Both the position numbers and the translations under genes were made by a program. Under the pieces are notes generated by a model. It did not search any database and had not been told where the DNA came from. It was given only the letters and a program-made list of their open reading frames with translations. Positions 1 to 64,000 of a stretch of 64,000 nt of DNA are shown here, piece by piece (positions within the stretch are counted from its first letter, which is position 1; each line of letters begins with the position of its first letter). Source of the DNA: Pseudovirgaria hyperparasitica. Its lineage: Eukaryota. The DNA lies in assembly GCA_010093815.1 (NCBI GenBank), contig ML996575.1. The stretch is one strand, 5' to 3'.

Positions 1-1564
1 CCTTCCCTACATCACGAATGGCTTCCGCTATCGTGCCAATGACATGGATGGGAAAGACCCGACAAAGGAGCCGGAATGGATGGCTGCATACGACGTGACA
101 GACATGAATGAGATGACCAAGGAACAGTATACGAGGCTTCGCCGGGAACCAATACAGACACAACGAGAGCGGGATACAATGAAGCAGATCAAGGTGGACA
201 GGAAATTTTACGATCTTGTACTTGTCCGTACATCATCAAATTTTGAAGATATAGAACAAATTGGTGCACAAACGAAGGACGTAGCGAGCGTGCTTGTTGC
301 GCGTATATTCACCCTAAAAGAAGGAGCAAAGGACAAAGAAGAAGAGTTCCTGAAGTGGTACGACGAGGAGCATTTGCCCATGCTGGAGAAGGTTCCCGGT
401 TGGCGTCGTGGACGTGTTTACAAGTCCAGCTCGATCGAGCCCGTCAATGAGGTGCAATATCTTGCTCTGCACAACTATCTACCGGAGAATGGCTTGGGAG
501 GAGAGGAATTCCAAGCCGCCATATCAACACCATGGAAGAAAGACATCGTCGCGAATGTGATTGATGACAGGTCAAGGCGTACATTTGACTTGTACTACAC
601 ATTCGGTCCAGCTCCACGAGATCTCGCAGCGCCAGCTTCCTTAGACGCGCTTGCGTCTTGGAACTACTCAGACGGCGTGACCAAAACATACAAGGAGAAA
701 GAGCGTGCAATCGTGGAGTCGTATGTCACAACTGCTGATGGTGCGGTACTTCCCTATCGTCTTGAGGGCTCTACGAACCCAGAAGCTCCTCTGATCATTC
801 TCTGCAACTCCGTGCTGGTGACATGGGGCATATGGGATGCATTCGTTGAACACTTCTTATCCGACCCCAAAAACCAACACTTCCGTATCCTGCGCTACAA
901 CTCACGTGGCCGCACCGCAAACACCGGCTCCCAGAACATCACTCTCGATGTGCTCGCAGCCGACATAATCACCATTCTCGACGCTCTGCGCGTCCCGAAA
1001 GCCGCTAGTCTTTTCGGCGTTAGCCTCGGCGGCGCAACAGTTCTCAACGCCGCTCTCAAGTATCCGTCTCGCGTTGGCTCGTTCATCTCCTGCGATACTA
1101 ACTCCAAGTCGCCCGCAGGCAACAGCACAGCTTGGGCCGAACGCATCGATATCGCAGAGAAACAGGGCATCAAAGCGCAGTCTGGCGAGCCGTTGGTCGG
1201 CTCCGAGCTCGCCGAGAAGACGGTGCGTCGCTGGTTCGTCCCCGAGTCGTATGATGGCGGCGTTAGCGAGAAAGAGATCCAGCGCGTCAAGGACATGGTA
1301 GCAAGCAACAGCCTAGATGGCTTCAAGAAGGGCGTCAGAGCACTGTTCGACTACGACGTGGAAGGTCTCATGCGATCCTCCAAGGTAAAGGGTGCATTTG
1401 TCGTCGGCGCGGGAGATGGTGTGCTGCCGAAAACGATGGCGGAGATGGCGAAGAACTACGGAGACGGTGTTCATTTGGCGGTCATCGATGGTGCGGGACA
1501 TTTGCCTATGGTTGAGAAACCGAGGGAATTTGCAGACGTGGTGGAGAGATTTATGGCTGGCTAG
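1..1564 (+). CDS. EthD-like domain(s) fused to an alpha/beta hydrolase (3-oxoadipate enol-lactonase/PcaD-like); 5' end lies outside the window
   Basis: The frame is open from base 2 (LPYITNGFRYRANDM...). EthD-like 'EEEFLKWYDEEHLPML...VPGWRRGR' motif, hydrolase nucleophile elbow 'GVSLGG' and C-terminal 'GAGHLPMVE'. Confidence 0.85.
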   Translation, partial: LPYITNGFRYRANDMDGKDPTKEPEWMAAYDVTDMNEMTKEQYTRLRREPIQTQRERDTMKQIKVDRKFYDLVLVRTSSNFEDIEQIGAQTKDVASVLVARIFTLKEGAKDKEEEFLKWYDEEHLPMLEKVPGWRRGRVYKSSSIEPVNEVQYLALHNYLPENGLGGEEFQAAISTPWKKDIVANVIDDRSRRTFDLYYTFGPAPRDLAAPASLDALASWNYSDGVTKTYKEKERAIVESYVTTADGAVLPYRLEGSTNPEAPLIILCNSVLVTWGIWDAFVEHFLSDPKNQHFRILRYNSRGRTANTGSQNITLDVLAADIITILDALRVPKAASLFGVSLGGATVLNAALKYPSRVGSFISCDTNSKSPAGNSTAWAERIDIAEKQGIKAQSGEPLVGSELAEKTVRRWFVPESYDGGVSEKEIQRVKDMVASNSLDGFKKGVRALFDYDVEGLMRSSKVKGAFVVGAGDGVLPKTMAEMAKNYGDGVHLAVIDGAGHLPMVEKPREFADVVERFMAG

Positions 1565-4510
1565 GATGTGCGCAGGACTCGGAGTTAAAGCGAGCGCACA
1601 TGTGTATGTATGTACGCTATACGCAATACACTTCTATCACGTAATCACTGGGTGTTTGCATCATAATCAAACACTCCCAAAACGTCAGCAAAGCTTCCCT
1701 GAATGGTTCCATTAGCACTAGACTTCTTCCAGTCACTTGCACTGTCTCATAGACGCCGTTCTGACCTAGTTATATGTATCATGATACAGCAGTCACGCAG
1801 TGGAAGTATATAAAGATAGATACCAAGGACGCTTATCTGGTGTTGTTGTGGTGTACAAGCTCCATTTGCTGCTGCTTATCATCATTATTATTATTAGCAT
1901 CAGGCATCACAGGCACGTACGGCAGAACTGCATCTTCCCCCCCGCCCAACTAACAGCTCGTGATGATAGTGCGGCGCGTTCGTGCGATTATGGGAGATGG
2001 TATGTCGTTATCGAAAGACGCTGATAGTAAGGACTAGTTGAGGTACGATGTGCTGGCCATACGCTTCGGCATCTCGTGCTGCTATTCACCGTCACTGCAC
2101 TTAAGGCTGGTAAATATCTGCTCTGACCTGAAGTCGAAGATAGGGCAGGGGTAGTGGTATAGCATATGTACAATATATCACGAGTGCTAGGTGGTTACAG
2201 AGAGTTTTAGCGTGTGTGGATAGGTAATAAGCGTTGAAGAGTAAGATGTGGTTTCAGTTGGGAAGGAGTTGAGAGTTCTGCATACGTACTTTTTCGAGTG
2301 CAAACCGGGTGGCTTATGCTCGTCGAACAGTGTCGACTCATACGTATGCAGTGTCGACTCAGCATGTAATAGCTTGAGAAGGCGTAGAGGATAGGAGTAA
2401 GAGTGACAGTGACGATGCTGCTCTTAATTCCTCCTGAGAACGTACCCAGCAGTTTGGAGTCGCAAGTACGTGCATATATATGCTAAAGCCTTTCGCCCCG
2501 AAGTTACATTCAAGTATAGCTGCCTCTGACTTCCCTTACATCAGTCCATGTACAGAGAAATGTCTCTCATACCAGTACACATATCAGTACATAGAAGTGC
2601 TTAGTCCATGTCCCGGACTTGCATCCGCTCTCATACCGTACACAATCATCTCTTCTCTGTACATGCGTGCCCTTCTTTCTCTCGTTGTGCTTCAAATGCT
2701 GCATACTAGCATTGTTTCTTCGATACTGCGGATCATCGTGTCTGCGTGGTAATGCTTGGTATCAGCGTTCTTACGTATTTACATACTCGGTGTGTTTCCG
2801 GCGTCTTTGGGCCAGAATAAAGGGCCGCGGACGGAGGAGCACATAGCCCGAGAGGTCAAAGTCTACTCGATGCTGTGCGCCATGAAAGGTTTGTCCAGGT
2901 TAGCTGGTGGAACTGGCTGATGGAGCTGGCTGATGAGAAGGAGGAGGATTGGGTTGTGATGGCAGAGTTTTATAAACATCCAGGGTAGTGGGGGCTGGAT
3001 GCCGGGTACTTGTGCGTGGCGGGTAGGGTGATTGGAAGAGTAGGTCTGTGCTATGTGAGCCAGTGTCGGTCTTGCTGGATATGAAAGTTTTGTGAAAGAG
3101 AAGCTATCTGCCGGGTTTGTTGAGCGGCGACTTGATACCAGACTTTCTTTGACTGTGTACTGTCTACTGCGTATATAGGGTTGGTCTTCTGAGCGTATTC
3201 CACACTCTCTCTGGGACAAAAAGGTCGCCTCCATCAAAGTATACAAACCCGTGGCAGGAAATGCGGATTAACACTCGACCAACTTTAACCAGATGCGGTG
3301 TGCTTGAATTGTGCCACGCAGGACACTACGTGTTCATTCAGTGCTGGAATCAAGGAATGTGGACCATGCTGGTATGTTCTGCGCTGCTGATGATTTTCAT
3401 TGGTGTTTCATTTAGATAGTGCCACACATTGTTGCTCGACGTTACTAATGATGATGATTGCTTTTTCGCGCATGTGATTTGTTAAATTCTTCTGTCATAT
3501 CTAACAGAGGTTGTTTCCCTCGGTGTGCCCTTGCGTAAGACTTCATGGCTAGATATTGTGCTTCTGCTTAGGTTGAGGTCTGAGGGTGTGGTATGTGACT
3601 CACACATGTGTACAGTTTCTGGTCAGGATTAAGATTATCTTATAGGGGTGTGTTTGGGAGGATCCTGGTAGAGCTATGAAATCATTTAAGATGGCGCGCA
3701 TTACTGTCCTTTATTATATGAGTGATTTTCAGACTAAAGACAGAGTCCTTCATAAGAGCAGGTTTGCAGGTTGATACCCCTCCTGGTATCATCAGTGTAC
3801 CAGTTCAGACACTTTTCGAACCATAGATGAGATGTTTATGATGGGCGCTAAGACTTATACACAGACACAGGCACAGTTGCGAGGGCTTTATTGGGATATC
3901 AAGCCACATATGATAGAACGTGACTATGTTGATTATATGTAGAAATCATTGATCACATACGCATGTCTGTCGAGGTGACTCGTGTTGCTGCATCTTCAAT
4001 ACCAAGCAGCAGATACAGACCCAGATATACTGAGTCGCATTAGCAATGTGATAGCTTGCAATACCGCTGTGTCGCGGATATGCCACTACGTGGTACACAA
4101 TATACCTAATGTCTTCTGGCTTGATGGACTATGTGATTAATTCACTAGACTGCATGTCAAGCAGCTCAATTGCTAAAAGTCGTTCTCGTCGTCTTACTTA
4201 GGGGACCGTAATATTTCATTATATCGAATAAAGACAAACGGCGGGTATAATTCATCTATATTCTTAGGGGATCATACTCTTTCGAGGACGTGAATACATG
4301 ATGTCGAAGTAGAATTCAGCCCTAGCTCTTCTACCGGCAGGTATAGACCACTATGGATGTGGGCTGATGGAATTTGTGCAGTCCTACTGGACCCGAGAGA
4401 TAGTTGGGTGTACTATTTCTTATATGTATGGGGTAAAAGTTTAGATTCTAGTAACCAAAACGAGCTAAGATGTAATATATAGAATGCTTCTTCTCTATTG
4501 TATCGTGTCT

Positions 4511-5652
4511 TCATTCTTCTTCATATGGCGGGGGCTCTGCATCCCAAGATTCCCCTTGTACAGGATTTTCTTGGGTTTTAATAAGAACACCGTGTCGAAC
4601 ATATCCATCATTGCCCCGATCATCAAGCATTATCCCGAATTCTCTTGTCATCACAAGCATGGCAAGGTATACTATATATCCTTCGTTAATGCCTATTTAG
4701 AGTTATAGAAATAAGATAAGTATTTATTACTAACCATAGTTTTGTACATTTCTTAATGCAAAGGTTGTTTCCAACTGTACACATTGGGACCATGTAAGGT
4801 CTTGGGAATCTCGAAACACTAATATATATATTAGTATAGGTATAACCCTACTTTAGGTATATCGGACGTACTATAGAACCCCGACGTAAGTAGAAGTTGA
4901 TAGAGTATTGTTAGACTCATAATAGTATTTGGTCCTAGGCTTGAAGGATTTGAAAGCGCATGATCTAAATACTCTCCATCGTAAAAATCGAGTAAAGTCG
5001 ATTTAGGGAGGTTAGAGAGCCTGTCGCAGATAGTGATGGTGTAATGCCTCTGATCCCGACTCCTGTATGTGATAGCGCGCATTTCACTTGACTCCTCCGG
5101 GTATACATGTCTACACTTCGGTTCTTCCGTCTCCATGAACAGGTACTCTTTATAGTACTGATTCCCGTAGGTGTACTGACTCGTGTAGGTGAACATGGGA
5201 GTCTCATCTTTCCATCTGCTTGTATTTGGTCTTCCGTCCATTCTTGGTGGATAATCAGGCACTAATTTCCAGCGCATATCGCGGTCGCAGTAGATACGGG
5301 TTATCGGTGGCTCTAGAGGTGGTGGCCCGGAGTCATCAGGTTGCTCGATTGCGATGTCTTTCATCTCTCCTAAGCGACGCATTATCTTTAACACATGCTG
5401 AAAGGTGCCCTCCGTTGGGTCCGTGATTTTAAAAAGATGAAACATAAGCTTTCTAATATTTTCATCGTTCTGGAATACCTTCATATGAGACCAAGTTAGC
5501 TGTGCTATGTATATTGCTTCCTCAACGGCCGTTTGGACACCTGGCGTGTTGTGGGCAAGACATGAGGAATCAAGATAATAATATGGTAGAGCTGTAACTA
5601 AAGGTAGATGAAGAAGATAAGTAAAGAGAGTAAATAGTACTATAGAAACCAT
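4511..5652 (-). CDS. Secreted protein of zincin/M35 (deuterolysin-like) character with degenerate catalytic motifs; 3 exons
   Basis: ATG at 5652 gives a signal peptide (MVSIVLFTLFTYLLHLPLVTA). The ORF carries 'TITICD' and 'SLTILYQLLL' at the HExxH position. Downstream exons read manually give ...ALRNVQNY|VYLAML...PPPYEEE* with the stop at 4511. Confidence 0.6.
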
Positions 5653-6299
5653 CGTGTAGTACAATGAATGTTGCGAAGAGATTTGGAGAAATCATTAATA
5701 GTTTATATTATAGTAAAAATTCAAATATTATAATTATATTCAGAGACACGAGTGAGCGATTTTTCTATCTCTCTAGACCAGTAAGACTTAGAAGTAGACA
5801 TTCTGAGTTATAGCATGTCCTATAAATAGTAGTCTGAATATAAGCCTCCGCGTTTCATTTTTTAGTGTATATTCTAGGAATATCCCTGTAGATGAGTCTT
5901 CGCTGGATCGCACGCGTCACGGGTAAGTACCACTAATAGCTAAGCTTTGGATTCCACTATAAGAATCGGCATATATAGTCACGTCTAGATTAGAGGGATA
6001 TATGATATTCTAGTTACACTATTGACCAGGGTCTACTTATACCGTTCTAGACATCAACTCCGGTGTATACCACAAGAGCCTGGAAGAGCGCACGGGCGCA
6101 AAATTCATACTGAATGGCGGGTATTGTGACACCGTATTTACTCTGCCAAGCTTATGATGTTCTCTTATCGGCACTCGTTCAATTTATAATCACACATGCG
6201 ATCACTTCGTCAATGAGATGAGTAGACAATAATTCCTGAATCATTTCCGTCATCGGACCATCCTTATGTATAAGAGCAATCGAGGTTATCTACAGTGGT

Positions 6300-7851
6300 T
6301 CAATGTCGTCTCGTCCTGATGTGTCCGATCCAATCACTCTGCAAGGTCCGATACATCCACTGTGCAAATCTGACGGCTGGCTCATCGATGAACTTTGTTC
6401 CCAGCTCCGCAGCCCACAGAGTTGACGGCAATAGTATGACTTGGCACGCCAGGAAGTTGATCTCCAACCCCAGAGGCCCTGCGTTTGACAGTGGATATCG
6501 GTTGTACCAGCCTGGAAATTCGACATCATCTTGCCCGGCCTTGCCAAAACCCGTCGCGACATAAAGGCGCATGGCGATCGTCGTCAAGATGGCACCGTGT
6601 AGGAGATAGAGGGCATACGATATTCGACCAAGATACTGGCAGAAGTTTGATTCGAAGAACGATTTGAGGACGCTTATGCGCGGAATGCACATCACGATTA
6701 ACGTCGATGCGAAAAAGAGCGGCCACCTATTCTCATCAGTGTCACCCATTCACAAGCAGATAACATACTTAGACTCACCACTTTGCATCGCTCATCGCTG
6801 CTGGCCTGGTGTCAATAACCCAGCTCCACCCGGGACTCTTATTCCAGTAGAACATGTCAAAGGAGTTGCTCGGCGCGCCTGCAAGCAACAACCCAAGCAC
6901 AAACAATGTGCAAAACAACTTCTTCTTGTGTTTTCCCAATTTCCTAAACATCGGTGGCAAGTCGTCCGCCGCAGCATGCAGATCCATCTCTGCCAACGCC
7001 ATACCCGCGACAAAATACGCATTGCTCCACCCATCTACCATCCACAGAAAGTAGCATATCATTGCCGCATATACGCACCAACGACTCGAGCGCGTAAAGT
7101 TGCTCGTACTTAGCGCGAGGATATACACCACTATAGACCCCTTAAGCTCAATCGGAATGCTCCACGTATGCATATTGTACGTGAGCCACGGCGGATCCGC
7201 AGTGCGCCATAGATAACTCCACTGTCTAAAGTCCGTCCAGAAGTCCCTGACTTGACCCCAATACGAGTCCACGTTCTTCGCCATGACACCCTTGACGCCC
7301 GTGACATGGAGGCCAGTGAAATAGACCACCGTCGTGCCCACAATCGGCAGATAGAGTCGCAGCCAGCGCCGAAACAACGCACTAGCCAGATTGTCGCCCA
7401 GACGCTCTTTTTCACCGCTGAGAATATATGTAAGCGGCTTCTGTGTCAACACGTACCCCGAAATCACATAGAAGCACGCCACTGCAACATGCCCACCACA
7501 GAAGAGGATTCTGACGATGGGTAGAATCGCGAAGTAGTGATTGTCGTCGTACCCCCACGCATTTTCGAATACGGCAGCTAGATTCTTGACACTGTCGTCG
7601 TGGTGCGCCCATAGCTCATGGTGCTGGATATAGACGAGCAAGGCGGCGAAGCCGCGCAGACCGTCGAGGTATGCGGTTGGGCGCAGGGTGGAAGGGCGAT
7701 AGAGGTGTGAGGACAGGAAAGAGGGTCTGGCAGCGCGGAGAATGGATGATAGTCCTGTGACAATCCGGAGTGTGATGCTGGCCGAAGAGGGCGCGTTGCT
7801 GTGGAAGATGGACTCCTGAGAGAGAGGGTTATGTTTTTCTTCATCGTCCAT
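6300..7851 (-). CDS. Acyltransferase-3 family membrane O-acyltransferase (hard-surface-induced protein 3-like); 1 intron
   Basis: 'TAYLDGLRGFAALLV', 'FRRWLRLYLP', 'HTWSIPIELKGS' and 'YLGRISYALYLLHG'. ORFs 6775-7851 and 6300-6749 are joined by a gtgagt...ag intron near 6727-6778. Confidence 0.9.
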
Positions 7852-8709
7852 GGCGCGAAAGCTTGTTAGGGGAAAAGGACTGAGGATCCAAGTCTCTCAT
7901 ACAGACGAGCATGTAGCCAGGGTGGCATTGCATTTTTGATTTCCGATCGAAGTTTAAGCCCTGGTATGAGGCCGAGGAAAGAAGATTAGCACTATTGAGA
8001 CTAATACGGTCCGGCTATGATGAACACGGATCTGGCCCTTGCCATCCTGGTATCAAACACAGGGATACCAACTCTGCTAGATATATAGTGTGGGGAACCA
8101 TATGGGGTAGTCAGTCTGAACAAAGTTAGTGTGCGGGTAACCTGAGGGTGTGGAGAATCGAGACCTGCAGCTATAGACTTGACGCTACTGGGGTAGCCAG
8201 TGAGAAGTATGTTTGGCGTCTTAGTGTGCTCAGTTGGACGCCACGATGTCTCACATGCAACGCGCGATCCGCGTCGTGTGCACGCCCTGTAGATCACTGA
8301 GGTGCATGTGCTTCGGAGTCGATCATGGGAAATATCCAATTCTCTACGTGATGCACAAATTCACATAGGCTTAATTCATATGAGAAAGTCATACCGATCT
8401 CGGGTGGTCTGCAGGCTGTATTTGTGCGATGATTCACCAGAGTAAAGAACCTACTATTGGGTCTGGAGGCCAAGTAGTCAATAGACGTCTCACTACCCAT
8501 GTGGTCCTTCTCCAGCCTGCCCAGCTAGCTCTCTCCCCAGCATCCCATGGGGTCATATCTCATATCTCAAGATGTATTTTGGCCAATGTAAAACGTTCCA
8601 GCAGCGCACGCAGACTGCATTTGATCCACCAGGCACATGTTTTGCTACACTCTTCTGTTAACCTCTTTGCATAAGTCACTCCTTCCTGCTGTCCTTGCAA
8701 TTCCGGCCA

Positions 8710-10165
8710 TCAATGTCCTGTCCGACGGCGTTGAAAGCCAATGATGAATATCTCACCAGTTGCATCGCTCGACATAAACAGTCGTCCAAGCGTCGTCCAA
8801 GCGAGCCCAGTGGGCCGAAAGCAATTGTCTGGGCACTTGCTGTTATCTTTGTTGGTCATGATCTTGACTTCTGCGGTAGTGCTCATGGACTCTGCGCGAG
8901 GCTGCCCATGGTGAAAATCAACGGAGCTGAGACGGTAGCCATCAGGATCATCACGGTTCCTATCAGTAATCAACACAGGCATGTAGATAACAGCAACGGC
9001 ACCTACCAGCTACCGTGAAACGTGATGTATGCTACTCGACCGAGGATTCCAAATTTGATGTCGAGTGGCGCTGTGTGCGGAGTGAATGATAGTCGTGGGG
9101 GTAGATGCTGTGTTCGACACATCTCATCCGTCAGGGTGCTGTTTGGTGTGCCTCGTACGAACTGTTGCCCCGTTTGGATGTTCGGAATGCTGCTTAGATT
9201 TGTGGTATCCCATGCGGTGACACAGAGAGGATATCCAAAACTTGCGCCGTGCTCGACGCCTTTTCTAGAAAGGTCTCCGTGAAAGTTTAGCTCCTCTGCG
9301 GGATTCGTGTTGTGCATGTCGACGTTGTCTCTGGTGAGCTCGTCGGATGAGTTTTCCACGGACCACTGTACTGTACTCAGCTAATGCTATGCTTATTGGT
9401 TAATTTGGTCACATGGACTTACGATATTACCGGTAGTGGGATCCTCACCGACACCGACGCTGTTTCGCAAGCCATATCCTAAGACTTCGGCAGTGTTGTA
9501 CTCGATTGGATGCTTGGCGACTTCGGTGACATTGAAAATCCTGATTTGAGCGCGACCCGAAGCGATATCAGCTGAACCATCATCAATGTTATTGACGGAG
9601 CCTCGTGACACGAGTAATAGCTCCGGATGTTTCTTCAACAGTAGCAAAGTACGTGTTTGGTGAGTACCCTCTTGAGTCATTCCAGTAATCAAGGTCTTGC
9701 GGGTTCCGACTGTGACTTTTTTTGCGTCGTAAGGGTAGCTGAAGACACTGTCTTTGTTTGAAACGTATAGTGTTTTGCCATCAGATGAAAGAGCGATACC
9801 ATGGTTGAGCTGTGGCCCAGTGAATCAGAAGGCATTGATACAACGAGAACGATATGTCTTACCGTTGGGTCCGGAATCAGCTGCTTGTTGCCTTGCACGC
9901 AGACATCGGTATCCAGGTGGTCTGCGAGCTTTACATGCCTAATTCCACCAACGACATCGTCTCTCTCTGAAAATATGAGATTTCCCTCAGTGTCCACCAC
10001 CATGTGTCGCGGTGATTTGAGGCCATTCACGACAACGCGCGACTCGTACCCGGGGCTCATCACCACAGGAAATTTCGGATGAATAATATCGCATGTGGCG
10101 CCGTAAGCCTGTTGTGTGAGGCTTGCGATTGCGAAAGCATATCCGAAGCTTAATGTACTCCACAT
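8710..10165 (-). CDS. Secreted PQQ-dependent sugar/sorbosone dehydrogenase (CAZy AA12-like beta-propeller); multi-exon
   Basis: Signal peptide; 'HQTRTLL', 'GYGLRNSVGVGEDP', 'NPAEELNFHG', 'HTAPLDIKF', 'FHGSW' and 'CFRPTGLAW' distributed over exons separated by GT-AG introns. Confidence 0.88.
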
Positions 10166-10375
10166 GATGCCTTTGGATGTAGAGCAGAATGATATGCTCT
10201 GTTACAGTGTGGAAGATGCCCGTGAGCTGAACAACACTTGAAATATTTGTGCGGCTTGAATTACCGGGCATCTATCAGCCCTGGAGAATGAGAAAGAAGC
10301 CTAATGCCAAGTTTAGTCTCATGGCGGACAACAAAGAGATATAAGACATTGCGACCCACCAGATGTTGTGCTAAG

Positions 10376-10436
10376 CCATGAACAGGCGCCATGAACAGGC
10401 GCCATGAACAGGCACCATGAACAGGCACCATGAACC
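10376..10436. repeat. 13-bp tandem repeat (CCATGAACAGGCR), about 4.7 copies
   Basis: Directly visible upstream of the AA12-like gene. Confidence 0.85.
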
Positions 10437-10544
10437 CTTGCTTTGTTCGATGCGTAGATGTTACGATCAAACGACGATTGGGCGAGTTTCTGAGGAGATC
10501 AAGAATGCCAACTGCTGGTTGCCCATGATGTTTGATGTTCCGGT

Positions 10545-10703
10545 TATTATAAGTAGAAAGTAGACGTGATTGAGGTCATTGAATGTATTCTATAATTATG
10601 TATATAGCTAAGTTCTAGGGACAGAGTCGAAGCTATTTAACCGTTTAGACACTAGTCCCATTTAGGAAATAGTATCCCTTACTTAAAGTGCCTTCCGATA
10701 ATA
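10545..10703 (-). repeat. 3' LTR of Copia element A
   Basis: Direct repeat of 31011-31169, differing by transitions; followed by CTCCCCT (PPT on the minus strand). Confidence 0.92.
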
Positions 10704-13700
10704 CTCCCCTATACTAAGTATATATATATACTTAGTAATAATTAAATAAAGAAAAGCTTAAAAGAGTAATAGTAAGAGATAGTACTAAGAAGAATAAAGG
10801 AGAGATATAACTGCGAGAGAAACGACTCTACTATAAACTAATTATCGTCTTTATTTAATCTAGTAGTAGTAAGGGTAGTCCTTTTATTCCTATATTAGTA
10901 ACATTATTATAACTTATAATATACTATATAGATATAACTCTATTAGTAAATAATTTACGGACTACGTAATAATATATAGCTATATATTTAGACTATACCG
11001 TGATTTATTAGTTTTAGATAAGTACTATAGTAGCTTAATTATCTATAAGAAGATAAGGAACTAGAATATTATAACTTATAAAGATCTCTTTTATACCTAG
11101 TAGGGCCCACTATAAGTAACTTATAGCCTTTAAATAGGCTATATACTCTACTTCGTATATCGACTTAGTAATATATAATTACCTCTTACTATTCTAGGTA
11201 ACTAAGCTTCTATTTAATTAAAGGATATATATGGAGATAGACTTAGCGGTATTAGAATCTAAACTCTAAGAAGTATCTAAGAACATATTAATTTCTATTA
11301 CGCCTTTAGATTTCTTTAGTATAAGGTATTAGTTAATAGTATACTTAATATATTATAATATACTAAAGGCTATTTAAGTATATTACTCCGACGGATTCGT
11401 ATTAAAAGTAGTATATATTCCGACTATAAAGGTAAGATCTAGACGCGTACTAGTAACGAGATAATTAAGTAACCTAATTAGTTATATATATATAAGCTAG
11501 CGTTCTTAATTAATGATTTCTTCTAATCTTATTAGAAAGGTATTTATATCGACTAGAGTCTTTCTACTATTATAATCTATTATACTAAACCTTTTTAGAA
11601 TACGTTAAGAGTAAGCCTTTTAAGAAAGCTTAATTTAGCTTTCTCGAGATTAATTAATCTTAATACCTAATATTAAGCGCGCTTCTCTAAGATCTTTATA
11701 TTTTATACGTTCTATAACCTATTACTTAAAGTATTAAATATAAGGTTTCTCCTCTATAAGTAGTAGGTTATTAATATAGATAGTAATAATAATATATCTA
11801 ATAAAGACATATAGATTAAACTACGACTATTAGAATTTAAGAGATTAAAGGAGGTTACGTAAGGTATAAAACCATTTCTAACTAGATTATTTTAATCTAT
11901 AAATTACCTTTTAGAGCTTAAGAATCTTACCTAGTTTTTTAAAGCCTAGCGGGTATCGTATATAGATATTTTCGGATAGACTACTATTTAGATAGATAGT
12001 ATTAAAATCGATCTAGTAAATATACTTATCGAATTATATAGCCTATTAGAGTATAATACGAAGAGAATTATATTTAATAATAGGTGTAAAAGTTTTATTA
12101 TAATTAAGACCGTATTTCTACGTGAAGCCCTATATAACGAGACATGCCTTATAAACTTTAGTATTATCCGTAGTAGTCTTAATATTAAACACCTATCTAG
12201 AGCTAACTATTATAGGGACATTCGTAGTAAGTAGAGCTTCCTACTATAATTAATTAATCTTATAACTTCTTAGCTCCTTTTTAATAGCTATTTACTACTA
12301 ATACTAATTAGAAGAATTCCTAGCCTCTTTTAGGTTTAAAGGAACGTCTATATTTAAGGTAGTATTAACTAATAGAGTATAGATTATTTCCTTCTCTTCC
12401 GTATCTACTAAATTTATAGAGTTATTAAAATAAATTATACGCTTACGTTTCCTCCTAAAATAAGATATATTAGAAGGTAATCTTAATAGATATAGACTTT
12501 CGTGTAGTAGGTTATAGCTAGAGAAAGATTTAAATTTTAGTTAATTTACCCTAGGTGTAGTAGAAGGCGTCCTACTATAAGAAAGGGTAGATAATCTCCG
12601 TTAGGGTATCTTAGTAAGACTCGTCGTATCTTCTATATAGGGCTAGAGGTCCTATATATTTTAGATTACGACTAGTATATCGCGAGATACTTCTCTATTA
12701 TCCGACTCTTCTTCGGAGCTATCTCTTTCTATAATAATTAAGGAAAGAGATTACTACGGAAGTAGTCTCGGATTAAAGGGTACGAAAGTAATATCTTATA
12801 ACTCGATAATAACCTTATGGTTAGGAATATAGTACTTATAGATTTTATCTAATTTACTATAGCTAACTAGAATACCTTTCTCTAATCTATAGAGGAGCTT
12901 ACTACCTAGCTTTCGTGCTTCTTTCGGAATATATATATAGTAGATAACTCTAAATAGATATAAGTTTTAGATAGAAGGCTTCTTACCAAAGAGAGTATAA
13001 TATAGTATATCGACTATTAGGAGAGAGGCATATAGCACGATATTCTTAATAAACGTTATTATATAAATTACTTTAGCCTAGAATTTTAACTTAGTATTAG
13101 AAGAGAGAATGGATCTTACTAATATTTAAACTATACGGTTAAACCTTTCGACTATACCGTTCGACTCGTAAGAGTAGATAGGAGAGGTAATATATATAGT
13201 GCCCGTTTTACGAAAGAAGTCTTAAAGACTTTTAGTAATATATTTACCGCCTTAGTTAGATACGAATTCTTTAATATCTATATCGAACTACTTCTTAATA
13301 TATATAAAGAATTATATAATAACTTTAGGAGCTTCGGACTTATACTTTATAAAATAGACCCATGTAAAATAAGTTAATTCTTTAATAAAGGAGATATAGT
13401 ACTATAACCTATTTAGAGACTTATATGGTATTTTACTAGAGAGGTCGCTATAAACTCTACTAAACCATATCTTACATTACCTATTCGAGCTTAAAGGCTT
13501 CTTATACGTGGATTTAGATATACTATAACTCTTATAGTAGAAGTTACTTAGCCGCTTAGGGATTATATTAAAATCTTTATAAAGTCTTTTAGAATTTATA
13601 ACGTAATAATAACCTATAGTATAATAGAATTCTTTATATAATGCAAAGTATACTATAGTATATAATAGAAGCGGAGAAGATATATGGCGTAGGTAAATCT

Positions 13701-14608
13701 TCATAAGACCCTTATAGAATTTTACCTATATTACTTTAGATCTATAGTAGTCGTATAAGAAGAGGTTATTCCCTTTTACTCTTAAACTATACCCTTAATT
13801 CCTAATATATAACTAGGAGAAAAGGCGTATAGAATTTAGTTACTTACTAAAGAGGATATTAGTAAGTTTAACCTTTTTCATAGAACCGTCTAAGAGAATA
13901 TAATCTAGGAAAACTATTCTAATACCATTAATAGGAATCTTCTAATAATTTATAATTAATATATTACTAGAGGTACGCGGTTCTAGTAAGGTAAAGTCAT
14001 CTATATAACCCGATATATATCGTGATACACCTAAATTAAAGATCTAGTTATATATATCTACGGTTATATTAGAATTTGTAAGGAGTCTAATAGCTTTAAT
14101 ACCTAGGTCTAAAAATATTACTAAAATAAGAGGCTAACTTACTACTCGAGATCGCTTACCGTTTATATTAGCTATAGTCGTAAAGAAACTAACGACGTTA
14201 TTATTAGAGTTAGATTTAGAATCTAAAATTTTAATAACTTTAGCCTTATTAGCCTTTTATTACTTACTTAAGGAGTCCTTTTTAGAGGAAGACTTAGAAG
14301 ACTTCTTATCTAACTTATTATCTTCTTTAGAGGCTTTAAGTTTACGATAGTCTTAATACTTATAACCTTTAGAAGAAAAGCCGCGTTTCTTATACTATAT
14401 ATATTTAGTATTAGAGGTAGAGGTGGAGGTAGAGGCGGAGTTAGACTTCTTTAACTTAGAAGGTATAAGAATTATAGACGTAGGATAGTAGTCTAACAGG
14501 TCATAGAAGAATTCGGGAATATATTTAAAAGGGTAGTCTACTCTTCTAACGAGGTTAATTCCTAAAGAGTAGGAATTAAGTGTATACGGCCTACTTATAT
14601 AGTGGTCT

Positions 14609-14747
14609 TGTAAGGAGGCGGGCTCCACGCACTAACTAACTATACTAAAGGACCGAATCTTAAAGCTACTGCTTCAAGGGTGGAGTACACTGCTTATATA
14701 CGACTACTGCACACATGTATAATCAACTGGCAGGCACGTGCCTAACA
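14609..14747. mobile_element. 139-bp solo LTR or TRIM-like insertion inside the 3' LTR of element B
   Basis: Termini TGTAAGG...CCTAACA and TSD GGTCT (14604-14608, 14748-14752). Absent from the sister LTR at 29768-30007. Confidence 0.88.
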
Positions 14748-15827
14748 GGTCTCGCTTATTCTAGCTAGCTTAACCTAGGTCCACCTATTACAGACTATAC
14801 TAGACCATAGTAGTCTAGTTAAGTCTATCCTAGTATTAGCCCTAATAATATCCTTCTTCTTTTTATGCTTCGCCCTAAAGTACTTAGCTATATATAAATC
14901 CATAATTCTATAAGCATTATATTTATACGCGTATCTAATTAAATCCATATAATATTATCAATAGTCTTTATATTAGTAAACTTAAGCTCTAGTTTACTTT
15001 TATTTATATACGCGCTTATCCCTTACTTTATAGCTACTACCTTAGAGATAGCTCCGCGGGTTATATAACCGCTATATTAACTAAGCTTATATTTAGTTCT
15101 CTTATTCTAAATTTTCTTCTCTAGTATATCTACCTTACTCTTAAGGTAAGTTATTAATTTATATACTATCTCCTTTAGTTTAGATCCGTTTAGGTCTAGA
15201 GTAGTCTATTTTTATTAGAGCTGGTCCTATATAATCTATTTATGTTATTATAGTTACTAATTTAGCTTCTTTAATCGCCTTTAAGACTAAACGAGTATTC
15301 TACTCTTAGATCTCTAGCTAACGTATATATATAGATATCTAATACTAGTCCTATTCCTAAGCCTACCTCCTCCTCTTATAAGACTTACTCTAAAGAGATT
15401 ACCTCTACCCCGGCTATACCGGCTAAAAAATCTACTTATTATAGTAGTATAAAGGCGCGCTCTAAGTTAGAGAAGAAGGTAGCTAAGGCTACTACTACTA
15501 TTACTACTAACGTAGCCACTAGTCGCTCTAATCTAGGTAATCCTAGTACTAGTATTGCGGAAGAGGTGGCTATAAAGCCTATCTATACCTACTCGCGCCG
15601 CCTATCTACTCTACCTCCTTTAGAGGATAAAGAAGATCTTATTATAGATAATAATTAAGAGTTCACGCCTTTACCGCCTCGCTCTAAATACTATTTCTCT
15701 TTTCGGTCTAATATAGACCGACTTAGTTACTCTAGGTTCTTTTAGGACCTTAATATTTACTCTAAACCCAGCCCTAGTAATAATAAGGCCTAGGTCGCCG
15801 AAGATACTAAACGTAGTCGTGGTTTAC

Positions 15828-18800
15828 TATTAGGACTTAGCCTTAGGCAGGACCTAACCTACACGTACCTTAGCTAACAGGGTTAGGAGGTGACGTGAAG
15901 GGCGGTAAATAGTCACGTACTAGATAGATCGGCGTCCCTTTATATATATACTCTCGGATTCCTACTAAAAGGGTTCGGTAGTAATTCGTTCTATAATAGA
16001 ATACACCCTATTATTCTATCTAACTACACTACTATCTAATAACCCTATTCTTATATTCGAATTACTCCCTATATAGTACTATAGTTAAGATAGTCTAACT
16101 AGAACCGAGAAGGTCGACACGATCTACTATAGGGATAAGTAATACTACATTAAATAATAGGGATCCTCTATAATCGGTATTAATCCCGGCCGTTTCTAAC
16201 TAAGAAGTAGAAATGTTAGACCGAATTACGGAGCTTTCAGACGAAGAAATAGTAGATACGCCGAGTAACTTCTAATAATATAAAGCCGGATAACGAGTCG
16301 TGGCGGAGCCACGTAAGGTGTTATAATAAACCATCGCCGAACTTTAGGAATCCGTCGCGAATTAGGCTCGAGAGATTTAAACCCTTAAAGAATAGGTAGA
16401 ACGCGCGAAACTCCTCGTAAAGAGACGAGAACTTAAGGAGTCTCTTAAAGAACTACGCTAAACGATAGTAGGTGGACGACTTCCTATACTAATTTAGGCG
16501 GAATTAGTTTACCTACCATTAGAGTTACGATAATCCACCGTATACCCGGCCGCTTCGTTACCGATTTACTCTACTTCTTCTCTAGGTATACCGAAACCTA
16601 AAGACCCGACTATATTTATAGGGAAGAACTAAAAGGAGTGGAAAGACTAGAAGAGAGACTACGAAAAGTACTTCCTCGATAACCCTCTACTCTTTTCTAT
16701 TAAAGTATAATATATTTCGTTCGGAGAACGATACCTAGACTTATAATCCCGCGATTAATAGGATAGATAGAAGGAAGTATAGCTACTATCTACGATAACC
16801 TAGGAACATTTAGCTATATTTATACTAAACACCCTCGGAATGGATAGAGAACATAAAAGAAAGGCACTATCTAAGTTAAGAAGCGTGGTATAACGACCGA
16901 ACTAGACACCTACTTAACTACTATAATACCTCTAAAACCTATAGGATAATATCCCTACGCTATAGGAAAATATTCATATATTCTAGTTTCGCGAAGTACT
17001 ACTTCCGTTAATCCGCGAAAGACTAGAAATAGTATTATTAAGTTTTAACTATCTACACGAATTAGAGGAGAAAGCTAATAAACACTACCGCATCCTTAAG
17101 AAATGCGGCTCTCTAGGTAAAACCGACGAACCCTATACGGGTTAGAAACGAGGTCGATTAAATACGTTTAATTAAGAGTAACCTTACCGCGATTAGCGCT
17201 AGAAGAGCGTAAATCGGGGTAGAAACGCGTTAAGAGGACACTAAAATAATCGAGGCGGTGCTTCTTAACGCGGAAAAGGATAAGGTATAGGCTTAAATAT
17301 AACGCCTATCGTAAAATAGTAGGATTATAGCGTACTTCGTTACTATAAGTATAAAGAAATAGGATATATTTCGCCTAACTATAAGAATCTAAAAAAAGAA
17401 TAGGCTAGTACACGAGACCTAACCGTATCCTTAGCTAAATTATATATACTTAGGAGGAGCCGTAGCGCCTTCCGGCGAGTAAAGACCTAATATTACTAAA
17501 AGTATCGTTACCTATAGTAAATAGTAATAAAACTATATAGGCCCTTATAGACACTAGTATAGAAGATAACTATATTTTATCGATTCTCGTAAAGGAGTAT
17601 AGATTATTATACGATCTCGGTAAAGTTAGCCGAACTATTATAGTTAATAGATATAAAGTTAGAACTTTAGGTAAAGCTATAACGAATTACGAAGTTCATG
17701 ACTCGAAGATAATAAAATAGTAGATATCTAATAAATTCATCGTGGCTAATATTAGCTAATAGAATATGATTCTAGGGATGCCTTAGCTTAGACGCCTAAA
17801 CTCCATCCTTAATTTTTAGAAGGAGACATTAACGTTCCGATAATACCATGGTAAATTATACTAGTAGGTCGTAACTATTAGTAAGGAGGCATGGAACCTC
17901 GCTATACGGACCCGATCGTCGCTAATCTATCTTACGTCCTTATTAATCATTAATAAAGATAAGGACGATAGTAATAATTAGGGCGAAGACACGCTACCTA
18001 ACGTATATTCGTAGTATACGGATGTGTTTTCGGTAGGAGATGCGTTACTTCTCCCTAATCACGGGCTGTATAAGCTAAAGATCGAGCTCGAAGAGGGAGT
18101 AGACGTCCCTTATAGCCTACTTTACCTACTTTTAAGACTAGAACTCGAAGTTCTTTATAAATATATTAAAGAATACCTTAAAAGAGGCTAGATACGTCGT
18201 AGTATGTTATTAGCTAGCGTACCTATTCTCTTTGTAAAGAAGAAAGACGGAAGTTTACGTCTATACGTTAACTATTAGGTACTAAATACGGTAACTAAGA
18301 AGAATCGTTACCTATTACCGCTAGTTAGTGAATCTTTAGACTAATTAACGAAGGTAAAGTACTTTACGAAGCTAGATTTATAAGATATATATTACCGGCT
18401 TCGAATTCGTCGCGGAGATGAGTGGAAAACCGCATTTCGGACTAGATATAGTTATTTTAAGTATACTATTATGCCATTCGGGCTAATAAATGCGCTAGGA
18501 GCGTTTTAAGGATATATTAATACTATACTCGTAGGATTACTTAACGTAATTTACGTAGTTTATCTTAATAATATACTAATTTACTCCGATAGCATGTAGG
18601 ATTATAAAGAACACGTGAAATCGGTACTAAATCGTCTAAGGTAGTATAAACTCTACGTAAAATTATCTAAATGCGAGTTTCACTAATAAGAAGTTAGGTT
18701 TCTCGGCTTTATTATAACACATAGCGGCCTAAAAATGGAGCCGGAGCGTGTAAAGACCATCATGGAATAGCTAGAATCTACTACTATACGTTAAATTAGA

Positions 18801-21800
18801 ACATTCATAGGTTTCGTGAACTATTATCGTAAATTCATTATAGGCTTCTTATAAATTACGGCGCCGCTTAATAAACTCATAGAGAATGGCGGTAAAATCT
18901 CTATAGGTAGGCGAGCATAGCGTAAAGCTAAGTCGGTCGAGATATAGTTAACGCTAAAAGCGCGAGATGCGTTCCGATCATTAAAGAATTACTTTATAAC
19001 TACGCCGATTCTTAGGTATTTTAATCCCGAGAAGTATATTCGGGTCGAAACTAACGCGTTAGGATTTATAATTACTAGAATTATTAGTTAACCGTATAAA
19101 GATATAAAAGATAAGGTGTAATAGTACCCGGTCGCTTTCTTTTCCCGTAAAATAGCGGATATAGAGACGCGTTATAACACGCATGACTAGGAACTACTTA
19201 TAATCGTCAAGAGTTTTAAGTAATAGCGACATTATTTAGAAGGCTCCGTATATTAGATTAAATTATTATCGGATCACGTAAATCTATATTACTTTATATT
19301 AACTAAGGTCCTTAATCACCGATAAGTACGTTAGGCTAAGTAGATGTTAATATTTAACTTTAAAATCTTATATAAAGCTAGAAGAGAGAATAAAGCTAAT
19401 CCTCTATCGCGGTATAAAGATTATAAGAAATCGTTATAGAATGACGTAGATAGTCGGTGTAAGTTAGACTATACTATACTTTAGATACTATAAGACTAGT
19501 TATCTAATAGAATACTAGAAGCTAGAATACTTTCGGCGATTCTCCGCGGGAATTAGAGCGGGTATTAAGTAATCTAAATAAACGTCTAAGAAACTAAGAA
19601 AACCCTCAAAGACTTAATTAAATCTACCTAGAATTCCGATACATTAGTAAAGAAAGTTATAAGCATGAAAGGAAGCGCTATAGATCCGCCGTGGTTATTA
19701 AGGTAGAAACAACGATCGGACACGATCTACTTCTAAGGCCGACTCTACGTGCTAGAAGGCGGCTTATAAATTAATATTTTAAGGGAATAGCACGATTACG
19801 CGTTAGTAGGGTACTTTAGCGTTATAAGGACGGTCGATTTAATCCGAAGGACATACGACTAGCTAGGTCTTTATAAATATATAAAAGACTACGTAAAAAC
19901 GTATAACGTTTACTAGTATACGAAAGTATATAGACACTTGCCATATAGTAAATTAAGGCTATTACCTATGCTAAAGGAGGCATGGAAGGAATTATTAATG
20001 GATTTCATTATAGATCTACCCCTAAGTAAGTGTTCTAGATATATTTATAATAGTTTACTTATAGTTCTAGATAGATTTACGAAGATATTATACTACATCC
20101 CTATAAGGAAGATAATCTAAGCACCGGATCTTATAGATATACTACTCCGTGACGTAGTCCGGCTCTACGGTATACCGAACGGTATAGTTTCGGATAGAGG
20201 TCCATAGATAACGTCTAAATTTTAGAAGGATTTCTACTATACGCTAGGAATCAAGCGGAAACTTAGTACTATATTCTATCTATAAATAGATAGGTAGACG
20301 GAGTAGTAGAATTAGATAGTCGAGGCGTGTTTACGCGCATATTATAACTATAAGTAGGATAACTAGGTAAGGTTAGTCTATATTACGGAATTCGTATATA
20401 ATAATAGCCGACATGCGTTAACCTACGTAAGTCTATTCGAAGTAAACTTCGGTTAGAACCATAATACGTAGTTCTTAGGGACTTAGTTTAAAGTAGAACG
20501 ACCTAACATTAAAGTAATAGAAATTACTATAGAACTATTCTAAACGTAAAGAAGCGTTATAAAGTTACTATAAGATGCTATAAATTATAGCAAATTATAC
20601 TATAATAAGGGTAGAAAACCCATGATCTTTAATGTTAGGGATAAAGTTTTACTAAATAGTAAGAATATTCGTAGTATTAGGCTAAAGAAGAAGCTTAACT
20701 ATACGATGATAGGTCTATATAAGATTACTTATATAATTAATAACCAGGCGTACGAGTTATAACTCCCTCCTACGTTAAAGATATATAATATATTCTATAT
20801 TACGCTTCTTAAGCCATTTCATGCCTTATTATTACCGGATCGTTCCGAATAGATACTATATAAAGTAGTTACGTAAGAAGGTATAGATATCTATAAAGTT
20901 AAGTAGATACTTAGCTAGTAACACGCCGAAGATAGCACGTGGCTATATAAAATTCGTTAGAAAGGATATAATCCTAACGGAGATACTTGGGAACCTATAA
21001 TAAACATTAGTAAAGTAGCGATATTAGTATATAAGCAGCGATTAGTAAAGGAAGCCGCGGAATCGTAGAGAATTATACCAAAGTACGGTAATTCAATATT
21101 TTTTAGTATAGTTTAGCGCCGAGGACGGCCGCCTAAAAGGAAGAAGGTAAAAGAGATATAGATCTTTAAAATATTCTAAGGAATTAAGGAACTTCCTTAG
21201 AAAGTTCGAACTTAGAACTTTAAAAAATTTAACTAAAAAAGAGACTTAGAAAAATGATTTACTAAGAGAAATGGACATCGAAAATCGGTGCTAATCGGTA
21301 TAGATCGGTATAGATTACTAAAGAGATTAAAGAAGTTATTATTAAAGAAAGATAAAATTAAGAAAGCTAAAAGAAAATATAAAGATCTATATAGATCTAT
21401 ATAAACTTACACTAATCTATCTAGAAGAAGTAAGATTACTTTAAAATTAAAACCGAAAAACTAAAAACGCTAGATAAAAGAGATATATTAGTACCGATTA
21501 GTATAGATCTAAACTAATTAAGTCGGAGTAGGAGTAGAAGTACTAATTACCGCGATGGTTACATCTAATTTCTTCCGCTAGTTCTTATTTAGCATAGTAT
21601 AGAGCTTTATAATATAAGTCTCTAGCCTTTCGTTCCGACGCTGTAAATTCTATATAGCGCGCCTTATAGCTATAAACTCCTCTATAGAAACCTATAGAGC
21701 GGCGGGACCCGGGATAGAGAGGGACGGACCGGCGCGGGCACGCTAAGAATTATATAAATTAGCGAAAAGATTTAACGATCGGTATAGAACCATATACCTT

Positions 21801-23211
21801 TAGTATAGAAACTTCTAGATTAGAGCCATCTTCCCTAAATTTATAGCTCTTTAGCATGCGCGAGGAAGGAACCTTAGCCTTTTTACTAGAACCTTTTCTA
21901 GGAATTTTAATATCACTAGTATATAGAAAGAGGTCCGAAGTAGTAGAGATTTTAGCACTATTATAGAGATTAATATATATTAGTAAGAATCTATAATAAT
22001 TTAAGAAAAACGATATTATCTAGTAATCGCGGTAATAATAGCTATAGTAGATTCCGATAAATCCTTATAGATCTTATTAGAATCGTACTCCTAGGCGTAA
22101 CCCTTACCTTAGGTATATAGCTCGTAGAAAGCCTTCTCTAAGGCGTTGCGATCGGTAGTACTACGCTCCTTATTAGTAGGGGTCACTAGAGGCCTAGTAG
22201 TAATCTATACTAATATAAGTAAATCTACGTAAAGTTCTTTAAACTTACTTAAATACCTATAAGTAATAACGCTTCTTAGTTATATAAGTGCCGTATATTA
22301 TAGATTTAGTACTACCGTGAGTAATATACGACGGAAAGCGATAACCATAATAATATATAGCTAGATTATTAGAGCCCGGCCTAGGTCGGGGTAGATTAAT
22401 AGCTTTCGATATATCGGTAACGTATACGAGATAGGGATTATTCGAAGGCGCCTATTTCCGCGCCGATTACTTTAGAGCGTCGAGATTTCGGGAAACCATA
22501 TTATAATTATTATTAATTTATGCGGATTATTATAAATTATATTATTACTAGCTAAGGACGGCACGAAAATTAGTAAATTGCGTAAATCGCACTAAATTAT
22601 AGTAAATCTATATAAATCTATATCTATAAGGATCGGGTGATATACCTAATAATCTAAAAAACTCTATAAAGAGTTGAGAAGTTTTTTAAAGAAAGGAATA
22701 TTTCTAAGAAAAGATTTTAATATAGGTAGTACCCGGGCTTACCTAATTATATCACGTAATACGCTAGGCCTAATTAGGTAATCTCACCTATATAAGAAGT
22801 TAAGATGGATAAAATCTAGTTTATTAGGAAAACGCTTGTATAAATCTTAGATCGGCGAATATTAGTAAGTATCTAAGACGAAGCGTGGAGAACGACTAAG
22901 GTCTTATAAGACTTAGGATAGGGATATAGAGATAGGTAACGATCTAGATCGCTAAGGGTAGCTTCCTAGAGGGAAGGGATAATTATTAGGACTTAGCCTT
23001 AGGTAGGACCCGACCTATACGTACCTTAGCTAATAGGGTTAGGAGGTAACGTGAAGGGCGGTAAATAGTTACGTACTAGATAGATTAGCGTCCCTTTATA
23101 TATATACTCTCGGATTCCTACTAAAAGGGTTCGGTAGTAATTTATTCTATGATAGAATACACCCCATTGTTCTATCTAACTACACTACTATCCAATAACC
23201 CTATTCTTATA
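15828..23211 (+). mobile_element. Ty3/Gypsy chromovirus (element C), RIP-inactivated; 7.4 kb, inserted in the accessory gene of B
   Basis: 228-bp LTRs at 15828-16055 and 22984-23211; TSD TTTAC at 15823-15827 and 23212-23216; PPT GAGGGAAGGGA. Gag zinc knuckle at ~17341, RT '[12 protein letters not shown]' and 'VYLNNILIY', RNase H 'VETNA', integrase 'WKELLMDFIIDLP', chromodomain 'WLYKIR*KGYNPNGDTWEP'. Confidence 0.93.
21518..22499 (-). pseudogene. Antisense accessory gene of Gypsy C, about 4 exons; putative Cys6-type motif and C-terminal coiled coil
   Basis: ATG at 22499: MVSRNLDALK*SARK*APSNNPYLVY...PSY...IIYGTYITKKRYYL* then an intron. Later exons are separated by gt...ctaat...tag introns. 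The last exon reads 'EEFIAIRRAI*NLQRRNERLETY'. Confidence 0.65.
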
Positions 23212-26200
23212 TTTACGCTATAGAAAAACGGCGAACTACGGTTTAATATACTTTAAGTATATTAAGGCTTACGCCACCGGCTCTAAATATCTCTTCCGCT
23301 CTAACTCTAGTATTAGCTACTACTCTACTAACTACGACGGGCCTATACACCTAATCTTTAAGCTCCCTACCCGCTACTACCGCTATACCGTTCTTAGTAA
23401 AGTTTATCTTTAGATAAGTCTATTAGGCTATTTTAGTCTAGGGTAATCTAAAGTCGTCTATACTAATACGTTTTTAGATTTCTATTTATATATAAGATAT
23501 ATATAACGATCTTTACGTCCGCGAGACTCTCGGTAGTTCTAGCGGTTACCTAGCTTCTATACGTAGGGAGTTTAGGGAGCGCTATAAGCTCTTTCTAGAG
23601 GTTATTAAAGTATAAGTTTAGAAACCATTAATTATTATTAACCTTAGCTTATAATTTTTAGTTACCGCGAGATTTCTAGCGCTTAGGCTACCTATTCTAG
23701 GGAGTCGGTTTTAGCTACTAAGGCCGTAGAAGAGATTTATACTATTCCTTCCTACCCGCCTTATACTACTAACGGGTCTTATAAGAGATCTTCTAGTTCT
23801 CCTTCTAAGTTACCTCGTAAGAGGGTATATATTCTATTCTAGATTATTCTAGACCGCGTTAGCTAACTTTAGGTCTAGTCGCTCCGCTCTAGCGCTTAGT
23901 CATCGTCTTACTAGGCTCTAACTAAGCGCGTGGTTACTCTAGAGGATAAGGTCTCTAACCTCCGTCGCTCTATTACTTAGTTAGTTTATTTACTACGCTC
24001 TAAGAGTAATAATAAGATAGAGGAGTAGCTCTATGGCTCTATTTACTAGGGTTTCTATATAGTGTGTGTTAGCTCTATCTACCTAGTTTCTATCCGTTTT
24101 AGTCCTTTTTAGACTATTTAGATATCTATCTACTAGTTTTCTAGTAATTTAATTCTTAACTTAATAATATTATGTACGTTCTTATTTATTCTATAACTAT
24201 TAAATTTTAGGTTCTAATTTCCTTTAAGTTACTTAAGTATAGGTATTATATATAAATTAGTTTATCTCTCTAAATTATATTAGAGTACCCGAACTAGTAG
24301 CCTAGTAGTTATTAGTTCGGGTACTCTAACCTTTTATATTATATATTACGAGTTTAATTCCGTAGTAGGGTACCTTTTTAGTTTCTTAGTCCTATATTCT
24401 TCTTGTGTATAATAGTCTATATTAGTCTATTCTAGACTTCTCTATATTATTCTATTATAATATATCGCGTCGCGTGCCTATAATGGTTATTTACGTTTTC
24501 TTCGCGTTTAGTAACCGTATATCGCTTAAATTATGGGGCTGCCTTATAGAGTTTTCCTAGTATATGTTTAGGATTCGTGATTCGATACTTCGTTCTCTAT
24601 AGTATCCTTCTTCTTTTTATAATAGCCCCGACGGCGCTAGGTTTACGGTAGTAACGTATTATTCTATAACCTCTATTTATATATAGCTATCGCGGTACTT
24701 AAGATATATACCATAGGTTCCTAGGTGTTCTTATCCTCGGTATAGTTCTTCTAACGGATTTAATACTTTTAGATACCGTTCTCGTCGAGTCTATATTTAA
24801 TAATATAGTCTACTTCGTACACGTCTAGTCTATCTTAGAGTATAATAGAGTGTAATTACACGTTCGTGCGTTTATATATATTAGATCGAAACCTTTTAAG
24901 TAATAAGACGTGGAATACGTTATAGACTTTTATATTATTTTCTAGGTTAAGCTCGTAGACTCTTATACCGATATAACGTTTAATTCGGAAGAGACTAGCT
25001 ATTTTATAATCGAGCTTTTTATTTACTCGCGACGTTTATATATTACGGATATTAAGAAGGACTTCGTCTCCCTTCTCGTACGCTTAATCTTTAACTAATC
25101 TATTATAGTACTTTATATATAACTTATTCGCTTACTAGATTATTACGCGATAGTTACGTATGGTTTTAAAGATTTTAATTACTAGTTCCTACGTGTAGAC
25201 GTTAATATCTATCGTTCGGTCGAACTAGACCGTATAAGGTTTAAAACCTATCCTTAGACTACGTCCTAGGTTCGCCTAGAAGGGCGTGACACCTATTATA
25301 CTATAACGACTATTATTATACGCGAATTCTACTATGCTTAGTAGAGAGGCCTAGTTATCTTATTCGAAATTATAGAATGCACAAAGGTAGGCCTCGAGCG
25401 TTTAGTTCTATTACTCTATCTAACCATCTATTTATAGATAGAATACTATTAATATGTTTCTATTCATACCGGCTATTTCGTAGAATAATATCTAGAATTT
25501 AGACGTAAATATACTCCCTCGGTCCGTAACGATCCTTTTTAGTATACTATAGACCTTAATAATCTTATTCTAGAATACTTATACTAGTTCTTTTAATATA
25601 ATCGTCTTCTATATAGGGACGTACCTAGATATCTTTATAAGTCTATCTACGATAATAAGAATTAAATTATAACTTATCCTAAGTATCTCGCTTAGAGGTA
25701 AGTTAACTATAAAATCTATAGTAATATCTTCCTATATAAAGAGGGGGACTAGTAGAGGCTATAAGTTCCTATATAGCTTATGCCTAGGTACCTTTATTCT
25801 TTAATAAATCGGATAAGTAGCTATCTATTCTTCGACGTACTTAGGTATATCTTTCTAAAAATAGTACTAATAAATCGAGCTTAGGGTGCGTATATACCCG
25901 AAATATTCTACTAGGTTAGCGTTATGGTATTAGCTAACTACGGTAAATTATACGTTACCCGTCGGTATATAGTACTTTCTATTATAGTAGAGTAAGCCGT
26001 CCACGAAGGTCTACTTATAGTCTACTTTAGTCCGTAATAATCTATCTTACTATATTTTATATAACTTTAAAACTATTAGGTCTATCTTTTATAGATCCAC
26101 GATTAACTAGGCGAGGTCTACTTAATATATATACCGGGTACTATCGCCCTCCCTAATAGCGCCGATAAATAGCTCGCTAGGGACTTCGGTACCGCGTCTT

Positions 26201-29200
26201 TAGTTACCGGCTTCGGTCTTATAAATTTAATTACTAGTATTAGTATTAGTATCTCGCTAATTATCGGATAACTTATTATCTAACCTTATCCTCAAGAGTT
26301 AGGCCTATAGCTACTCTAGGACCCTATAGCTACTATAATCCTAGGCGCCTTCTTTATAGTTAGGTCTTCTTAATATTCTATTAGCTAGGTTTATACTTCT
26401 AGGTTAATAGTAGATTATAAAGTAGAAATTTATAAGCTACTTAGCCTATTAAACCTATTAACGATTTAAAACCGTTATACTTATAAACCCCTTTAAGTTA
26501 TAGTAATTAGTTAGTAACTTAACGTTATATATAGTACCTTTAAGATAATATCGCTACTACTTAAATAACTCTACTATTACTAGTAGCTCTTAGTTATAAA
26601 TAGTATATCTAGTCTCGACGTCGGCTATCTTACGCGAGAAGAACGTAACTAGATACTATTAGACCTTTTTAGACTCTATTAGTCTAGGCTAGAAGAGTAT
26701 ACCCGAGATTATAAATCCTAATATATTAGTTTTAACGTGAATAGGTTTAGTTAGATCGAAGTACACTAGTAATAGAGCGGTTATAAATACTTCTTTAATC
26801 TTCTTAAAGGATATTCTTTTAACCTTAGTTAATTTAATAGATTATAATTTAATATTACGCTATTTCTATCTACCACGGACTATAATAGACGAGTTAGTAG
26901 TAGTAGTACGCGTATTAAGTAGTGCGGCTAAACAGGAGAAGTATTTAATAAATTTTCGGTAGTAGTTAGCGAAGCTAATAAAGACACGTATATCTCGAAC
27001 GGATTTTAGTTTAGGCTAGTCTATAATAGTAGTAACTCTATCTCTCTCTATGGTTATACCTTAATTAGTAATAACGAAGCTAAGAAAGTTAATATAGTTC
27101 TAATGGAACTCGTATTTAGATAGCTTAATATATAGCTTATACTTTTCTAGTCTATCTAGGACTATACGTACGTACTAGATATACTCATCCTCGTTATCTA
27201 AGAAGATAAGGATATTATCTAGGTATACGATATATATCGTGTTAAGTAGATCTACTAGCGCGTTATTAATATATACTTAGAAGGTACCTAGCGCGTTAGT
27301 TAGTCTAAAAGGGACTACGGTATACTTAAAGTATCTATAACGGGTCCTAAAAGCCGTTTTCTATTCGTCGCCTTCCTTAATACGAAGGCGATAGTAGGCG
27401 TTATATAGATTAAGCTTAGTAAAGATCTTTACGCGTCCTAGTCTATTAATAGACTTAGAGATAAGAGGTAGTAGGTAACGATTCTTTCGTGTAATATTAT
27501 TTAGACTATAGTAGTTAATATATAGACGGAGGCTTCTATCCTTCTTCTTTATAAAGAGAATTAGAGCTCCGGCTAGGGATATACTAGGCCTAATCTATTC
27601 TCGCGTAAGGTTCTTTTCGATATATTCTTAAAGGGCTTATAACTTAGGTTCTAAAAGAGGGTAGATAGATCTATATAGAGGTTACTAGCCGTCTTCGAGA
27701 TTAATAGTAACGTCGGTAGATTAGTATTAAGGTAGTTCGGAGGAATCAATCGCTAACGCAATATATTAGTATATTTTATACTAATATAGTAGGTTTTCAT
27801 CTACTTTAATACTAAGCTCGCTATTTTACGTAAGTAAGAGTATATAGATAGTAGAGATCGCCTTCTCGTAATCTTTCTAGAATTATTCGTCGTTAATAAG
27901 CTATACTAGTTCCTATTAAGGTAGGTTTATACGCTAGCTAGCTATCTTCTTAAGGAAGTCTAGTTTTAGATTATATTTCTTAAGCTATAGTATACCTAGA
28001 ATTATATTAAAGGGACTATCTACCACGATAAAGGTTAAGTAGTAGAGTTTCTATTTCCCTCCGCTATTCTAGATACTATATTTAATAGTATAGATACTAT
28101 ATAACTTAATAGGACTATCGATACTATAGAATATAGCACCTATTAGAGCTTAGATATCGGCGTTAAGTTCTCGTGCTCGTTAGGTCGATATAACGTTAGT
28201 AGCCAACCTACTATTAAGTATTATAGTCTAATATTATCCACGAGGGACCTCGATAGGTCTAGTCTATAGTTTAATATACTATTTAGCGGATTACTCTTCT
28301 ATTATAGTCGCGCCTATAAGTTACGAGGGTTTCTTATAGACTATTAGTTTTTTATATTCTATACTAGATAGTTAGGCGCGATATATCCTAGCTACTAGCA
28401 CTTATAGTATATAACTAGTTAGTTAGTTATATTAGTACTCGGTAGCTTTCCCGAACGGTACTTAGATACTATATAGTCTATTCTACTATAGGTATAGTAA
28501 GTAACTTTAGATCGTTTATACGAGTCGGTCCTTATATCTTAATATATTAATTAGTAGGGAGATCTATAATACGATCCGCGTGGTTTTAAATTTAAGGCGT
28601 GGTAGTAGCCTTATAACGTCCCGCGAGATCTATTACTAAATTAGTTTTAGTTAGACGATTTTACGTTAGATTAGATTATTAGGGATAGTCGTATACTAGC
28701 GCGGCGTTAATTATTTATTATATACTAGTATCGCTCCGTAAGGTTTATAAGAGCTTAGAGGTCTATAGGGATTATTATTATAAGGTTAAGACGGTCCTTT
28801 ATATTTAGGGCGAGGGACCGTTTAAAGTTATCGTACTATTAAATTATATAATCTTCTTCGGCTTCTCTCTAGAGGGGCCGAAGGTATTTAAGGAGTTATA
28901 ATAGTAACTAATTATCTCGTTATCGAGTCTTAAAGATATAGCCCTAGGCCTAGTCGCGTTATTCAGCCCTATTACTAAAATATTAGAGAAGAAATTCGGT
29001 AAACGTGTCCTAGTTATAGGTATCCTTAGGATGTTCGATTTAGTATACTATCTAACGTTCTAAAGGCGTCGGGTTAAGGTAGTTCTAGGCGAATCTAATT
29101 TTATTACTATCGTTCGTGAATAGATAGAAGAATCGGCTATATTAGTAAGTCTATATATAGAAACTCTTTCTACTTTTACTATTAAAGTAAGGTAGTTTCT

Positions 29201-31010
29201 TAGGTTAGGGTAATTAGAATAGTAGTAGACTAGGATAGATTATTTTAGTTAGTATAGGTCTATATAAATATAGATTAGTTATTACTAGAACTAAAGCGCG
29301 TAATATAGCTTTAAGTCTTATAGTACGTTCTTAAGCTTCGTTAAGTTTACATAGTTATTACTTAAGTTAAACCTATTATTACCTCTCTTCGTATAGTCTA
29401 GTATATATATTATTATAAGGTATAGTTAACGTTAGGCGATTCTAACGGATTAACTCGTTAATATTAATAAGGTCTAGCCTCGTGTTAAGGTTAGGTCTAG
29501 TATAGTTCGAACTAGACTAAGATGGAGTATAATAGACTCTATCCTTATATTCTATAATATCTTCTATAGTTATACGGAATATCGTGCGAGTTATTAGTAC
29601 GATAGTCTATAAGGTATAGTTATTAGTAGGGGTAGTTATAGGTAGACTATTCTCCTCGTTTAGGTTAGGAGAAGGTCTACTATAAGAGATGGTGCTACGA
29701 GTATTATAACGAGTAGTTAGAGCTATTTCTATAAACTACCGTCGTGCTATATAAAGAGGAATTAAAATATAAGGATTATAGACGTAGGATAGTAGTCTAA
29801 TAGGTCATAGAAGGATTTAGGAATATATTTAAAAGGGTAGTCTACTCTTCTAATAAGGTTAATTTCTAAAGAGTAGGAATTAAGTATATACGGCCTACTT
29901 ATATAGTGGTCTCGCTTATTCTAGCTGGCTTAACCTAGGTCCACCTGTCACGGACCGTACTAGACCATAGTGGTCTAGTTAAGTCCATCCTAGTATTAGC
30001 CCTAATAGAAGGCTAACCGGACTTACCCTTATAGCTTACCTTATAGCTAGTAGTATTAGATTTAATACTATATTTCTTAGCTAGATTAAGTATCTTTAGC
30101 TCGATATCTTAAAATCGTAATATATCTCGAGTTAATAAATTATTAATAATATAGTCTATGGTATTAGGCAATAAGATAAGGAAGAATAAGCCCTTAACCT
30201 CTTTAGACTTAAAGATTAGGCGTATTACTTTTATAACTATATAAGATAAAGTAGTATATCTTTTTACTATTCGCATCTAGGTATAATAGAAATTATTAAT
30301 ATATTCATAGATATCTTCTCCGTCTTTATAGCGGAGGTTAGCGAGTAATCTAAATAGATATATTAAAGAATTACCTATATCACGGTCGAAACGTAATAAT
30401 AGGTAACTCTATATAGCTACTACTATATTATAGGAAGTAAGACCTATAATAAGATCTTAATATATTAATAAGAGTAATATAATTATTACCTTATTATCCT
30501 TTATATCCTAATCTATTACATCTATATATAAATCTATAACTCTAGTACTAAAGGGTCTAATAACTCTACTAGAGACTATTATCTATAATTATATATATTT
30601 AAATACGATTATCTAAGCTAATCTCTACTTAGGGAAATTTTCTTCTCTTAAAGATAGCTTAGATAGAGAGGATAGGTCGAGTTTAAAGTTAATAGATATA
30701 TTTATTATTAATAAGTTCCTTAAGTTCCTTCTCTTTTCTTTATATAGGACTAATAGTTTCTTATTCTAACTCTTTCTATTTATTATATATTCGTAAGGAA
30801 GGTAGTAAAGGTAAAAGAGATAGAAGGATAGTATAGAGGACGATATAGAGGCCGAGAGTTAATAAGGTAGTAGAATTAAAGTAAAACTTTAATAGGATTA
30901 ATAAGATAACTAAGTTTTAGAGAAGGGACTTACTTTTATTAAAATATAATAGTTTTCATTAATAAAGAGGTATTTTAAGGCTTTTATAGTAAAACGCCGG
31001 GCTTATAACC

Positions 31011-31169
31011 TATTATAAGTAGAAAGTAGACATAATTAAGGTTATTAAATATATTCTATAATTATATATATAGCTAAGTTCTAGGGACAGAGTCGAAGCT
31101 ATTTAACCGTTTAGACACTAGTCCCGTTTGGGAAACAGTGTCCCTCACTCAAAGTGCCTTCCGACAACA
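31011..31169 (-). repeat. 5' LTR of Copia element A
   Basis: Ends ...CCGACAACA followed by TSD CCGGT; PBS adjacent at about 30999-31010. Confidence 0.92.
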
Positions 31170-33856
31170 CCGGTGTGGGTTGTTCAGAGACAAAGAAGAG
31201 TCGGACCGGAATTGCCTTGGCGTGATGACGGATCTCAGCCACTGCGCAGATATCATCAGGTGTCCCATGAGGAACATCATCTTGGCAACGTCTGCGACGG
31301 GACGAAATCGTTTACGATTCCTATTGGTCGCTGAAGTGCCAAGTCTCTATATTCTATGGTTTCACTAAGATCTACTCTATTCCAAAAGCCGATGTCTGTC
31401 CCTACTTTACTACTACCTGACTTTCGTGCTCTGAGTGTCTGGAAGTCTCTCTAAAATTCTTCTTGGTGACTCGGCTTCGCGATCTTGACATCTAAAGAGA
31501 CGCCCATGACCCTCATAGTCGATCGCTGCTGAAAGCTCGCATGTTCGCGAATCCTAGATGGTAGCGGGCGAAATCGGACTAATAAAGATTCAACCGACGT
31601 GAACCGAAGAATGAAAGACGATCCACAGGTTTATTGTTAGATCAGTGATGGTGGTATCACTGTGTTGATGGCCAAGTTGCTGATGAAAGCGAGGACTAAT
31701 AGCTATCTTGGTGGATACACGTTGATCGTGCGTAAGTTGCTTGATGCCAGTGAGAAATGAGACCTGTCGGGTATTGCGACATCGACCTGGCCGAACAATC
31801 TTCCTGTCTAGTAGCTGTTCGCCGAAAACACGCAAAGCCACTAATGGGTGGAGGATTCGTCGAAGGCACACCGCGTGTTCGACGGCACCTGCAGAGGGAA
31901 TTCCAGCCCTTGAACAGTTGTAGGTGGCACGTTGTTCGTGCTTCCCGTAGACAAATCCCGTTACTACCGGACAAAGTGCCTAGGAAGCCAAATTTGACCT
32001 AGTCAGCGAAAGTGATTGTTGGCCTGTAGGAACAGGTGTTTCCATTGAGTTAAACGCCAATACCCCCATTATGAAGTCTCTTGCTTGCCATCCTCGGTGA
32101 CGATGGGATCATCGAAAACTAATGCCATTATTTCACTGCGCACAGAGACCACATGCCTTTATACATACGAATAGGTGATCTTGATCATCAAGATCATCTA
32201 ATGACAACCAAATCTCGAGATGATATCATCTTTGACTGTCACTCGTATTTGCGATATGCTCATGCTCGAATGTTGTTTGTAAAGGAGGTAGAGACACTCC
32301 GGCTGAGACAGCCATAGAGGCGAGACAAATCATCATCATATGTTGAGATATCACTATCCTCCGTGAATCGACATGCTAATCAATTCGTGGTACTTCGCCA
32401 AGGCAGCATGTTTGTCGACCTAGAACATACATGTATTACATCCAGAGTTACTTAACACGTGCTATTCTCATTATGCTAGCGCTCCTAATGATACTCGCAG
32501 TTGCTAGTCTGTATGACATCTTTAAGTTATGACTAAGCTCCAGGCAAATAGATGTATGTTCTCCACTGCGATGCGTTGGCTTTGATAGTGTCATATAATG
32601 ATTGAGGCCAGGCTGAAGCCTTGAAGTCAGCGTCATTAGACTAGTGTGACTGATTTACGTAAATTTCTTGAGTTCGATGCGGGAGAGCAGATATTTGCCC
32701 GATGACGGCCGCCAAAGAGAGTGAAGTGCAACAATAGTATGTTGGGGGCCTCGAAGTACGCCAGAGTAACATAAGCTTATTACCATACTTGCTGGAGGGG
32801 AGGAGACAGCAGTGCCTTTTGCGGACTATGGAGTCGTGGAATTCTGCTGGCAAAATTAGCAGTGAGCCCTTCACTTGCAGCGATCGTGATTGAGAAAAGT
32901 AAGTGTTGTTTGACAAGAGTGCGGAATAGTGGGAATTGTAGCTAGGATTTGTCTAGTGAAGTACTCACAAGGTGACAAATAGAAGAGAAAGATCTGAGAT
33001 GTGAGCGAGGCAACGGTGCTTCATCCAGACTAGCGTGTTCTATACCCTATTCGGCATGTAACAGGGTTTATAGTGGAGACGTGGTCGGCGTATGCTTTTG
33101 TTTAGACACAAAAAAACAGTGGAAACTTGTCTGGTGTCCTCTGATAGGGTTTCAGGGATTGAAACTGAATATTCGCACTCGATATAAGTTTGGAAAGTGG
33201 GGCATCTTTCGCCTTCGGGCACTTGGATAATTTGAAACACCACAGAGAAGATTAGCATTGCCCCTGCACAAGGATGAAAAGCTTAGTCGAAGAGATTAGC
33301 CCTTTTTTTACCAATTTTTGGCGTAGGTTCGATTCCACGCATATCTGCCCTTTTGCTACCCCTTCTGAACGGCCGTTTGTTTACGCGGCCACAGCGTCTA
33401 TCTTTGCTTTCTTTTACATGTATCAGCCTTCAAGCTTCTCAAGTGGCCATATGTAGATTCGCGCAAAGAATTAGTTGTACTATAGATAATAGCGTCGCTC
33501 ATGTGTAGTTAGGACAATCTTGATAGTGTTTCGAAAAACTTTTTTCATATGTTTAAGTAAAAACCGTTCTCGTTACAACATTTACAAGCAGCATTATACA
33601 TCCAATACCACCTTCTTTTCAAAAAGCTTGTAGGCATCCCGTATATCCGTCTCGGCCTACGTAGGGAAGAGCCAAAACTACTTGGTACCTCATTATACAC
33701 CGTAATCGAGACGTATTGTTATATAGAAGACACTAATAGTATCTTCGCCTAAAACATCAGTCGTAGAGGTTCATATGCAATATCTAAATCAAATTCAGCA
33801 AAGCAGACACTTAAACGCAAGCATCAAATGTACGAACCAGACTTGAAAGAGACTGC

Positions 33857-34438
33857 CTACTCAATGAACAGCCGCTGATCATCCCAATAATTCTCGATCG
33901 CCCTCTTGGCGGTCGACCGCTGGTCCTGTGGAACGTAGTAACCATACTCCTCTCTGCCATGGTACTTGTACTTATACCACGTGATGCCACCGATCTGCTC
34001 GTGGCCGAAGACGCCTTCGATCCGAAGATCGGTGGAGCTATCGTTACCGCTGCCGCTGTTATCGTTGTTGTCGCTATTGTTGTTGCTGTCGTTGCCCCCG
34101 TCCTCGTTATCGCTGTCACCCTCGCTGGCTGTGCCCTTCACACTACCATTTGCTTCGCCTTTTCCGTCAATGTCGAAGCTATCGATTGAGGCATCAACGT
34201 AGGAGTCCGCCAGGCCCCTCTCCTTGATGTGATTGACGCCTGCAGCCGTGGTGTACAGCGCTGAGTATGTGCCATCATCATACAACAGAAAGCGAGCACC
34301 ATTGTGGAAGATGCCTACGAAATCTAGGTTTCTGCGAGGGTTATCCAAGCGGCTGTCATGGATGTGCTGGTTGTAGCCCGGGTAGAGCACGAGTTCCCAA
34401 CCGTCTTGGTAGCGGGCGGCTGTGACAGATTCGATCAT
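33857..34438 (-). CDS. Hypothetical 193-aa protein with an N/D/S/G-rich linker and a C-terminal chromo-like segment
   Basis: Intact ATG-initiated ORF. The C-terminus 'LRIEGVFGHEQIGGITWYKYKYHG...VPQDQ...AKRAIENYW' resembles chromodomain spacing. Confidence 0.6.
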   Translation of the reverse strand: MIESVTAARYQDGWELVLYPGYNQHIHDSRLDNPRRNLDFVGIFHNGARFLLYDDGTYSALYTTAAGVNHIKERGLADSYVDASIDSFDIDGKGEANGSVKGTASEGDSDNEDGGNDSNNNSDNNDNSGSGNDSSTDLRIEGVFGHEQIGGITWYKYKYHGREEYGYYVPQDQRSTAKRAIENYWDDQRLFIE

Positions 34439-35661
34439 TCTCGTAGACGGCCGGGGGATAGAATTGCTTTGAATGTATGGTAAGATGTGCTAAGATGCAC
34501 TCGAAGTCGCAGTGATGTAGTAGTGATTGCTTAAAAAAGACAGTTATCAAGAAGATGGGCTTGAGCTATTTCAACCTAAGCTTCTAAGACGCATGTAGGG
34601 CTGAGAATCTAGAAAGAAGAAGTAGATATGGTCTGTAGAAGAGGACGGAGCAGCACGAGTCAAAACCGCCCAATGCAGGAGTGAAATCATAAACATAGAT
34701 CTAAGGCCACGAAGCGAGGCCTAGTAAGGGATGCTACTATCCAACTGGGAGCCGTATTAAAAACTAATATCAGTGCTTTGGTGGGAGCAAGGGACAATAG
34801 AACACAGGCTGTCACCACTCTACTATTCACCACTATTACACACTCGAGCAAGGGCGTACGTACGGTCGTGGAGGCCAATGCTTGATCTGTATTTAAGCAG
34901 GCCTTGCTTCCAGAGCATAGATACATCTGTTCACTGTCAAATGGCGAAGCTGTTTTCTGTTTGGCGAGCGGAGTTGGTGCTCGCGTAGCGTGGAGTTGCA
35001 CAGATCCTTGTTTATGGTTCACAATAACGATCTACGTTTATGTGGGCCGTACCTCGCTTGGACGGCGAACATAATACGAAAGCTCTTGGCGATAACTAGC
35101 TACCGATTACGCTTTATCTCGTTGTCCGAGCTTAAGTGAGCTGTCTCCGTCCACGAAGCGACCGTTTATAACATGAAGCCTATGTATAGATAGCGGGGCA
35201 GAATATGCAGGGGGGTAATCAAGTACTGCTAGCGTACACTTGGATAAATTTGAGCATCTATATCTGTTTATATCATGGCATTCAAGGTCTCTATATGTCT
35301 CAAAGCGTTAGTTAGAGCTTAAATCTAAGCGTGCTAGGACGTCTTTGAAAAGGAACAGTGTACAAGTATCTTTACTCTTGCTTCTATAACTAAGCTTGTG
35401 GTGGGCGTGTGGATTATTTATTTGCAGTCTCATCCGGTGTTAATTTCACATTAGGCCCATTCATACCAGTCCCATAGAATCACCACCGAAGCTGGATCTA
35501 GTATTAGTTAATTACATGCAACTCAAGTCACACTCCCATATCTACTCAACCTCTACACTAACATGGGTTCATTGTAGGAATGGTGTTCATAAAGTCCAAA
35601 GTAAATGAAAGGTTCTAATATCCTTTGAGAGCTAAAAAATAGTACTCGGATTACATTCGCT

Positions 35662-36104
35662 CAGACTTCGGCATATACAATCGGATACAATCCGAGGGCC
35701 TAGATTAGGATTGTATGATTAGTCACCCTAAAAGTACGGATTAAGCTTGGAATCTGCGCTAAGGGATTAAGATTGCTTATGTTAAATTGAATCAAGTAAG
35801 GTATATACATAGATATACCTAAGGCTATAATAGTTCTACCTAAGGCCATAATATTTCTGCCTAAGGCTAATATATTTATACCTAAGGCTTTAATAGTAAC
35901 TAAATATAGCTAATATAAGGCTCTAGGCTGTATTCATATATTTACCCCACTTTATCTAATCTAACACAAGCAATCTGACCAATCGGATTGAGATTGTACC
36001 GTCTTGGCAATCATTTTTGACGTGTAGATTGAGCTTGTATTCTCTATTAAAATATTTGAGCAGATTGAGCTTGCATGGATTCGGATTGTATGTGCCGAAG
36101 TCTG
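35662..36104. mobile_element. Non-autonomous hAT-type MITE (443 bp)
   Basis: ~21-bp TIRs CAGACTTCGGCAYATACAATC and 8-bp TSD CATTCGCT (35654-35661, 36105-36112). Subterminal GATTG/CAATC repeats and internal CCTAAGGC repeats. Confidence 0.9.
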
Positions 36105-36495
36105 CATTCGCTCAGTCATTACCCTCGCCAACATCCCCGCCTAATGAAAAGATGCCCCAGCGATCATTTCCACCACTCCTACTTGAAGAACATTTACCAT
36201 TCCAGCACTCCATTACCGGGAGATTGTCTGTGTAGAGGCTTAGTCGGTTAATAGCATGATCCTAATGCTTCCAGCCCATGAGACACTTCTTGATATAACT
36301 TCTTTCAAGTGTAAGTTCATCCAAGTGTTGTAGACTCATAGATGATCTCCTGATGCCGATCGAGGCTGCTCTTTGTCGAACAAGATAGCATGTCCTCCCG
36401 CGAGTAATCTTGAGAAGGCGAAGCGTTCCTCGTGGAGTGTAACCATGCTACTTATGCTGGCAATAGCCTTTGCAGTATGCCATTCCTGTGGTATG

Positions 36496-37296
36496 CAGAG
36501 TTCCTATCAATCAGTTCAGTTCAACTTTGGGCCTCTAGTTGAACTGGACTGAAGTACTTCAATCCTAGCCGTCGTAGAATTGGATTGAACTATCAATCCT
36601 AGTAGTAGAATTAAAGTTAAACTGGACTGGACTAAAGTATATTAGTAAGACTAGCTAAAAGTCTTAAAGATAGATAAAATTTAGTGTTTTAAGGCTATAT
36701 ATCTATATTACCTATATAGTAATTCTTAATATAAGTAGATAATGAGCTAAAAGGAGACTATATTCATATTATTAGTATATAGCTATTAGTATAGAGACTT
36801 TATGTGGTTTTTTATATAAGAGAGTGGAGGTAAGGTCACGTGAGTCTCACGTGACTGTCACGTGAAATTACGTGGCCTATTATCTGATAGCCCACGCTTA
36901 CCTAATGTACCCCGAAGTCATATGACATATCATGTGATACGTCATGTGATTTATCACGTGATGCGTCACGTGACAAAATATCACGTGACATGCTTCTGAT
37001 GAATCTGTGGGAGTTCAGGCTTCAAAAGGTCCGGTAACACTTGTCAGATGACTAGGACTAGTCATTTTGGCTGAGTGGTTACGACAAATCTACTCGAATT
37101 ACCTAACCTTAAGAGGATATCTACTAATATACTATCTATATATAACTTCAGTTCAACTCAACTATTAGCAACTCAATCCTACCCTAGAATTGAATTGGAC
37201 TGAAGATCCAACCCTTGGCAAGAGGCCTCAGTTGAACTGGACTGAGTCAATTCTGGAGAGGCAGAATTGAAGTTGGACTGATTGATAGGAACTCTG
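36496..37296. mobile_element. Non-autonomous hAT-type element (801 bp)
   Basis: 20-bp TIRs CAGAGTTCCTATCAATCAGT and 8-bp TSD GTGGTATG (36488-36495, 37297-37304). Subterminal TTGAACTGGACTG repeats. Confidence 0.9.
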
Positions 37297-38292
37297 GTGG
37301 TATGGCTAGACATGTTCGAAAGACCTAACATTCCCCACATTGCGGAATGGGGGGCTGCTCCTTGTCGAAAAGAATGGCATATTCGCTTTAGAGTAATTTT
37401 GATTGGGCATTGTAGGATATCGCCGTGCCACTTATATTGGCAACAGCTTTTGTACCGAGCCACTCATGCTGTGCGACCAGACATGTGTCGAAGGACTTGA
37501 CATTTCTCACATTGCTAGATGCTATATCGCCACTCACGTGTCAGTGATTTCAGACTAATGTGAATGGCATGATGCACTAACATACCTTTGGAAGCATAAT
37601 TGTGAGACTGTGTCGATGATAAGTAGAGACAATATTCTTGGTTGGTACCTGTGTCGTTTGCCATAAAGCCTTGTTGAACATGAGTTCTATAGCCCATATA
37701 TCGAATTTCTTGAGAACTGGTATGTCGAGACACCACGTCTCCATAGGCTGACAACTATCAGCCCTATGGAGACGTGGTATCTGAGTTTCGTTGGCAGCCA
37801 TCATGGCAAGAAACCACGGAATGAAGATATTGATTTGTTCGCAGACGGCTATTATCCGTAGAGTAGCCCCAAGAGTAGGCAGCATCTGCCTTGCGATTCT
37901 GAAAGTGTAACGAGATGGAAGAAGTGGTGACATATCAGAGGCGATCAGATCGCCAGTAGAAAAGAAATATATGTCAAGCCACGCTAAAGAAACTGTGTCG
38001 GCTGTGATGGAAACGGATGGAGGAGCTTAAGTAATTGGGAAAATTAATTTGCTTGTTTGAGGTCGAATCTTTGTGGCTGTGCATCAGTGACTAGGCGGAC
38101 TGGCTACCCCTGTCGTGTTCGTAACAACGTGGTTGGCCGCTCTCCGATTTCCGAGTACAGATGAACCTGTCTGTGCCGCTACTTCTTTCACTTCCACACA
38201 TGACTCCGCAGTCAGTCAAAATTTAGGCCGTAGCTCCTGCATCAATATATCCACTTATCCTCGATCAAGTAACCTCACTACACCAACTTGAG

Positions 38293-39035
38293 ATGGCATT
38301 AAGGGTGCTCATGGAGTATGAATCCGTAACCTGGAGCATCTCAATTCAAGGTCAGAGTATGGAGATAGCTCCTAGAAGAGCACACGAGCGTAACCGCCCT
38401 CCCAGAGCTCATAATGCTACCTTTGTGGTTTTCGATGTTATCGAAGAGATGGGCTTGCTGTTTTACTGCGATGTGATATACTCTGCATCTTGTTTTAATG
38501 CAGCCGGAGCCCTGGTCACCAAGAGACATCAAAAAGCAGATATTGAAGTGACCCTGGTCCGGAAGATTGAGCAAATATTGAGCCACGAGCGTCACTGTTC
38601 TGGATACGTACACAAGGTCGCATTTGTTGGCTTCGATACAGATTGGAACGAGATATTGTTGACAAGAGCGCTTAAGACTACCGCAAAGTTCTAGAACGTC
38701 AGTCAGATTTCAGACGAGTATTGGGGTCCTGGTATGGAATCGTTATCTGTTCCCCCAGTTACTTTAACCCCTACGAACTGCTTGGAATCACATTTGACTA
38801 CCGCCTAATTATGAGACTGCTGATATACATAGGTTGTGCTCGGACAGAAACAGATCCCAATGATTGGACTTCCGTGGAGGCCATGATCGATGAGCAGAAT
38901 GGCCAGTACCTCGTCATATGGGCTGGGCGGACTGCGGCCACTGGAGATGGAGTCCAGACGGACTGGATGATGGCAGGTCGAGCCACTGACGGTCTCCTCA
39001 ACGAATGGCACGCAGATGAATCGGAGAGGGTGTAG
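38293..39035 (+). pseudogene. Hypothetical gene or relic (two consecutive ORFs in different frames)
   Basis: ORFs 38293-38694 and 38721-39035 look coding-like but no family is recognised. Confidence 0.3.
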
Positions 39036-40348
39036 TCTACACGCCTCATCAACGCGCACAGCCATTCGGCGTGGTTCGACAGCTCAGACGGAGTCGAACA
39101 TGTATAAGTGCTGTACTTCAAACCGGCTAGAAGTCTTGGGTGTGGAAGGTATGGATTTCTAGCCCTCCATTGGCAGGCTTCTTCGGACGGCGGCTAGCGC
39201 TCAATTAAGCACCTAGAGTAAGATTCATGTTCTTCATTACCCTACGCACAAGATGATAGGAGTATCTAACTCCAACTGAATAGACTATCGCCGCCTTCAG
39301 ATGACACGCATCTCTTTTCTAAAGCACGTCACTAATCCCTAATGGAGTAGAAATGCCTCCTCGTCTTGTCTCAATATCACAACGATCAATCTATAGGCAC
39401 AAGCTCCTGATGGAATATCAAGGGGATAAGAAGAGACGGAGAACAGGTTATATGGAAGGAAAAAGAGTTGGGCAATGGAAGGACAGACTTGAAGACAGAG
39501 CAAAAATGAAGCATGTGCCACAGAAGACAGAGAGGCTCGAACTCTCCTCTTACCAGTTATATCTGATGTAGTCACCCCTCCAACAACTCCATAACATCAT
39601 CTGGATAAAAGAAATACTATATTGTACGTTGGCTATGGCATCTTCTTGCCTCACGGGCTTTGCAAGTGTATTCGCAATGAGCATGCTTTGGCAGCAAGCA
39701 CATCGCAAACAACCAGGCTAACAGTCTTGTACTCTGATTGATGTGTCGCGCACGATGGCAGAGCGCTAGATGCAATGATTGGTCTGGCCAGTAGCCGTAC
39801 AAAGTGATGGTCCTTTGGCATCGTCGATAAGAGGCACAGTGGAAGACGAAAGACGTCTGCAAAGTACAAGGGACACTAATTAAGACGCTTTGTAAGCTAG
39901 GAGAACGCACCAAGCGCCGGAGACAGGACTAAGAAATGCCGGCACATCGTGTTGCAGCTAATTATGCCACTGTCCACACCTAACCAAAGAGGAAAAATGC
40001 CGCGTTGTGGAGGAACACAGATGCACGGAGGGGAAGCAAGCAAATGTAATTAGCAATCAATATGTTAAGGATAGCGGATTTGTAAAAACATGCAGTTGTA
40101 AGGCGGCAGATAGCCTGCCGATACAAGCAATCCCCACTTCAGCCACAGCAGTAGCATTAATAATGAGTGATGTGAATCCGGATAGCAAACCCTGGCTTCC
40201 GACTGGCCGAAATTGTCTGCCTTAGGTTGCACATGTCTCTATAAAGACCCCGACAACATTGTGCCTCCAAGAGAAACCTCATATCCAGACTCACACCTTC
40301 TCTCACACCTAATAAACATCACCGCAACCCCTCTCACACACACTCGCA

Positions 40349-41047
40349 ATGGCCCCAATTACTACCGACGCCTACCTACAGGCCGTCAAATTTCGCCGCA
40401 CCGTGTACCCACTCACCAACAAGTCCCCCGTATCCGACGCTCGCATCGAGGAGATCGTGCAAGGTGTGATCGGCTCGTCGCCCAGCTCCTACAACACCCA
40501 GTCCACACGCGTGCTCGTCCTGCTCGGCGCACAGCATGAGAAGCTATGGGACCTAGTGCGTGAGCACGCTCTACCGCTGCTGCAGGGTGCCGGTGAGGAC
40601 GTAGTCAAGAGCATGGAGGGTCGCTTCAGCATGTTCCGCGCCGCGTATGGCAGTGTATGTTGCCTTTCGTACTCGCCGCTAGATCCCGGGCTCACTTTGA
40701 TGGATTGGCACTGACGTCCACAGGTTCTGTTCTTTGAGAACAAAGCCACCGTCGACGAAGCTGCCAAGACGCATGCGGCTGTCGCAGGCATGTTCCCCCA
40801 GTGGTCAGAACATGCGTCCGCCATGGCACAGGTGCAGCTTTGGACAGCGCTGGAACTCGAGGGTCTGGGCGCGAACTTGCAGCATATGAATGCGTTTCCA
40901 CCCGTTGCTGCAGCGATCCGCAAGCAGTGGGATCTGCCCGAGGCGTGGATACTGACGGCGCATCTGAACTTTGGCACAGTGAACGGCGAGTTTCCAGAGC
41001 ACCCCAAGAAGTTGCCCTTTAGTGAGACAGTTAAAGTTGCCAAATAG
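40349..41047 (+). CDS. Nitroreductase of the Frm2/Hbn1-like family; 1 intron (~40655-40722)
   Basis: 'VKFRRTVYPL', 'SPSSYNTQSTR', 'FPQWSEHASAMAQVQLWTALELEGLGANLQH'; intron gtatgt...ctgac...cag. Confidence 0.92.
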
Positions 41048-44000
41048 TGAGGCTAGACGAATTGAAATGTGCTAGGTATATCGAAGGCGTGCCTGGTGGA
41101 ATGCAGATTCTGGTGATAGATGACGTCATTAGGTACAGTATGCCCCGCGTTCATCAAATGCCTAACGGCATTCCACTGCATTTAACCTAGACGATCCATC
41201 TCCTCAAGCATGACTCCGTAAACTGTAATATCATCCTCGTACGCGCTTTAAAACCCCTTAGTCTTCCATAGCACCATCCACCTCGCTACAAGCACAAGAC
41301 ACCCTCACCACCAGTATTACGAAACCTCATCGCAACCTACACTCGAGTTCCTCTCTCTTCTCCCTTATTTCAACTTCCTACTCAAGTTCTCCTCATCTCA
41401 CAATATTGGCCAAATAATCTTCCATACCCTACCGACACGCCCTGACTCGTGCGCCCGGAGCGAAGACCCAAATCCGTCATCCATGCAGTCAGCCTTTAGC
41501 CAATGCTTGTGCTAGGTCATACTTACTACATCCAGCGCCGCCGTCTGACACACACATACCCTTGTTCCGTTTTCGTATCGCCCGGGGCATGTGACTAGAA
41601 GGGTATGCGAAGAGGTTGGATGGCTGGGCGCTGGCAGTGGATCCTTGCGTTGGGTCACTTTATATGTTGCCATGTTGTCGGGGTCTTCAGTATTGTGAAA
41701 GATACCAGGCAGGTGTCTGCAGGGGCCTTGCGAGGATATTTGGAGCCCTTCAGTTTTGCGAGTCGAATTGAGCATTATGGCATTTCCGGCAGTCGCTCTT
41801 GACCCGTCCCAGTACCTCGTTTTGAGACTCGCTGTCTTGTGGGAGTGTTTATATATAGTATCGCAAGGCTACACACACGTCCCACTGTGTACTTGCCACT
41901 TTCTTCAAGTTTTTCTTCTTCCGAGTCCTGCTCTTTCATTCAGCCTCGCCGCGGCCCCATAACCACGTTACACACACAAGTCTTCCAACCACACTCATCC
42001 CCACGTAGACTACACCCGCAAGCCGATCTTTCATAGCATCTGCTTGCGCATTGCGCAGGACACTAGAAGTATGCAGATGTTTCTTCGCGGCATTGAAGAG
42101 GTATATAGGCCGCCATATACGCGGTAGACACGCTCTAATGCTACACGGGTACCGCATAGCAGGCGCACTCGATACTGTATGCGCAACGCGCATAGTCTGG
42201 CGTCGCGCAAGCCAGTGTATCTATAGGCAGTGCACTGTGTCCTGACATATGGGCTTGCCAGTGTGTGTCTGTCGCCTCCAAGTGCTATGCTCTTGAGCCT
42301 TTCTGTCATATACTACTATGGGTTGCTGCTACAGCGAGTTCCCTTATTTTGGCACCGTCCCTTGTTGTGTTGGGTGGTTCTCTTGTTTTTGCATGTGCGC
42401 TCGTGTCTGCTTCTGCATGGCGCTGTGTGCCGTGCGCTGGGGGTGGCTCGCTTTCGATTCTGGAGGCTCGAGGGATGTTCGAGGGGAAGATTTGATGAGA
42501 GAAGTGTTTCGTAAGAATGGTGTGTTCGCTAAGAGTAGCATTCGATCTGGAAGTTTGGTAGTAAACGATATGTTCCGAGCAGATGAATGTCAGGCGGTAA
42601 TGTCCTCGCGTGATTTTGTGTACGAAGGAGAGCTTGGCAGTAGCATGGTCTGTAAGTCAACTGTTTTTACCAAGCCTCACTCCTCTTGCTTACCTTGTTG
42701 CTACCAATATTCCTCTGTGTGTCTATGGATAACGGAACCATGCTACGTTGAAGCCGGGACGACACAATTTCCAGCCTCCGTGTAGCTAAGATTAACATTT
42801 TTTGTCACAATAACAAGACCTCTTGTAGGCTTCCACCATGTAGGCTAGAAGGTGTCATTTGTATCGCCCTGTTTCTCGGGGGCTGGGAAGTAGTAGTAAA
42901 GTCAACGCATGTCTCTCTGGATGGTGAGACGCGTGTTTCTAAAGTGGCTTGATGGCCCACATACAAATTATTGCCAAGGGCTATCCCTTATTCTCGGTTT
43001 CTAGAAAGCCTCAGCCATTAGTTAATTAACTTTTGCTCGAAGTACTACTATTAGAAAAAAAGAATGTTAGTTATCACTATCGCTAACAGATGTCGAGCGT
43101 GTAGACGGAGTTACTGTGGTGGTAGCATACCACTTATCTAGCTACGAGCCACCACAGAACAAGATCTCAAAAAAGAGCACAACTCGTCCTAGCCTGGACT
43201 TGAATACGGCCCTAAAAAAATGTCAAGAACTTGTAGTTCTCTCTGATTAAACATGTCATCCGTTAATCTTCTCTGTATCGTTGCCATTATACCAAGTGGC
43301 CGAAGCCAGAGTAATCTTGACTCGTGTAAACTATACTTTGTAAAAGTGAGAATTTTGGCCTGTTAGAGAAGGGATTCCAAGGACCCTGCCAAGGGTTAAT
43401 GTTCACTCGGCACTCTTTCCGCTGAATTCTGCCGCCGACCGCGCTAGCAAATGGGATTCTGTGGGTAGAAACTGTCTAGATGTGATGTCATTATTGTTTC
43501 AAGACTGTGAAAGTATCTTTCCCTTGCATTCGAGCATCTTCTGCTAAGAAGAAAAGTAAACAACGCAACTTCGGGTAGTCTGAGCTCTGGCTGCCCTTGC
43601 GCTTGTAATGGTCCTCAATTCTGTAAGCTAGCACGACTTATCAGAGACAGTACAAAGTCCTATGGCAAACAGGGCAAATAAGATCCCGTGTAAGGCTCCA
43701 CCACTAGAATCACAAGCCGCTGTAGAAAGTGGAATCTTGTCCCCAACCATGGCAGACTCGTGTTAGACTGTATTTACACATAGGTGCAGCTCTCAAAACC
43801 CATCATGCATCATGGTACTACCAGCATTTAAGAACATGGAAAGGTTTTTAAAGAAACGCTAAGTAAGACGGATCATTCATGCAGTGGCGCAATTTCCCCA
43901 ATCATACATCGGACTGCTAAATCTTATTGACTCCATCAAAAAAGACCTTACCGTGTTGAACGAATCTTTATGCATCTCTTTATGACAAGCCTCCTAGAAC

Positions 44001-45242
44001 TCAGAGACCTACATGCGCAAGTAAGGTCGTAATGTCGTGCTAGCTAACAAGCCCAGTGAGTGACTATCATCTTTTTATTCTGCTGTGCCCCTACCATCAT
44101 GAAAACAAATATTATACGACGATGGGAGTCTGTCGATTGATAGCTTTGGTGATTGTAAGATTTTCCAACTTGCCGAACTCTTACACTCTGAGTGGGAGAA
44201 CGTGTGTTTCATTGGACGCCAAGCAGGCTCGTGTAGTACGGTCGTGTTATAGATGGGAAACTTCAGCCTGGTGTATCAATTGATAGCGAATACCTGCTCG
44301 AGAGATGGCCTCTGACATGCTATTCTTTGTGAGCTTGGCTAACGCATGAAATGGAGCTCCTAAAACATACCTTGAGACTTCATACCACATTGGCTGCGTG
44401 CATAGAGTTACAACCTGCAAGAACTCGGACACCGACTCAATTTCCAGCAAGTCTGCGAATCAAGGACCCTATGTGAGTGAAAAAAGTTTTCCGCAGCTTC
44501 TATCAAAGCCGATACAGACGTATTGCTTGATGGTGATCTTACTTACAAACAACCCCTGATGAACTTGCCCCACGCGATATTACGGGTTGTTCGAAATTGC
44601 TTCACCACAAGGCTCTAATTATATGTCTCAACAGATTTCTGCACCTTCGTATCCTGTTACTTACCATCCAGCAACTATACATCCTGCCGTCTCATCTATT
44701 GCTGGTCGATTTCTTTTCCGCAAGTATTTCCACGAGCTTGGCTAATTTGTCTATTATGTTCTGACAACTCTGAACTTTAGTAAGTGAAACAATCGATCAA
44801 GTCTACACCATTGGCGGCAAGTACACTTACCTAGAGACTGAATAAGTAAAGGTAATTAGTAGTCACGGACTCAGTATACGACGCTAAGTATATATCCTAT
44901 TCAGGATGAATGTTACTAAGATGTAATCGCTAATTGATGCTATATGCAGTTTTCCACGCACGGGAGTCAAGAAGAACCTCACTGGTCATTGATTGGAGGA
45001 ATGGATATGAATGACAAGAACACATTAAAGAGCCAAAAGGAAATTTCATGATTCCTAGCATGTAACATCATAAATTTACAAGAAAGTGCAATGATAGCAG
45101 CATTTACGAGATGTGCGAACGCTTGGACAGTCAACAGTAGGATTCATGTGTAAAAAACAGGCATAGGAAATTTTCACGTTCTATTAGAGAAGAAAGCATA
45201 GATAAGAACGAGGGACATGCTTTAATTTTACAGTTCCAACCT

Positions 45243-45752
45243 CTACGCCTGAGGCGCTAGAATATTGACCTTGCCAAGCGGCTGTTCCAAGTCTGACAGA
45301 ATAATATGCCACACCTCTGAGGTAATATCGATGACCTTGAAATCATAGCCCGTCTCAAAGTCGCCCCATACTCCCACGGAGACGAACACACAGTTACCGC
45401 GTGTCGCAAGATCATCTTTGAAGCGTGTACCGGGCCGTGAGAAGTCGAGGCGCAGCTTGCTGCGGGCCTTGGTCGGGTTGATTAGAATGAGAGTGCATCC
45501 TGAGGTTGACTCATCATACATGGTATAGCGAGCCGTACAGTATGTCAGCGTCTGCCTATACCTGTTCAGGCTGTCGTCGACCATGCTCTTGTAGTCGAAC
45601 CATCCAAGACTTCTCTTTTTCGGTATAGTGGTATGGCTATAGACCAATTTATAGATGTGGCGGTCTGTATCTTCTCCCAAAGTTTGGGTGATTCGCTTCA
45701 GCCGCCCGTTTTCCATGATCATGATGCCATAGAACAGTGTTTCGGCGTCCAT
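45243..45752 (-). CDS. Hypothetical protein (~169 aa)
   Basis: Intact ORF from ATG (MDAETLFYG...) with a TATA-like TATATA about 90 bp upstream; no recognised family. Confidence 0.5.
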   Translation of the reverse strand: MDAETLFYGIMIMENGRLKRITQTLGEDTDRHIYKLVYSHTTIPKKRSLGWFDYKSMVDDSLNRYRQTLTYCTARYTMYDESTSGCTLILINPTKARSKLRLDFSRPGTRFKDDLATRGNCVFVSVGVWGDFETGYDFKVIDITSEVWHIILSDLEQPLGKVNILAPQA

Positions 45753-47489
45753 CTTCTGACGAGAGCTTGGAGTATATGGGCGTGTAATAGGAAAGAACAC
45801 AGACAAAGGGAGCTCCGATGCTGTAACTAGATGAGCCTATATATACTCTGCCATCTTTTAGAAATTGACTTCTACTTCTGGTAATTCAAGATTGACTTAC
45901 CTTGTGCAATGATCTCACACCCTAGCTGATTATCGTGTAACGGGCACGAGTGGGGGTAGATTTAGGCGGCTGGAGTATTAAAGGCGTGGGCATGGAGGCA
46001 AGAGAAGTGGTGCTGTTACCAGGTCTTGTGGAACCTGTATGCAAACACTTGAATGGGGCTCGTTCGGAAAATCATTCACAATGCTAGGGAATTATGCCGA
46101 TTATGTGAAGGAGTCCATAGCCTTGGCGTTGACGTCTTATTACCGTGCACTCACTGATTAACATGGTTGAGAAACTCTGACCTAGCTCTGTCGACTGTCC
46201 CATATTACTTCCCTGCTACTTTCCAGCCGGTCGAGCATCTACGCAGGATGACGAACATGAATGGAAAATCACGACCATGGTCAGTCACGGTATGTCCCAG
46301 TCTTGATTGATAAAGCATATAATAATGTAATCTCTATGGTAATAGCTAGTTATACTCGAAGCTGCACGTCAGCGTCCTCGCATACGAATCTTGCCGCCCC
46401 TAGTCATCCGCCAGGTATACTTGAGATCATGCTACATAGGGCGCAGAGACTGTAGATCCACCTATACAGCATAGATTCCACTGACTACGAGCAGCTCTTC
46501 ATCTCGACAGTCCTTATATGAAGAGGAGGCTAACGACTCTGTAGTTCCTTCGCAGGCTCGAGAGAGCTATCTAAACTAGATCCTCCCCAAGATCTACGCA
46601 CTCACTAATTGGTATGGTGTTTGCGGATGGTTGCCGCCTGGTGCTTCTCGAGCAGTTTACGCCCTGGAGATATCTTACAAATGTCTCGTCATGGCAGCAC
46701 AGGTTTTGAGAAAGCAAAGGCTACTCTGAAAAATGTATTGGGTTTAGCAAAAGAAGAAATATACTTAGAACCATTCACTCCTATCGATTAGCAGGCTTTG
46801 AATTCATGAGGATCTCACTAGTCATCAAGAGAGACAGCTTATTCGATCCGTTGTTAGAGATGCTGAAATTTCGACTGTAGAAAACAGAGACTTCGGTCAG
46901 CAGACCAAAAGATACAAAAGTTGGGAACATGGTTCAAGATAGAGCATGCCTGAGCTCTTTGGGATATAACGTAGCATGAAGAGTGTTTTGCAAATAGCGA
47001 CTGCCTCTTCTGTGTATGCTATATATAGCCTACTTGGTAGACGGCTCGAGTGTTAGGCACGCTGTTAACATACTCCATTTTGTACTTATCTTTGGAGCTA
47101 CACACTTGGCTTCGAAATATTAACTATGTTTTGTCAGGCTGGCTTTTAGTACCAAGACATTTGACCTATTAGATAACTAGGCCAACATTCTATACACTCG
47201 ACACAGAGTACTTTCAAAGTGTAGGCCCCTTAGCATAATATTAACCTCATGACAAGTCGACCTCAAAAGAAAATAATAATCCTAATATGTATTGGAGGGC
47301 GAGCACGCATCGTGATGAGATATACACCGTGCTTGGCTTTTCCGGGGTATATGCGCCAATCAAACTTCAGGGCTGACATTCTACTCCGCTTGACAGCCAC
47401 ACCTTTTGGCACAGCCCTGCACCTTAGGCACGTCAGTCGACACTACATTCCTTCCACAAACAGCCAACGCTATACAACAAAAACAACAA

Positions 47490-49089
47490 ATGCCGGATAA
47501 TAGCTCCGACCAGGCGCAGCCGCTGCTACAAGATGACACTGGCCATATAGCTTCTTACGGGGGTGAAGCAAACGTCGAAAGTCAGCGCCTCAGCACATTT
47601 GCAAAGAACCTCTCTGCACGCGATGCTTACGCCGTTCTCATCTCGATCATCATTGGCTCCGGTGTCTTCACATCGCCAGGCTCTATCGACTCTAATGTTC
47701 CCTCACCAGGAGTAGGATTGCTGGTATGGCTTGTTGGTGGCCTTCTTGCCTGGACTGGCGCCGCCACGATGGCAGAGCTCGGGACTGCAATTCCAGGAGA
47801 AGGAGGCATCCAGCCTTATCTTACGCGTGCGTACGGCGAGGTATTCGGATTTCTAGCTGCTTGGACTTGGATCGTCGCCCTTATGCCGGCTACTTTGGCC
47901 ATTCTTAGCATTGCTTTCGTCGACACCATATCATCATTTGCTGGAGTTACGGGAGGCTCGCACATGTGGGCACACAAAGGCTTCTCTATCATGGTACTTT
48001 TTGTCGTGACAGGAGCAAATTGTATCAGTACAAAAACAAGTACACGGCTTGGATCTTTCTTTGTCGTCATCAAGCTGCTTTCGATTGCTCTATTGGTGCT
48101 GGCCGGTATATCAGTCGTTGGAGTATATAGTGCTCAGAGCCATCATGACATTGGCGGCGGTGACTGGCACTCTAGGGGATGGTTTGGTCCTCGAGATACA
48201 GTCCAAAGAGACGGAACCAAAATTGACTGGACAACCCTGGGCCAATGGCAGAGGCTAGGGCACTACTCTGCGGCTCTCTACGGCGCACTATGGGCATACT
48301 CTGGCTGGGACAAGGCTAATTATGTTGCTGCAGAACTCTCATCACCATCTCAGCAACTTCCTCTTTCAATCAATACTGCTATACCAACCATAATATTGAG
48401 CTACGTCCTCTCGAATGCGGTTTACTACATCCTTCTACCCTGGAGTGTTGTCTCAACGACCGATAGCGTTGCAGTGACGGCAATCATGCGTGTTCTCGGG
48501 TCTGCAGCTGCTATAGTGGCAGTTGTCATGATATGTCTTGTGATCGCTGGTTCACTGCTCGGCAATTCATTCGTTACTGGCCGCATGACTGTCTCCGCTG
48601 CCAACAAATCCTGGCTGCCTGAAGATCTAGGTGTAGTTGGCAGGGTTGGACGAAAGCGCAATGTCACAGGGACAAGCAACTCCGATGTGCTTGCTCCCAG
48701 GGATACTCCAATGTAAATCCCAATCATTGTGCCATAATGCCATTTTACTGACATGGTGTAGCAATGCACTTGTTCTGTCTGCGATCATCTCCGCAATCTA
48801 CATCCTTGTAGGTGACTTTCGAGTTCTCCTTACTTTCAATGGCCTTGGAGAGTACACCTTTTTCCTTCTAGCTGTGCTTGGAAATGTTATTCTTCGATGG
48901 AAGGAGCCGGATCTGCCTCGCCCGTATAAGCCCTTCATTGGAGTCCCTATATTATTCGCTGTAATTTGTGCTTTTATGGTCGTTCGGGGAGCGATTTTTG
49001 CTCCAGTCCCGGCAGCGATTTTGATAGGTATTTGGAGTCTCGGATATGGGTTTTACCTAGCTATGAAACGGTCTGTAGAAAGAGCATGA
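47490..49089 (+). CDS. APC superfamily L-type amino acid (LAT/Mup-like) permease; 1 intron (~48713-48761)
   Basis: 'IIIGSGVFTSPG', 'MAELGTAIPGEGG', 'ALYGALWAYSGWD' and 'LRWKEPDLPRPYK'. Confidence 0.92.
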
Positions 49090-49518
49090 GTCAGGCAACA
49101 GGTAGTAGCATCGTTAGAAAGAGTCAGAAATGTTGCACGATTCCCCATCAGCTCCATGCTGTCTTGCTTAGGTTCTGTATCTTCTTTCCCGCGGTTCTCT
49201 GACCTTCAAGAGTGCACACAAACTTCTTTCACTTAGCGAGGTGTTCTAATAAGGGATGGACTAGACCACCTAATCTGAATGGAACACTTTCAATTCTTAT
49301 GAAGTGTTCCCAAGATCACTCATAGTGGGGCCAAGTGACATAGACACATGTTTACTGTACTATTCACAGGGTCTCATCTTGGTTCGCCGGGTCTGTGTCC
49401 GGCTGCACACAACAGAGGTATTTAAGGGCTTTTCTACTGTCTCAACTCCTTCCAGATCTATCCCACTCCAGACAAGATCTTCCTCCTACATAAACTCTTA
49501 ATCTCATTTCTCTCCAAG

Positions 49519-50029
49519 ATGACTTCCAGCCAAAACCACATCCGCTATGTTTGCACTACTTTCGACATCGAGATCACTCCGAACGTGCTCAATATAGCAT
49601 ATGACGACCGGTCAGGGGCTCCCGCATCCTTCAGTGGGATACGCAACGCACCTCCTATCAATCCCCACCACACCGATCACCAGGTGTTTACCACGGACCA
49701 CCTGAGTATCATGCTTTTTGTGGGTGGCGGAACAGTCGTCACAATCAATGATAGTCGCGGCCGACCTAGCCGCAGACGCACCTTCAACGTGCCGCCAGCA
49801 CTCCTAGGCTGGGTCGAGACCAATGAGGGCAGACAAGGGCACTGGCTGTATGTCAATGACGCGAACAGAGGAAGCTTTGCCGGTATGTATAGCTTCATTC
49901 CTCCCTCTGAATTTACACCTGATCATTGCTCTGGAAGCTCGATGGGTCATCAATTCGCGGTCCCTGCCCACGATATTGATACTTTATCAACTCCATAGCC
50001 ATGAAAAAAACCCTCCCCTCATACCATAA
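49519..50029 (+). CDS. Small hypothetical protein, probably 1 intron (~49883-49938)
   Basis: ATG in CAAGATG context, ORF of more than 120 codons, gtatgt donor and ctgat branch-like site. Confidence 0.45.
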
Positions 50030-50781
50030 AGTATTTCTACAAGCTTCATACGCTCTAAAGTCACCTTGCAATCTTAAACTTCCACAATTCTCTCTCCTTG
50101 CTATCCCTATAGAACGTCTCTTCATCGAGACCCAATCTAACTCAAACGCAGAACTCCGAATCGCCCCCCCGCCCGCTTTGAGCACCAGATCGGCCACTCA
50201 GGCCTCCCAGGCGTTCTCATCTTCTGGTTCCTCCCTGAACCGCCCTTGCCTTCATCCCCCTACCACAATGTCTTATCGCAGTAGCAATGGGCGTCCTACC
50301 ATCTCTTTCCCGCATATACCGTCCGAGAATCAGTGTTTCTGCGCTACGATGAGGCGCGTGACAGGTTCGGCGCAGGTATGCGCTACCTGTAGAACTGCCC
50401 GTGGAACGAATATGTAGAACAGATCGGAGAGGTCGGAGAGGGCTGGAAGAGGATGTGATAGATATGAGATCAGGCAGACAATGCTGGAGAGGGGAAGTTT
50501 GATAACATTTGGGAGTTTGGGAGCTTGGGTCACAATCATATAGCCATTCGAAGTTGTTACTACATTGGATACCTTGACCGGGCCATGTGTATCTGGTCCC
50601 ATTAGCTTGACATGGATACTTTTTCCTGGTAGCAATGCACAACAATATCCTTTGCACTTGCACGACATTTAATACATACGTGATAGCAGGTACAGCGATT
50701 CAATTGTTTCATATATATCTCATAGCACATATCAAACCACACATAGCGTAATTATCCCTTGCTATAAGCCCAAGTCCCACT

Positions 50782-52489
50782 CTACGTGATGTACCGAAAC
50801 CCGACTGCTTCGTCTGCCATCTCCGTCACGTCAATATTCCCTTTCTCAACAGGCCCTTCCATGCTCTCCCTCCTCTTATTCTCTCTGGTCAACCACCACT
50901 TATGCACTAGTACCTGCAGAACCACACACGCCGCCATTGCACACGCCACCCAGTGCCCCTTTATATACTCAGGCGCCTCGACCCTTGGATAGAAGAATGT
51001 GCCAGCAATGCTCCCAATATTACCCATAGCAGTATACGCACCCAGGCCGATCGCTCGCTTCGACTCGTTGCCCAAATTATTCGCAACCCAGGCGTGGGAA
51101 GGAGGGTAGAGCGCGTAGACGGATGGTACGACGAGACATACGCATGCATATTTTGCACGCAGAGCAGAGGTAGGAAGGGCAGCAAGGAGAGCGTACATCA
51201 CGGCGGCGACCATGGCGAGGACGGCGAGGTGCAGGCCGCGTTCGCGGTAGTAATCGGAGGTATAGGAAGTGGTAAACATGACGAAGAAAGCGATTGCATA
51301 GGGGGGGACTGCGTGGAGTAAGTAGACTGTATGGAGAGAGATTGATTGGGTCAGGTACCGGTCATGAGATTTGCTGATGTGGGTGTGGAGTAGCCAAGAT
51401 CCTCGATGATTGTCGGGAGGAAACCGGATATGGAGGAGATGAGGGAGGCGATTGGAAGGTATATGGCAGCTAAGATAGACCTTGAGTACGAATGCAGTAA
51501 CGGGGACGTAGCGGCTGACCTTGAGCGTAAAGTTTCCAATCCCCCAGTGCCATCACGAAATGTTTCTTTCTTATACCCGTCCCTGAATCAGCGAACTCCA
51601 TCTCATACCTCTCGATAGCAATTTTCGCCTGTCTGCCCTTGAACCGGCTATTTTTGGTAGGGCGATCAGGGAGCCAATACAGCATGAAGAGCCCTAGAAG
51701 AAAGCATGGAATACCCTCGATAATGAAAAGTAGCTTCCAATTTGGAACTCGAGCTTTGATGTGTCCCACTCCGTACGCAATCAGACCTCCGAAAGCCCCT
51801 GCAATTGACGTCGGTCCGAGGAACCAGAATATTCGTAGGCCCATCTCGTTTCGATGGTACCAGAGTGAGAGATAGTAGACGATGCCAGTGCCAAATAACC
51901 CTTCGAAAGCACCAAGGAAGATACGGCAGACAAGAAGAGAGACGTAACCCTGGGCTGTGACTTGGAGAACAGAGCAAACAGCCCAGCCGCACACGCCAAA
52001 AGCGATCCACTATCAGGAATTAGTTGTTTGAGGCATTGCGAAATCTTACTGTCTATAACATTACCTTTGATGGTGGAAAGATCCTGTATCCGATGCTACC
52101 TGGGACCTGACATAGCACAAGGCCTACATAGAATATCATGATGACTGTCTGCCATTGAATAGAAGAGAGTGTGGACCTTCCTGGGCCTACTCCTTCATTT
52201 GCTGTATCGTGACCTTTGTCGAGGCCTAGCAGTTTAGCGTTCTGTTGATTGCGATAGTTAGCAGAAGATTTTCGATGGAAGTAAGGTAAAATACAGCTAT
52301 GTTCCCGCGGTCAAGATATTCGAAGAAGTAGAGGATAGAAATTGCCGGAAGGATGATTCTGTCCAGTCGACGCATATACTTTTTCACCTCCTTTTCGTTT
52401 TGGCCCTCATTTATGTTCTGCATCGTGGCAGACTCCTCAGCGTCGACCTTCTCAGTCCATATCTGTTCAGGTTTGTTAATCTGCTCCAT
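50782..52489 (-). CDS. MFS anion:cation symporter (Dal5/Tna1-like carboxylate permease); multi-exon
   Basis: 'RRLDRIILP...YLDRGNI', 'RIFLGAFEG...YYLSLWYHRNE', 'WKLLFIIEG', 'WVANNLGNESKRA' and C-terminal 'FRYIT'. Confidence 0.9.
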
Positions 52490-53001
52490 GATGAGGCAGG
52501 TGGAGCAGTGTTAGCATCGTGAAGCCGAAGATGTCTGCTGTCGAGAGGTCGGCCTTAAGAAGATTTCCACATTGCTGGTTTTAGTGCAATTGGAAGTTGG
52601 TTGGCCTACAAGACATCTTGACCCGGATCGCCTCGAGATAGCGCCTTGTCGTTTGAGCAGGTTGTGTTGTGCTAGCCCTAATCCATCGACTAGTCCTACC
52701 ACACCCGACCTTGGTTAGCGCGGTTTGGTCAAACTCCATGGAGACTTTCCGGCTGTCTCTCCGGGAAGATGCTAGCGAGCGTGATGAGCGGCAACCTCCA
52801 TGGCTTCAAGCGCAATCAAGGCAAGCCTAAGGTAGCATGGTTCTCAAAAATGCCTCGTAAGTGTGATGGAGTAGTCAGAGGTTGCGCCTTATGTCCGACA
52901 GTCTCAACAGAATGCCTCTGAATTCATCCGGCGCATTGCTTCTGGGCCTCAATGAACGCCAAAACGTCCACTTGCAGTCACTCCTATTACAAATAACGAT
53001 C

Positions 53002-53930
53002 ATGGCATCGAATCCTCTTACACAAGACTCCAGCATAGCTGACAAATTACTACTGCCAGACTCCTGGGATTCACACCTCCATGTAATCGACGCAGGTACA
53101 ACTATCCTGTTAGGAATCACGCTGTATCTGCTGACCATAGCTATAGGACACGCTATTGTACGCAGAAATACGGACACAAGCGAGCAGCTCTACCTGACCT
53201 TCTCAAGTCTGAAGGCAGGATCGGGAACACTGTCCATGTTTGCATTGTAACTGCATCAATGTGCGGAGCGGATAAAAGTATCATCCTTGATACGCTCTCA
53301 AAGCTCAAAGGTCGCAGCAGTGCCGTCGTCACCATCGATCCGAGAACAGTCGCCGACATCGAGCTCGATAACATGCACAGACATAGCGTTCGAAGAATCC
53401 GCATAAACCTGAAGATTATCAATGCCAACCCAACGAAGCAAGACAGCCCGACTATTTGCACACTCTGAGAAGGTTCGATCGCGAGGCTAGGTGGTACAGA
53501 TGTGTCTCGAGCTCAACCAGCTTGCCGTCATTATTGATGTCATACCTCAGCTTTGTGTGCGCATCGTAATAGAACATAAGGGCTAGCCCGTGGCTACGAA
53601 GCCTCATAACAGGTAGGATACAGAGATACTTGAACTCCTGTCAAAAGGCTAGTTATGGGTCAAGATCAACGGAGAGTATCGCTTTTCTAGCTGTCAGACT
53701 TGGACCAACCTGCAAGGGCATTGATTCGCGCGAATCCAGATCAAGTCATTTGTGCAAGTGATTGGCCGCATACAGGTGGCCTGGAGATGAATCCTGACGG
53801 TAGTAGGCGGGCAGTGCAAGAGTTCCGTCACATTGACCATAGAGGCTTGTAAGAAGTGATGCGATCAAGACAAGTCACTCATCCAACGTGTATAACGAGA
53901 GAATGCAAGGCAGCTTCGGACAGCCAAGGA
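53002..53930 (+). pseudogene. Amidohydrolase_2 (LigI/2-pyrone-4,6-dicarboxylate lactonase-like) pseudogene
   Basis: 'WDSHLHVID', 'AVVTIDP...RRIRINL', 'IVIEHKG*P', 'WVKINGEYRF' and 'ANPDQVICASDWPHTGG' occur in the expected order but in different frames, with in-frame stops. Confidence 0.8.
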
Positions 53931-54036
53931 CTTCAAGGCAGCAAGTGTGTACTGTAGCATCTCATTTGTCTTTTAATTTACTAAATCCTTGCTCTTTTGC
54001 TCTGGTTACTTGTTGTCAACAGTTCCGTACGTGATG

Positions 54037-56053
54037 TTAGATGAGAAGGTCACCAAAATCGTCGAAAGTCAAGGACGACCACTGCTGAGGGAAGCCATCA
54101 AGGGATGCGTATTGGGTGATGTTGAAGTCGAGTGTAGGGCTGGCTTCTAAAAGGCTTGCATCCATATAAGGATACGGAAAGGCTGGCATCGAAAGGTCTA
54201 TGATCTCGGCTACTGGTTGCACAGCTTCAAGGGGCAATCTCGAAGTTTCTGGGGCGGCAGTTCTCGGTAGATCGTATGAATCGAGACTTCGGAGGGCTAT
54301 ATCGATACTACGTTGAATACCAGGACAGCTTGAGCGGCAGCCATGAAGAGCCCGCATGTATGTATCCACTCTCTCTTGAGAGCCTGGAATACCCTGTTTC
54401 AGATCTTCAACTGCAACTGTTGCTGCAGTGTCTATACACTAATCAGAGTGGCAAAATTGTGATTCATATTTCTCTTACATGCGCAGTATGCCATCATGTA
54501 GGTCACATGAGAAAAGCTGTCAGTTCTCTCTAATAAAAGTAGCAGATTCTCGACATCCGCTGAAGCTTCACGGCAAGCCTTCTGGCAAGGTTCGTAGTCT
54601 CTAAAAGGACGGTGTACCAGTATCACAGTCGTATGATAGACGAGACTTTTTTAGGGGTTAGTCACTGTTCGTCAGGATACAAGAGTACTCACTTCTGCAT
54701 TAAAATATGTGGTGGCGGACACCGGATATCTGTAGCATCAAGTTTTAAGTGGTCTGGAGTGGCCTTGCGCCATTCATCGAGAGCATGTCTTGCGCTTTTG
54801 ATGTGAGCTAAGACAGTTGAATAATTATCTGACCTCTTCTGGTTATATAAATTCAGTAAGATGTCATTGACGATGACCATGAGTTTGCAAAAGTTGTTGA
54901 AACAGCTGTAGATACGTGATGGTGTGGGTCGATAGCCATCGATGGCTGAAGCGTCGCCAACACCGAGCGGGACCCAAGGATCGTGCTCCATCGAACAGTC
55001 TGTGGGTATGCCCAACTCAAAATCGGGCGGCTCAACGAGTGTTGGAACTCGGCCAAGGTATAAACTAATAGCCTTGTCCCACAGAAAACACGACCAAGCA
55101 AGCCTTTCGCGGATGCAACCTATTTGACTGTCTGAGGTATTATTCGCCTTTGTGAAGATGCCTAGATCGATGGCCATTCGAAAGCCCATACCACTGTATA
55201 GCCAAGCGAGAGAGACTGAGCCTTTTCCAATTTCTCTAGCACTTAGTAAAATCAAGGCTTGTAATGTTGGAATCGTTGGCTCTTGGTGCATGTCTTTGCT
55301 AAGAAGTAGTCGAGCTCGGGCAAGGAGCTCATCACTCAGGTTCCGATCAGTGAAACGAGTCGAGTGAAGACAAATGACACAGAGCAAAGCTGGGGAGAAT
55401 AGAGGCCCTCCGATGGCACAGTCTCTCAGGAATACTTGACGTGGAACGAATAGAAAAGTTGGGTGTATATAGATCCAATGGATTTGCAAAAGATGTGCAA
55501 CCTTATCTGGGGGAAGATGGAGGTGCACAGCAGCGCTTTGCATCGCGGCTTCTTCCCAATATTGAATTTGCGCGGGAACCTGGCATGTTCCCAGCGAATG
55601 ATCCTGCCATGAGTCAGGGTATTGAGTTCTTTCGGTAGCGGTTCCTGACTGCCTAGGATCTTTGATTGCTGACGTCGAAGGGAAGTAAACTTCTTGGCTG
55701 ATACTAGCATCGGCTTGGCTGCTCTTCTTGATATCTTGAGACGCATTAAGGACTGACGGTGGACTGGTCTTGTACTTTGGCTGGAGTACTGCGTGATGCG
55801 CAGAACCAGATGTTCGCAAATCCTCGATGGTCCGTTCTAGGATGGCAACTTTCTCAGCCATAGCCAAGATCTGGCTCATCGGCGGCGGCTTGTCATAAAT
55901 ACATTTGTCGTTGTAGACTTGACAGATGCCGCACATTGGCTGGTTTCCATCGCATCTCATTTTTCTTGTCCGACAATTAGAGCATGTGAGGTGGTAAGCC
56001 TGCCGTTGTTGACGTGTAGTCTGGCGAGCCTTTTCGAATCGTGTCTTTGGCAT
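54037..56053 (-). CDS. Zn(II)2Cys6 transcription factor with a fungal-specific TF domain; 3 exons
   Basis: 'CSNCRTRKMRCDGNQPMCGICQVYNDKC'; 'AWLYSGMGFRMAIDLG'; 'RERLAWSCFLWDKAISLYLGR'. Confidence 0.93.
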
Positions 56054-56822
56054 GTCTGCAACTGGATTGACGAACAGCTATATCAAGGAATCGGAAGGGA
56101 CCTCAGTGTCTAGGACGATACACCACATGATTGTGACGCTGAGAGCACATTGTAATGAATGAGCTCGTACGAAGTGTGACATGTAGAAGGACTAGCAGGA
56201 ATACGTAAGTATGGAGGATAAACTGGGGCCAGCAGATGCTAAGGTTGCTAGCCTGGAACTGGGTGCGAGCCGAACCATTGGGTCGAATCATGAGTCCGTA
56301 TCGAGCATAGCCAATTTATGGCGGGCGTAGCCTGGCAGCTTATGTAAAACCCTCAGCGGGAGATTCAGCCATGAGGAATGGACTATAAACATCGAAAGGC
56401 CGCTGCGCCTGGCATGCGTACTTTATTAAACATATTATGAGGGCCATGAATCCACACACTAAGATTAAGAGCCGCATCAAAGATCCATGCAACAGATAGC
56501 ACAACTACTAGAGGTTCCAATGTTGTTGTTGTGTTAGCAAGCACGCGGCTACACTAATAGATTTCTAGTGTAGGAAGTGGGTAATTACCTCAGCTTCAAC
56601 GTTTTATGCAGTGGTACGTGAGTGATCCAAGACCTTACGTAAGCCTCAAGAACACCTCAGGCTGCAAGACCGCCCCCCCTCATCTCATCCATCATACTAC
56701 TCATCATCCATCAACATCATCACGATTTTGAAGCTCTATGACCACTCCACATCCACCTTTCATGGATAGATACTTGGCATTAGCTCGTGGTAAAAACGCA
56801 GGCCAAATAGCGACTGCGTCAG

Positions 56823-57794
56823 CTAGGTCAAGCATCCAGCTGGCTGATTTCCTTTCAGCAGCTCAAACAGAATGTTAACGACGGCAATTCCGCTCTGTGA
56901 CTGGTTCTCTGCCGTTGATGCCCCAACATGAGGTGTGACAACAACATTTGGACACGTGAGAAGTGTATTCCCATAGTTGTCCATGGACGCCGGCTCAATC
57001 GCCAGCGCATCTAACCCTGCGCCAAATAGTTTCCCACTCTTCAATGCAACAAGCATCGCCGATTCATCAACGATTCCACCCCTTGCACAATTCAACAGAA
57101 TGGTGTCTTGTTTCATCAATTCGAACTCTCTTGTCGATAGCATGTTCCGCGTCGAGTCCAAGAGCGGCACGTGAAGACTGATGACGTCCGCAGTCTGTAG
57201 TAGCTCATCAAGAACAGCCGTTCGCTTGAATTTGTCGTTTGGCAGACTCTCTTCCCAAGCTCCATCTTTTGCGTACGGATCGTACGCGATGATACGGCCT
57301 TCCATGGCTGATATCCATTTTCGTGCAACAAAGAGGCCGATGTTGCCCATTCCAATCAGTCCGATTGTCTTGCGGAAAAGACTTCTGCCCAAAGCCTCAC
57401 TTCGGACGACAACTTCTCCATTTCGGATTCGACGATCAAGTTCGGCGATTCGGCGACTGACAGAGAGAGCAAGACTCAATGTGAGTTCTGCAACAGCCTC
57501 GCCATTGAGACCGGGTGTATTATAAACCTTTACACCATGAGCTTTCGCCGCTTGAACGTCAATGTTATCGACGCCGACGCCTTGCTTGATGATGTATTTG
57601 AGAGTACGTTTACTTTTCTCAATATCCGATGCCTCGATTCGTGTCTGACTTCTCACGATGATTGCTGTCGCATCCTGGTGATAATTGGCCTTGGCTGGAT
57701 CAGATGGTAAGACGAGGTCGATGTCATTGTGTTCTTTCAACAGAGCGATAGCATCTTTGTGGTATGGGTCGACAACGTATACTTTCGGAGGCAT
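56823..57794 (-). CDS. D-isomer-specific 2-hydroxyacid dehydrogenase (PGDH-like, no ACT domain)
   Basis: 'GVGVDNID', 'GLIGMGNIG', 'SLHVPL', 'LLNCARGGIVDE' and 'TPHVGAST'. First ATG (MPPKVY) at 57794. Confidence 0.92.
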   Translation of the reverse strand: MPPKVYVVDPYHKDAIALLKEHNDIDLVLPSDPAKANYHQDATAIIVRSQTRIEASDIEKSKRTLKYIIKQGVGVDNIDVQAAKAHGVKVYNTPGLNGEAVAELTLSLALSVSRRIAELDRRIRNGEVVVRSEALGRSLFRKTIGLIGMGNIGLFVARKWISAMEGRIIAYDPYAKDGAWEESLPNDKFKRTAVLDELLQTADVISLHVPLLDSTRNMLSTREFELMKQDTILLNCARGGIVDESAMLVALKSGKLFGAGLDALAIEPASMDNYGNTLLTCPNVVVTPHVGASTAENQSQSGIAVVNILFELLKGNQPAGCLT

Positions 57795-58240
57795 ATTTGG
57801 ACCTTGAATGTGTAAGAAGTCAAACACTGTGAGGGTTGTTCAATCTGAAGTGTCTCTCGTGCTCTGATATGATATGCTTGGAGTGAGGAGCAGGTGATGC
57901 TAGTCGATTTGCTAAATCGGCATAGTCCGCCTCTCAGCTTCGGTGGGGTCAAGTGGAATACTTCCACGGAGATTGTCCGACAGGTCCACAACACACGGAC
58001 ATCACCAAGCAGCGCCGGAACCGCACATGTCTATATGCCTTGTCGGTCTGCGCCGTGTGGGAATTATGGAATGATGACTGAGAAAGACAAAATACTTTAA
58101 TGCCCCCTTGAAGTGCCCGACTCTCTTCTCATAGCACTTTCTAGTCTGATACGCAGTCTCTTTGATATATCGATTTACTGGGCGTGAACAATAACTCTTT
58201 GACGTTCATCACAGCAGGCAAAAACATAAAACACTCCGCC

Positions 58241-59117
58241 ATGTTGGATCATAAGGCTATTGTCCATGGACTCTCACCATACTCAACGTATAATCGATCA
58301 TCAAAAATCGAAAGCTCCATCTAACTCTTGGCGGCAGTTGCGACATATCAGATGCTCTATTGAAGCTCAATCAGCCGTACGGCGGGTACGTATAAGCCCC
58401 AGTCATATATCTACGCACGCAACCTGCAGAGCATGGATAGCCCTTGGCCAACAGTCCCAGCTTCCTTCCAGGCATACAGCTTTTCTCTCCCACCTACCTC
58501 GACGCAGAGACCAGAATCGTCGGCCCAGCATACACGGTCAAATTTGTTCCAAAGTCAGACACCACATCTCCAAAGCTCGAGACCCATTACGTACATATCC
58601 TTGCCCATACCGTCGATGCTTAAGCTGTTGACACGAATATCAGATTGACACCATACCCGCCTCCTCAATCATATTCATCTCCTCCCCACCCAATGCCTTC
58701 AACGCCGTCTACGGAGGCCTCATGTCGACCCGCGCCGTCTATTCCCGCGCCGCTGGCACCGTCATTGACGGCTGTTTGCGCGACCTACCTGCGCACCAAG
58801 CCCTCAAGTACCCTGTCTTCGCACGCTCCGTTGTCACGCCCGCCTACTACGAGGTCGCAAGGCCCAGCGCGGTCAATGAACCACTCGTGTTTACGTATCC
58901 TCCTGGTGTGAAGGGCGTAAACGGGCCTACTGCAACGTGCATCGACGCAGGCGATTGGATCGTGGGTGATGCAAACGGTGTTGTGTATATACCCAAAGGG
59001 ATGGTGCAGAAGGTATTGGAGATGCTGCCAATTCAGGTCGAGGCGGATGAGAAGATGGACGTGGAGCTTGCAAAGGGTATGAGCTTCGAGGAGGCGAGGA
59101 AGAAGTTTAGGGGCTGA
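58241..59117 (+). CDS. RraA-like / HMG-CHA aldolase (LigK/GalC, DlpA-like); 4 exons
   Basis: Manual splicing gives MLDHKAIVHGLSPYST|CDISDALLKLNQPYGG|FLPGI...IVGPAYTVKF...HY|ID...AVYGGLMSTRA...GTVIDGCLRD...GDWIVGDANGVVYIP. Confidence 0.88.
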
Positions 59118-60249
59118 GAGACCGAGGTGGAGTGACAAGTATTTTGGAAAATTTGAAAGGAAGTAGAATAAAGGCCATTCGCAGGGCCAGATTTTGTCGA
59201 TGTAAGCTTCTGCAATGCACAAGGTGGCCCCAGGCAACAAACCGTTGTGTATTGGAATTAATGTGAACTCTACAAACTTGAAAATACATGGCGACAACTG
59301 GGGCATTCCAGTGCCGCGTTGAAAGGCTTACAGCATAGGACAAGCTATGGCCCATGTGTAGTTATAAGGTGGCTTCTAATAAGCCAAGGTCTTTGCCGTA
59401 CCCTTCTACGAAACCGGTGGAGGCAAGACGATTAAAAGCGGTGAACAACACGTTGAATGATGTTCCCTGTTGAATGCCTTCAAGTGCCTTGCTACGTTGT
59501 GTATAGTCAGGTATCAGGGGCGTTACAAATTGCGGGGATCTCCACACACAACACCGGCACGTACACGTTCCAGCCTAACACTGGCACAATCATTGGGTTT
59601 TAATCATGACATCAGCTACGCCTCAGCACCAACGTTGGACCTAGGTATACCATAGACAAGTTGGACAGATTGGACGAGTGGGAGCCTTATGATAGCTCTT
59701 AAAGCGTTTATGTATCGCGAATTTGTTTGTCAATTCATAAATCTAACTTTCCACTTACTTTCTTTATCTATTTGTACTATCGCACGTGATAACATCGAAA
59801 TGTGTCATTATATAACCCTCTTAGAGTGCTATTAAGGATGCCTTCTGCAGCGTCGCCACATTTTCTTGGATATTTAATGTGGCCAATACGACAGAGCTCG
59901 AGTAAGTGGACAACGCCGGCACGACGTAAGTTGGGTTAGAGATTACAGCGGACAAGTCATCGTAAGAGGGTCAACCACAACCCCTGGAAACTACCCAAGT
60001 TGCCTGGCGGGATCACGTGTGAACAGTTGCATTGCCGTCAGTAGTTGGATTGCGCTTACCAACTCGAAATAAATAGTCTCCATGCTCCCAATCTTCTCCC
60101 AACTGGGATGAGACATATCATTACTAGGGTAGTCGGCAGTACAGCGGCCGGGAGCTTAAGAAAGACTAGATGTGGAATAACGGAGACCGTTGTGCTGTGG
60201 ACACTGTTGATAGTTAAATGCTGTACTTCAAGGTGTGAGTAATATACTT

Positions 60250-60589
60250 TCTGTTCCGATGTCAAGAAGGGCTTCTTCGACTGTTGTATATCTTTGTTTC
60301 CCCAGTCTAAGACTACGCCCTTCAAAGCATAGAACCTTCTTGGATCTGGACATTGTCTTTGAACGAATGCATCATAAATCTCATGCTCTGGAGGGCCATG
60401 ATTAGGCTTTCGACCTGTCATCAACTTATGTATTACAGAGCCAAGCGCAAAGAGCTCTAGTCGAATGTACAGGCCAGACCCGAAGCGAATCATCGGGTAT
60501 AGGCAAATGGTAATTCGGTCCTCGCCAAAGACATGAGCGGACAAACTATTAGGTTGGCATTGACGAGACAGCCTGGGGAATGCCCTCAT
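60250..60589 (-). pseudogene. Degenerate protein kinase C-lobe fragment
   Basis: 'ELFALGSVIHKLMTGRKP...EIYDAF' parallels 'EIFALGSTFYEILTGFKPY...EIEKSY' of the adjacent kinase; catalytic-loop motifs are not recognisable. Confidence 0.55.
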
Positions 60590-60771
60590 TGTCCATCACT
60601 TACTCCGGTATGCCTATAACCAGAGCAGATAGAATTCAACTGAATCAATTTGTACGAAATGTAGAAGTCGTAATTCATCATTGCCGTGCCTTCAGTCAAA
60701 TAGTTGCAGGTGCCAAGCATAATACCAGGATGGTCCGGGAAGGTCGCGCAGGGTGACGCCACAACGAAGGA

Positions 60772-61640
60772 TTAATTCTTCGTCTTACTAGCTTCGACTT
60801 AGAGAGTCAGCAGTAGTTGAAATCTAATTATCAATAATAGTTCACCTTCGGTCTCGATATCGCGTAATAAACTCTCAACGCCCGAGTAACTTCTTTCCCA
60901 GCACTTTGAAATGATAGATTGACAAATATCTAAGCCGTCTAGTGGAGGAAATTCATCAAGTGAATAGGACTTCTCGATTTCATCAATCGATAGATTAGGA
61001 TACGGCTTAAATCCTGTCAGGATCTCGTAGAAAGTAGACCCCAGAGCGAATATCTCGCTTTGAACACAGACGCCCTTGATGTTGGGATGTGAATAGCTTG
61101 CCTCATAGAAGCACAGGTACGGCTCTCTATCAATGACTGAGCCTGCAAAATCGGCGACTTTCGCATTGAGATCGAGGTCGAGAAAAATATTATTACAGGA
61201 GATATCGGCATGAAGAATGCCTTTAGAATGGAGAAAGCATATAGTCGACGTAACTTGTTGAATCCAGCGAAGCTTTGTGGTAAGCGGAGTGGCCTCAGCG
61301 TTCTCCATTCGATACTGTCGGATTGAACCATGGTGGGCGAACTCTAAAAGAATCCCGTTTTCCACGGGACCGAAGTACCTTAAAATGCCATGGTAGCTTC
61401 CAAGGCGTTCGTATACTTTTCTCTCACGTTCAATGAATCGGACGTCATTAGGATGAGTCCACTTCACGACAGCATCCAAACGGCCGGCATATCCGGTCAT
61501 CCCAGCACCGATTATATCATCGAGCTTCAGACCACATGGATACCACATCGACACCTCTGTATGCGGCACGGCCGGTAATCGCTGTTCCTGAGCATTCGTT
61601 TAGTATTGTATCATGGGATATGGGTATACCTTACGCTCAT
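60772..61640 (-). CDS. Small fungal protein kinase (TKL/PKL-like); 3 exons
   Basis: 'IGAGMTG', 'AVVK', 'LHADISCNNIFLD', 'KVADFAGS'. Proposed micro-exon ATGAGC|gtaagg...cag and last exon VEASKTKN*. Confidence 0.85.
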
Positions 61641-62269
61641 CTCGACTCAAGAGAGCTAGTAGAGTGTGAAGATCGAAGGTGTCTTCCAAGCTATGCGAAA
61701 GCTACACCAGGCAGTTCTTAATGTAGCATGAATATTGAGTCGAAAGAAGCTATGCCACTGTGAAGAGCACTAGACCCAAACCGGCTTACGCACGGGCCCA
61801 TCGAGCGCTTACCTCGCCGTGATCCGCGCTTCTATTCTGAGGGCCATGGCAACTCAAACGACCTACAGATATGATTATGAGTCCTCTCCCGTTATTGTCC
61901 GGAGTTCTATGCGCCATTTGAGTGCTCTACTATGGTCAAGGAAAAATGGAATCAATCAGATAATGCTATCACAAGGTGGTGTCTTTAGCCAGATGCGGTC
62001 TGTCTGTCGATAATTAAGGGTTCCCCCGCATTCTCGGGTCTTAGAACCTACTAGGATGTAGGCATCGTTGCATCTAGCTTGACAGCGTATTTTTTTGCCT
62101 TCTTATCACGCCTAAGACGATATATACTATAGTAATTTGCAAGCATAGTGTGCGTTACTAATAATGTTTAGCGCACGAGCCTTTGGACCCATAACTTAAA
62201 AAGTCTTCATTCACCACACGACCCTTCATGACGACCATCCTTTATTTGGAACACTGAAGAAAAACAAAA

Positions 62270-62353
62270 AGGCGAGCCTGGGGCTCGAACCCAGAATCTC
62301 CTGATACTCTACGAGGTCGTAGTCAGACGCATTACCAATTATGCCAACCCACC
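62270..62353 (-). tRNA. tRNA-Arg(ACG) with an 11-nt intron
   Basis: GGTGGGT-TG-GCAT AATTGGTA ATGC-G-TCTGA CT ACG A [CCTCGTAGAGT] A TCAGG-AGATT-CTGGG TTCGAGC CCCAG-GCTCGCC, followed by T-runs (Pol III terminator). Confidence 0.9.
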
Positions 62354-63221
62354 ATTTGTTGAGGTGCCACTTTGAAGCTCACAAAATATTCTCTTGCAAA
62401 GATGTATATTATCTATACCACTGCGCGTTCCAATAGTCCCGGCTAACCCGACTCGGAGGGTGACGAATCATTCGCTACAGGTATTAACACAATGTCTGAC
62501 GACAAACGTGTCTTTTATCCTTTATTTCTTTTATCTAAGGCAATTCTTTAATCAAATCTACTAATATGATTTACAACCCTAGACCGGAGCCATGCAGAAC
62601 CCTACAGCCAACATTAAGTGTGACTCATCCACGTTCGTTGGCTTCGCTCTTCTTAAAAAATCACAAGTACTCTTTCAACAAACTAGTGTTCAAGATCCGC
62701 AATGTGAAATATATGAAGTGATTGCGAGCGCAGAGCGGCTTCTGTCACATTTGTTCCACTGGCTCGACCTCGACAAGAGAAAGAACATGCACGACTAGTA
62801 CAGTCTCTCCCGGTCAGACTGTATGTTGCAGATAACAATCGGTGTACGTCAAGTGCTCGTCATGGTCAGGTCTCCAACACAACGGTCTACAAAACCTCGA
62901 ATTACCGACACTTACTTCATACCAATCAAGGATACAAGGCTTCAAAAATTTTACAAGGACACCGCGTGGAAACAAACATGACTAATCTCATCTGTGGCAT
63001 ATACATAGTGATATCTCTGTACTCAGCAGAAGATAAGAGGCAGTTCGCATTAGCTCAAACAGCGTTCTGAAAACCGCCGATGAATAGTTGGCGAGAAGCG
63101 GCTCGAAAAGACAATGGCCACAAGTCAAAAGGTTGCAAAAGCTTGATCTTCGTTCATGGTCTCGAATCTGCTTGAACAGAGTAGTCTTGACGCAGAAATT
63201 ATTCGATTCAAAAAGCGATAT

Positions 63222-64000
63222 CTACAGGTGTACCTCAACAATCGGACCCCGATATGCTTTTTGCCCTATGGCCACATACCAGATTGCAGCAAAGAGCGAT
63301 ACGAATCCAAATACAAGTACGCTAAAATTCATATTCTGTGGAGTGACTGGCGTGCCTGGGGGCCAGAAAGCCCAGAACCACAACAAAGCAAGGTAACAGC
63401 ATGCAAAGGCATTGTTAAGCGTCCCTATGAATCCTGGGATGCTCCAAGGACCCCATGAAAGGTTTCCTGGGCCTACGAGCGATGTGTCGGAGCTATAGGG
63501 TCTGATACCACCTGGTTGGAGGCGACGCCAGAGCAAAAGAGCAGCACTCAGGAAGTAGGAAGCGTAAAGTCCTGCGATACTGAGGTTGACAATGTTGTTA
63601 AAAGCTACGCTAGAGCCAAGGATGATGAGCGATAAGAGGACAGAGATTATGGTGGTTACAGCGATCGTGTAGATGGGAATCGACGTGCGAGGATCGAGCT
63701 GACCAGATATTAGTTCAAAGAAGTGCCTTGGACGAATGAACGTTGATATCCTTACCATAGTGAGCTGTCTCCAAAATGGTACGCCTTGGTCTCGGGCGAA
63801 TGACCACAACTGGCGGGACGAGGAAGCAAGTACTCCTACAGTACTGCAGATTCCCAAAACGACAATTATGATGCCCATGACCGCAGTCCCTCCGGTAGAT
63901 CCTGTGGCATTGTAGAATACATATAGAAAAGTGTATCCGTACCGAGTTGTTTCATCTAAAGCTGTCGCGAGATCGCCTAGACAAAAAAGGTAGGCAAGCA
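63222..64000 (-). CDS. APC amino acid/polyamine (GABA/choline permease-like) transporter; 3' part only
   Basis: 'SSSRQLWSFARDQGVPF', 'LGSSVAFN', 'FWPPGTPVTPQNMNFS' and 'YRGP'; intron near 63702-63754. Confidence 0.9.
   Translation of the reverse strand, partial: LAYLFCLGDLATALDETTRYGYTFLYVFYNATGSTGGTAVMGIIIVVLGICSTVGVLASSSRQLWSFARDQGVPFWRQLTMVRISTFIRPRHFFELISGQLDPRTSIPIYTIAVTTIISVLLSLIILGSSVAFNNIVNLSIAGLYASYFLSAALLLWRRLQPGGIRPYSSDTSLVGPGNLSWGPWSIPGFIGTLNNAFACCYLALLWFWAFWPPGTPVTPQNMNFSVLVFGFVSLFAAIWYVAIGQKAYRGPIVEVHL

Follow-up and report, generated by a model that had tools for sequence, protein, structure and literature searches.

The Ty3/gypsy chromovirus B, which occupies positions 14464-30007 on the minus strand of the window (the whole stretch of 64,000 nucleotides analysed, from contig ML996575.1 of Pseudovirgaria hyperparasitica) and is mutated by RIP, probably belongs to a family that carried a third gene on the strand opposite to gag-pol, within the spacer of about 2.3 kb that separates the end of pol from the polypurine tract. 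The gene survives here only as a fossil. An intact gene at the same place in an unmutated relative, the metagenome locus L001, shows that the arrangement in B is that of a real gene.

Structure of the host element

Element B is delimited by two LTRs, with a target duplication of five bases outside and a polypurine tract beside the 3' LTR (Table 1). The 3' LTR contains an additional 139-base segment at 14609-14747, absent from the other LTR of B. Pfam domains RVT_1 (E = 1.6e-18), RT_RNaseH_2 (1.8e-13), RT_RNaseH (3.6e-09) and SH3_Tf2-1 (4e-09) were identified in one frame of the minus strand, in the order RT, RNase H and integrase; the integrase core gave no Pfam report, yet it aligns to the integrase of a second element, C. 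The pol products of B and C are 42% identical over 975 residues. For the Pfam Chromo domain, C gave the sole match, which stays under the curated cut-off (E = 0.0036; 17.6 versus 25.1 bits), and the end of B pol aligns to that stretch of C. The polypurine tract of B has three matches in the window at up to two mismatches, against 0.02 expected. The spacer from the pol end to the tract beside the 3' LTR amounts to about 2.3-2.4 kb, the longest among the uninterrupted spacers of its clade. Within the window, further copies of the B or C spacers were not found.

Table 1. Features of element B, of the inserted element C and of their antisense genes (window positions)
Feature	Position	Strand	Remarks
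Target duplication of B, GAAGG	14459-14463 (left), 30008-30012 (right)	.	same five bases outside both LTRs of B
3' LTR of B	14464-14847	-	two blocks at 94% and 92% identity to 29768-30007
Polypurine tract of B, 18 bases	14849-14866	-	adjoins 3' LTR
Upstream region, presumed promoter and 5' UTR	14867-15334	+	proposed from position only
Exon 1, first part	15335-15827	+	Ser/Thr/Pro/Ala/Lys-rich; interrupted by insertion of C
Element C, Ty3/gypsy chromovirus	15828-23211	+	inserted in exon 1 of the B antisense gene
Antisense coding remnant of C	21590-22499	-	ATG at 22499; exon 1 end YGTYITKKRYYL-stop at 22257
Exon 1, second part	23217-23413	+	20% Tyr; end Y-x2-Y-x6-Y-L-TAG
Putative intron 1, 64 nt, phase 0	23414-23477	+	ATAAGT...TACTAAT...TAG; position and phase as intron 1 of L001
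Putative exon 2, 134 nt	23478-23611	+	1 in-frame stop
Putative intron 2, 50 nt, phase 2	23612-23661	+	ATAAGT...TTAAC...TAG; phase as intron 2 of L001
Putative exon 3, 163 nt	23662-23824	+	1 in-frame stop; ends in basic cluster KLPRKR
Putative intron 3, 48 nt, phase 0	23825-23872	+	GTATAT...CTAAC...TAG; phase as intron 3 of L001
Putative exon 4, 108 nt	23873-23980	+	3 in-frame stops; heptad-like end ...LEDKVSNLRRSIT; stop at 23978-23980
Perfect 17-base inverted repeat, 16-base loop	24280-24329	.	between antisense gene end and pol end
gag-pol of B	24560-29700	-	RT, RNase H, integrase SH3-like domain, chromodomain-like end; about 7% in-frame stops
Second, identical 18-base polypurine tract of B	24603-24620	-	within Lys-rich tail at pol end
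5' LTR of B	29768-30007	-	LTR pairing

An open frame antisense to pol

The LTR pair of element C was located at 15821-16057 and 22977-23213; base-by-base bounds place C at 15828-23211, with TA at both ends and the target duplication TTTAC at 15823-15827 and 23212-23216. The empty site is present in contigs of the same organism, three each from sequencing runs X1 and X2, which join 15822 directly to 23212, skipping 7389 bases, with five letters that fit either side; no such joint was found in runs X3 and X4. A previous reading of this DNA from its sequence only (hereafter the sequence-only reading) had proposed that C is nested in B and that removal of C with one target duplication rejoins a plus-strand frame, and the nesting is confirmed here. 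The rejoined frame runs as then written, with RSRGL passing at the joint into RYRKTANYG and with VYL-stop at the end.

Because pol of B is on the minus strand, the rejoined frame is antisense. It is located between pol and the polypurine tract beside the 3' LTR, as had been claimed, and opposite to gag-pol, corresponding to the aORF-3R placement of PMC7264820. The frame (15335-15827 plus 23217-23413) consists of 229 codons with three internal stops, followed by TAG; its stop load is 1.3%, against 6.5-7% in the true pol frames of this DNA. The codon ATA at 15335, perhaps a mutated ATG, comes directly after an in-frame TAG at 15332-15334, and Ser, Thr, Pro, Ala and Lys make up 49% of the first 175 residues.

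It is scarcely credible that the frame arose by chance from the skewed base composition of RIP-mutated DNA. The plus strand is pyrimidine-rich (GC skew -0.13, AT skew -0.09 in 15001-16000), and such a strand has fewer stop codons in general. However, none of 2000 dinucleotide-preserving shuffles reached three or fewer stops in the best of six frames (lowest, 7), none of 1902 frames of the mutated block (317 windows in six frames) was as open (lowest, also 7), and stops are distributed very unevenly over the three plus-strand frames (3, 11 and 42), a signal of period three.

Another reading, that the real former gene was a sense-strand ORF3 after pol, lying codon for codon opposite and leaving the plus-strand frame as its mirror, is very improbable. 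The minus-strand frame in question has 9 stops in 229 codons, below most non-coding frames (3, 11, 42, 9, 22 and 50 stops over the six frames), and the same minus register is preferred at 14848-15237, beside the polypurine tract, by a periodic Markov coding model trained on three mutated pol genes. Tried on held-out windows, this model chose the true frame in 51 of 92 and in 44 of 89, and with such weak performance it was used only as support. It ranked the antisense frame best in 13 of the 14 windows starting at 15298-15688 and in the first two windows from 23217, and above the minus-strand frame in those starting at 15298-15598 and in the same first two. The lower stop count of the plus-strand frame (3 versus 9), the presence of splice-like sites after open segments on the plus strand only, and the antisense orientation of the intact gene in L001 also argue against a sense-strand gene. 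These observations altogether support a former antisense ORF of B between pol and the polypurine tract.

A shared motif closing exon 1 in B and C

The RIP indices in the B frame were 2.4-2.9 for TA/AT and 0.08-0.11 for (CA+TG)/(AC+GT), as compared with 0.82 and 1.2 in the flanks. In the same DNA, the integrase motif C-x2-C-Q reads Y-x2-Y-stop in both B and C, and the CCHC knuckle of C gag reads Y-x2-Y-x4-Y-x4-Y. Exon 1 of the antisense frames of B and C ends in Y-x2-Y-x6-Y-L-stop followed by a 5' splice-like site; among 40,608 codon positions (six frames of the mutated block), this motif was found at only two, the ends of these two frames. The motif tyrosines may well be RIP-mutated Cys residues, and the stop a mutated Gln. 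The Cys-rich segment of B would now be Tyr-rich because RIP turns TGY into TAY. Of what the sequence-only reading had described, the Tyr spacing and an intron-like site directly behind it are common to B and C, but the tyrosines themselves are better read as former Cys.

The Cys reading of the B and C motif was recorded before L001 was found. Assignment of the motif to the Zn2Cys6 type was rejected, the spacing being unfit in B, C and L001 and Pfam silent. Windows of 32 residues rich in Tyr, Cys and His were found at 12 loci, including wrong frames, with the B motif just under the threshold, and were not decisive.

The antisense strand of element C exceeds shuffles in openness at 21590-22500 (P 0.003-0.010). 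Intron-like stretches were located within the remnant at 22256-22205 and 21797-21743; for intron 2 of C, no 5' site was recognizable.

Proposed exon-intron organization of the antisense gene

The intron signals pointed out in the sequence-only reading are all present downstream of the motif in B (ATAAGT at 23414, TACTAAT at 23461-23467 and TAG at 23475-23477). The predicted ending, ALTKRVVTLEDKVSNLRRSIT-stop at 23978-23980, is present as well, but it is reached only through two further introns, and the single-intron gene model of that reading was replaced by one with three. The resulting four-exon model spans 365 codons and contains nine internal stops, all TAA or TAG. The 5' splice site is ATAAGT in introns 1 and 2 and GTATAT in intron 3, the latter intron having been recognized only with L001 as the guide. 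Intron 1 begins with a G-to-A change in GpG context, which is disfavoured by RIP. By stop counts, exons 2-4 were not separable from shuffles (P 0.6-0.7), a test that the known pol also fails; a minimum-stop path test that allows frame switches is powerless here, as its scores for known pol regions are like those of shuffles. On this model, the B antisense gene would have been spliced.

Before mutation, the gene most likely would have comprised four exons and three short introns of phases 0, 2 and 0, encoding a protein of about 360 residues. This protein would start with a disordered, Ser/Thr/Pro/Lys-rich region, followed by a Cys-rich segment that closes exon 1 with C-x2-C-x6-C-L-Q and then by the short middle exon; a basic, nuclear-localization-like cluster would lie just before intron 3, and the protein end would be heptad-patterned. 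The antisense orientation accounts for the presence of an intron-bearing gene with its own promoter in a retroelement: the genomic RNA being transcribed from the other direction as the opposite strand, the introns are not removed from it and survive reverse transcription. Our best guess, in line with proposals made for other antisense genes of retroelements, is that the product might be a nuclear, zinc-binding, coiled-coil regulator acting in trans on transcription or nuclear steps of the element. As the gene is dead in the window, it has no present function here and its value is comparative.

An intact relative and its clade

The closest unmutated relative found was L001 (44% best-segment identity to the pol query, E = 8e-104), in which the spacer between pol and LTR is 2050 bp. 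At the same place as in B, L001 carries an intact antisense gene of four exons, from ATG at 6844 to the stop at 5902. Its introns of 44, 47 and 51 nt are canonical and of phases 0, 2 and 0, and their removal leaves one frame of 266 amino acids. The intron pattern was absent from the plus strand of L001 and occurred four times on the minus strand, three of the four being the introns of this gene, against a background of 1 per 14.5 kb. Exon 1 ends in CESCTGATNCLE followed by GTAGGT, i.e. C-x2-C-x5-C-L-E before GT; by a motif expression relaxed after L001 had been seen, motif plus splice site was matched in L001 alone among 1,761,460 codon positions of 79 loci. The Cys residues are spaced C-x2-C-x14-C-x22-C-x2-C-x5-C, different from the Zn2Cys6 pattern. 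The unspliced L001 ORF gave no exact match in the protein collection, and the gene belongs to no described family.

The genes of B and L001 agree in clade, place and strand, in the phases 0, 2 and 0 (two of the three in B having been fixed before L001 was seen), and, with the Cys reading of B, in an exon 1 end of the form C-x2-C-x5/6-C-L-[E/Q]. In B the basic cluster closes exon 3, in L001 it is situated eight residues short of that end, and both proteins finish in a heptad pattern. Both elements repeat the polypurine tract of the pol end beside the 3' LTR, over 18 bases in B and 13 in L001. The L001 gene differs in being intact and 266 residues long, whereas that of B is dead and of about 364 residues, and it has no significant alignment to the frames of B or C.

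In an RT-RNase H tree of 71 rows, in which RIP-mutated rows may attract each other, B, C and L001 were placed in a clade of 14 (support 0.967). The sequence-only reading had suggested mapping the antisense module onto an RT phylogeny, and long spacers do map to this clade: spacers of at least 1.9 kb were found in eight of its nine measured elements against 4 of 25 outside. The spacer of one clade member, L072, is merely 146 bp. In the L005/L007 family (five copies compared), the spacer is equally long and has no clear open frame on either strand; every frame keeps stops common to all copies, so that no gene is readable there.

It is improbable that the open frame represents foreign DNA, such as a transduced host gene fragment or the remnant of another mobile element, which landed once in the ancestor of this copy of B. 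The lack of any homolog of the B frame in 79 related loci, the length of the B spacer, and the identical polypurine tracts that bracket it like an insertion scar would be in accord with such an event. On the other hand, contigs of the same organism at least 80% alike cover every bin of the B spacer in runs X1 and X2 (contig depth not being equal to copy number), and the C insertion site, which lies inside the frame, is spanned by six contigs, so that other copies probably have the frame too. Furthermore, in L001 polypurine tracts bracket an intact gene in the same way, no nested-element repeats bound the frame, and no Pfam transposon domain was detected in any frame of the B spacer.

Searches for homology

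Nucleotide similarity between B and C was detected neither in the spacers nor in the LTRs, as the sequence-only reading had noted. That reading had named detectable homology of the two proteins as the test of its own proposal, and no such homology was found. BLOSUM local alignment of 72 frame pairs of B and C gave no outlier (best 69; mean 42.9, sd 9.3), and the frame pair then proposed was not among the top 15. RIP-invariant alignment of purine/pyrimidine codon classes gave z of -1.6 to +0.9 in 12 comparisons of B and C, against z = 50 for pol, and RIP-aware profiles against L001 gave z of -1.7 to +1.2 and p of 0.18-0.83. By tblastn, the best E was 0.8 for eight pieces of B and C against the 79 related loci, and 0.36 for the L001 ORFs against the window, at a position outside B and C. 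AlphaFold2 models without alignment (65 residues of B, pLDDT 52.8; 64 residues of C, pLDDT 44.5) were too poor for a fold comparison.

Word-based protein searches with B segments 15335-15814, 23207-24028 and 15335-15826 found no relatives, nor did an exhaustive phmmer search of 1.84 billion representatives with a 274-residue B read-through, which includes exon 2 in the wrong frame and intron translations; for a sequence as heavily mutated as B, such empty searches are weak evidence. Pfam (E up to 1) gave no family for L001 exon 1 or for the B and C frames, including the known zinc-binding profiles (fungal Zn2Cys6, CCHC knuckle and others), and no bZIP match in L001 exon 4 or in B exons 3 and 4. 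PDB sequence searches gave nothing or E of 0.5. RecA chains, returned from PDB for L001 exon 1, were judged not credible, as no matched stretch passes on its own. In the protein atlas, no usable match was obtained with 65 residues of B; L001 exon 1 scored at best 0.77, against unnamed clusters of 179 and 211 residues, a result to be taken as no more than a lead.

These null results bear on the possibility that the antisense ORFs of B, C and L001 are unrelated, having arisen by separate captures or de novo in a permissive spacer, with coincidence or convergence in motif and phases. No alignment statistic links any pair, though pol of B and C is readily aligned; the motif is preceded by about 195 residues in B, 48 in C and 45 in L001; its last spacing is x6 in B and C but x5 in L001; and the equally long L005/L007 spacer is devoid of a clear open frame. 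We nevertheless consider separate origins unlikely, because the motif occurs nowhere else in the mutated block and, with its splice site, nowhere else in the 1.76 million codon positions of the loci, because B and L001 agree in their largely pre-set phases, in the basic cluster near the exon 3 end and in the heptad end, and because the long spacer maps to one clade. Common descent of the B gene with those of C and L001 would be a reading of this shared architecture. The proposal of a conserved, fast-evolving module in a chromovirus lineage is partly supported, by the clade spacers, the end motif and the L001 gene, but not by homology at the level of alignment.

Taken together, the B locus and L001 suggest that one chromovirus clade stably carries an antisense gene with introns. 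Where RIP has erased similarity, the exon 1 end motif, the phases 0, 2 and 0, and the duplicated polypurine tract can serve as landmarks for finding it; in reading RIP-mutated DNA, Tyr clusters may be former Cys or His, and in-frame TAG or TAA former Gln or Trp. Only tentatively do we propose, beyond this, that an ascomycete chromovirus clade possesses an old, fast-evolving antisense gene, distinct from brtn of Boty, with three phase-conserved introns and encoding a small nuclear protein with a Cys-rich zinc-binding segment and with a C-terminal coiled coil, that it was acquired once between the pol-end polypurine tract and U3 with duplication of the tract, and that it controls the expression of its own element as HBZ does. 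If so, RIP fossils such as B and C should be recognizable by Tyr-for-Cys motifs at exon ends.

Comparison with known antisense genes of retroelements

To our knowledge, accessory genes of LTR retrotransposons are rare and almost unstudied. HBZ is an antisense bZIP factor of the human retrovirus HTLV-1; it is spliced, is encoded near the 3' LTR, contains basic nuclear-localization clusters and a C-terminal zipper-like helix, and acts on transcription of its own element. The likeness to the B gene is one of mechanism only and not of membership, the B frames and L001 exons being without bZIP or any other Pfam domain. The 3' LTR of HTLV has an antisense promoter, according to the part of PMC7264820 available.

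In plants, antisense ORFs between pol and the 3' LTR are described in the accessible text of PMC7264820 for maize Grande (gene23), rice RIRE2, Silene Retand and Phaseolus PvRetro13, and antisense ORFs with PMD and coiled coil in that of PMC4408406 for Tat elements. These share place and orientation with the B gene, and their proteins likewise lack clear database relatives; some are nuclear, some have a terminal coiled coil, and an own promoter has been proposed (PMC7264820, PMC4408406). Spliced antisense transcripts were raised as something to look for (PMC7264820). Unlike B, the plant elements are mostly non-chromoviruses (Tat/Retand), and there is no sequence link to B; the Cys motif at the exon 1 end, proposed for B and seen in L001, is not reported for plant antisense ORFs in the same portions of PMC7264820 and PMC4408406.

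The only fungal accessory gene found described in the literature searched is brtn of Boty (2011, Virology 417:248), an antisense gene in fungal chromoviruses, as cited in the available parts of PMC8365987, PMC7264820, PMC4227169 and PMC5987419. As far as these sources describe it, brtn, whose host element bears a chromodomain (the pol end of B being chromodomain-like), resembles the B gene in being an extra gene of an ascomycete gypsy element, located between pol and the 3' LTR in antisense orientation. It occurs in a family of elements rather than in one copy, as the B gene probably does. With regard to sequence similarity to BRTN, the empty protein searches with the B frames are weak evidence. 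An antisense accessory gene is not new for fungi, and B, although dead in this copy, is a further case of a known kind.

Three nested elements in a RIP-mutated block

An AT-rich block of about 10.5-31.2 kb was identified in the window, with GC near 0.3 as against near 0.48 in the flanks. Inside the block the dinucleotide ratios bear the signature of repeat-induced point mutation (RIP): TA/AT is 1.5-2.9 versus 0.82 in the flanks, and (CA+TG)/(AC+GT) is 0.05-0.28 versus 1.2. A total of three LTR pairs were found, nested such that element A contains B and element B contains C (see the table). In the Pfam scan of B and C, performed with stops read as X, B carries reverse transcriptase, RNase H and a Tf2-type SH3 domain in a single minus-strand frame, and C carries the same domains in a single plus-strand frame together with an integrase zinc domain, an integrase core and a weak match to a chromodomain. 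The pol proteins of B and C share 42% identity across 975 residues and have a common end point. C starts with TA and ends with TA, which fits mutated TG...CA termini. Three contigs each in X1 and X2, two public runs of the same organism, connect 15822 to 23212 with five letters at the joint compatible with either side; these contigs are copies of B without C. The contigs also show that copies of the B and C families are very numerous in the organism.

Because the polypurine tract of B adjoins the LTR at its side, this LTR is the 3' LTR, and the plus strand from 14867 to about 24600 is therefore antisense to B, between pol and the tract. The same LTR contains a less AT-rich segment of 139 bases (14609-14747), which the 5' LTR does not have. 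Contigs of a second sample (X3, X4) match exactly this segment with eight differences and then continue in unlike sequence; the segment resembles an independent short repeat inserted into the LTR of B.

Features of the nested elements and of the antisense genes (L001, intact related element from a metagenome contig)
Feature	Position or length	Strand	Basis
Element A, outermost, Ty1/copia	10545-31170	-	RVT_2 1e-33, SH3_retrovirus 4e-10
Element B, within A	14464-30007	-	LTR pair; target duplication GAAGG
Element C, within B	15828-23211	+	TTTAC flanks at 15823-15827 and 23212-23216
B polypurine tract	14849-14866	-	adjoins LTR
B model exon 1	15335-15827 + 23217-23413	+	open frame
B putative intron 1, phase 0	23414-23477	+	splice-like hexamers at ends of open stretches; placed before L001 was found
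B putative exon 2	23478-23611	+	model
B putative intron 2, phase 2	23612-23661	+	splice-like hexamers at ends of open stretches; placed before L001 was found
B putative exon 3	23662-23824	+	model; basic cluster KLPRKR at end
B putative intron 3, phase 0	23825-23872	+	GTATAT...CTAAC...TAG; found with L001 as guide
B putative exon 4	23873-23980	+	model
C putative intron 1, phase 0	22256-22205	-	model
C putative intron 3, phase 0	21797-21743	-	GTATAT...CTAAT...TAG
L001 intron 1	44 nt	antisense	GTAGGT...ACTGAC...TAG
L001 intron 2	47 nt	antisense	GTATGT...ACTGAC...CAG
L001 intron 3	51 nt	antisense	GTACGT...TACTAAT...TAG

The antisense frame of element B

When C and one TTTAC are removed, the two stretches listed as exon 1 of B rejoin into one frame of 229 codons with three internal stops and then TAG, exactly as the sequence-only reading had written it. 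The stops in the six frames of the rejoined stretch number 3, 11, 42, 9, 22 and 50. Among 2000 dinucleotide-preserving shuffles none had any frame with three stops or fewer (minimum 7), and among 317 windows of the mutated block, read in six frames, the minimum was also seven, in windows located within real pol genes; the stop content of real pol frames in the block is 6.5-7%. These counts altogether indicate that the rejoined frame is not due to chance. The frame begins directly after a stop with ATA, which could be a mutated ATG, and the absence of any Met residue from it is expected from the change of TpG to TpA. On the minus strand beside the tract, a frame at 14850-15205 with five stops in about 119 codons is preferred by a coding model and is not significant alone; it may be a shadow of the plus-strand register or a small sense-strand remnant.

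An intact relative and the exon-intron model

Using an alignment of the B and C pol proteins, a total of 79 loci with related elements were fetched from metagenome contigs. The best-scoring locus with a long spacer, that is, the stretch from the pol end to the 3' LTR, is L001, with GC of 0.49, free of RIP mutation, with the frames of both gag (420 aa) and pol (1342 aa) intact and a spacer of 2050 bp. On its antisense strand, ATG at 6844 opens an exon ending in CESCTGATNCLE, directly followed by GTAGGT, and removal of three introns leaves a single 266-residue frame that ends at 5902. The intron pattern occurs in L001 never on the plus strand and four times on the minus strand, three of the four being the introns of the antisense gene, against a background of one per 14.5 kb in unmutated loci. 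For the stretch 6308-6844 of L001 (minus strand), the nearest cluster to exon 1 in a protein atlas is unnamed, with 52 members of 179 residues and a score of 0.77; the L001 ORF, read unspliced from the ATG, also has 179 residues, a lead only.

For B, introns 1 and 2 were placed where splice-like hexamers end the open stretches, with phases that carry the reading into the most open frames. The intron claimed by the sequence-only reading directly after the motif at the exon 1 end could be placed; the model needs three introns instead of one. The resulting model of 1095 nt has 365 codons with nine internal stops, each TAA or TAG, and the other two frames of its pieces contain 17 and 61 stops. Its intron phases, 0, 2 and 0, are those of L001. 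In C, intron 2 is of phase 2 judging by its 3' site, and a search for the 5' site of this intron found none. A heptad-like pattern is present in the last exon of all three genes, and B and L001 also have a cluster of basic residues that closes exon 3 or shortly precedes its end. The window has TA at 23514-23515, where the other B-family contigs almost all have CG (in X1, 55,519 depth units out of 55,747), which changes a Tyr codon of exon 2 of the model to Arg.

The motif at the end of exon 1

The integrase motif C-x2-C-Q appears as Y-x2-Y-stop in both B and C, and the gag zinc knuckle of C appears as Y-x2-Y-x4-Y-x4-Y, indicating that in the mutated block Cys and His codons became Tyr and Gln became a stop. 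The idea of Tyr as former Cys predates the finding of L001. Tyr makes up 20% of the final 65 residues of exon 1 of B, versus 8-9% in the pol frames. This exon ends with Y-x2-Y-x6-Y-L-stop, directly followed by ATAAGT; the pattern also closes the first open stretch of the antisense frame of C, where GTATTT comes next. Within the mutated block the pattern was found at two of 40,608 codon positions, which are the exon 1 ends of B and C. In the 79 loci, which together offer 1,761,460 codon positions, a relaxed form, [CY]-x2-[CY]-x5-6-[CY]-[LIVM]-[EQK or stop] followed by a splice-like hexamer, was found once, in exon 1 of L001, a count that overstates the surprise since the motif was relaxed only after L001 had been seen. 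In spite of the post hoc pattern, the place, strand and exon boundary of the L001 motif match the prediction.

Tests of homology between the antisense genes

The frames of B gave no match in word-based searches of protein libraries, in an exhaustive phmmer search of 1.84 billion representatives, or against Pfam, PDB and the protein atlas. By tblastn, eight pieces of the B and C antisense frames yielded nothing in the 79 loci (best E 0.8), and the ORFs of L001 did not match B or C. Local alignment of the B spacer with the C spacer using BLOSUM gave no outlier among 72 frame pairs. An alignment by RIP-invariant purine/pyrimidine codon classes, which for the pol genes of B and C gave z = 50, with z > 7 in eight of 14 chunks of 66 codons, gave z between -1.6 and +0.9 for the antisense pieces. 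Profiles allowing the possible pre-RIP residues at each codon, compared with L001, gave z between -1.7 and +1.2, and p of 0.18-0.83 for the Cys segment alone. Single-sequence structure models, with pLDDT of 52.8 and 44.5, were too poor for comparison. Detectable homology between the antisense proteins of B and C, implied by the sequence-only reading, was given by neither the BLOSUM nor the codon-class alignment. Separate acquisition of the genes by B, C and L001 would agree with the lack of any alignment or profile score connecting them. We consider it unlikely, though by no means negligible, and infer the homology of the three genes from their shared architecture, as no score supports common descent.

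Distribution of the long spacer and duplication of the polypurine tract

Among the 79 loci, 48 with a pol match reaching at least query residue 762 were examined, and an LTR pair around the match was found in 33. Between the pol end and the 3' LTR, 20 of these have 55-544 bp, two have 892-1246 bp and 11 have 1.9 kb or more. Any spacer longer than 3 kb may contain nested insertions; compared with L007, the spacer of L061 has one of about 6 kb. In an RT-RNase H tree (71 rows, those of 81 with at least 300 aligned residues; alignment anchored on the L001 query; FastTree; midpoint root), B and C group as sisters within a 14-member clade (support 0.967) that also includes L001, where mutual attraction is possible because several rows of the clade, including B and C, come from AT-rich, RIP-like DNA. 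A spacer of 1.9 kb or more was found in eight of the nine measured clade members versus four of the 25 measured elements outside, the exception in the clade being L072 with 146 bp. Five loci (L005, L007, L038, L061 and L010) represent one RIP-like mutated family, with 538 transition versus 63 transversion columns among the copies; its spacer, like that of C, measures about 2.0-2.1 kb and contains no readable open frame on either strand.

The 18-base polypurine tract of B has an exact second copy at 24603-24620, within the Lys-rich tail of pol, and in L001, 13 bases of the pol tail (5660-5672) are repeated at 7580-7592 beside the 3' LTR. The antisense module is located between the two tract copies in both elements. 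Since the tract brackets the module, and since the 3' LTR follows closely behind pol in the 20 relatives with short spacers, the module looks inserted; it would have entered between U3 and an ancestral polypurine tract, the tract being duplicated. In C, pol is followed by a B-like run of purines (about 21135-21158), and the tract beside the LTR of C is a different one. The B spacer also contains, about 300 bases past the antisense gene model, a perfect inverted repeat with arms of 17 bases and a loop of 16 bases (24280-24329), intact amid heavy mutation.

Comparison with known antisense genes

We regard the antisense third gene as real for the clade of B, C and L001, with B and C carrying it as a fossil. 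Of the conserved, fast-evolving module in a chromovirus lineage, as proposed by the sequence-only reading, the gene itself stands, while shared descent is without any supporting score. Its product would most likely act in the nucleus as a regulator of its own element. Three features may be new: the conservation of the intron phases, the Cys motif that closes exon 1 and the duplication of the polypurine tract. An antisense extra ORF between pol and the 3' LTR is a kind of gene already known: the review PMC7264820 describes such ORFs in the plant elements Grande, RIRE2, Retand and PvRetro13, and in fungi brtn, a gene of Boty in Botrytis and Sclerotinia (Boty/brtn is also mentioned in PMC8365987, PMC4227169 and PMC5987419), and PMC4408406 describes antisense ORFs ending in a coiled coil in plant Tat elements. 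In the literature searched, no fungal antisense extra ORF other than brtn was found. As described, brtn is located as in B, antisense between pol and the 3' LTR.

Follow-up and report, generated by a model that had tools for sequence, protein, structure and literature searches.

Antisense extra genes are already known in LTR retrotransposons, where brtn is the single fungal case cited. Among plant Ty3/Gypsy elements, antisense ORFs have been described in Grande1, RIRE2, Retand (with TRP28), and PvRetro13, where most copies retain them and a role in DNA binding and regulation is suspected, according to two papers (PMC7264820, PMC11963269). Like the gene described below, these ORFs lie antisense between pol and the 3' LTR, but they belong to plant lineages and encode other protein domains, such as TRP28 of Retand (PF04195). 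In fungi, the chromodomain Gypsy element Boty harbors an extra antisense gene, brtn, between pol and the 3' LTR, as stated in passages of three papers (PMC7264820, PMC8365987, PMC4227169). Compared by these partial descriptions only, brtn resembles the present gene in its antisense orientation, its position between pol and the 3' LTR, and its residence in a fungal chromodomain element. It was reportedly the subject of a 2011 Virology paper (417:248). A more distant parallel is HBZ of HTLV-1, a vertebrate retrovirus. This antisense gene of a retroelement sits close to the 3' LTR, occurs in a spliced form, and encodes a small transcription factor that carries a bZIP domain and pairs via a coiled coil. 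Its likeness to the fungal gene is an analogy only, with a bZIP in HBZ and a zinc cluster in the fungal relatives. HTLV antisense genes are also mentioned in part of PMC11963269. The initial annotation of the locus had recognized no characterized family, a statement that needs narrowing, as plant elements and Boty, with brtn, carry antisense genes between pol and the 3' LTR (passages of PMC7264820 and PMC8365987). A literature search, with the brtn paper outside its reach, yielded no link between a zinc cluster and the antisense gene of a fungal LTR element. In a term search, the words 'intron' and 'zinc' did not turn up in PMC11963269, nor 'antisense' and 'zinc' in the fungal survey PMC3248453.

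The window, meaning the whole stretch of DNA analyzed here, comprises 64,000 nt of contig ML996575.1 of Pseudovirgaria hyperparasitica (GCA_010093815.1). Within it, element C (15828-23211, + strand) is an RIP-mutated Ty3/Gypsy chromovirus, bounded by a 5' LTR (15828-16055) that is 93% identical to 22984-23213, by its partner 3' LTR (22984-23211), both on the + strand, and by a TTTAC target-site duplication (15823-15827 and 23212-23216), with the 5' LTR ends and the duplication read from the sequence. Its pol gene (18234-21161, +) encodes RT, RNase H, integrase, SH3_Tf2-1, and a C-terminal chromodomain (about 20892-21026, +), recognized by Pfam in the frame starting at 15801, where RVT_1 (E=7e-24) is accompanied by five other families in the order RVT_1, RT_RNaseH, Integrase_H2C2, rve, SH3_Tf2-1, and Chromo. 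The mutated pol carries 6.4 stops per 100 codons, and its Chromo and rve domains score below the Pfam cut-offs. An AT-hook, RGRPPKR (21120-21140, +), read from the sequence at the C-terminal end of pol, also terminates the consensus of 13 pol relatives. Relatives of pol were recovered at E=1e-242. Read likewise from the sequence, the pol frame stops at 21159-21161 (+) and the polypurine tract, AGAGGGAAGGGA, occupies 22968-22979 (+). The extra DNA reported ahead of the polypurine tract is thus present, extending ~1.8 kb from the pol stop (21161) to the tract (22968), or 1.9 kb when measured from the chromodomain. No second copy of this extra region was found within the window by DNA or translated search. 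In DNA run X1, which may be the sample from which the window itself derives, contigs covered every one of the 30 bins into which 20000-23250 was divided, with a very high summed depth (13469 pieces), and since diverged X1 contigs span all bins, the segment belongs to a high-copy family and is not restricted to one copy. None of the 40 variant sites listed, out of 180, falls in the Tyr cluster codons described below.

On the minus strand of this extra DNA, between the pol stop and the polypurine tract, the four-exon frame previously read from ATG 22499 could be reproduced down to 21518, giving a model of 813 nt and 270 codons with an initial Met. Exon 1 (22257-22499, -) contains three stops, its last codon counted, and is followed by intron 1 (22205-22256, -; 52 nt, phase 0, donor GTATTT). 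Exon 2 (22020-22204, -) has two internal stops and precedes intron 2 (21958-22019, -; 62 nt, phase 2), which shows a branch-like TACTAAT and a TAG acceptor in the model, while its donor in the element C copy reads ATAATA and has no GT. Exon 3 (21798-21957, -), free of internal stops, lies within an 86-codon open stretch (21759-22019), and intron 3 (21743-21797, -; 55 nt, phase 0, GTATAT donor, TAG acceptor) leads to exon 4 (21518-21742, -), which comprises 74 codons plus a TAA (21520-21518), has three internal stops, and encodes a C-terminus that looks helical. The eight internal stops are two TAA and six TAG, and the terminal TAA falls at the end coordinate given in the initial annotation. 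A stop-free region of 57 codons in exon 1 (22263-22433, -) holds the putative former cysteine cluster as Y-x2-Y, a long loop of at least 22 residues, and Y-x2-Y-x6-Y. The pattern Y-x2-Y ... Y-x10-Y-x2-Y-x6-Y is present with GTATTT directly after it, and the phase-0 intron 1 begins two codons past the last cluster position, so that the claimed abutment of cluster and intron was borne out. The model contains 20 Tyr, no Cys, and eight stops, versus 7 Tyr, 10 Cys, and 15 Gln plus Trp in the intact gene of the related locus L004. On the reading favored below, every Cys codon has turned into Tyr and eight stops have been acquired, so that the element C copy is dead.

Much of this appearance could arise without a gene, and the 1.8 kb might be a non-coding spacer or UTR in which TA-rich, RIP-mutated DNA is read as a gene by chance. 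The observation that the model stops are only TAA or TAG is correct but uninformative about coding, because TGA is rare throughout element C (20 TGA versus 381 TAA and 314 TAG on the + strand). Nor can stop density tell a gene from its background, as frames antisense to pol are just as open as the candidate, going down to 2 stops per 100 codons, and the + strand pol frame itself stays fairly open across the interval, with 4-9 stops per 100 codons. Tyr accounts for 8-9% of each frame in the RIP block, so that counting Y as C gives ~0.5 expected occurrences of a loose Cys-like pattern within the interval; the choice of splice sites is free, and the donor of intron 2 is not GT. A codon-usage model with pol as its training set reached only about 0.03-0.05 bits per codon in cross-validation and picked no frame in the interval, nor did it pick gag. 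Against chance stands a stricter signature derived from four intact relatives (CxxC followed by CxxC-x5-7-C, two codons, and GT). It matches in only 1.6% of cases when the interval is dinucleotide-shuffled 2000 times (p ~0.016) and occurs once in 127,996 codon positions across the window. In the six frames of the 20.6-kb RIP block, the count is given as one site (element C) and also as two (elements C and B). The nested element B bears the same signature in the equivalent place, antisense and post-pol, at 23249-23413, and both sites fall in post-pol antisense sequence, which makes up 10% of strand positions. Together with the presence of a gene at the same place in the nearest pol relatives and the agreement of exon number and intron phases with L004, both described below, this makes a chance reading distinctly improbable.

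Intact relatives were sought among 79 unmutated metagenome loci with related pol, and 42 pol copies among them were followed by 900 nt or more. In 12 of these 42 copies, the first 2.6 kb past pol held a stop-free CxxC...CxxC-x5-8-C segment in antisense, and in none did they hold one in the sense orientation, although not all relatives are independent, L034, L045, and L067 being close kin. With stricter canonical spacing, the counts among the 42 copies were 4 antisense and 0 sense, and with half of the motif they were 13 and 2. Unmutated relatives thus carry real Cys clusters at the location and on the strand of the window model. In a pol tree of 44 rows, built with FastTree only, element C groups as sister to a pair formed by L002 and L004 (local support 99); the branch of the window is long and odd in composition. 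Both of these nearest pol relatives carry antisense cysteine-cluster genes, and such genes are found in several deep branches of the tree with constant place and orientation.

The structure of these genes provides the closest correspondence to the window. In L002, L004, L005, and L012, a phase-0 intron of 44-49 nt begins exactly two codons past the last Cys, an arrangement repeated in the window with Tyr replacing Cys. The four exons of the L004 gene join into an uninterrupted 296-codon ORF; each of its three introns begins with GTAAGT, the phases are 0, 2, and 0, and intron 2 is 72 nt long (phase 2) and intron 3 is 58 nt long (phase 0). The window model likewise has four exons and intron phases 0-2-0. 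The initial interpretation is thereby partly supported. Its core, a putative antisense, intron-bearing gene with a cysteine cluster now turned into Tyr and a helical C-terminus, is upheld by comparison and not by the arguments first given for it: the Cys clusters of intact relatives match in location and strand, and those of the nearest pol relatives also in the position and phase of the intron that follows. On this architecture, the element C copy would be homologous to the intact antisense genes, and we assign a probability of roughly three in four to the interpretation that 21518-22499 (-) is an RIP-destroyed accessory gene belonging to this fungal Ty3/Gypsy chromovirus lineage.

Sequence searches yielded no homologue of the window copy, which is what a chance reading would also give. 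The protein query was the stop-masked minus frame 22499-21498, with exons 2 and 4, which lie in another frame, outside it. With this query, a word-index search returned 607 candidates, none of which scored, phmmer found no match among 1.84 billion representatives, and a metagenome scan gave 540 pattern matches with none confirmed. Neither tblastn nor blastn of the window copy against the 79 relative loci returned anything, and HMMs of 14 and of 18 related exon 1s had no match at the window site. Across six window frames, the only Pfam matches at E<=0.01 belonged to pol, and the interval stayed empty even at E<=10. A RIP-aware alignment of 12 relatives' ORFs and the L002 and L004 exons with the window, used in its averaged version because the version taking the best possible ancestor per codon is too permissive, stayed within shuffled-query noise. 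The last exons of L004 and of the window look alike by eye, but this alignment did not support the likeness, which was discarded. The antisense exons of L002 and L004 themselves show no significant similarity, although the two elements are sisters, and because of this the case for the window gene rests on architecture and not on alignment.

Whether the cluster is of the Zn2Cys6 type was considered through spacing, fold, and pairing. Gal4-type Zn(II)2Cys6 factors (PF00172) share with the relatives two CxxC-x6-C triads, a linker, and a pairing helix. They differ in that the relatives' genes are borne by retrotransposons and encode short proteins of about 100-400 residues, that the relatives score below the Pfam cut-off, and that the loops of the window lineage break the defining spacing. 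The canonical CX2CX6CX5-12CX2CX6-8C, with Y counted as C, has no match in the RIP block, and the loops measure 14-22 residues in the window lineage versus 6 in the canonical cluster, long loops being present also in the closest relatives L002, L004, and L012. Canonical spacing is found in the more distant relatives L034, L045, L071, and L073, as well as in L044, and the second triad, CxxC-x5-7-C, is kept across all of the relatives' lineages. Among 17 ORFs scanned, none reached the 21-bit cut-off of Zn_clus (PF00172), with L045 (14.6) and L073 (13.5) scoring best, and a profile of seven relatives searched against PDB sequences ranked GAL4 first at E=0.034, whereas phmmer of L071 against PDB sequences gave no matches. 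Canonical spacing thus occurs in distant relatives, one of which also has a Zn2Cys6-like predicted fold, but the defining spacing is missing from the window lineage itself.

The structural predictions concern mainly the canonical relative L071, for which AlphaFold2 gave a mean pLDDT of 68, with ~82 in the cluster and a helix at residues 62-119. Foldseek matched this model to Zn2Cys6 DNA-binding domains in 21 of 22 PDB matches (E<=10), the best matches being Pho7, Put3, Ppr1, Gal4, Hap1, Leu3, and AlcR, with Pho7 at the top (probability 0.96, rmsd 2.1 A over 36 columns). The matches favor a Zn2Cys6-like predicted fold in this one canonical relative, but the E-values are weak (0.2 to 3). Self-pairing predicted for L071 residues 22-125 scored 0.53, versus 0.00 for the best of three controls, with at least 80% of contacts agreeing between runs and a partner pLDDT of at least 72. 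The mark used for pairing was reached by 21 of 30 same-chain-pair proteins and 0 of 23 single-chain proteins from microbes, and by 17 of 29 and 0 of 30, respectively, from eukaryotes. These predictions support, without showing, pairing of the L071 helix with itself, as like dimers have already been solved and the pass may reflect structures the predictor had learned. The predicted arrangement is antiparallel, with paired residue numbers summing to ~169, whereas Gal4 pairs in parallel. For L004 exon 1, the AlphaFold2 model was unusable (pLDDT 47).

These results bear on a second alternative, in which the gene is real but its long-loop cysteines form something other than a Zn2Cys6 DNA-binding cluster, with the protein serving, for example, RNA or chromatin binding, anti-silencing, or copy-number control. 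Such a module would fit the departure of L002, L004, L012, and the window from the canonical spacing, the missing Pfam match, the low confidence of the L004 exon 1 model, the lack of a usable match for L002 in a protein atlas, and exons that evolve too fast to be aligned between sister elements. However, other lineages at the same locus are canonical, one with a Zn2Cys6-like predicted fold, the second triad is kept in all, and the proteins of several relatives have acidic C-terminal tails, which we take to be of the kind seen in activators, so that this alternative appears unlikely.

A further possibility is that a piece of a host gene was captured once and has been carried passively, without function for the element. 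Capture is conceivable because Zn2Cys6 genes are very numerous in fungal genomes, and the introns of the antisense gene are host-like. A single passive capture is, however, very improbable because the gene recurs across several deep branches of the pol tree without any change of location or strand and is retained in a high-copy family. In addition, the large regulatory domain of host Zn2Cys6 factors was not found by Pfam in the 17 ORFs, and the antisense gene is under purifying selection in one pair, L034/L045, with a dN/dS of 0.22 over 193 antisense codons (pol, 0.10 over 876 codons).

If the window interval is the remnant of an accessory gene, the intact version would lie on the opposite strand between pol and the 3' LTR, with its own promoter presumably in the spacer or the 3' LTR. 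Three short introns would be spliced from the antisense transcript; on the sense genomic RNA the same stretches do not act as introns, and they could therefore persist through retrotransposition. The protein of ~270-300 residues would carry an N-terminal six-cysteine cluster, probably binding zinc, followed by a helical region pairing two copies. Most likely, the protein would act as a Gal4-like dimer that binds DNA and controls transcription, the most plausible target being the element's own LTR. As intact versions would encode a Gal4-like zinc-cluster protein, the elements may bring their own transcription factor. More broadly, and only tentatively, with the odds somewhat against it, chromodomain Gypsy elements of Ascomycota and Basidiomycota may carry an old, fast-evolving, spliced antisense gene for a Gal4-type Zn2Cys6 dimer that acts as a transcription factor on their own LTR, like the antisense or accessory regulators of complex retroviruses, with elements C and B as two RIP-killed copies in the window.

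The comparison suggests that a fungal chromovirus branch keeps a recognizable gene at this locus, encoding a six-cysteine cluster and a pairing helix, and that several lineages combine canonical Gal4 spacing with an acidic tail at the antisense locus. A recognizable gene type makes the role of antisense genes directly testable, through zinc content, DNA-binding specificity, action on the LTR, and spliced antisense transcripts. Such a gene would provide a fungal parallel to retrovirus-encoded regulators, and if an element-encoded Zn2Cys6 dimer is real, part of the fungus-specific Zn2Cys6 repertoire may have been traded with mobile elements. Repeats ruined by RIP can also be read by comparing their gene architecture with that of unmutated metagenome relatives. 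In the protein atlas, a query with L034 returned unnamed clusters, most frequent in Basidiomycota, protein matches from the other searches likewise bore no name, and related exon 1s in the protein collection include a natural Cys-to-Tyr series of the RIP type.

The AT-rich block of 20.6 kb at 10545-31170 of the window has a GC content of 0.33 and is bounded by flanks of normal composition. TpA/ApT reaches 1.66 in this block versus 0.81-0.83 in the flanks, and (CpA+TpG)/(ApC+GpT) is 0.18 versus 1.16-1.23; such a shift of both indices is characteristic of repeat-induced point mutation (RIP). Three LTR pairs are nested in the window, namely an outer pair (10545-10704 and 31011-31170), a middle pair belonging to element B (about 14464-14847 and 29768-30007), and that of the innermost element C (15828-23211, plus strand), a Ty3/Gypsy chromovirus with 228-bp LTRs that are 93% identical and a TTTAC duplication at its flanks. 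Element B is a minus-strand Gypsy element into which C has inserted, and its pol (about 25350-28400, minus strand) shares only 66-70% DNA identity with that of C. With stops read as X, the C frame from 15801 matches Pfam RVT_1 (E=7e-24), together with two RNase H families, the integrase zinc-binding and core domains, SH3_Tf2-1, and Chromo. At its extreme C-terminus, immediately after the chromodomain, C pol has an AT-hook, RGRPPKR (21120-21140, plus strand), and the same motif terminates the consensus of 13 unmutated pol relatives. Given that the pol frame stops at 21159-21161 and the polypurine tract lies at 22968-22979 (both plus strand), about 1.8 kb separates them, which bears out the extra DNA reported before the tract in the initial annotation.

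That annotation had also read this region on the minus strand from an ATG at 22499 through about four exons, as a Zn2Cys6-like gene with a coiled coil. The reading was reproduced, with exons at 22499-22257, 22204-22020, 21957-21798, and 21742-21518, the last ending at a TAA at the proposed end coordinate. The model comprises 270 codons plus the terminal TAA, and its introns of 52, 62, and 55 nt have phases 0, 2, and 0, the second lacking GT at its donor (22019-22018) in this copy. Exon 1 contains, in order, Y-x2-Y, a long loop, and Y-x2-Y-x6-Y, with GTATTT two codons further on; this cluster region, 22263-22433, includes seven Tyr codons. All eight internal stops are TAA or TAG, as had been claimed, but this carries no weight as an argument, because TGA is rare across element C (20 TGA versus 381 TAA and 314 TAG). 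Nor does openness single out the candidate frames, those antisense to pol being equally open. The tyrosine pattern is likewise weightless, because Tyr makes up 8-9% of every frame; when Y is allowed to stand for C, the expected count of a loose cysteine pattern within the interval is about 0.5.

With the mutated copy as query, no second copy of the extra region turned up within the window, Pfam gave no match, and word-index search, phmmer (1.84 billion representatives), and a metagenome scan returned no relatives. A pol-trained codon model had too little power to be decisive here. As a control for RIP damage, the mutated pol still retrieves relatives (E=1e-242, 35-40% identity), the named ones coming from Curvularia clavata and Parastagonospora nodorum. 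The segment is not unique to this copy, a point on which the initial annotation had made its proposal depend: 13469 pieces of DNA contigs from sequencing run X1, which is possibly the window's own sample, span all of 20000-23250 at 80-100% likeness and differ from the window by transitions only. Run X3, from a second organism, also contains fragments from either end of the extra region. A 159-nt contig of run X4 (depth 3.7) connects 20408 to 22986 by way of 7 other nucleotides. The 2577 nt left out hold the integrase end, the chromodomain, and the entire accessory region; the contig may derive from a copy with a deletion, or it may be chimeric. Runs X4 and X5 contain a 2840-nt contig at a depth of about 2600, whose terminal 130 nt are LTR-like (window 22988-23117) and carry C and G at many positions where the window has T and A, apparently an unmutated LTR-like piece within an abundant record from another sample under the same species label.

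An alignment of the 13 pol relatives retrieved 79 metagenome loci, many of which harbor an open antisense frame with a cysteine cluster just past pol, frequently with basic, helical, and acidic stretches behind it. Among the 42 pol copies that reach the pol end with at least 900 nt downstream, a stop-free CxxC...CxxC-x5-8-C occurs antisense in 12 and sense in none. The full canonical Zn2Cys6 spacing occurs in 4/42 versus 0/42, and the half motif C-x2-C-x6-C in 13/42 versus 2/42, with two of the 13 antisense matches (L068 and L072) looking like chance. Because loci L034, L045, and L067 are close kin, these counts exceed the number of independent cases, and about ten distinct lineages are represented. 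Between L034 and L045, dN/dS is 0.22 in the antisense frame (193 codons) and 0.10 in pol (876 codons). In one branch (L037:4625-5766, L057:6188-6874, L034:3186-3803, and L044:3077-4282, all minus strand), the canonical cluster of the antisense protein is followed by a stretch rich in lysine, a helical segment, and an extended acidic tail of Glu and Asp; the best-scoring protein-atlas clusters for that of L034 are commonest in Basidiomycota. At L072:12013-12423 (plus strand), antisense to an incomplete pol copy, an ORF matches Pfam DUF6532 (E=8e-4, 19.8 bits, under the cut-off of 24) and is a different kind of antisense passenger.

FastTree, run on 44 pol rows, placed element C as sister to L002 plus L004 (local support 99), on a branch that is long and compositionally odd. 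Long-loop cysteine clusters occur in the antisense first exons of both these loci and of L012 and L009 in the neighbouring branch. In L002, L004, L012, and L005, a phase-0 intron of 44-49 nt begins exactly two codons past the last cluster Cys, with GTAGGT, GTAAGT, GTGAGC, or GTGAGT as donor and a CTGAC- or CTAAG-type branch; element C has the matching layout, with Tyr replacing Cys and an intron of 52 nt. Across the six frames of the window (127,996 codon positions) this cluster-plus-intron signature is found a single time, the RIP block likewise yields one occurrence, and 1.6% of 2000 dinucleotide-shuffled versions of the interval contain it. L004 encodes an uninterrupted 296-codon frame in four exons, its three GTAAGT introns, predicted at 4481-4433, 4205-4134, and 3922-3865, measuring 49, 72, and 58 nt with phases 0, 2, and 0, so that exon number and intron phases are common to L004 and the element C model. 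The model contains 20 Tyr, no Cys, and 8 stops, versus 7 Tyr, 10 Cys, and 15 Gln plus Trp in L004.

No sequence likeness to the extra region was found in any of the 79 loci, the exons of L002 and L004 stayed inside shuffled-query noise when aligned to the window in a RIP-aware manner, and HMMs of related first exons gave no match on the window copy. A by-eye resemblance in the last exon was dropped because the RIP-aware alignment gave no support. The antisense genes of L002 and L004 do not align to each other either, and the gene is, judging from these comparisons, very fast evolving. The window copy being unalignable to any relative, the case for homology is built on place, strand, cluster pattern, intron position, and intron phases. 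Collectively, we consider it likely (probability about 0.75-0.8) that the model in C is the defunct copy of a genuine accessory gene, antisense and spliced, belonging to C's element lineage. In retroelement replication, antisense introns are not introns on the sense genomic RNA, and can thus persist in an antisense gene. HBZ of HTLV-1, a retroviral antisense gene, offers an analogy only.

A second case lies in the post-pol region of element B, where the plus strand (antisense to B) at 23249-23413 reads Y-x2-Y, a loop, and Y-x2-Y-x6-Y-L-stop, followed by a 64-nt, phase-0 intron-like stretch (23414-23477, plus strand) that comprises ATAAGT, the branch TACTAAT, and the acceptor TAG. If the donor rule is relaxed, the six frames of the 20.6 kb yield the C and B sites and no others, and both fall in post-pol antisense sequence, which makes up 10% of strand positions. 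The C insertion lies 33 nt upstream of the B signature, and 23249-23477 probably represents another dead gene of this type. Elsewhere in the B post-pol region, also antisense to B, 107 codons at 15335-15658 (plus strand) are stop-free amid heavily RIP-mutated DNA, and no match to them was found.

Regarding the nature of the protein, seven aligned canonical relatives have six Cys columns in common, with C-x2-C-x6-C twice, and their profile matched GAL4 first among PDB sequences (E=0.034), its 22 listed matches (E up to 10) including AlcR, PPR1, RSC3, Pho7, and LEU3. The AlphaFold2 model of the L071 protein has a pLDDT of about 82 across the cluster and a helix at 62-119. Foldseek with this model gave 22 PDB matches, 21 of them Zn2Cys6 DNA-binding domains, the best being Pho7 (probability 0.96, rmsd 2.1 A, 36 columns), with E-values that are all weak (0.2 to 3). 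Pfam Zn_clus scored 14.6 and 13.5 bits on relatives, under the cut-off of 21. Profile and predicted structure point to a Gal4-type cluster in the canonical relatives. For L071 residues 22-125, modelling joined two copies through the helix in an antiparallel arrangement, a predicted pairing with a score of 0.53 (best of 3 controls, 0.00), contacts agreeing at least 80% between runs, and pLDDT of at least 72, a pass possibly owed to memory of solved dimers. The pairing mark was reached by 21/30 proteins whose solved structure is a pair of one chain and 0/23 solved as single chains in a microbe calibration, and by 17/29 versus 0/30 in a eukaryote calibration. The window's long-loop lineage has a spacing other than that defining Zn2Cys6 proteins, and the AlphaFold2 model made for it, of L004 exon 1, is unusable (pLDDT 47), so the window gene is not filed as a Zn2Cys6 member; its product most likely works like one. 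We give roughly even odds to a putative zinc-cluster DNA-binding dimer, and a putative regulator of the element's own LTR seems rather doubtful.

Additional genes in antisense orientation between pol and the 3' LTR have been reported from plant elements and, as brtn, from Boty of Botrytis and Sclerotinia, in passages of PMC7264820, PMC8365987, PMC4227169, and PMC11963269. Among the papers covered by the literature search, none ties a zinc cluster to such an antisense gene of fungal LTR elements, and the words "antisense" and "zinc" are absent from PMC3248453.

A query of four intact first exons retrieved 15 proteins from the protein database, most of them RIP-type variants of the L012-type exon with Tyr at cluster Cys positions, and one an L002-type variant. 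Proteins P0122-P0135 form a graded natural RIP-type series of one L012-type antisense first exon, in which some members have Tyr in place of cluster Cys, and Asn and Ser stand where Asp and Gly are expected; this series could serve to calibrate how RIP rewrites proteins.
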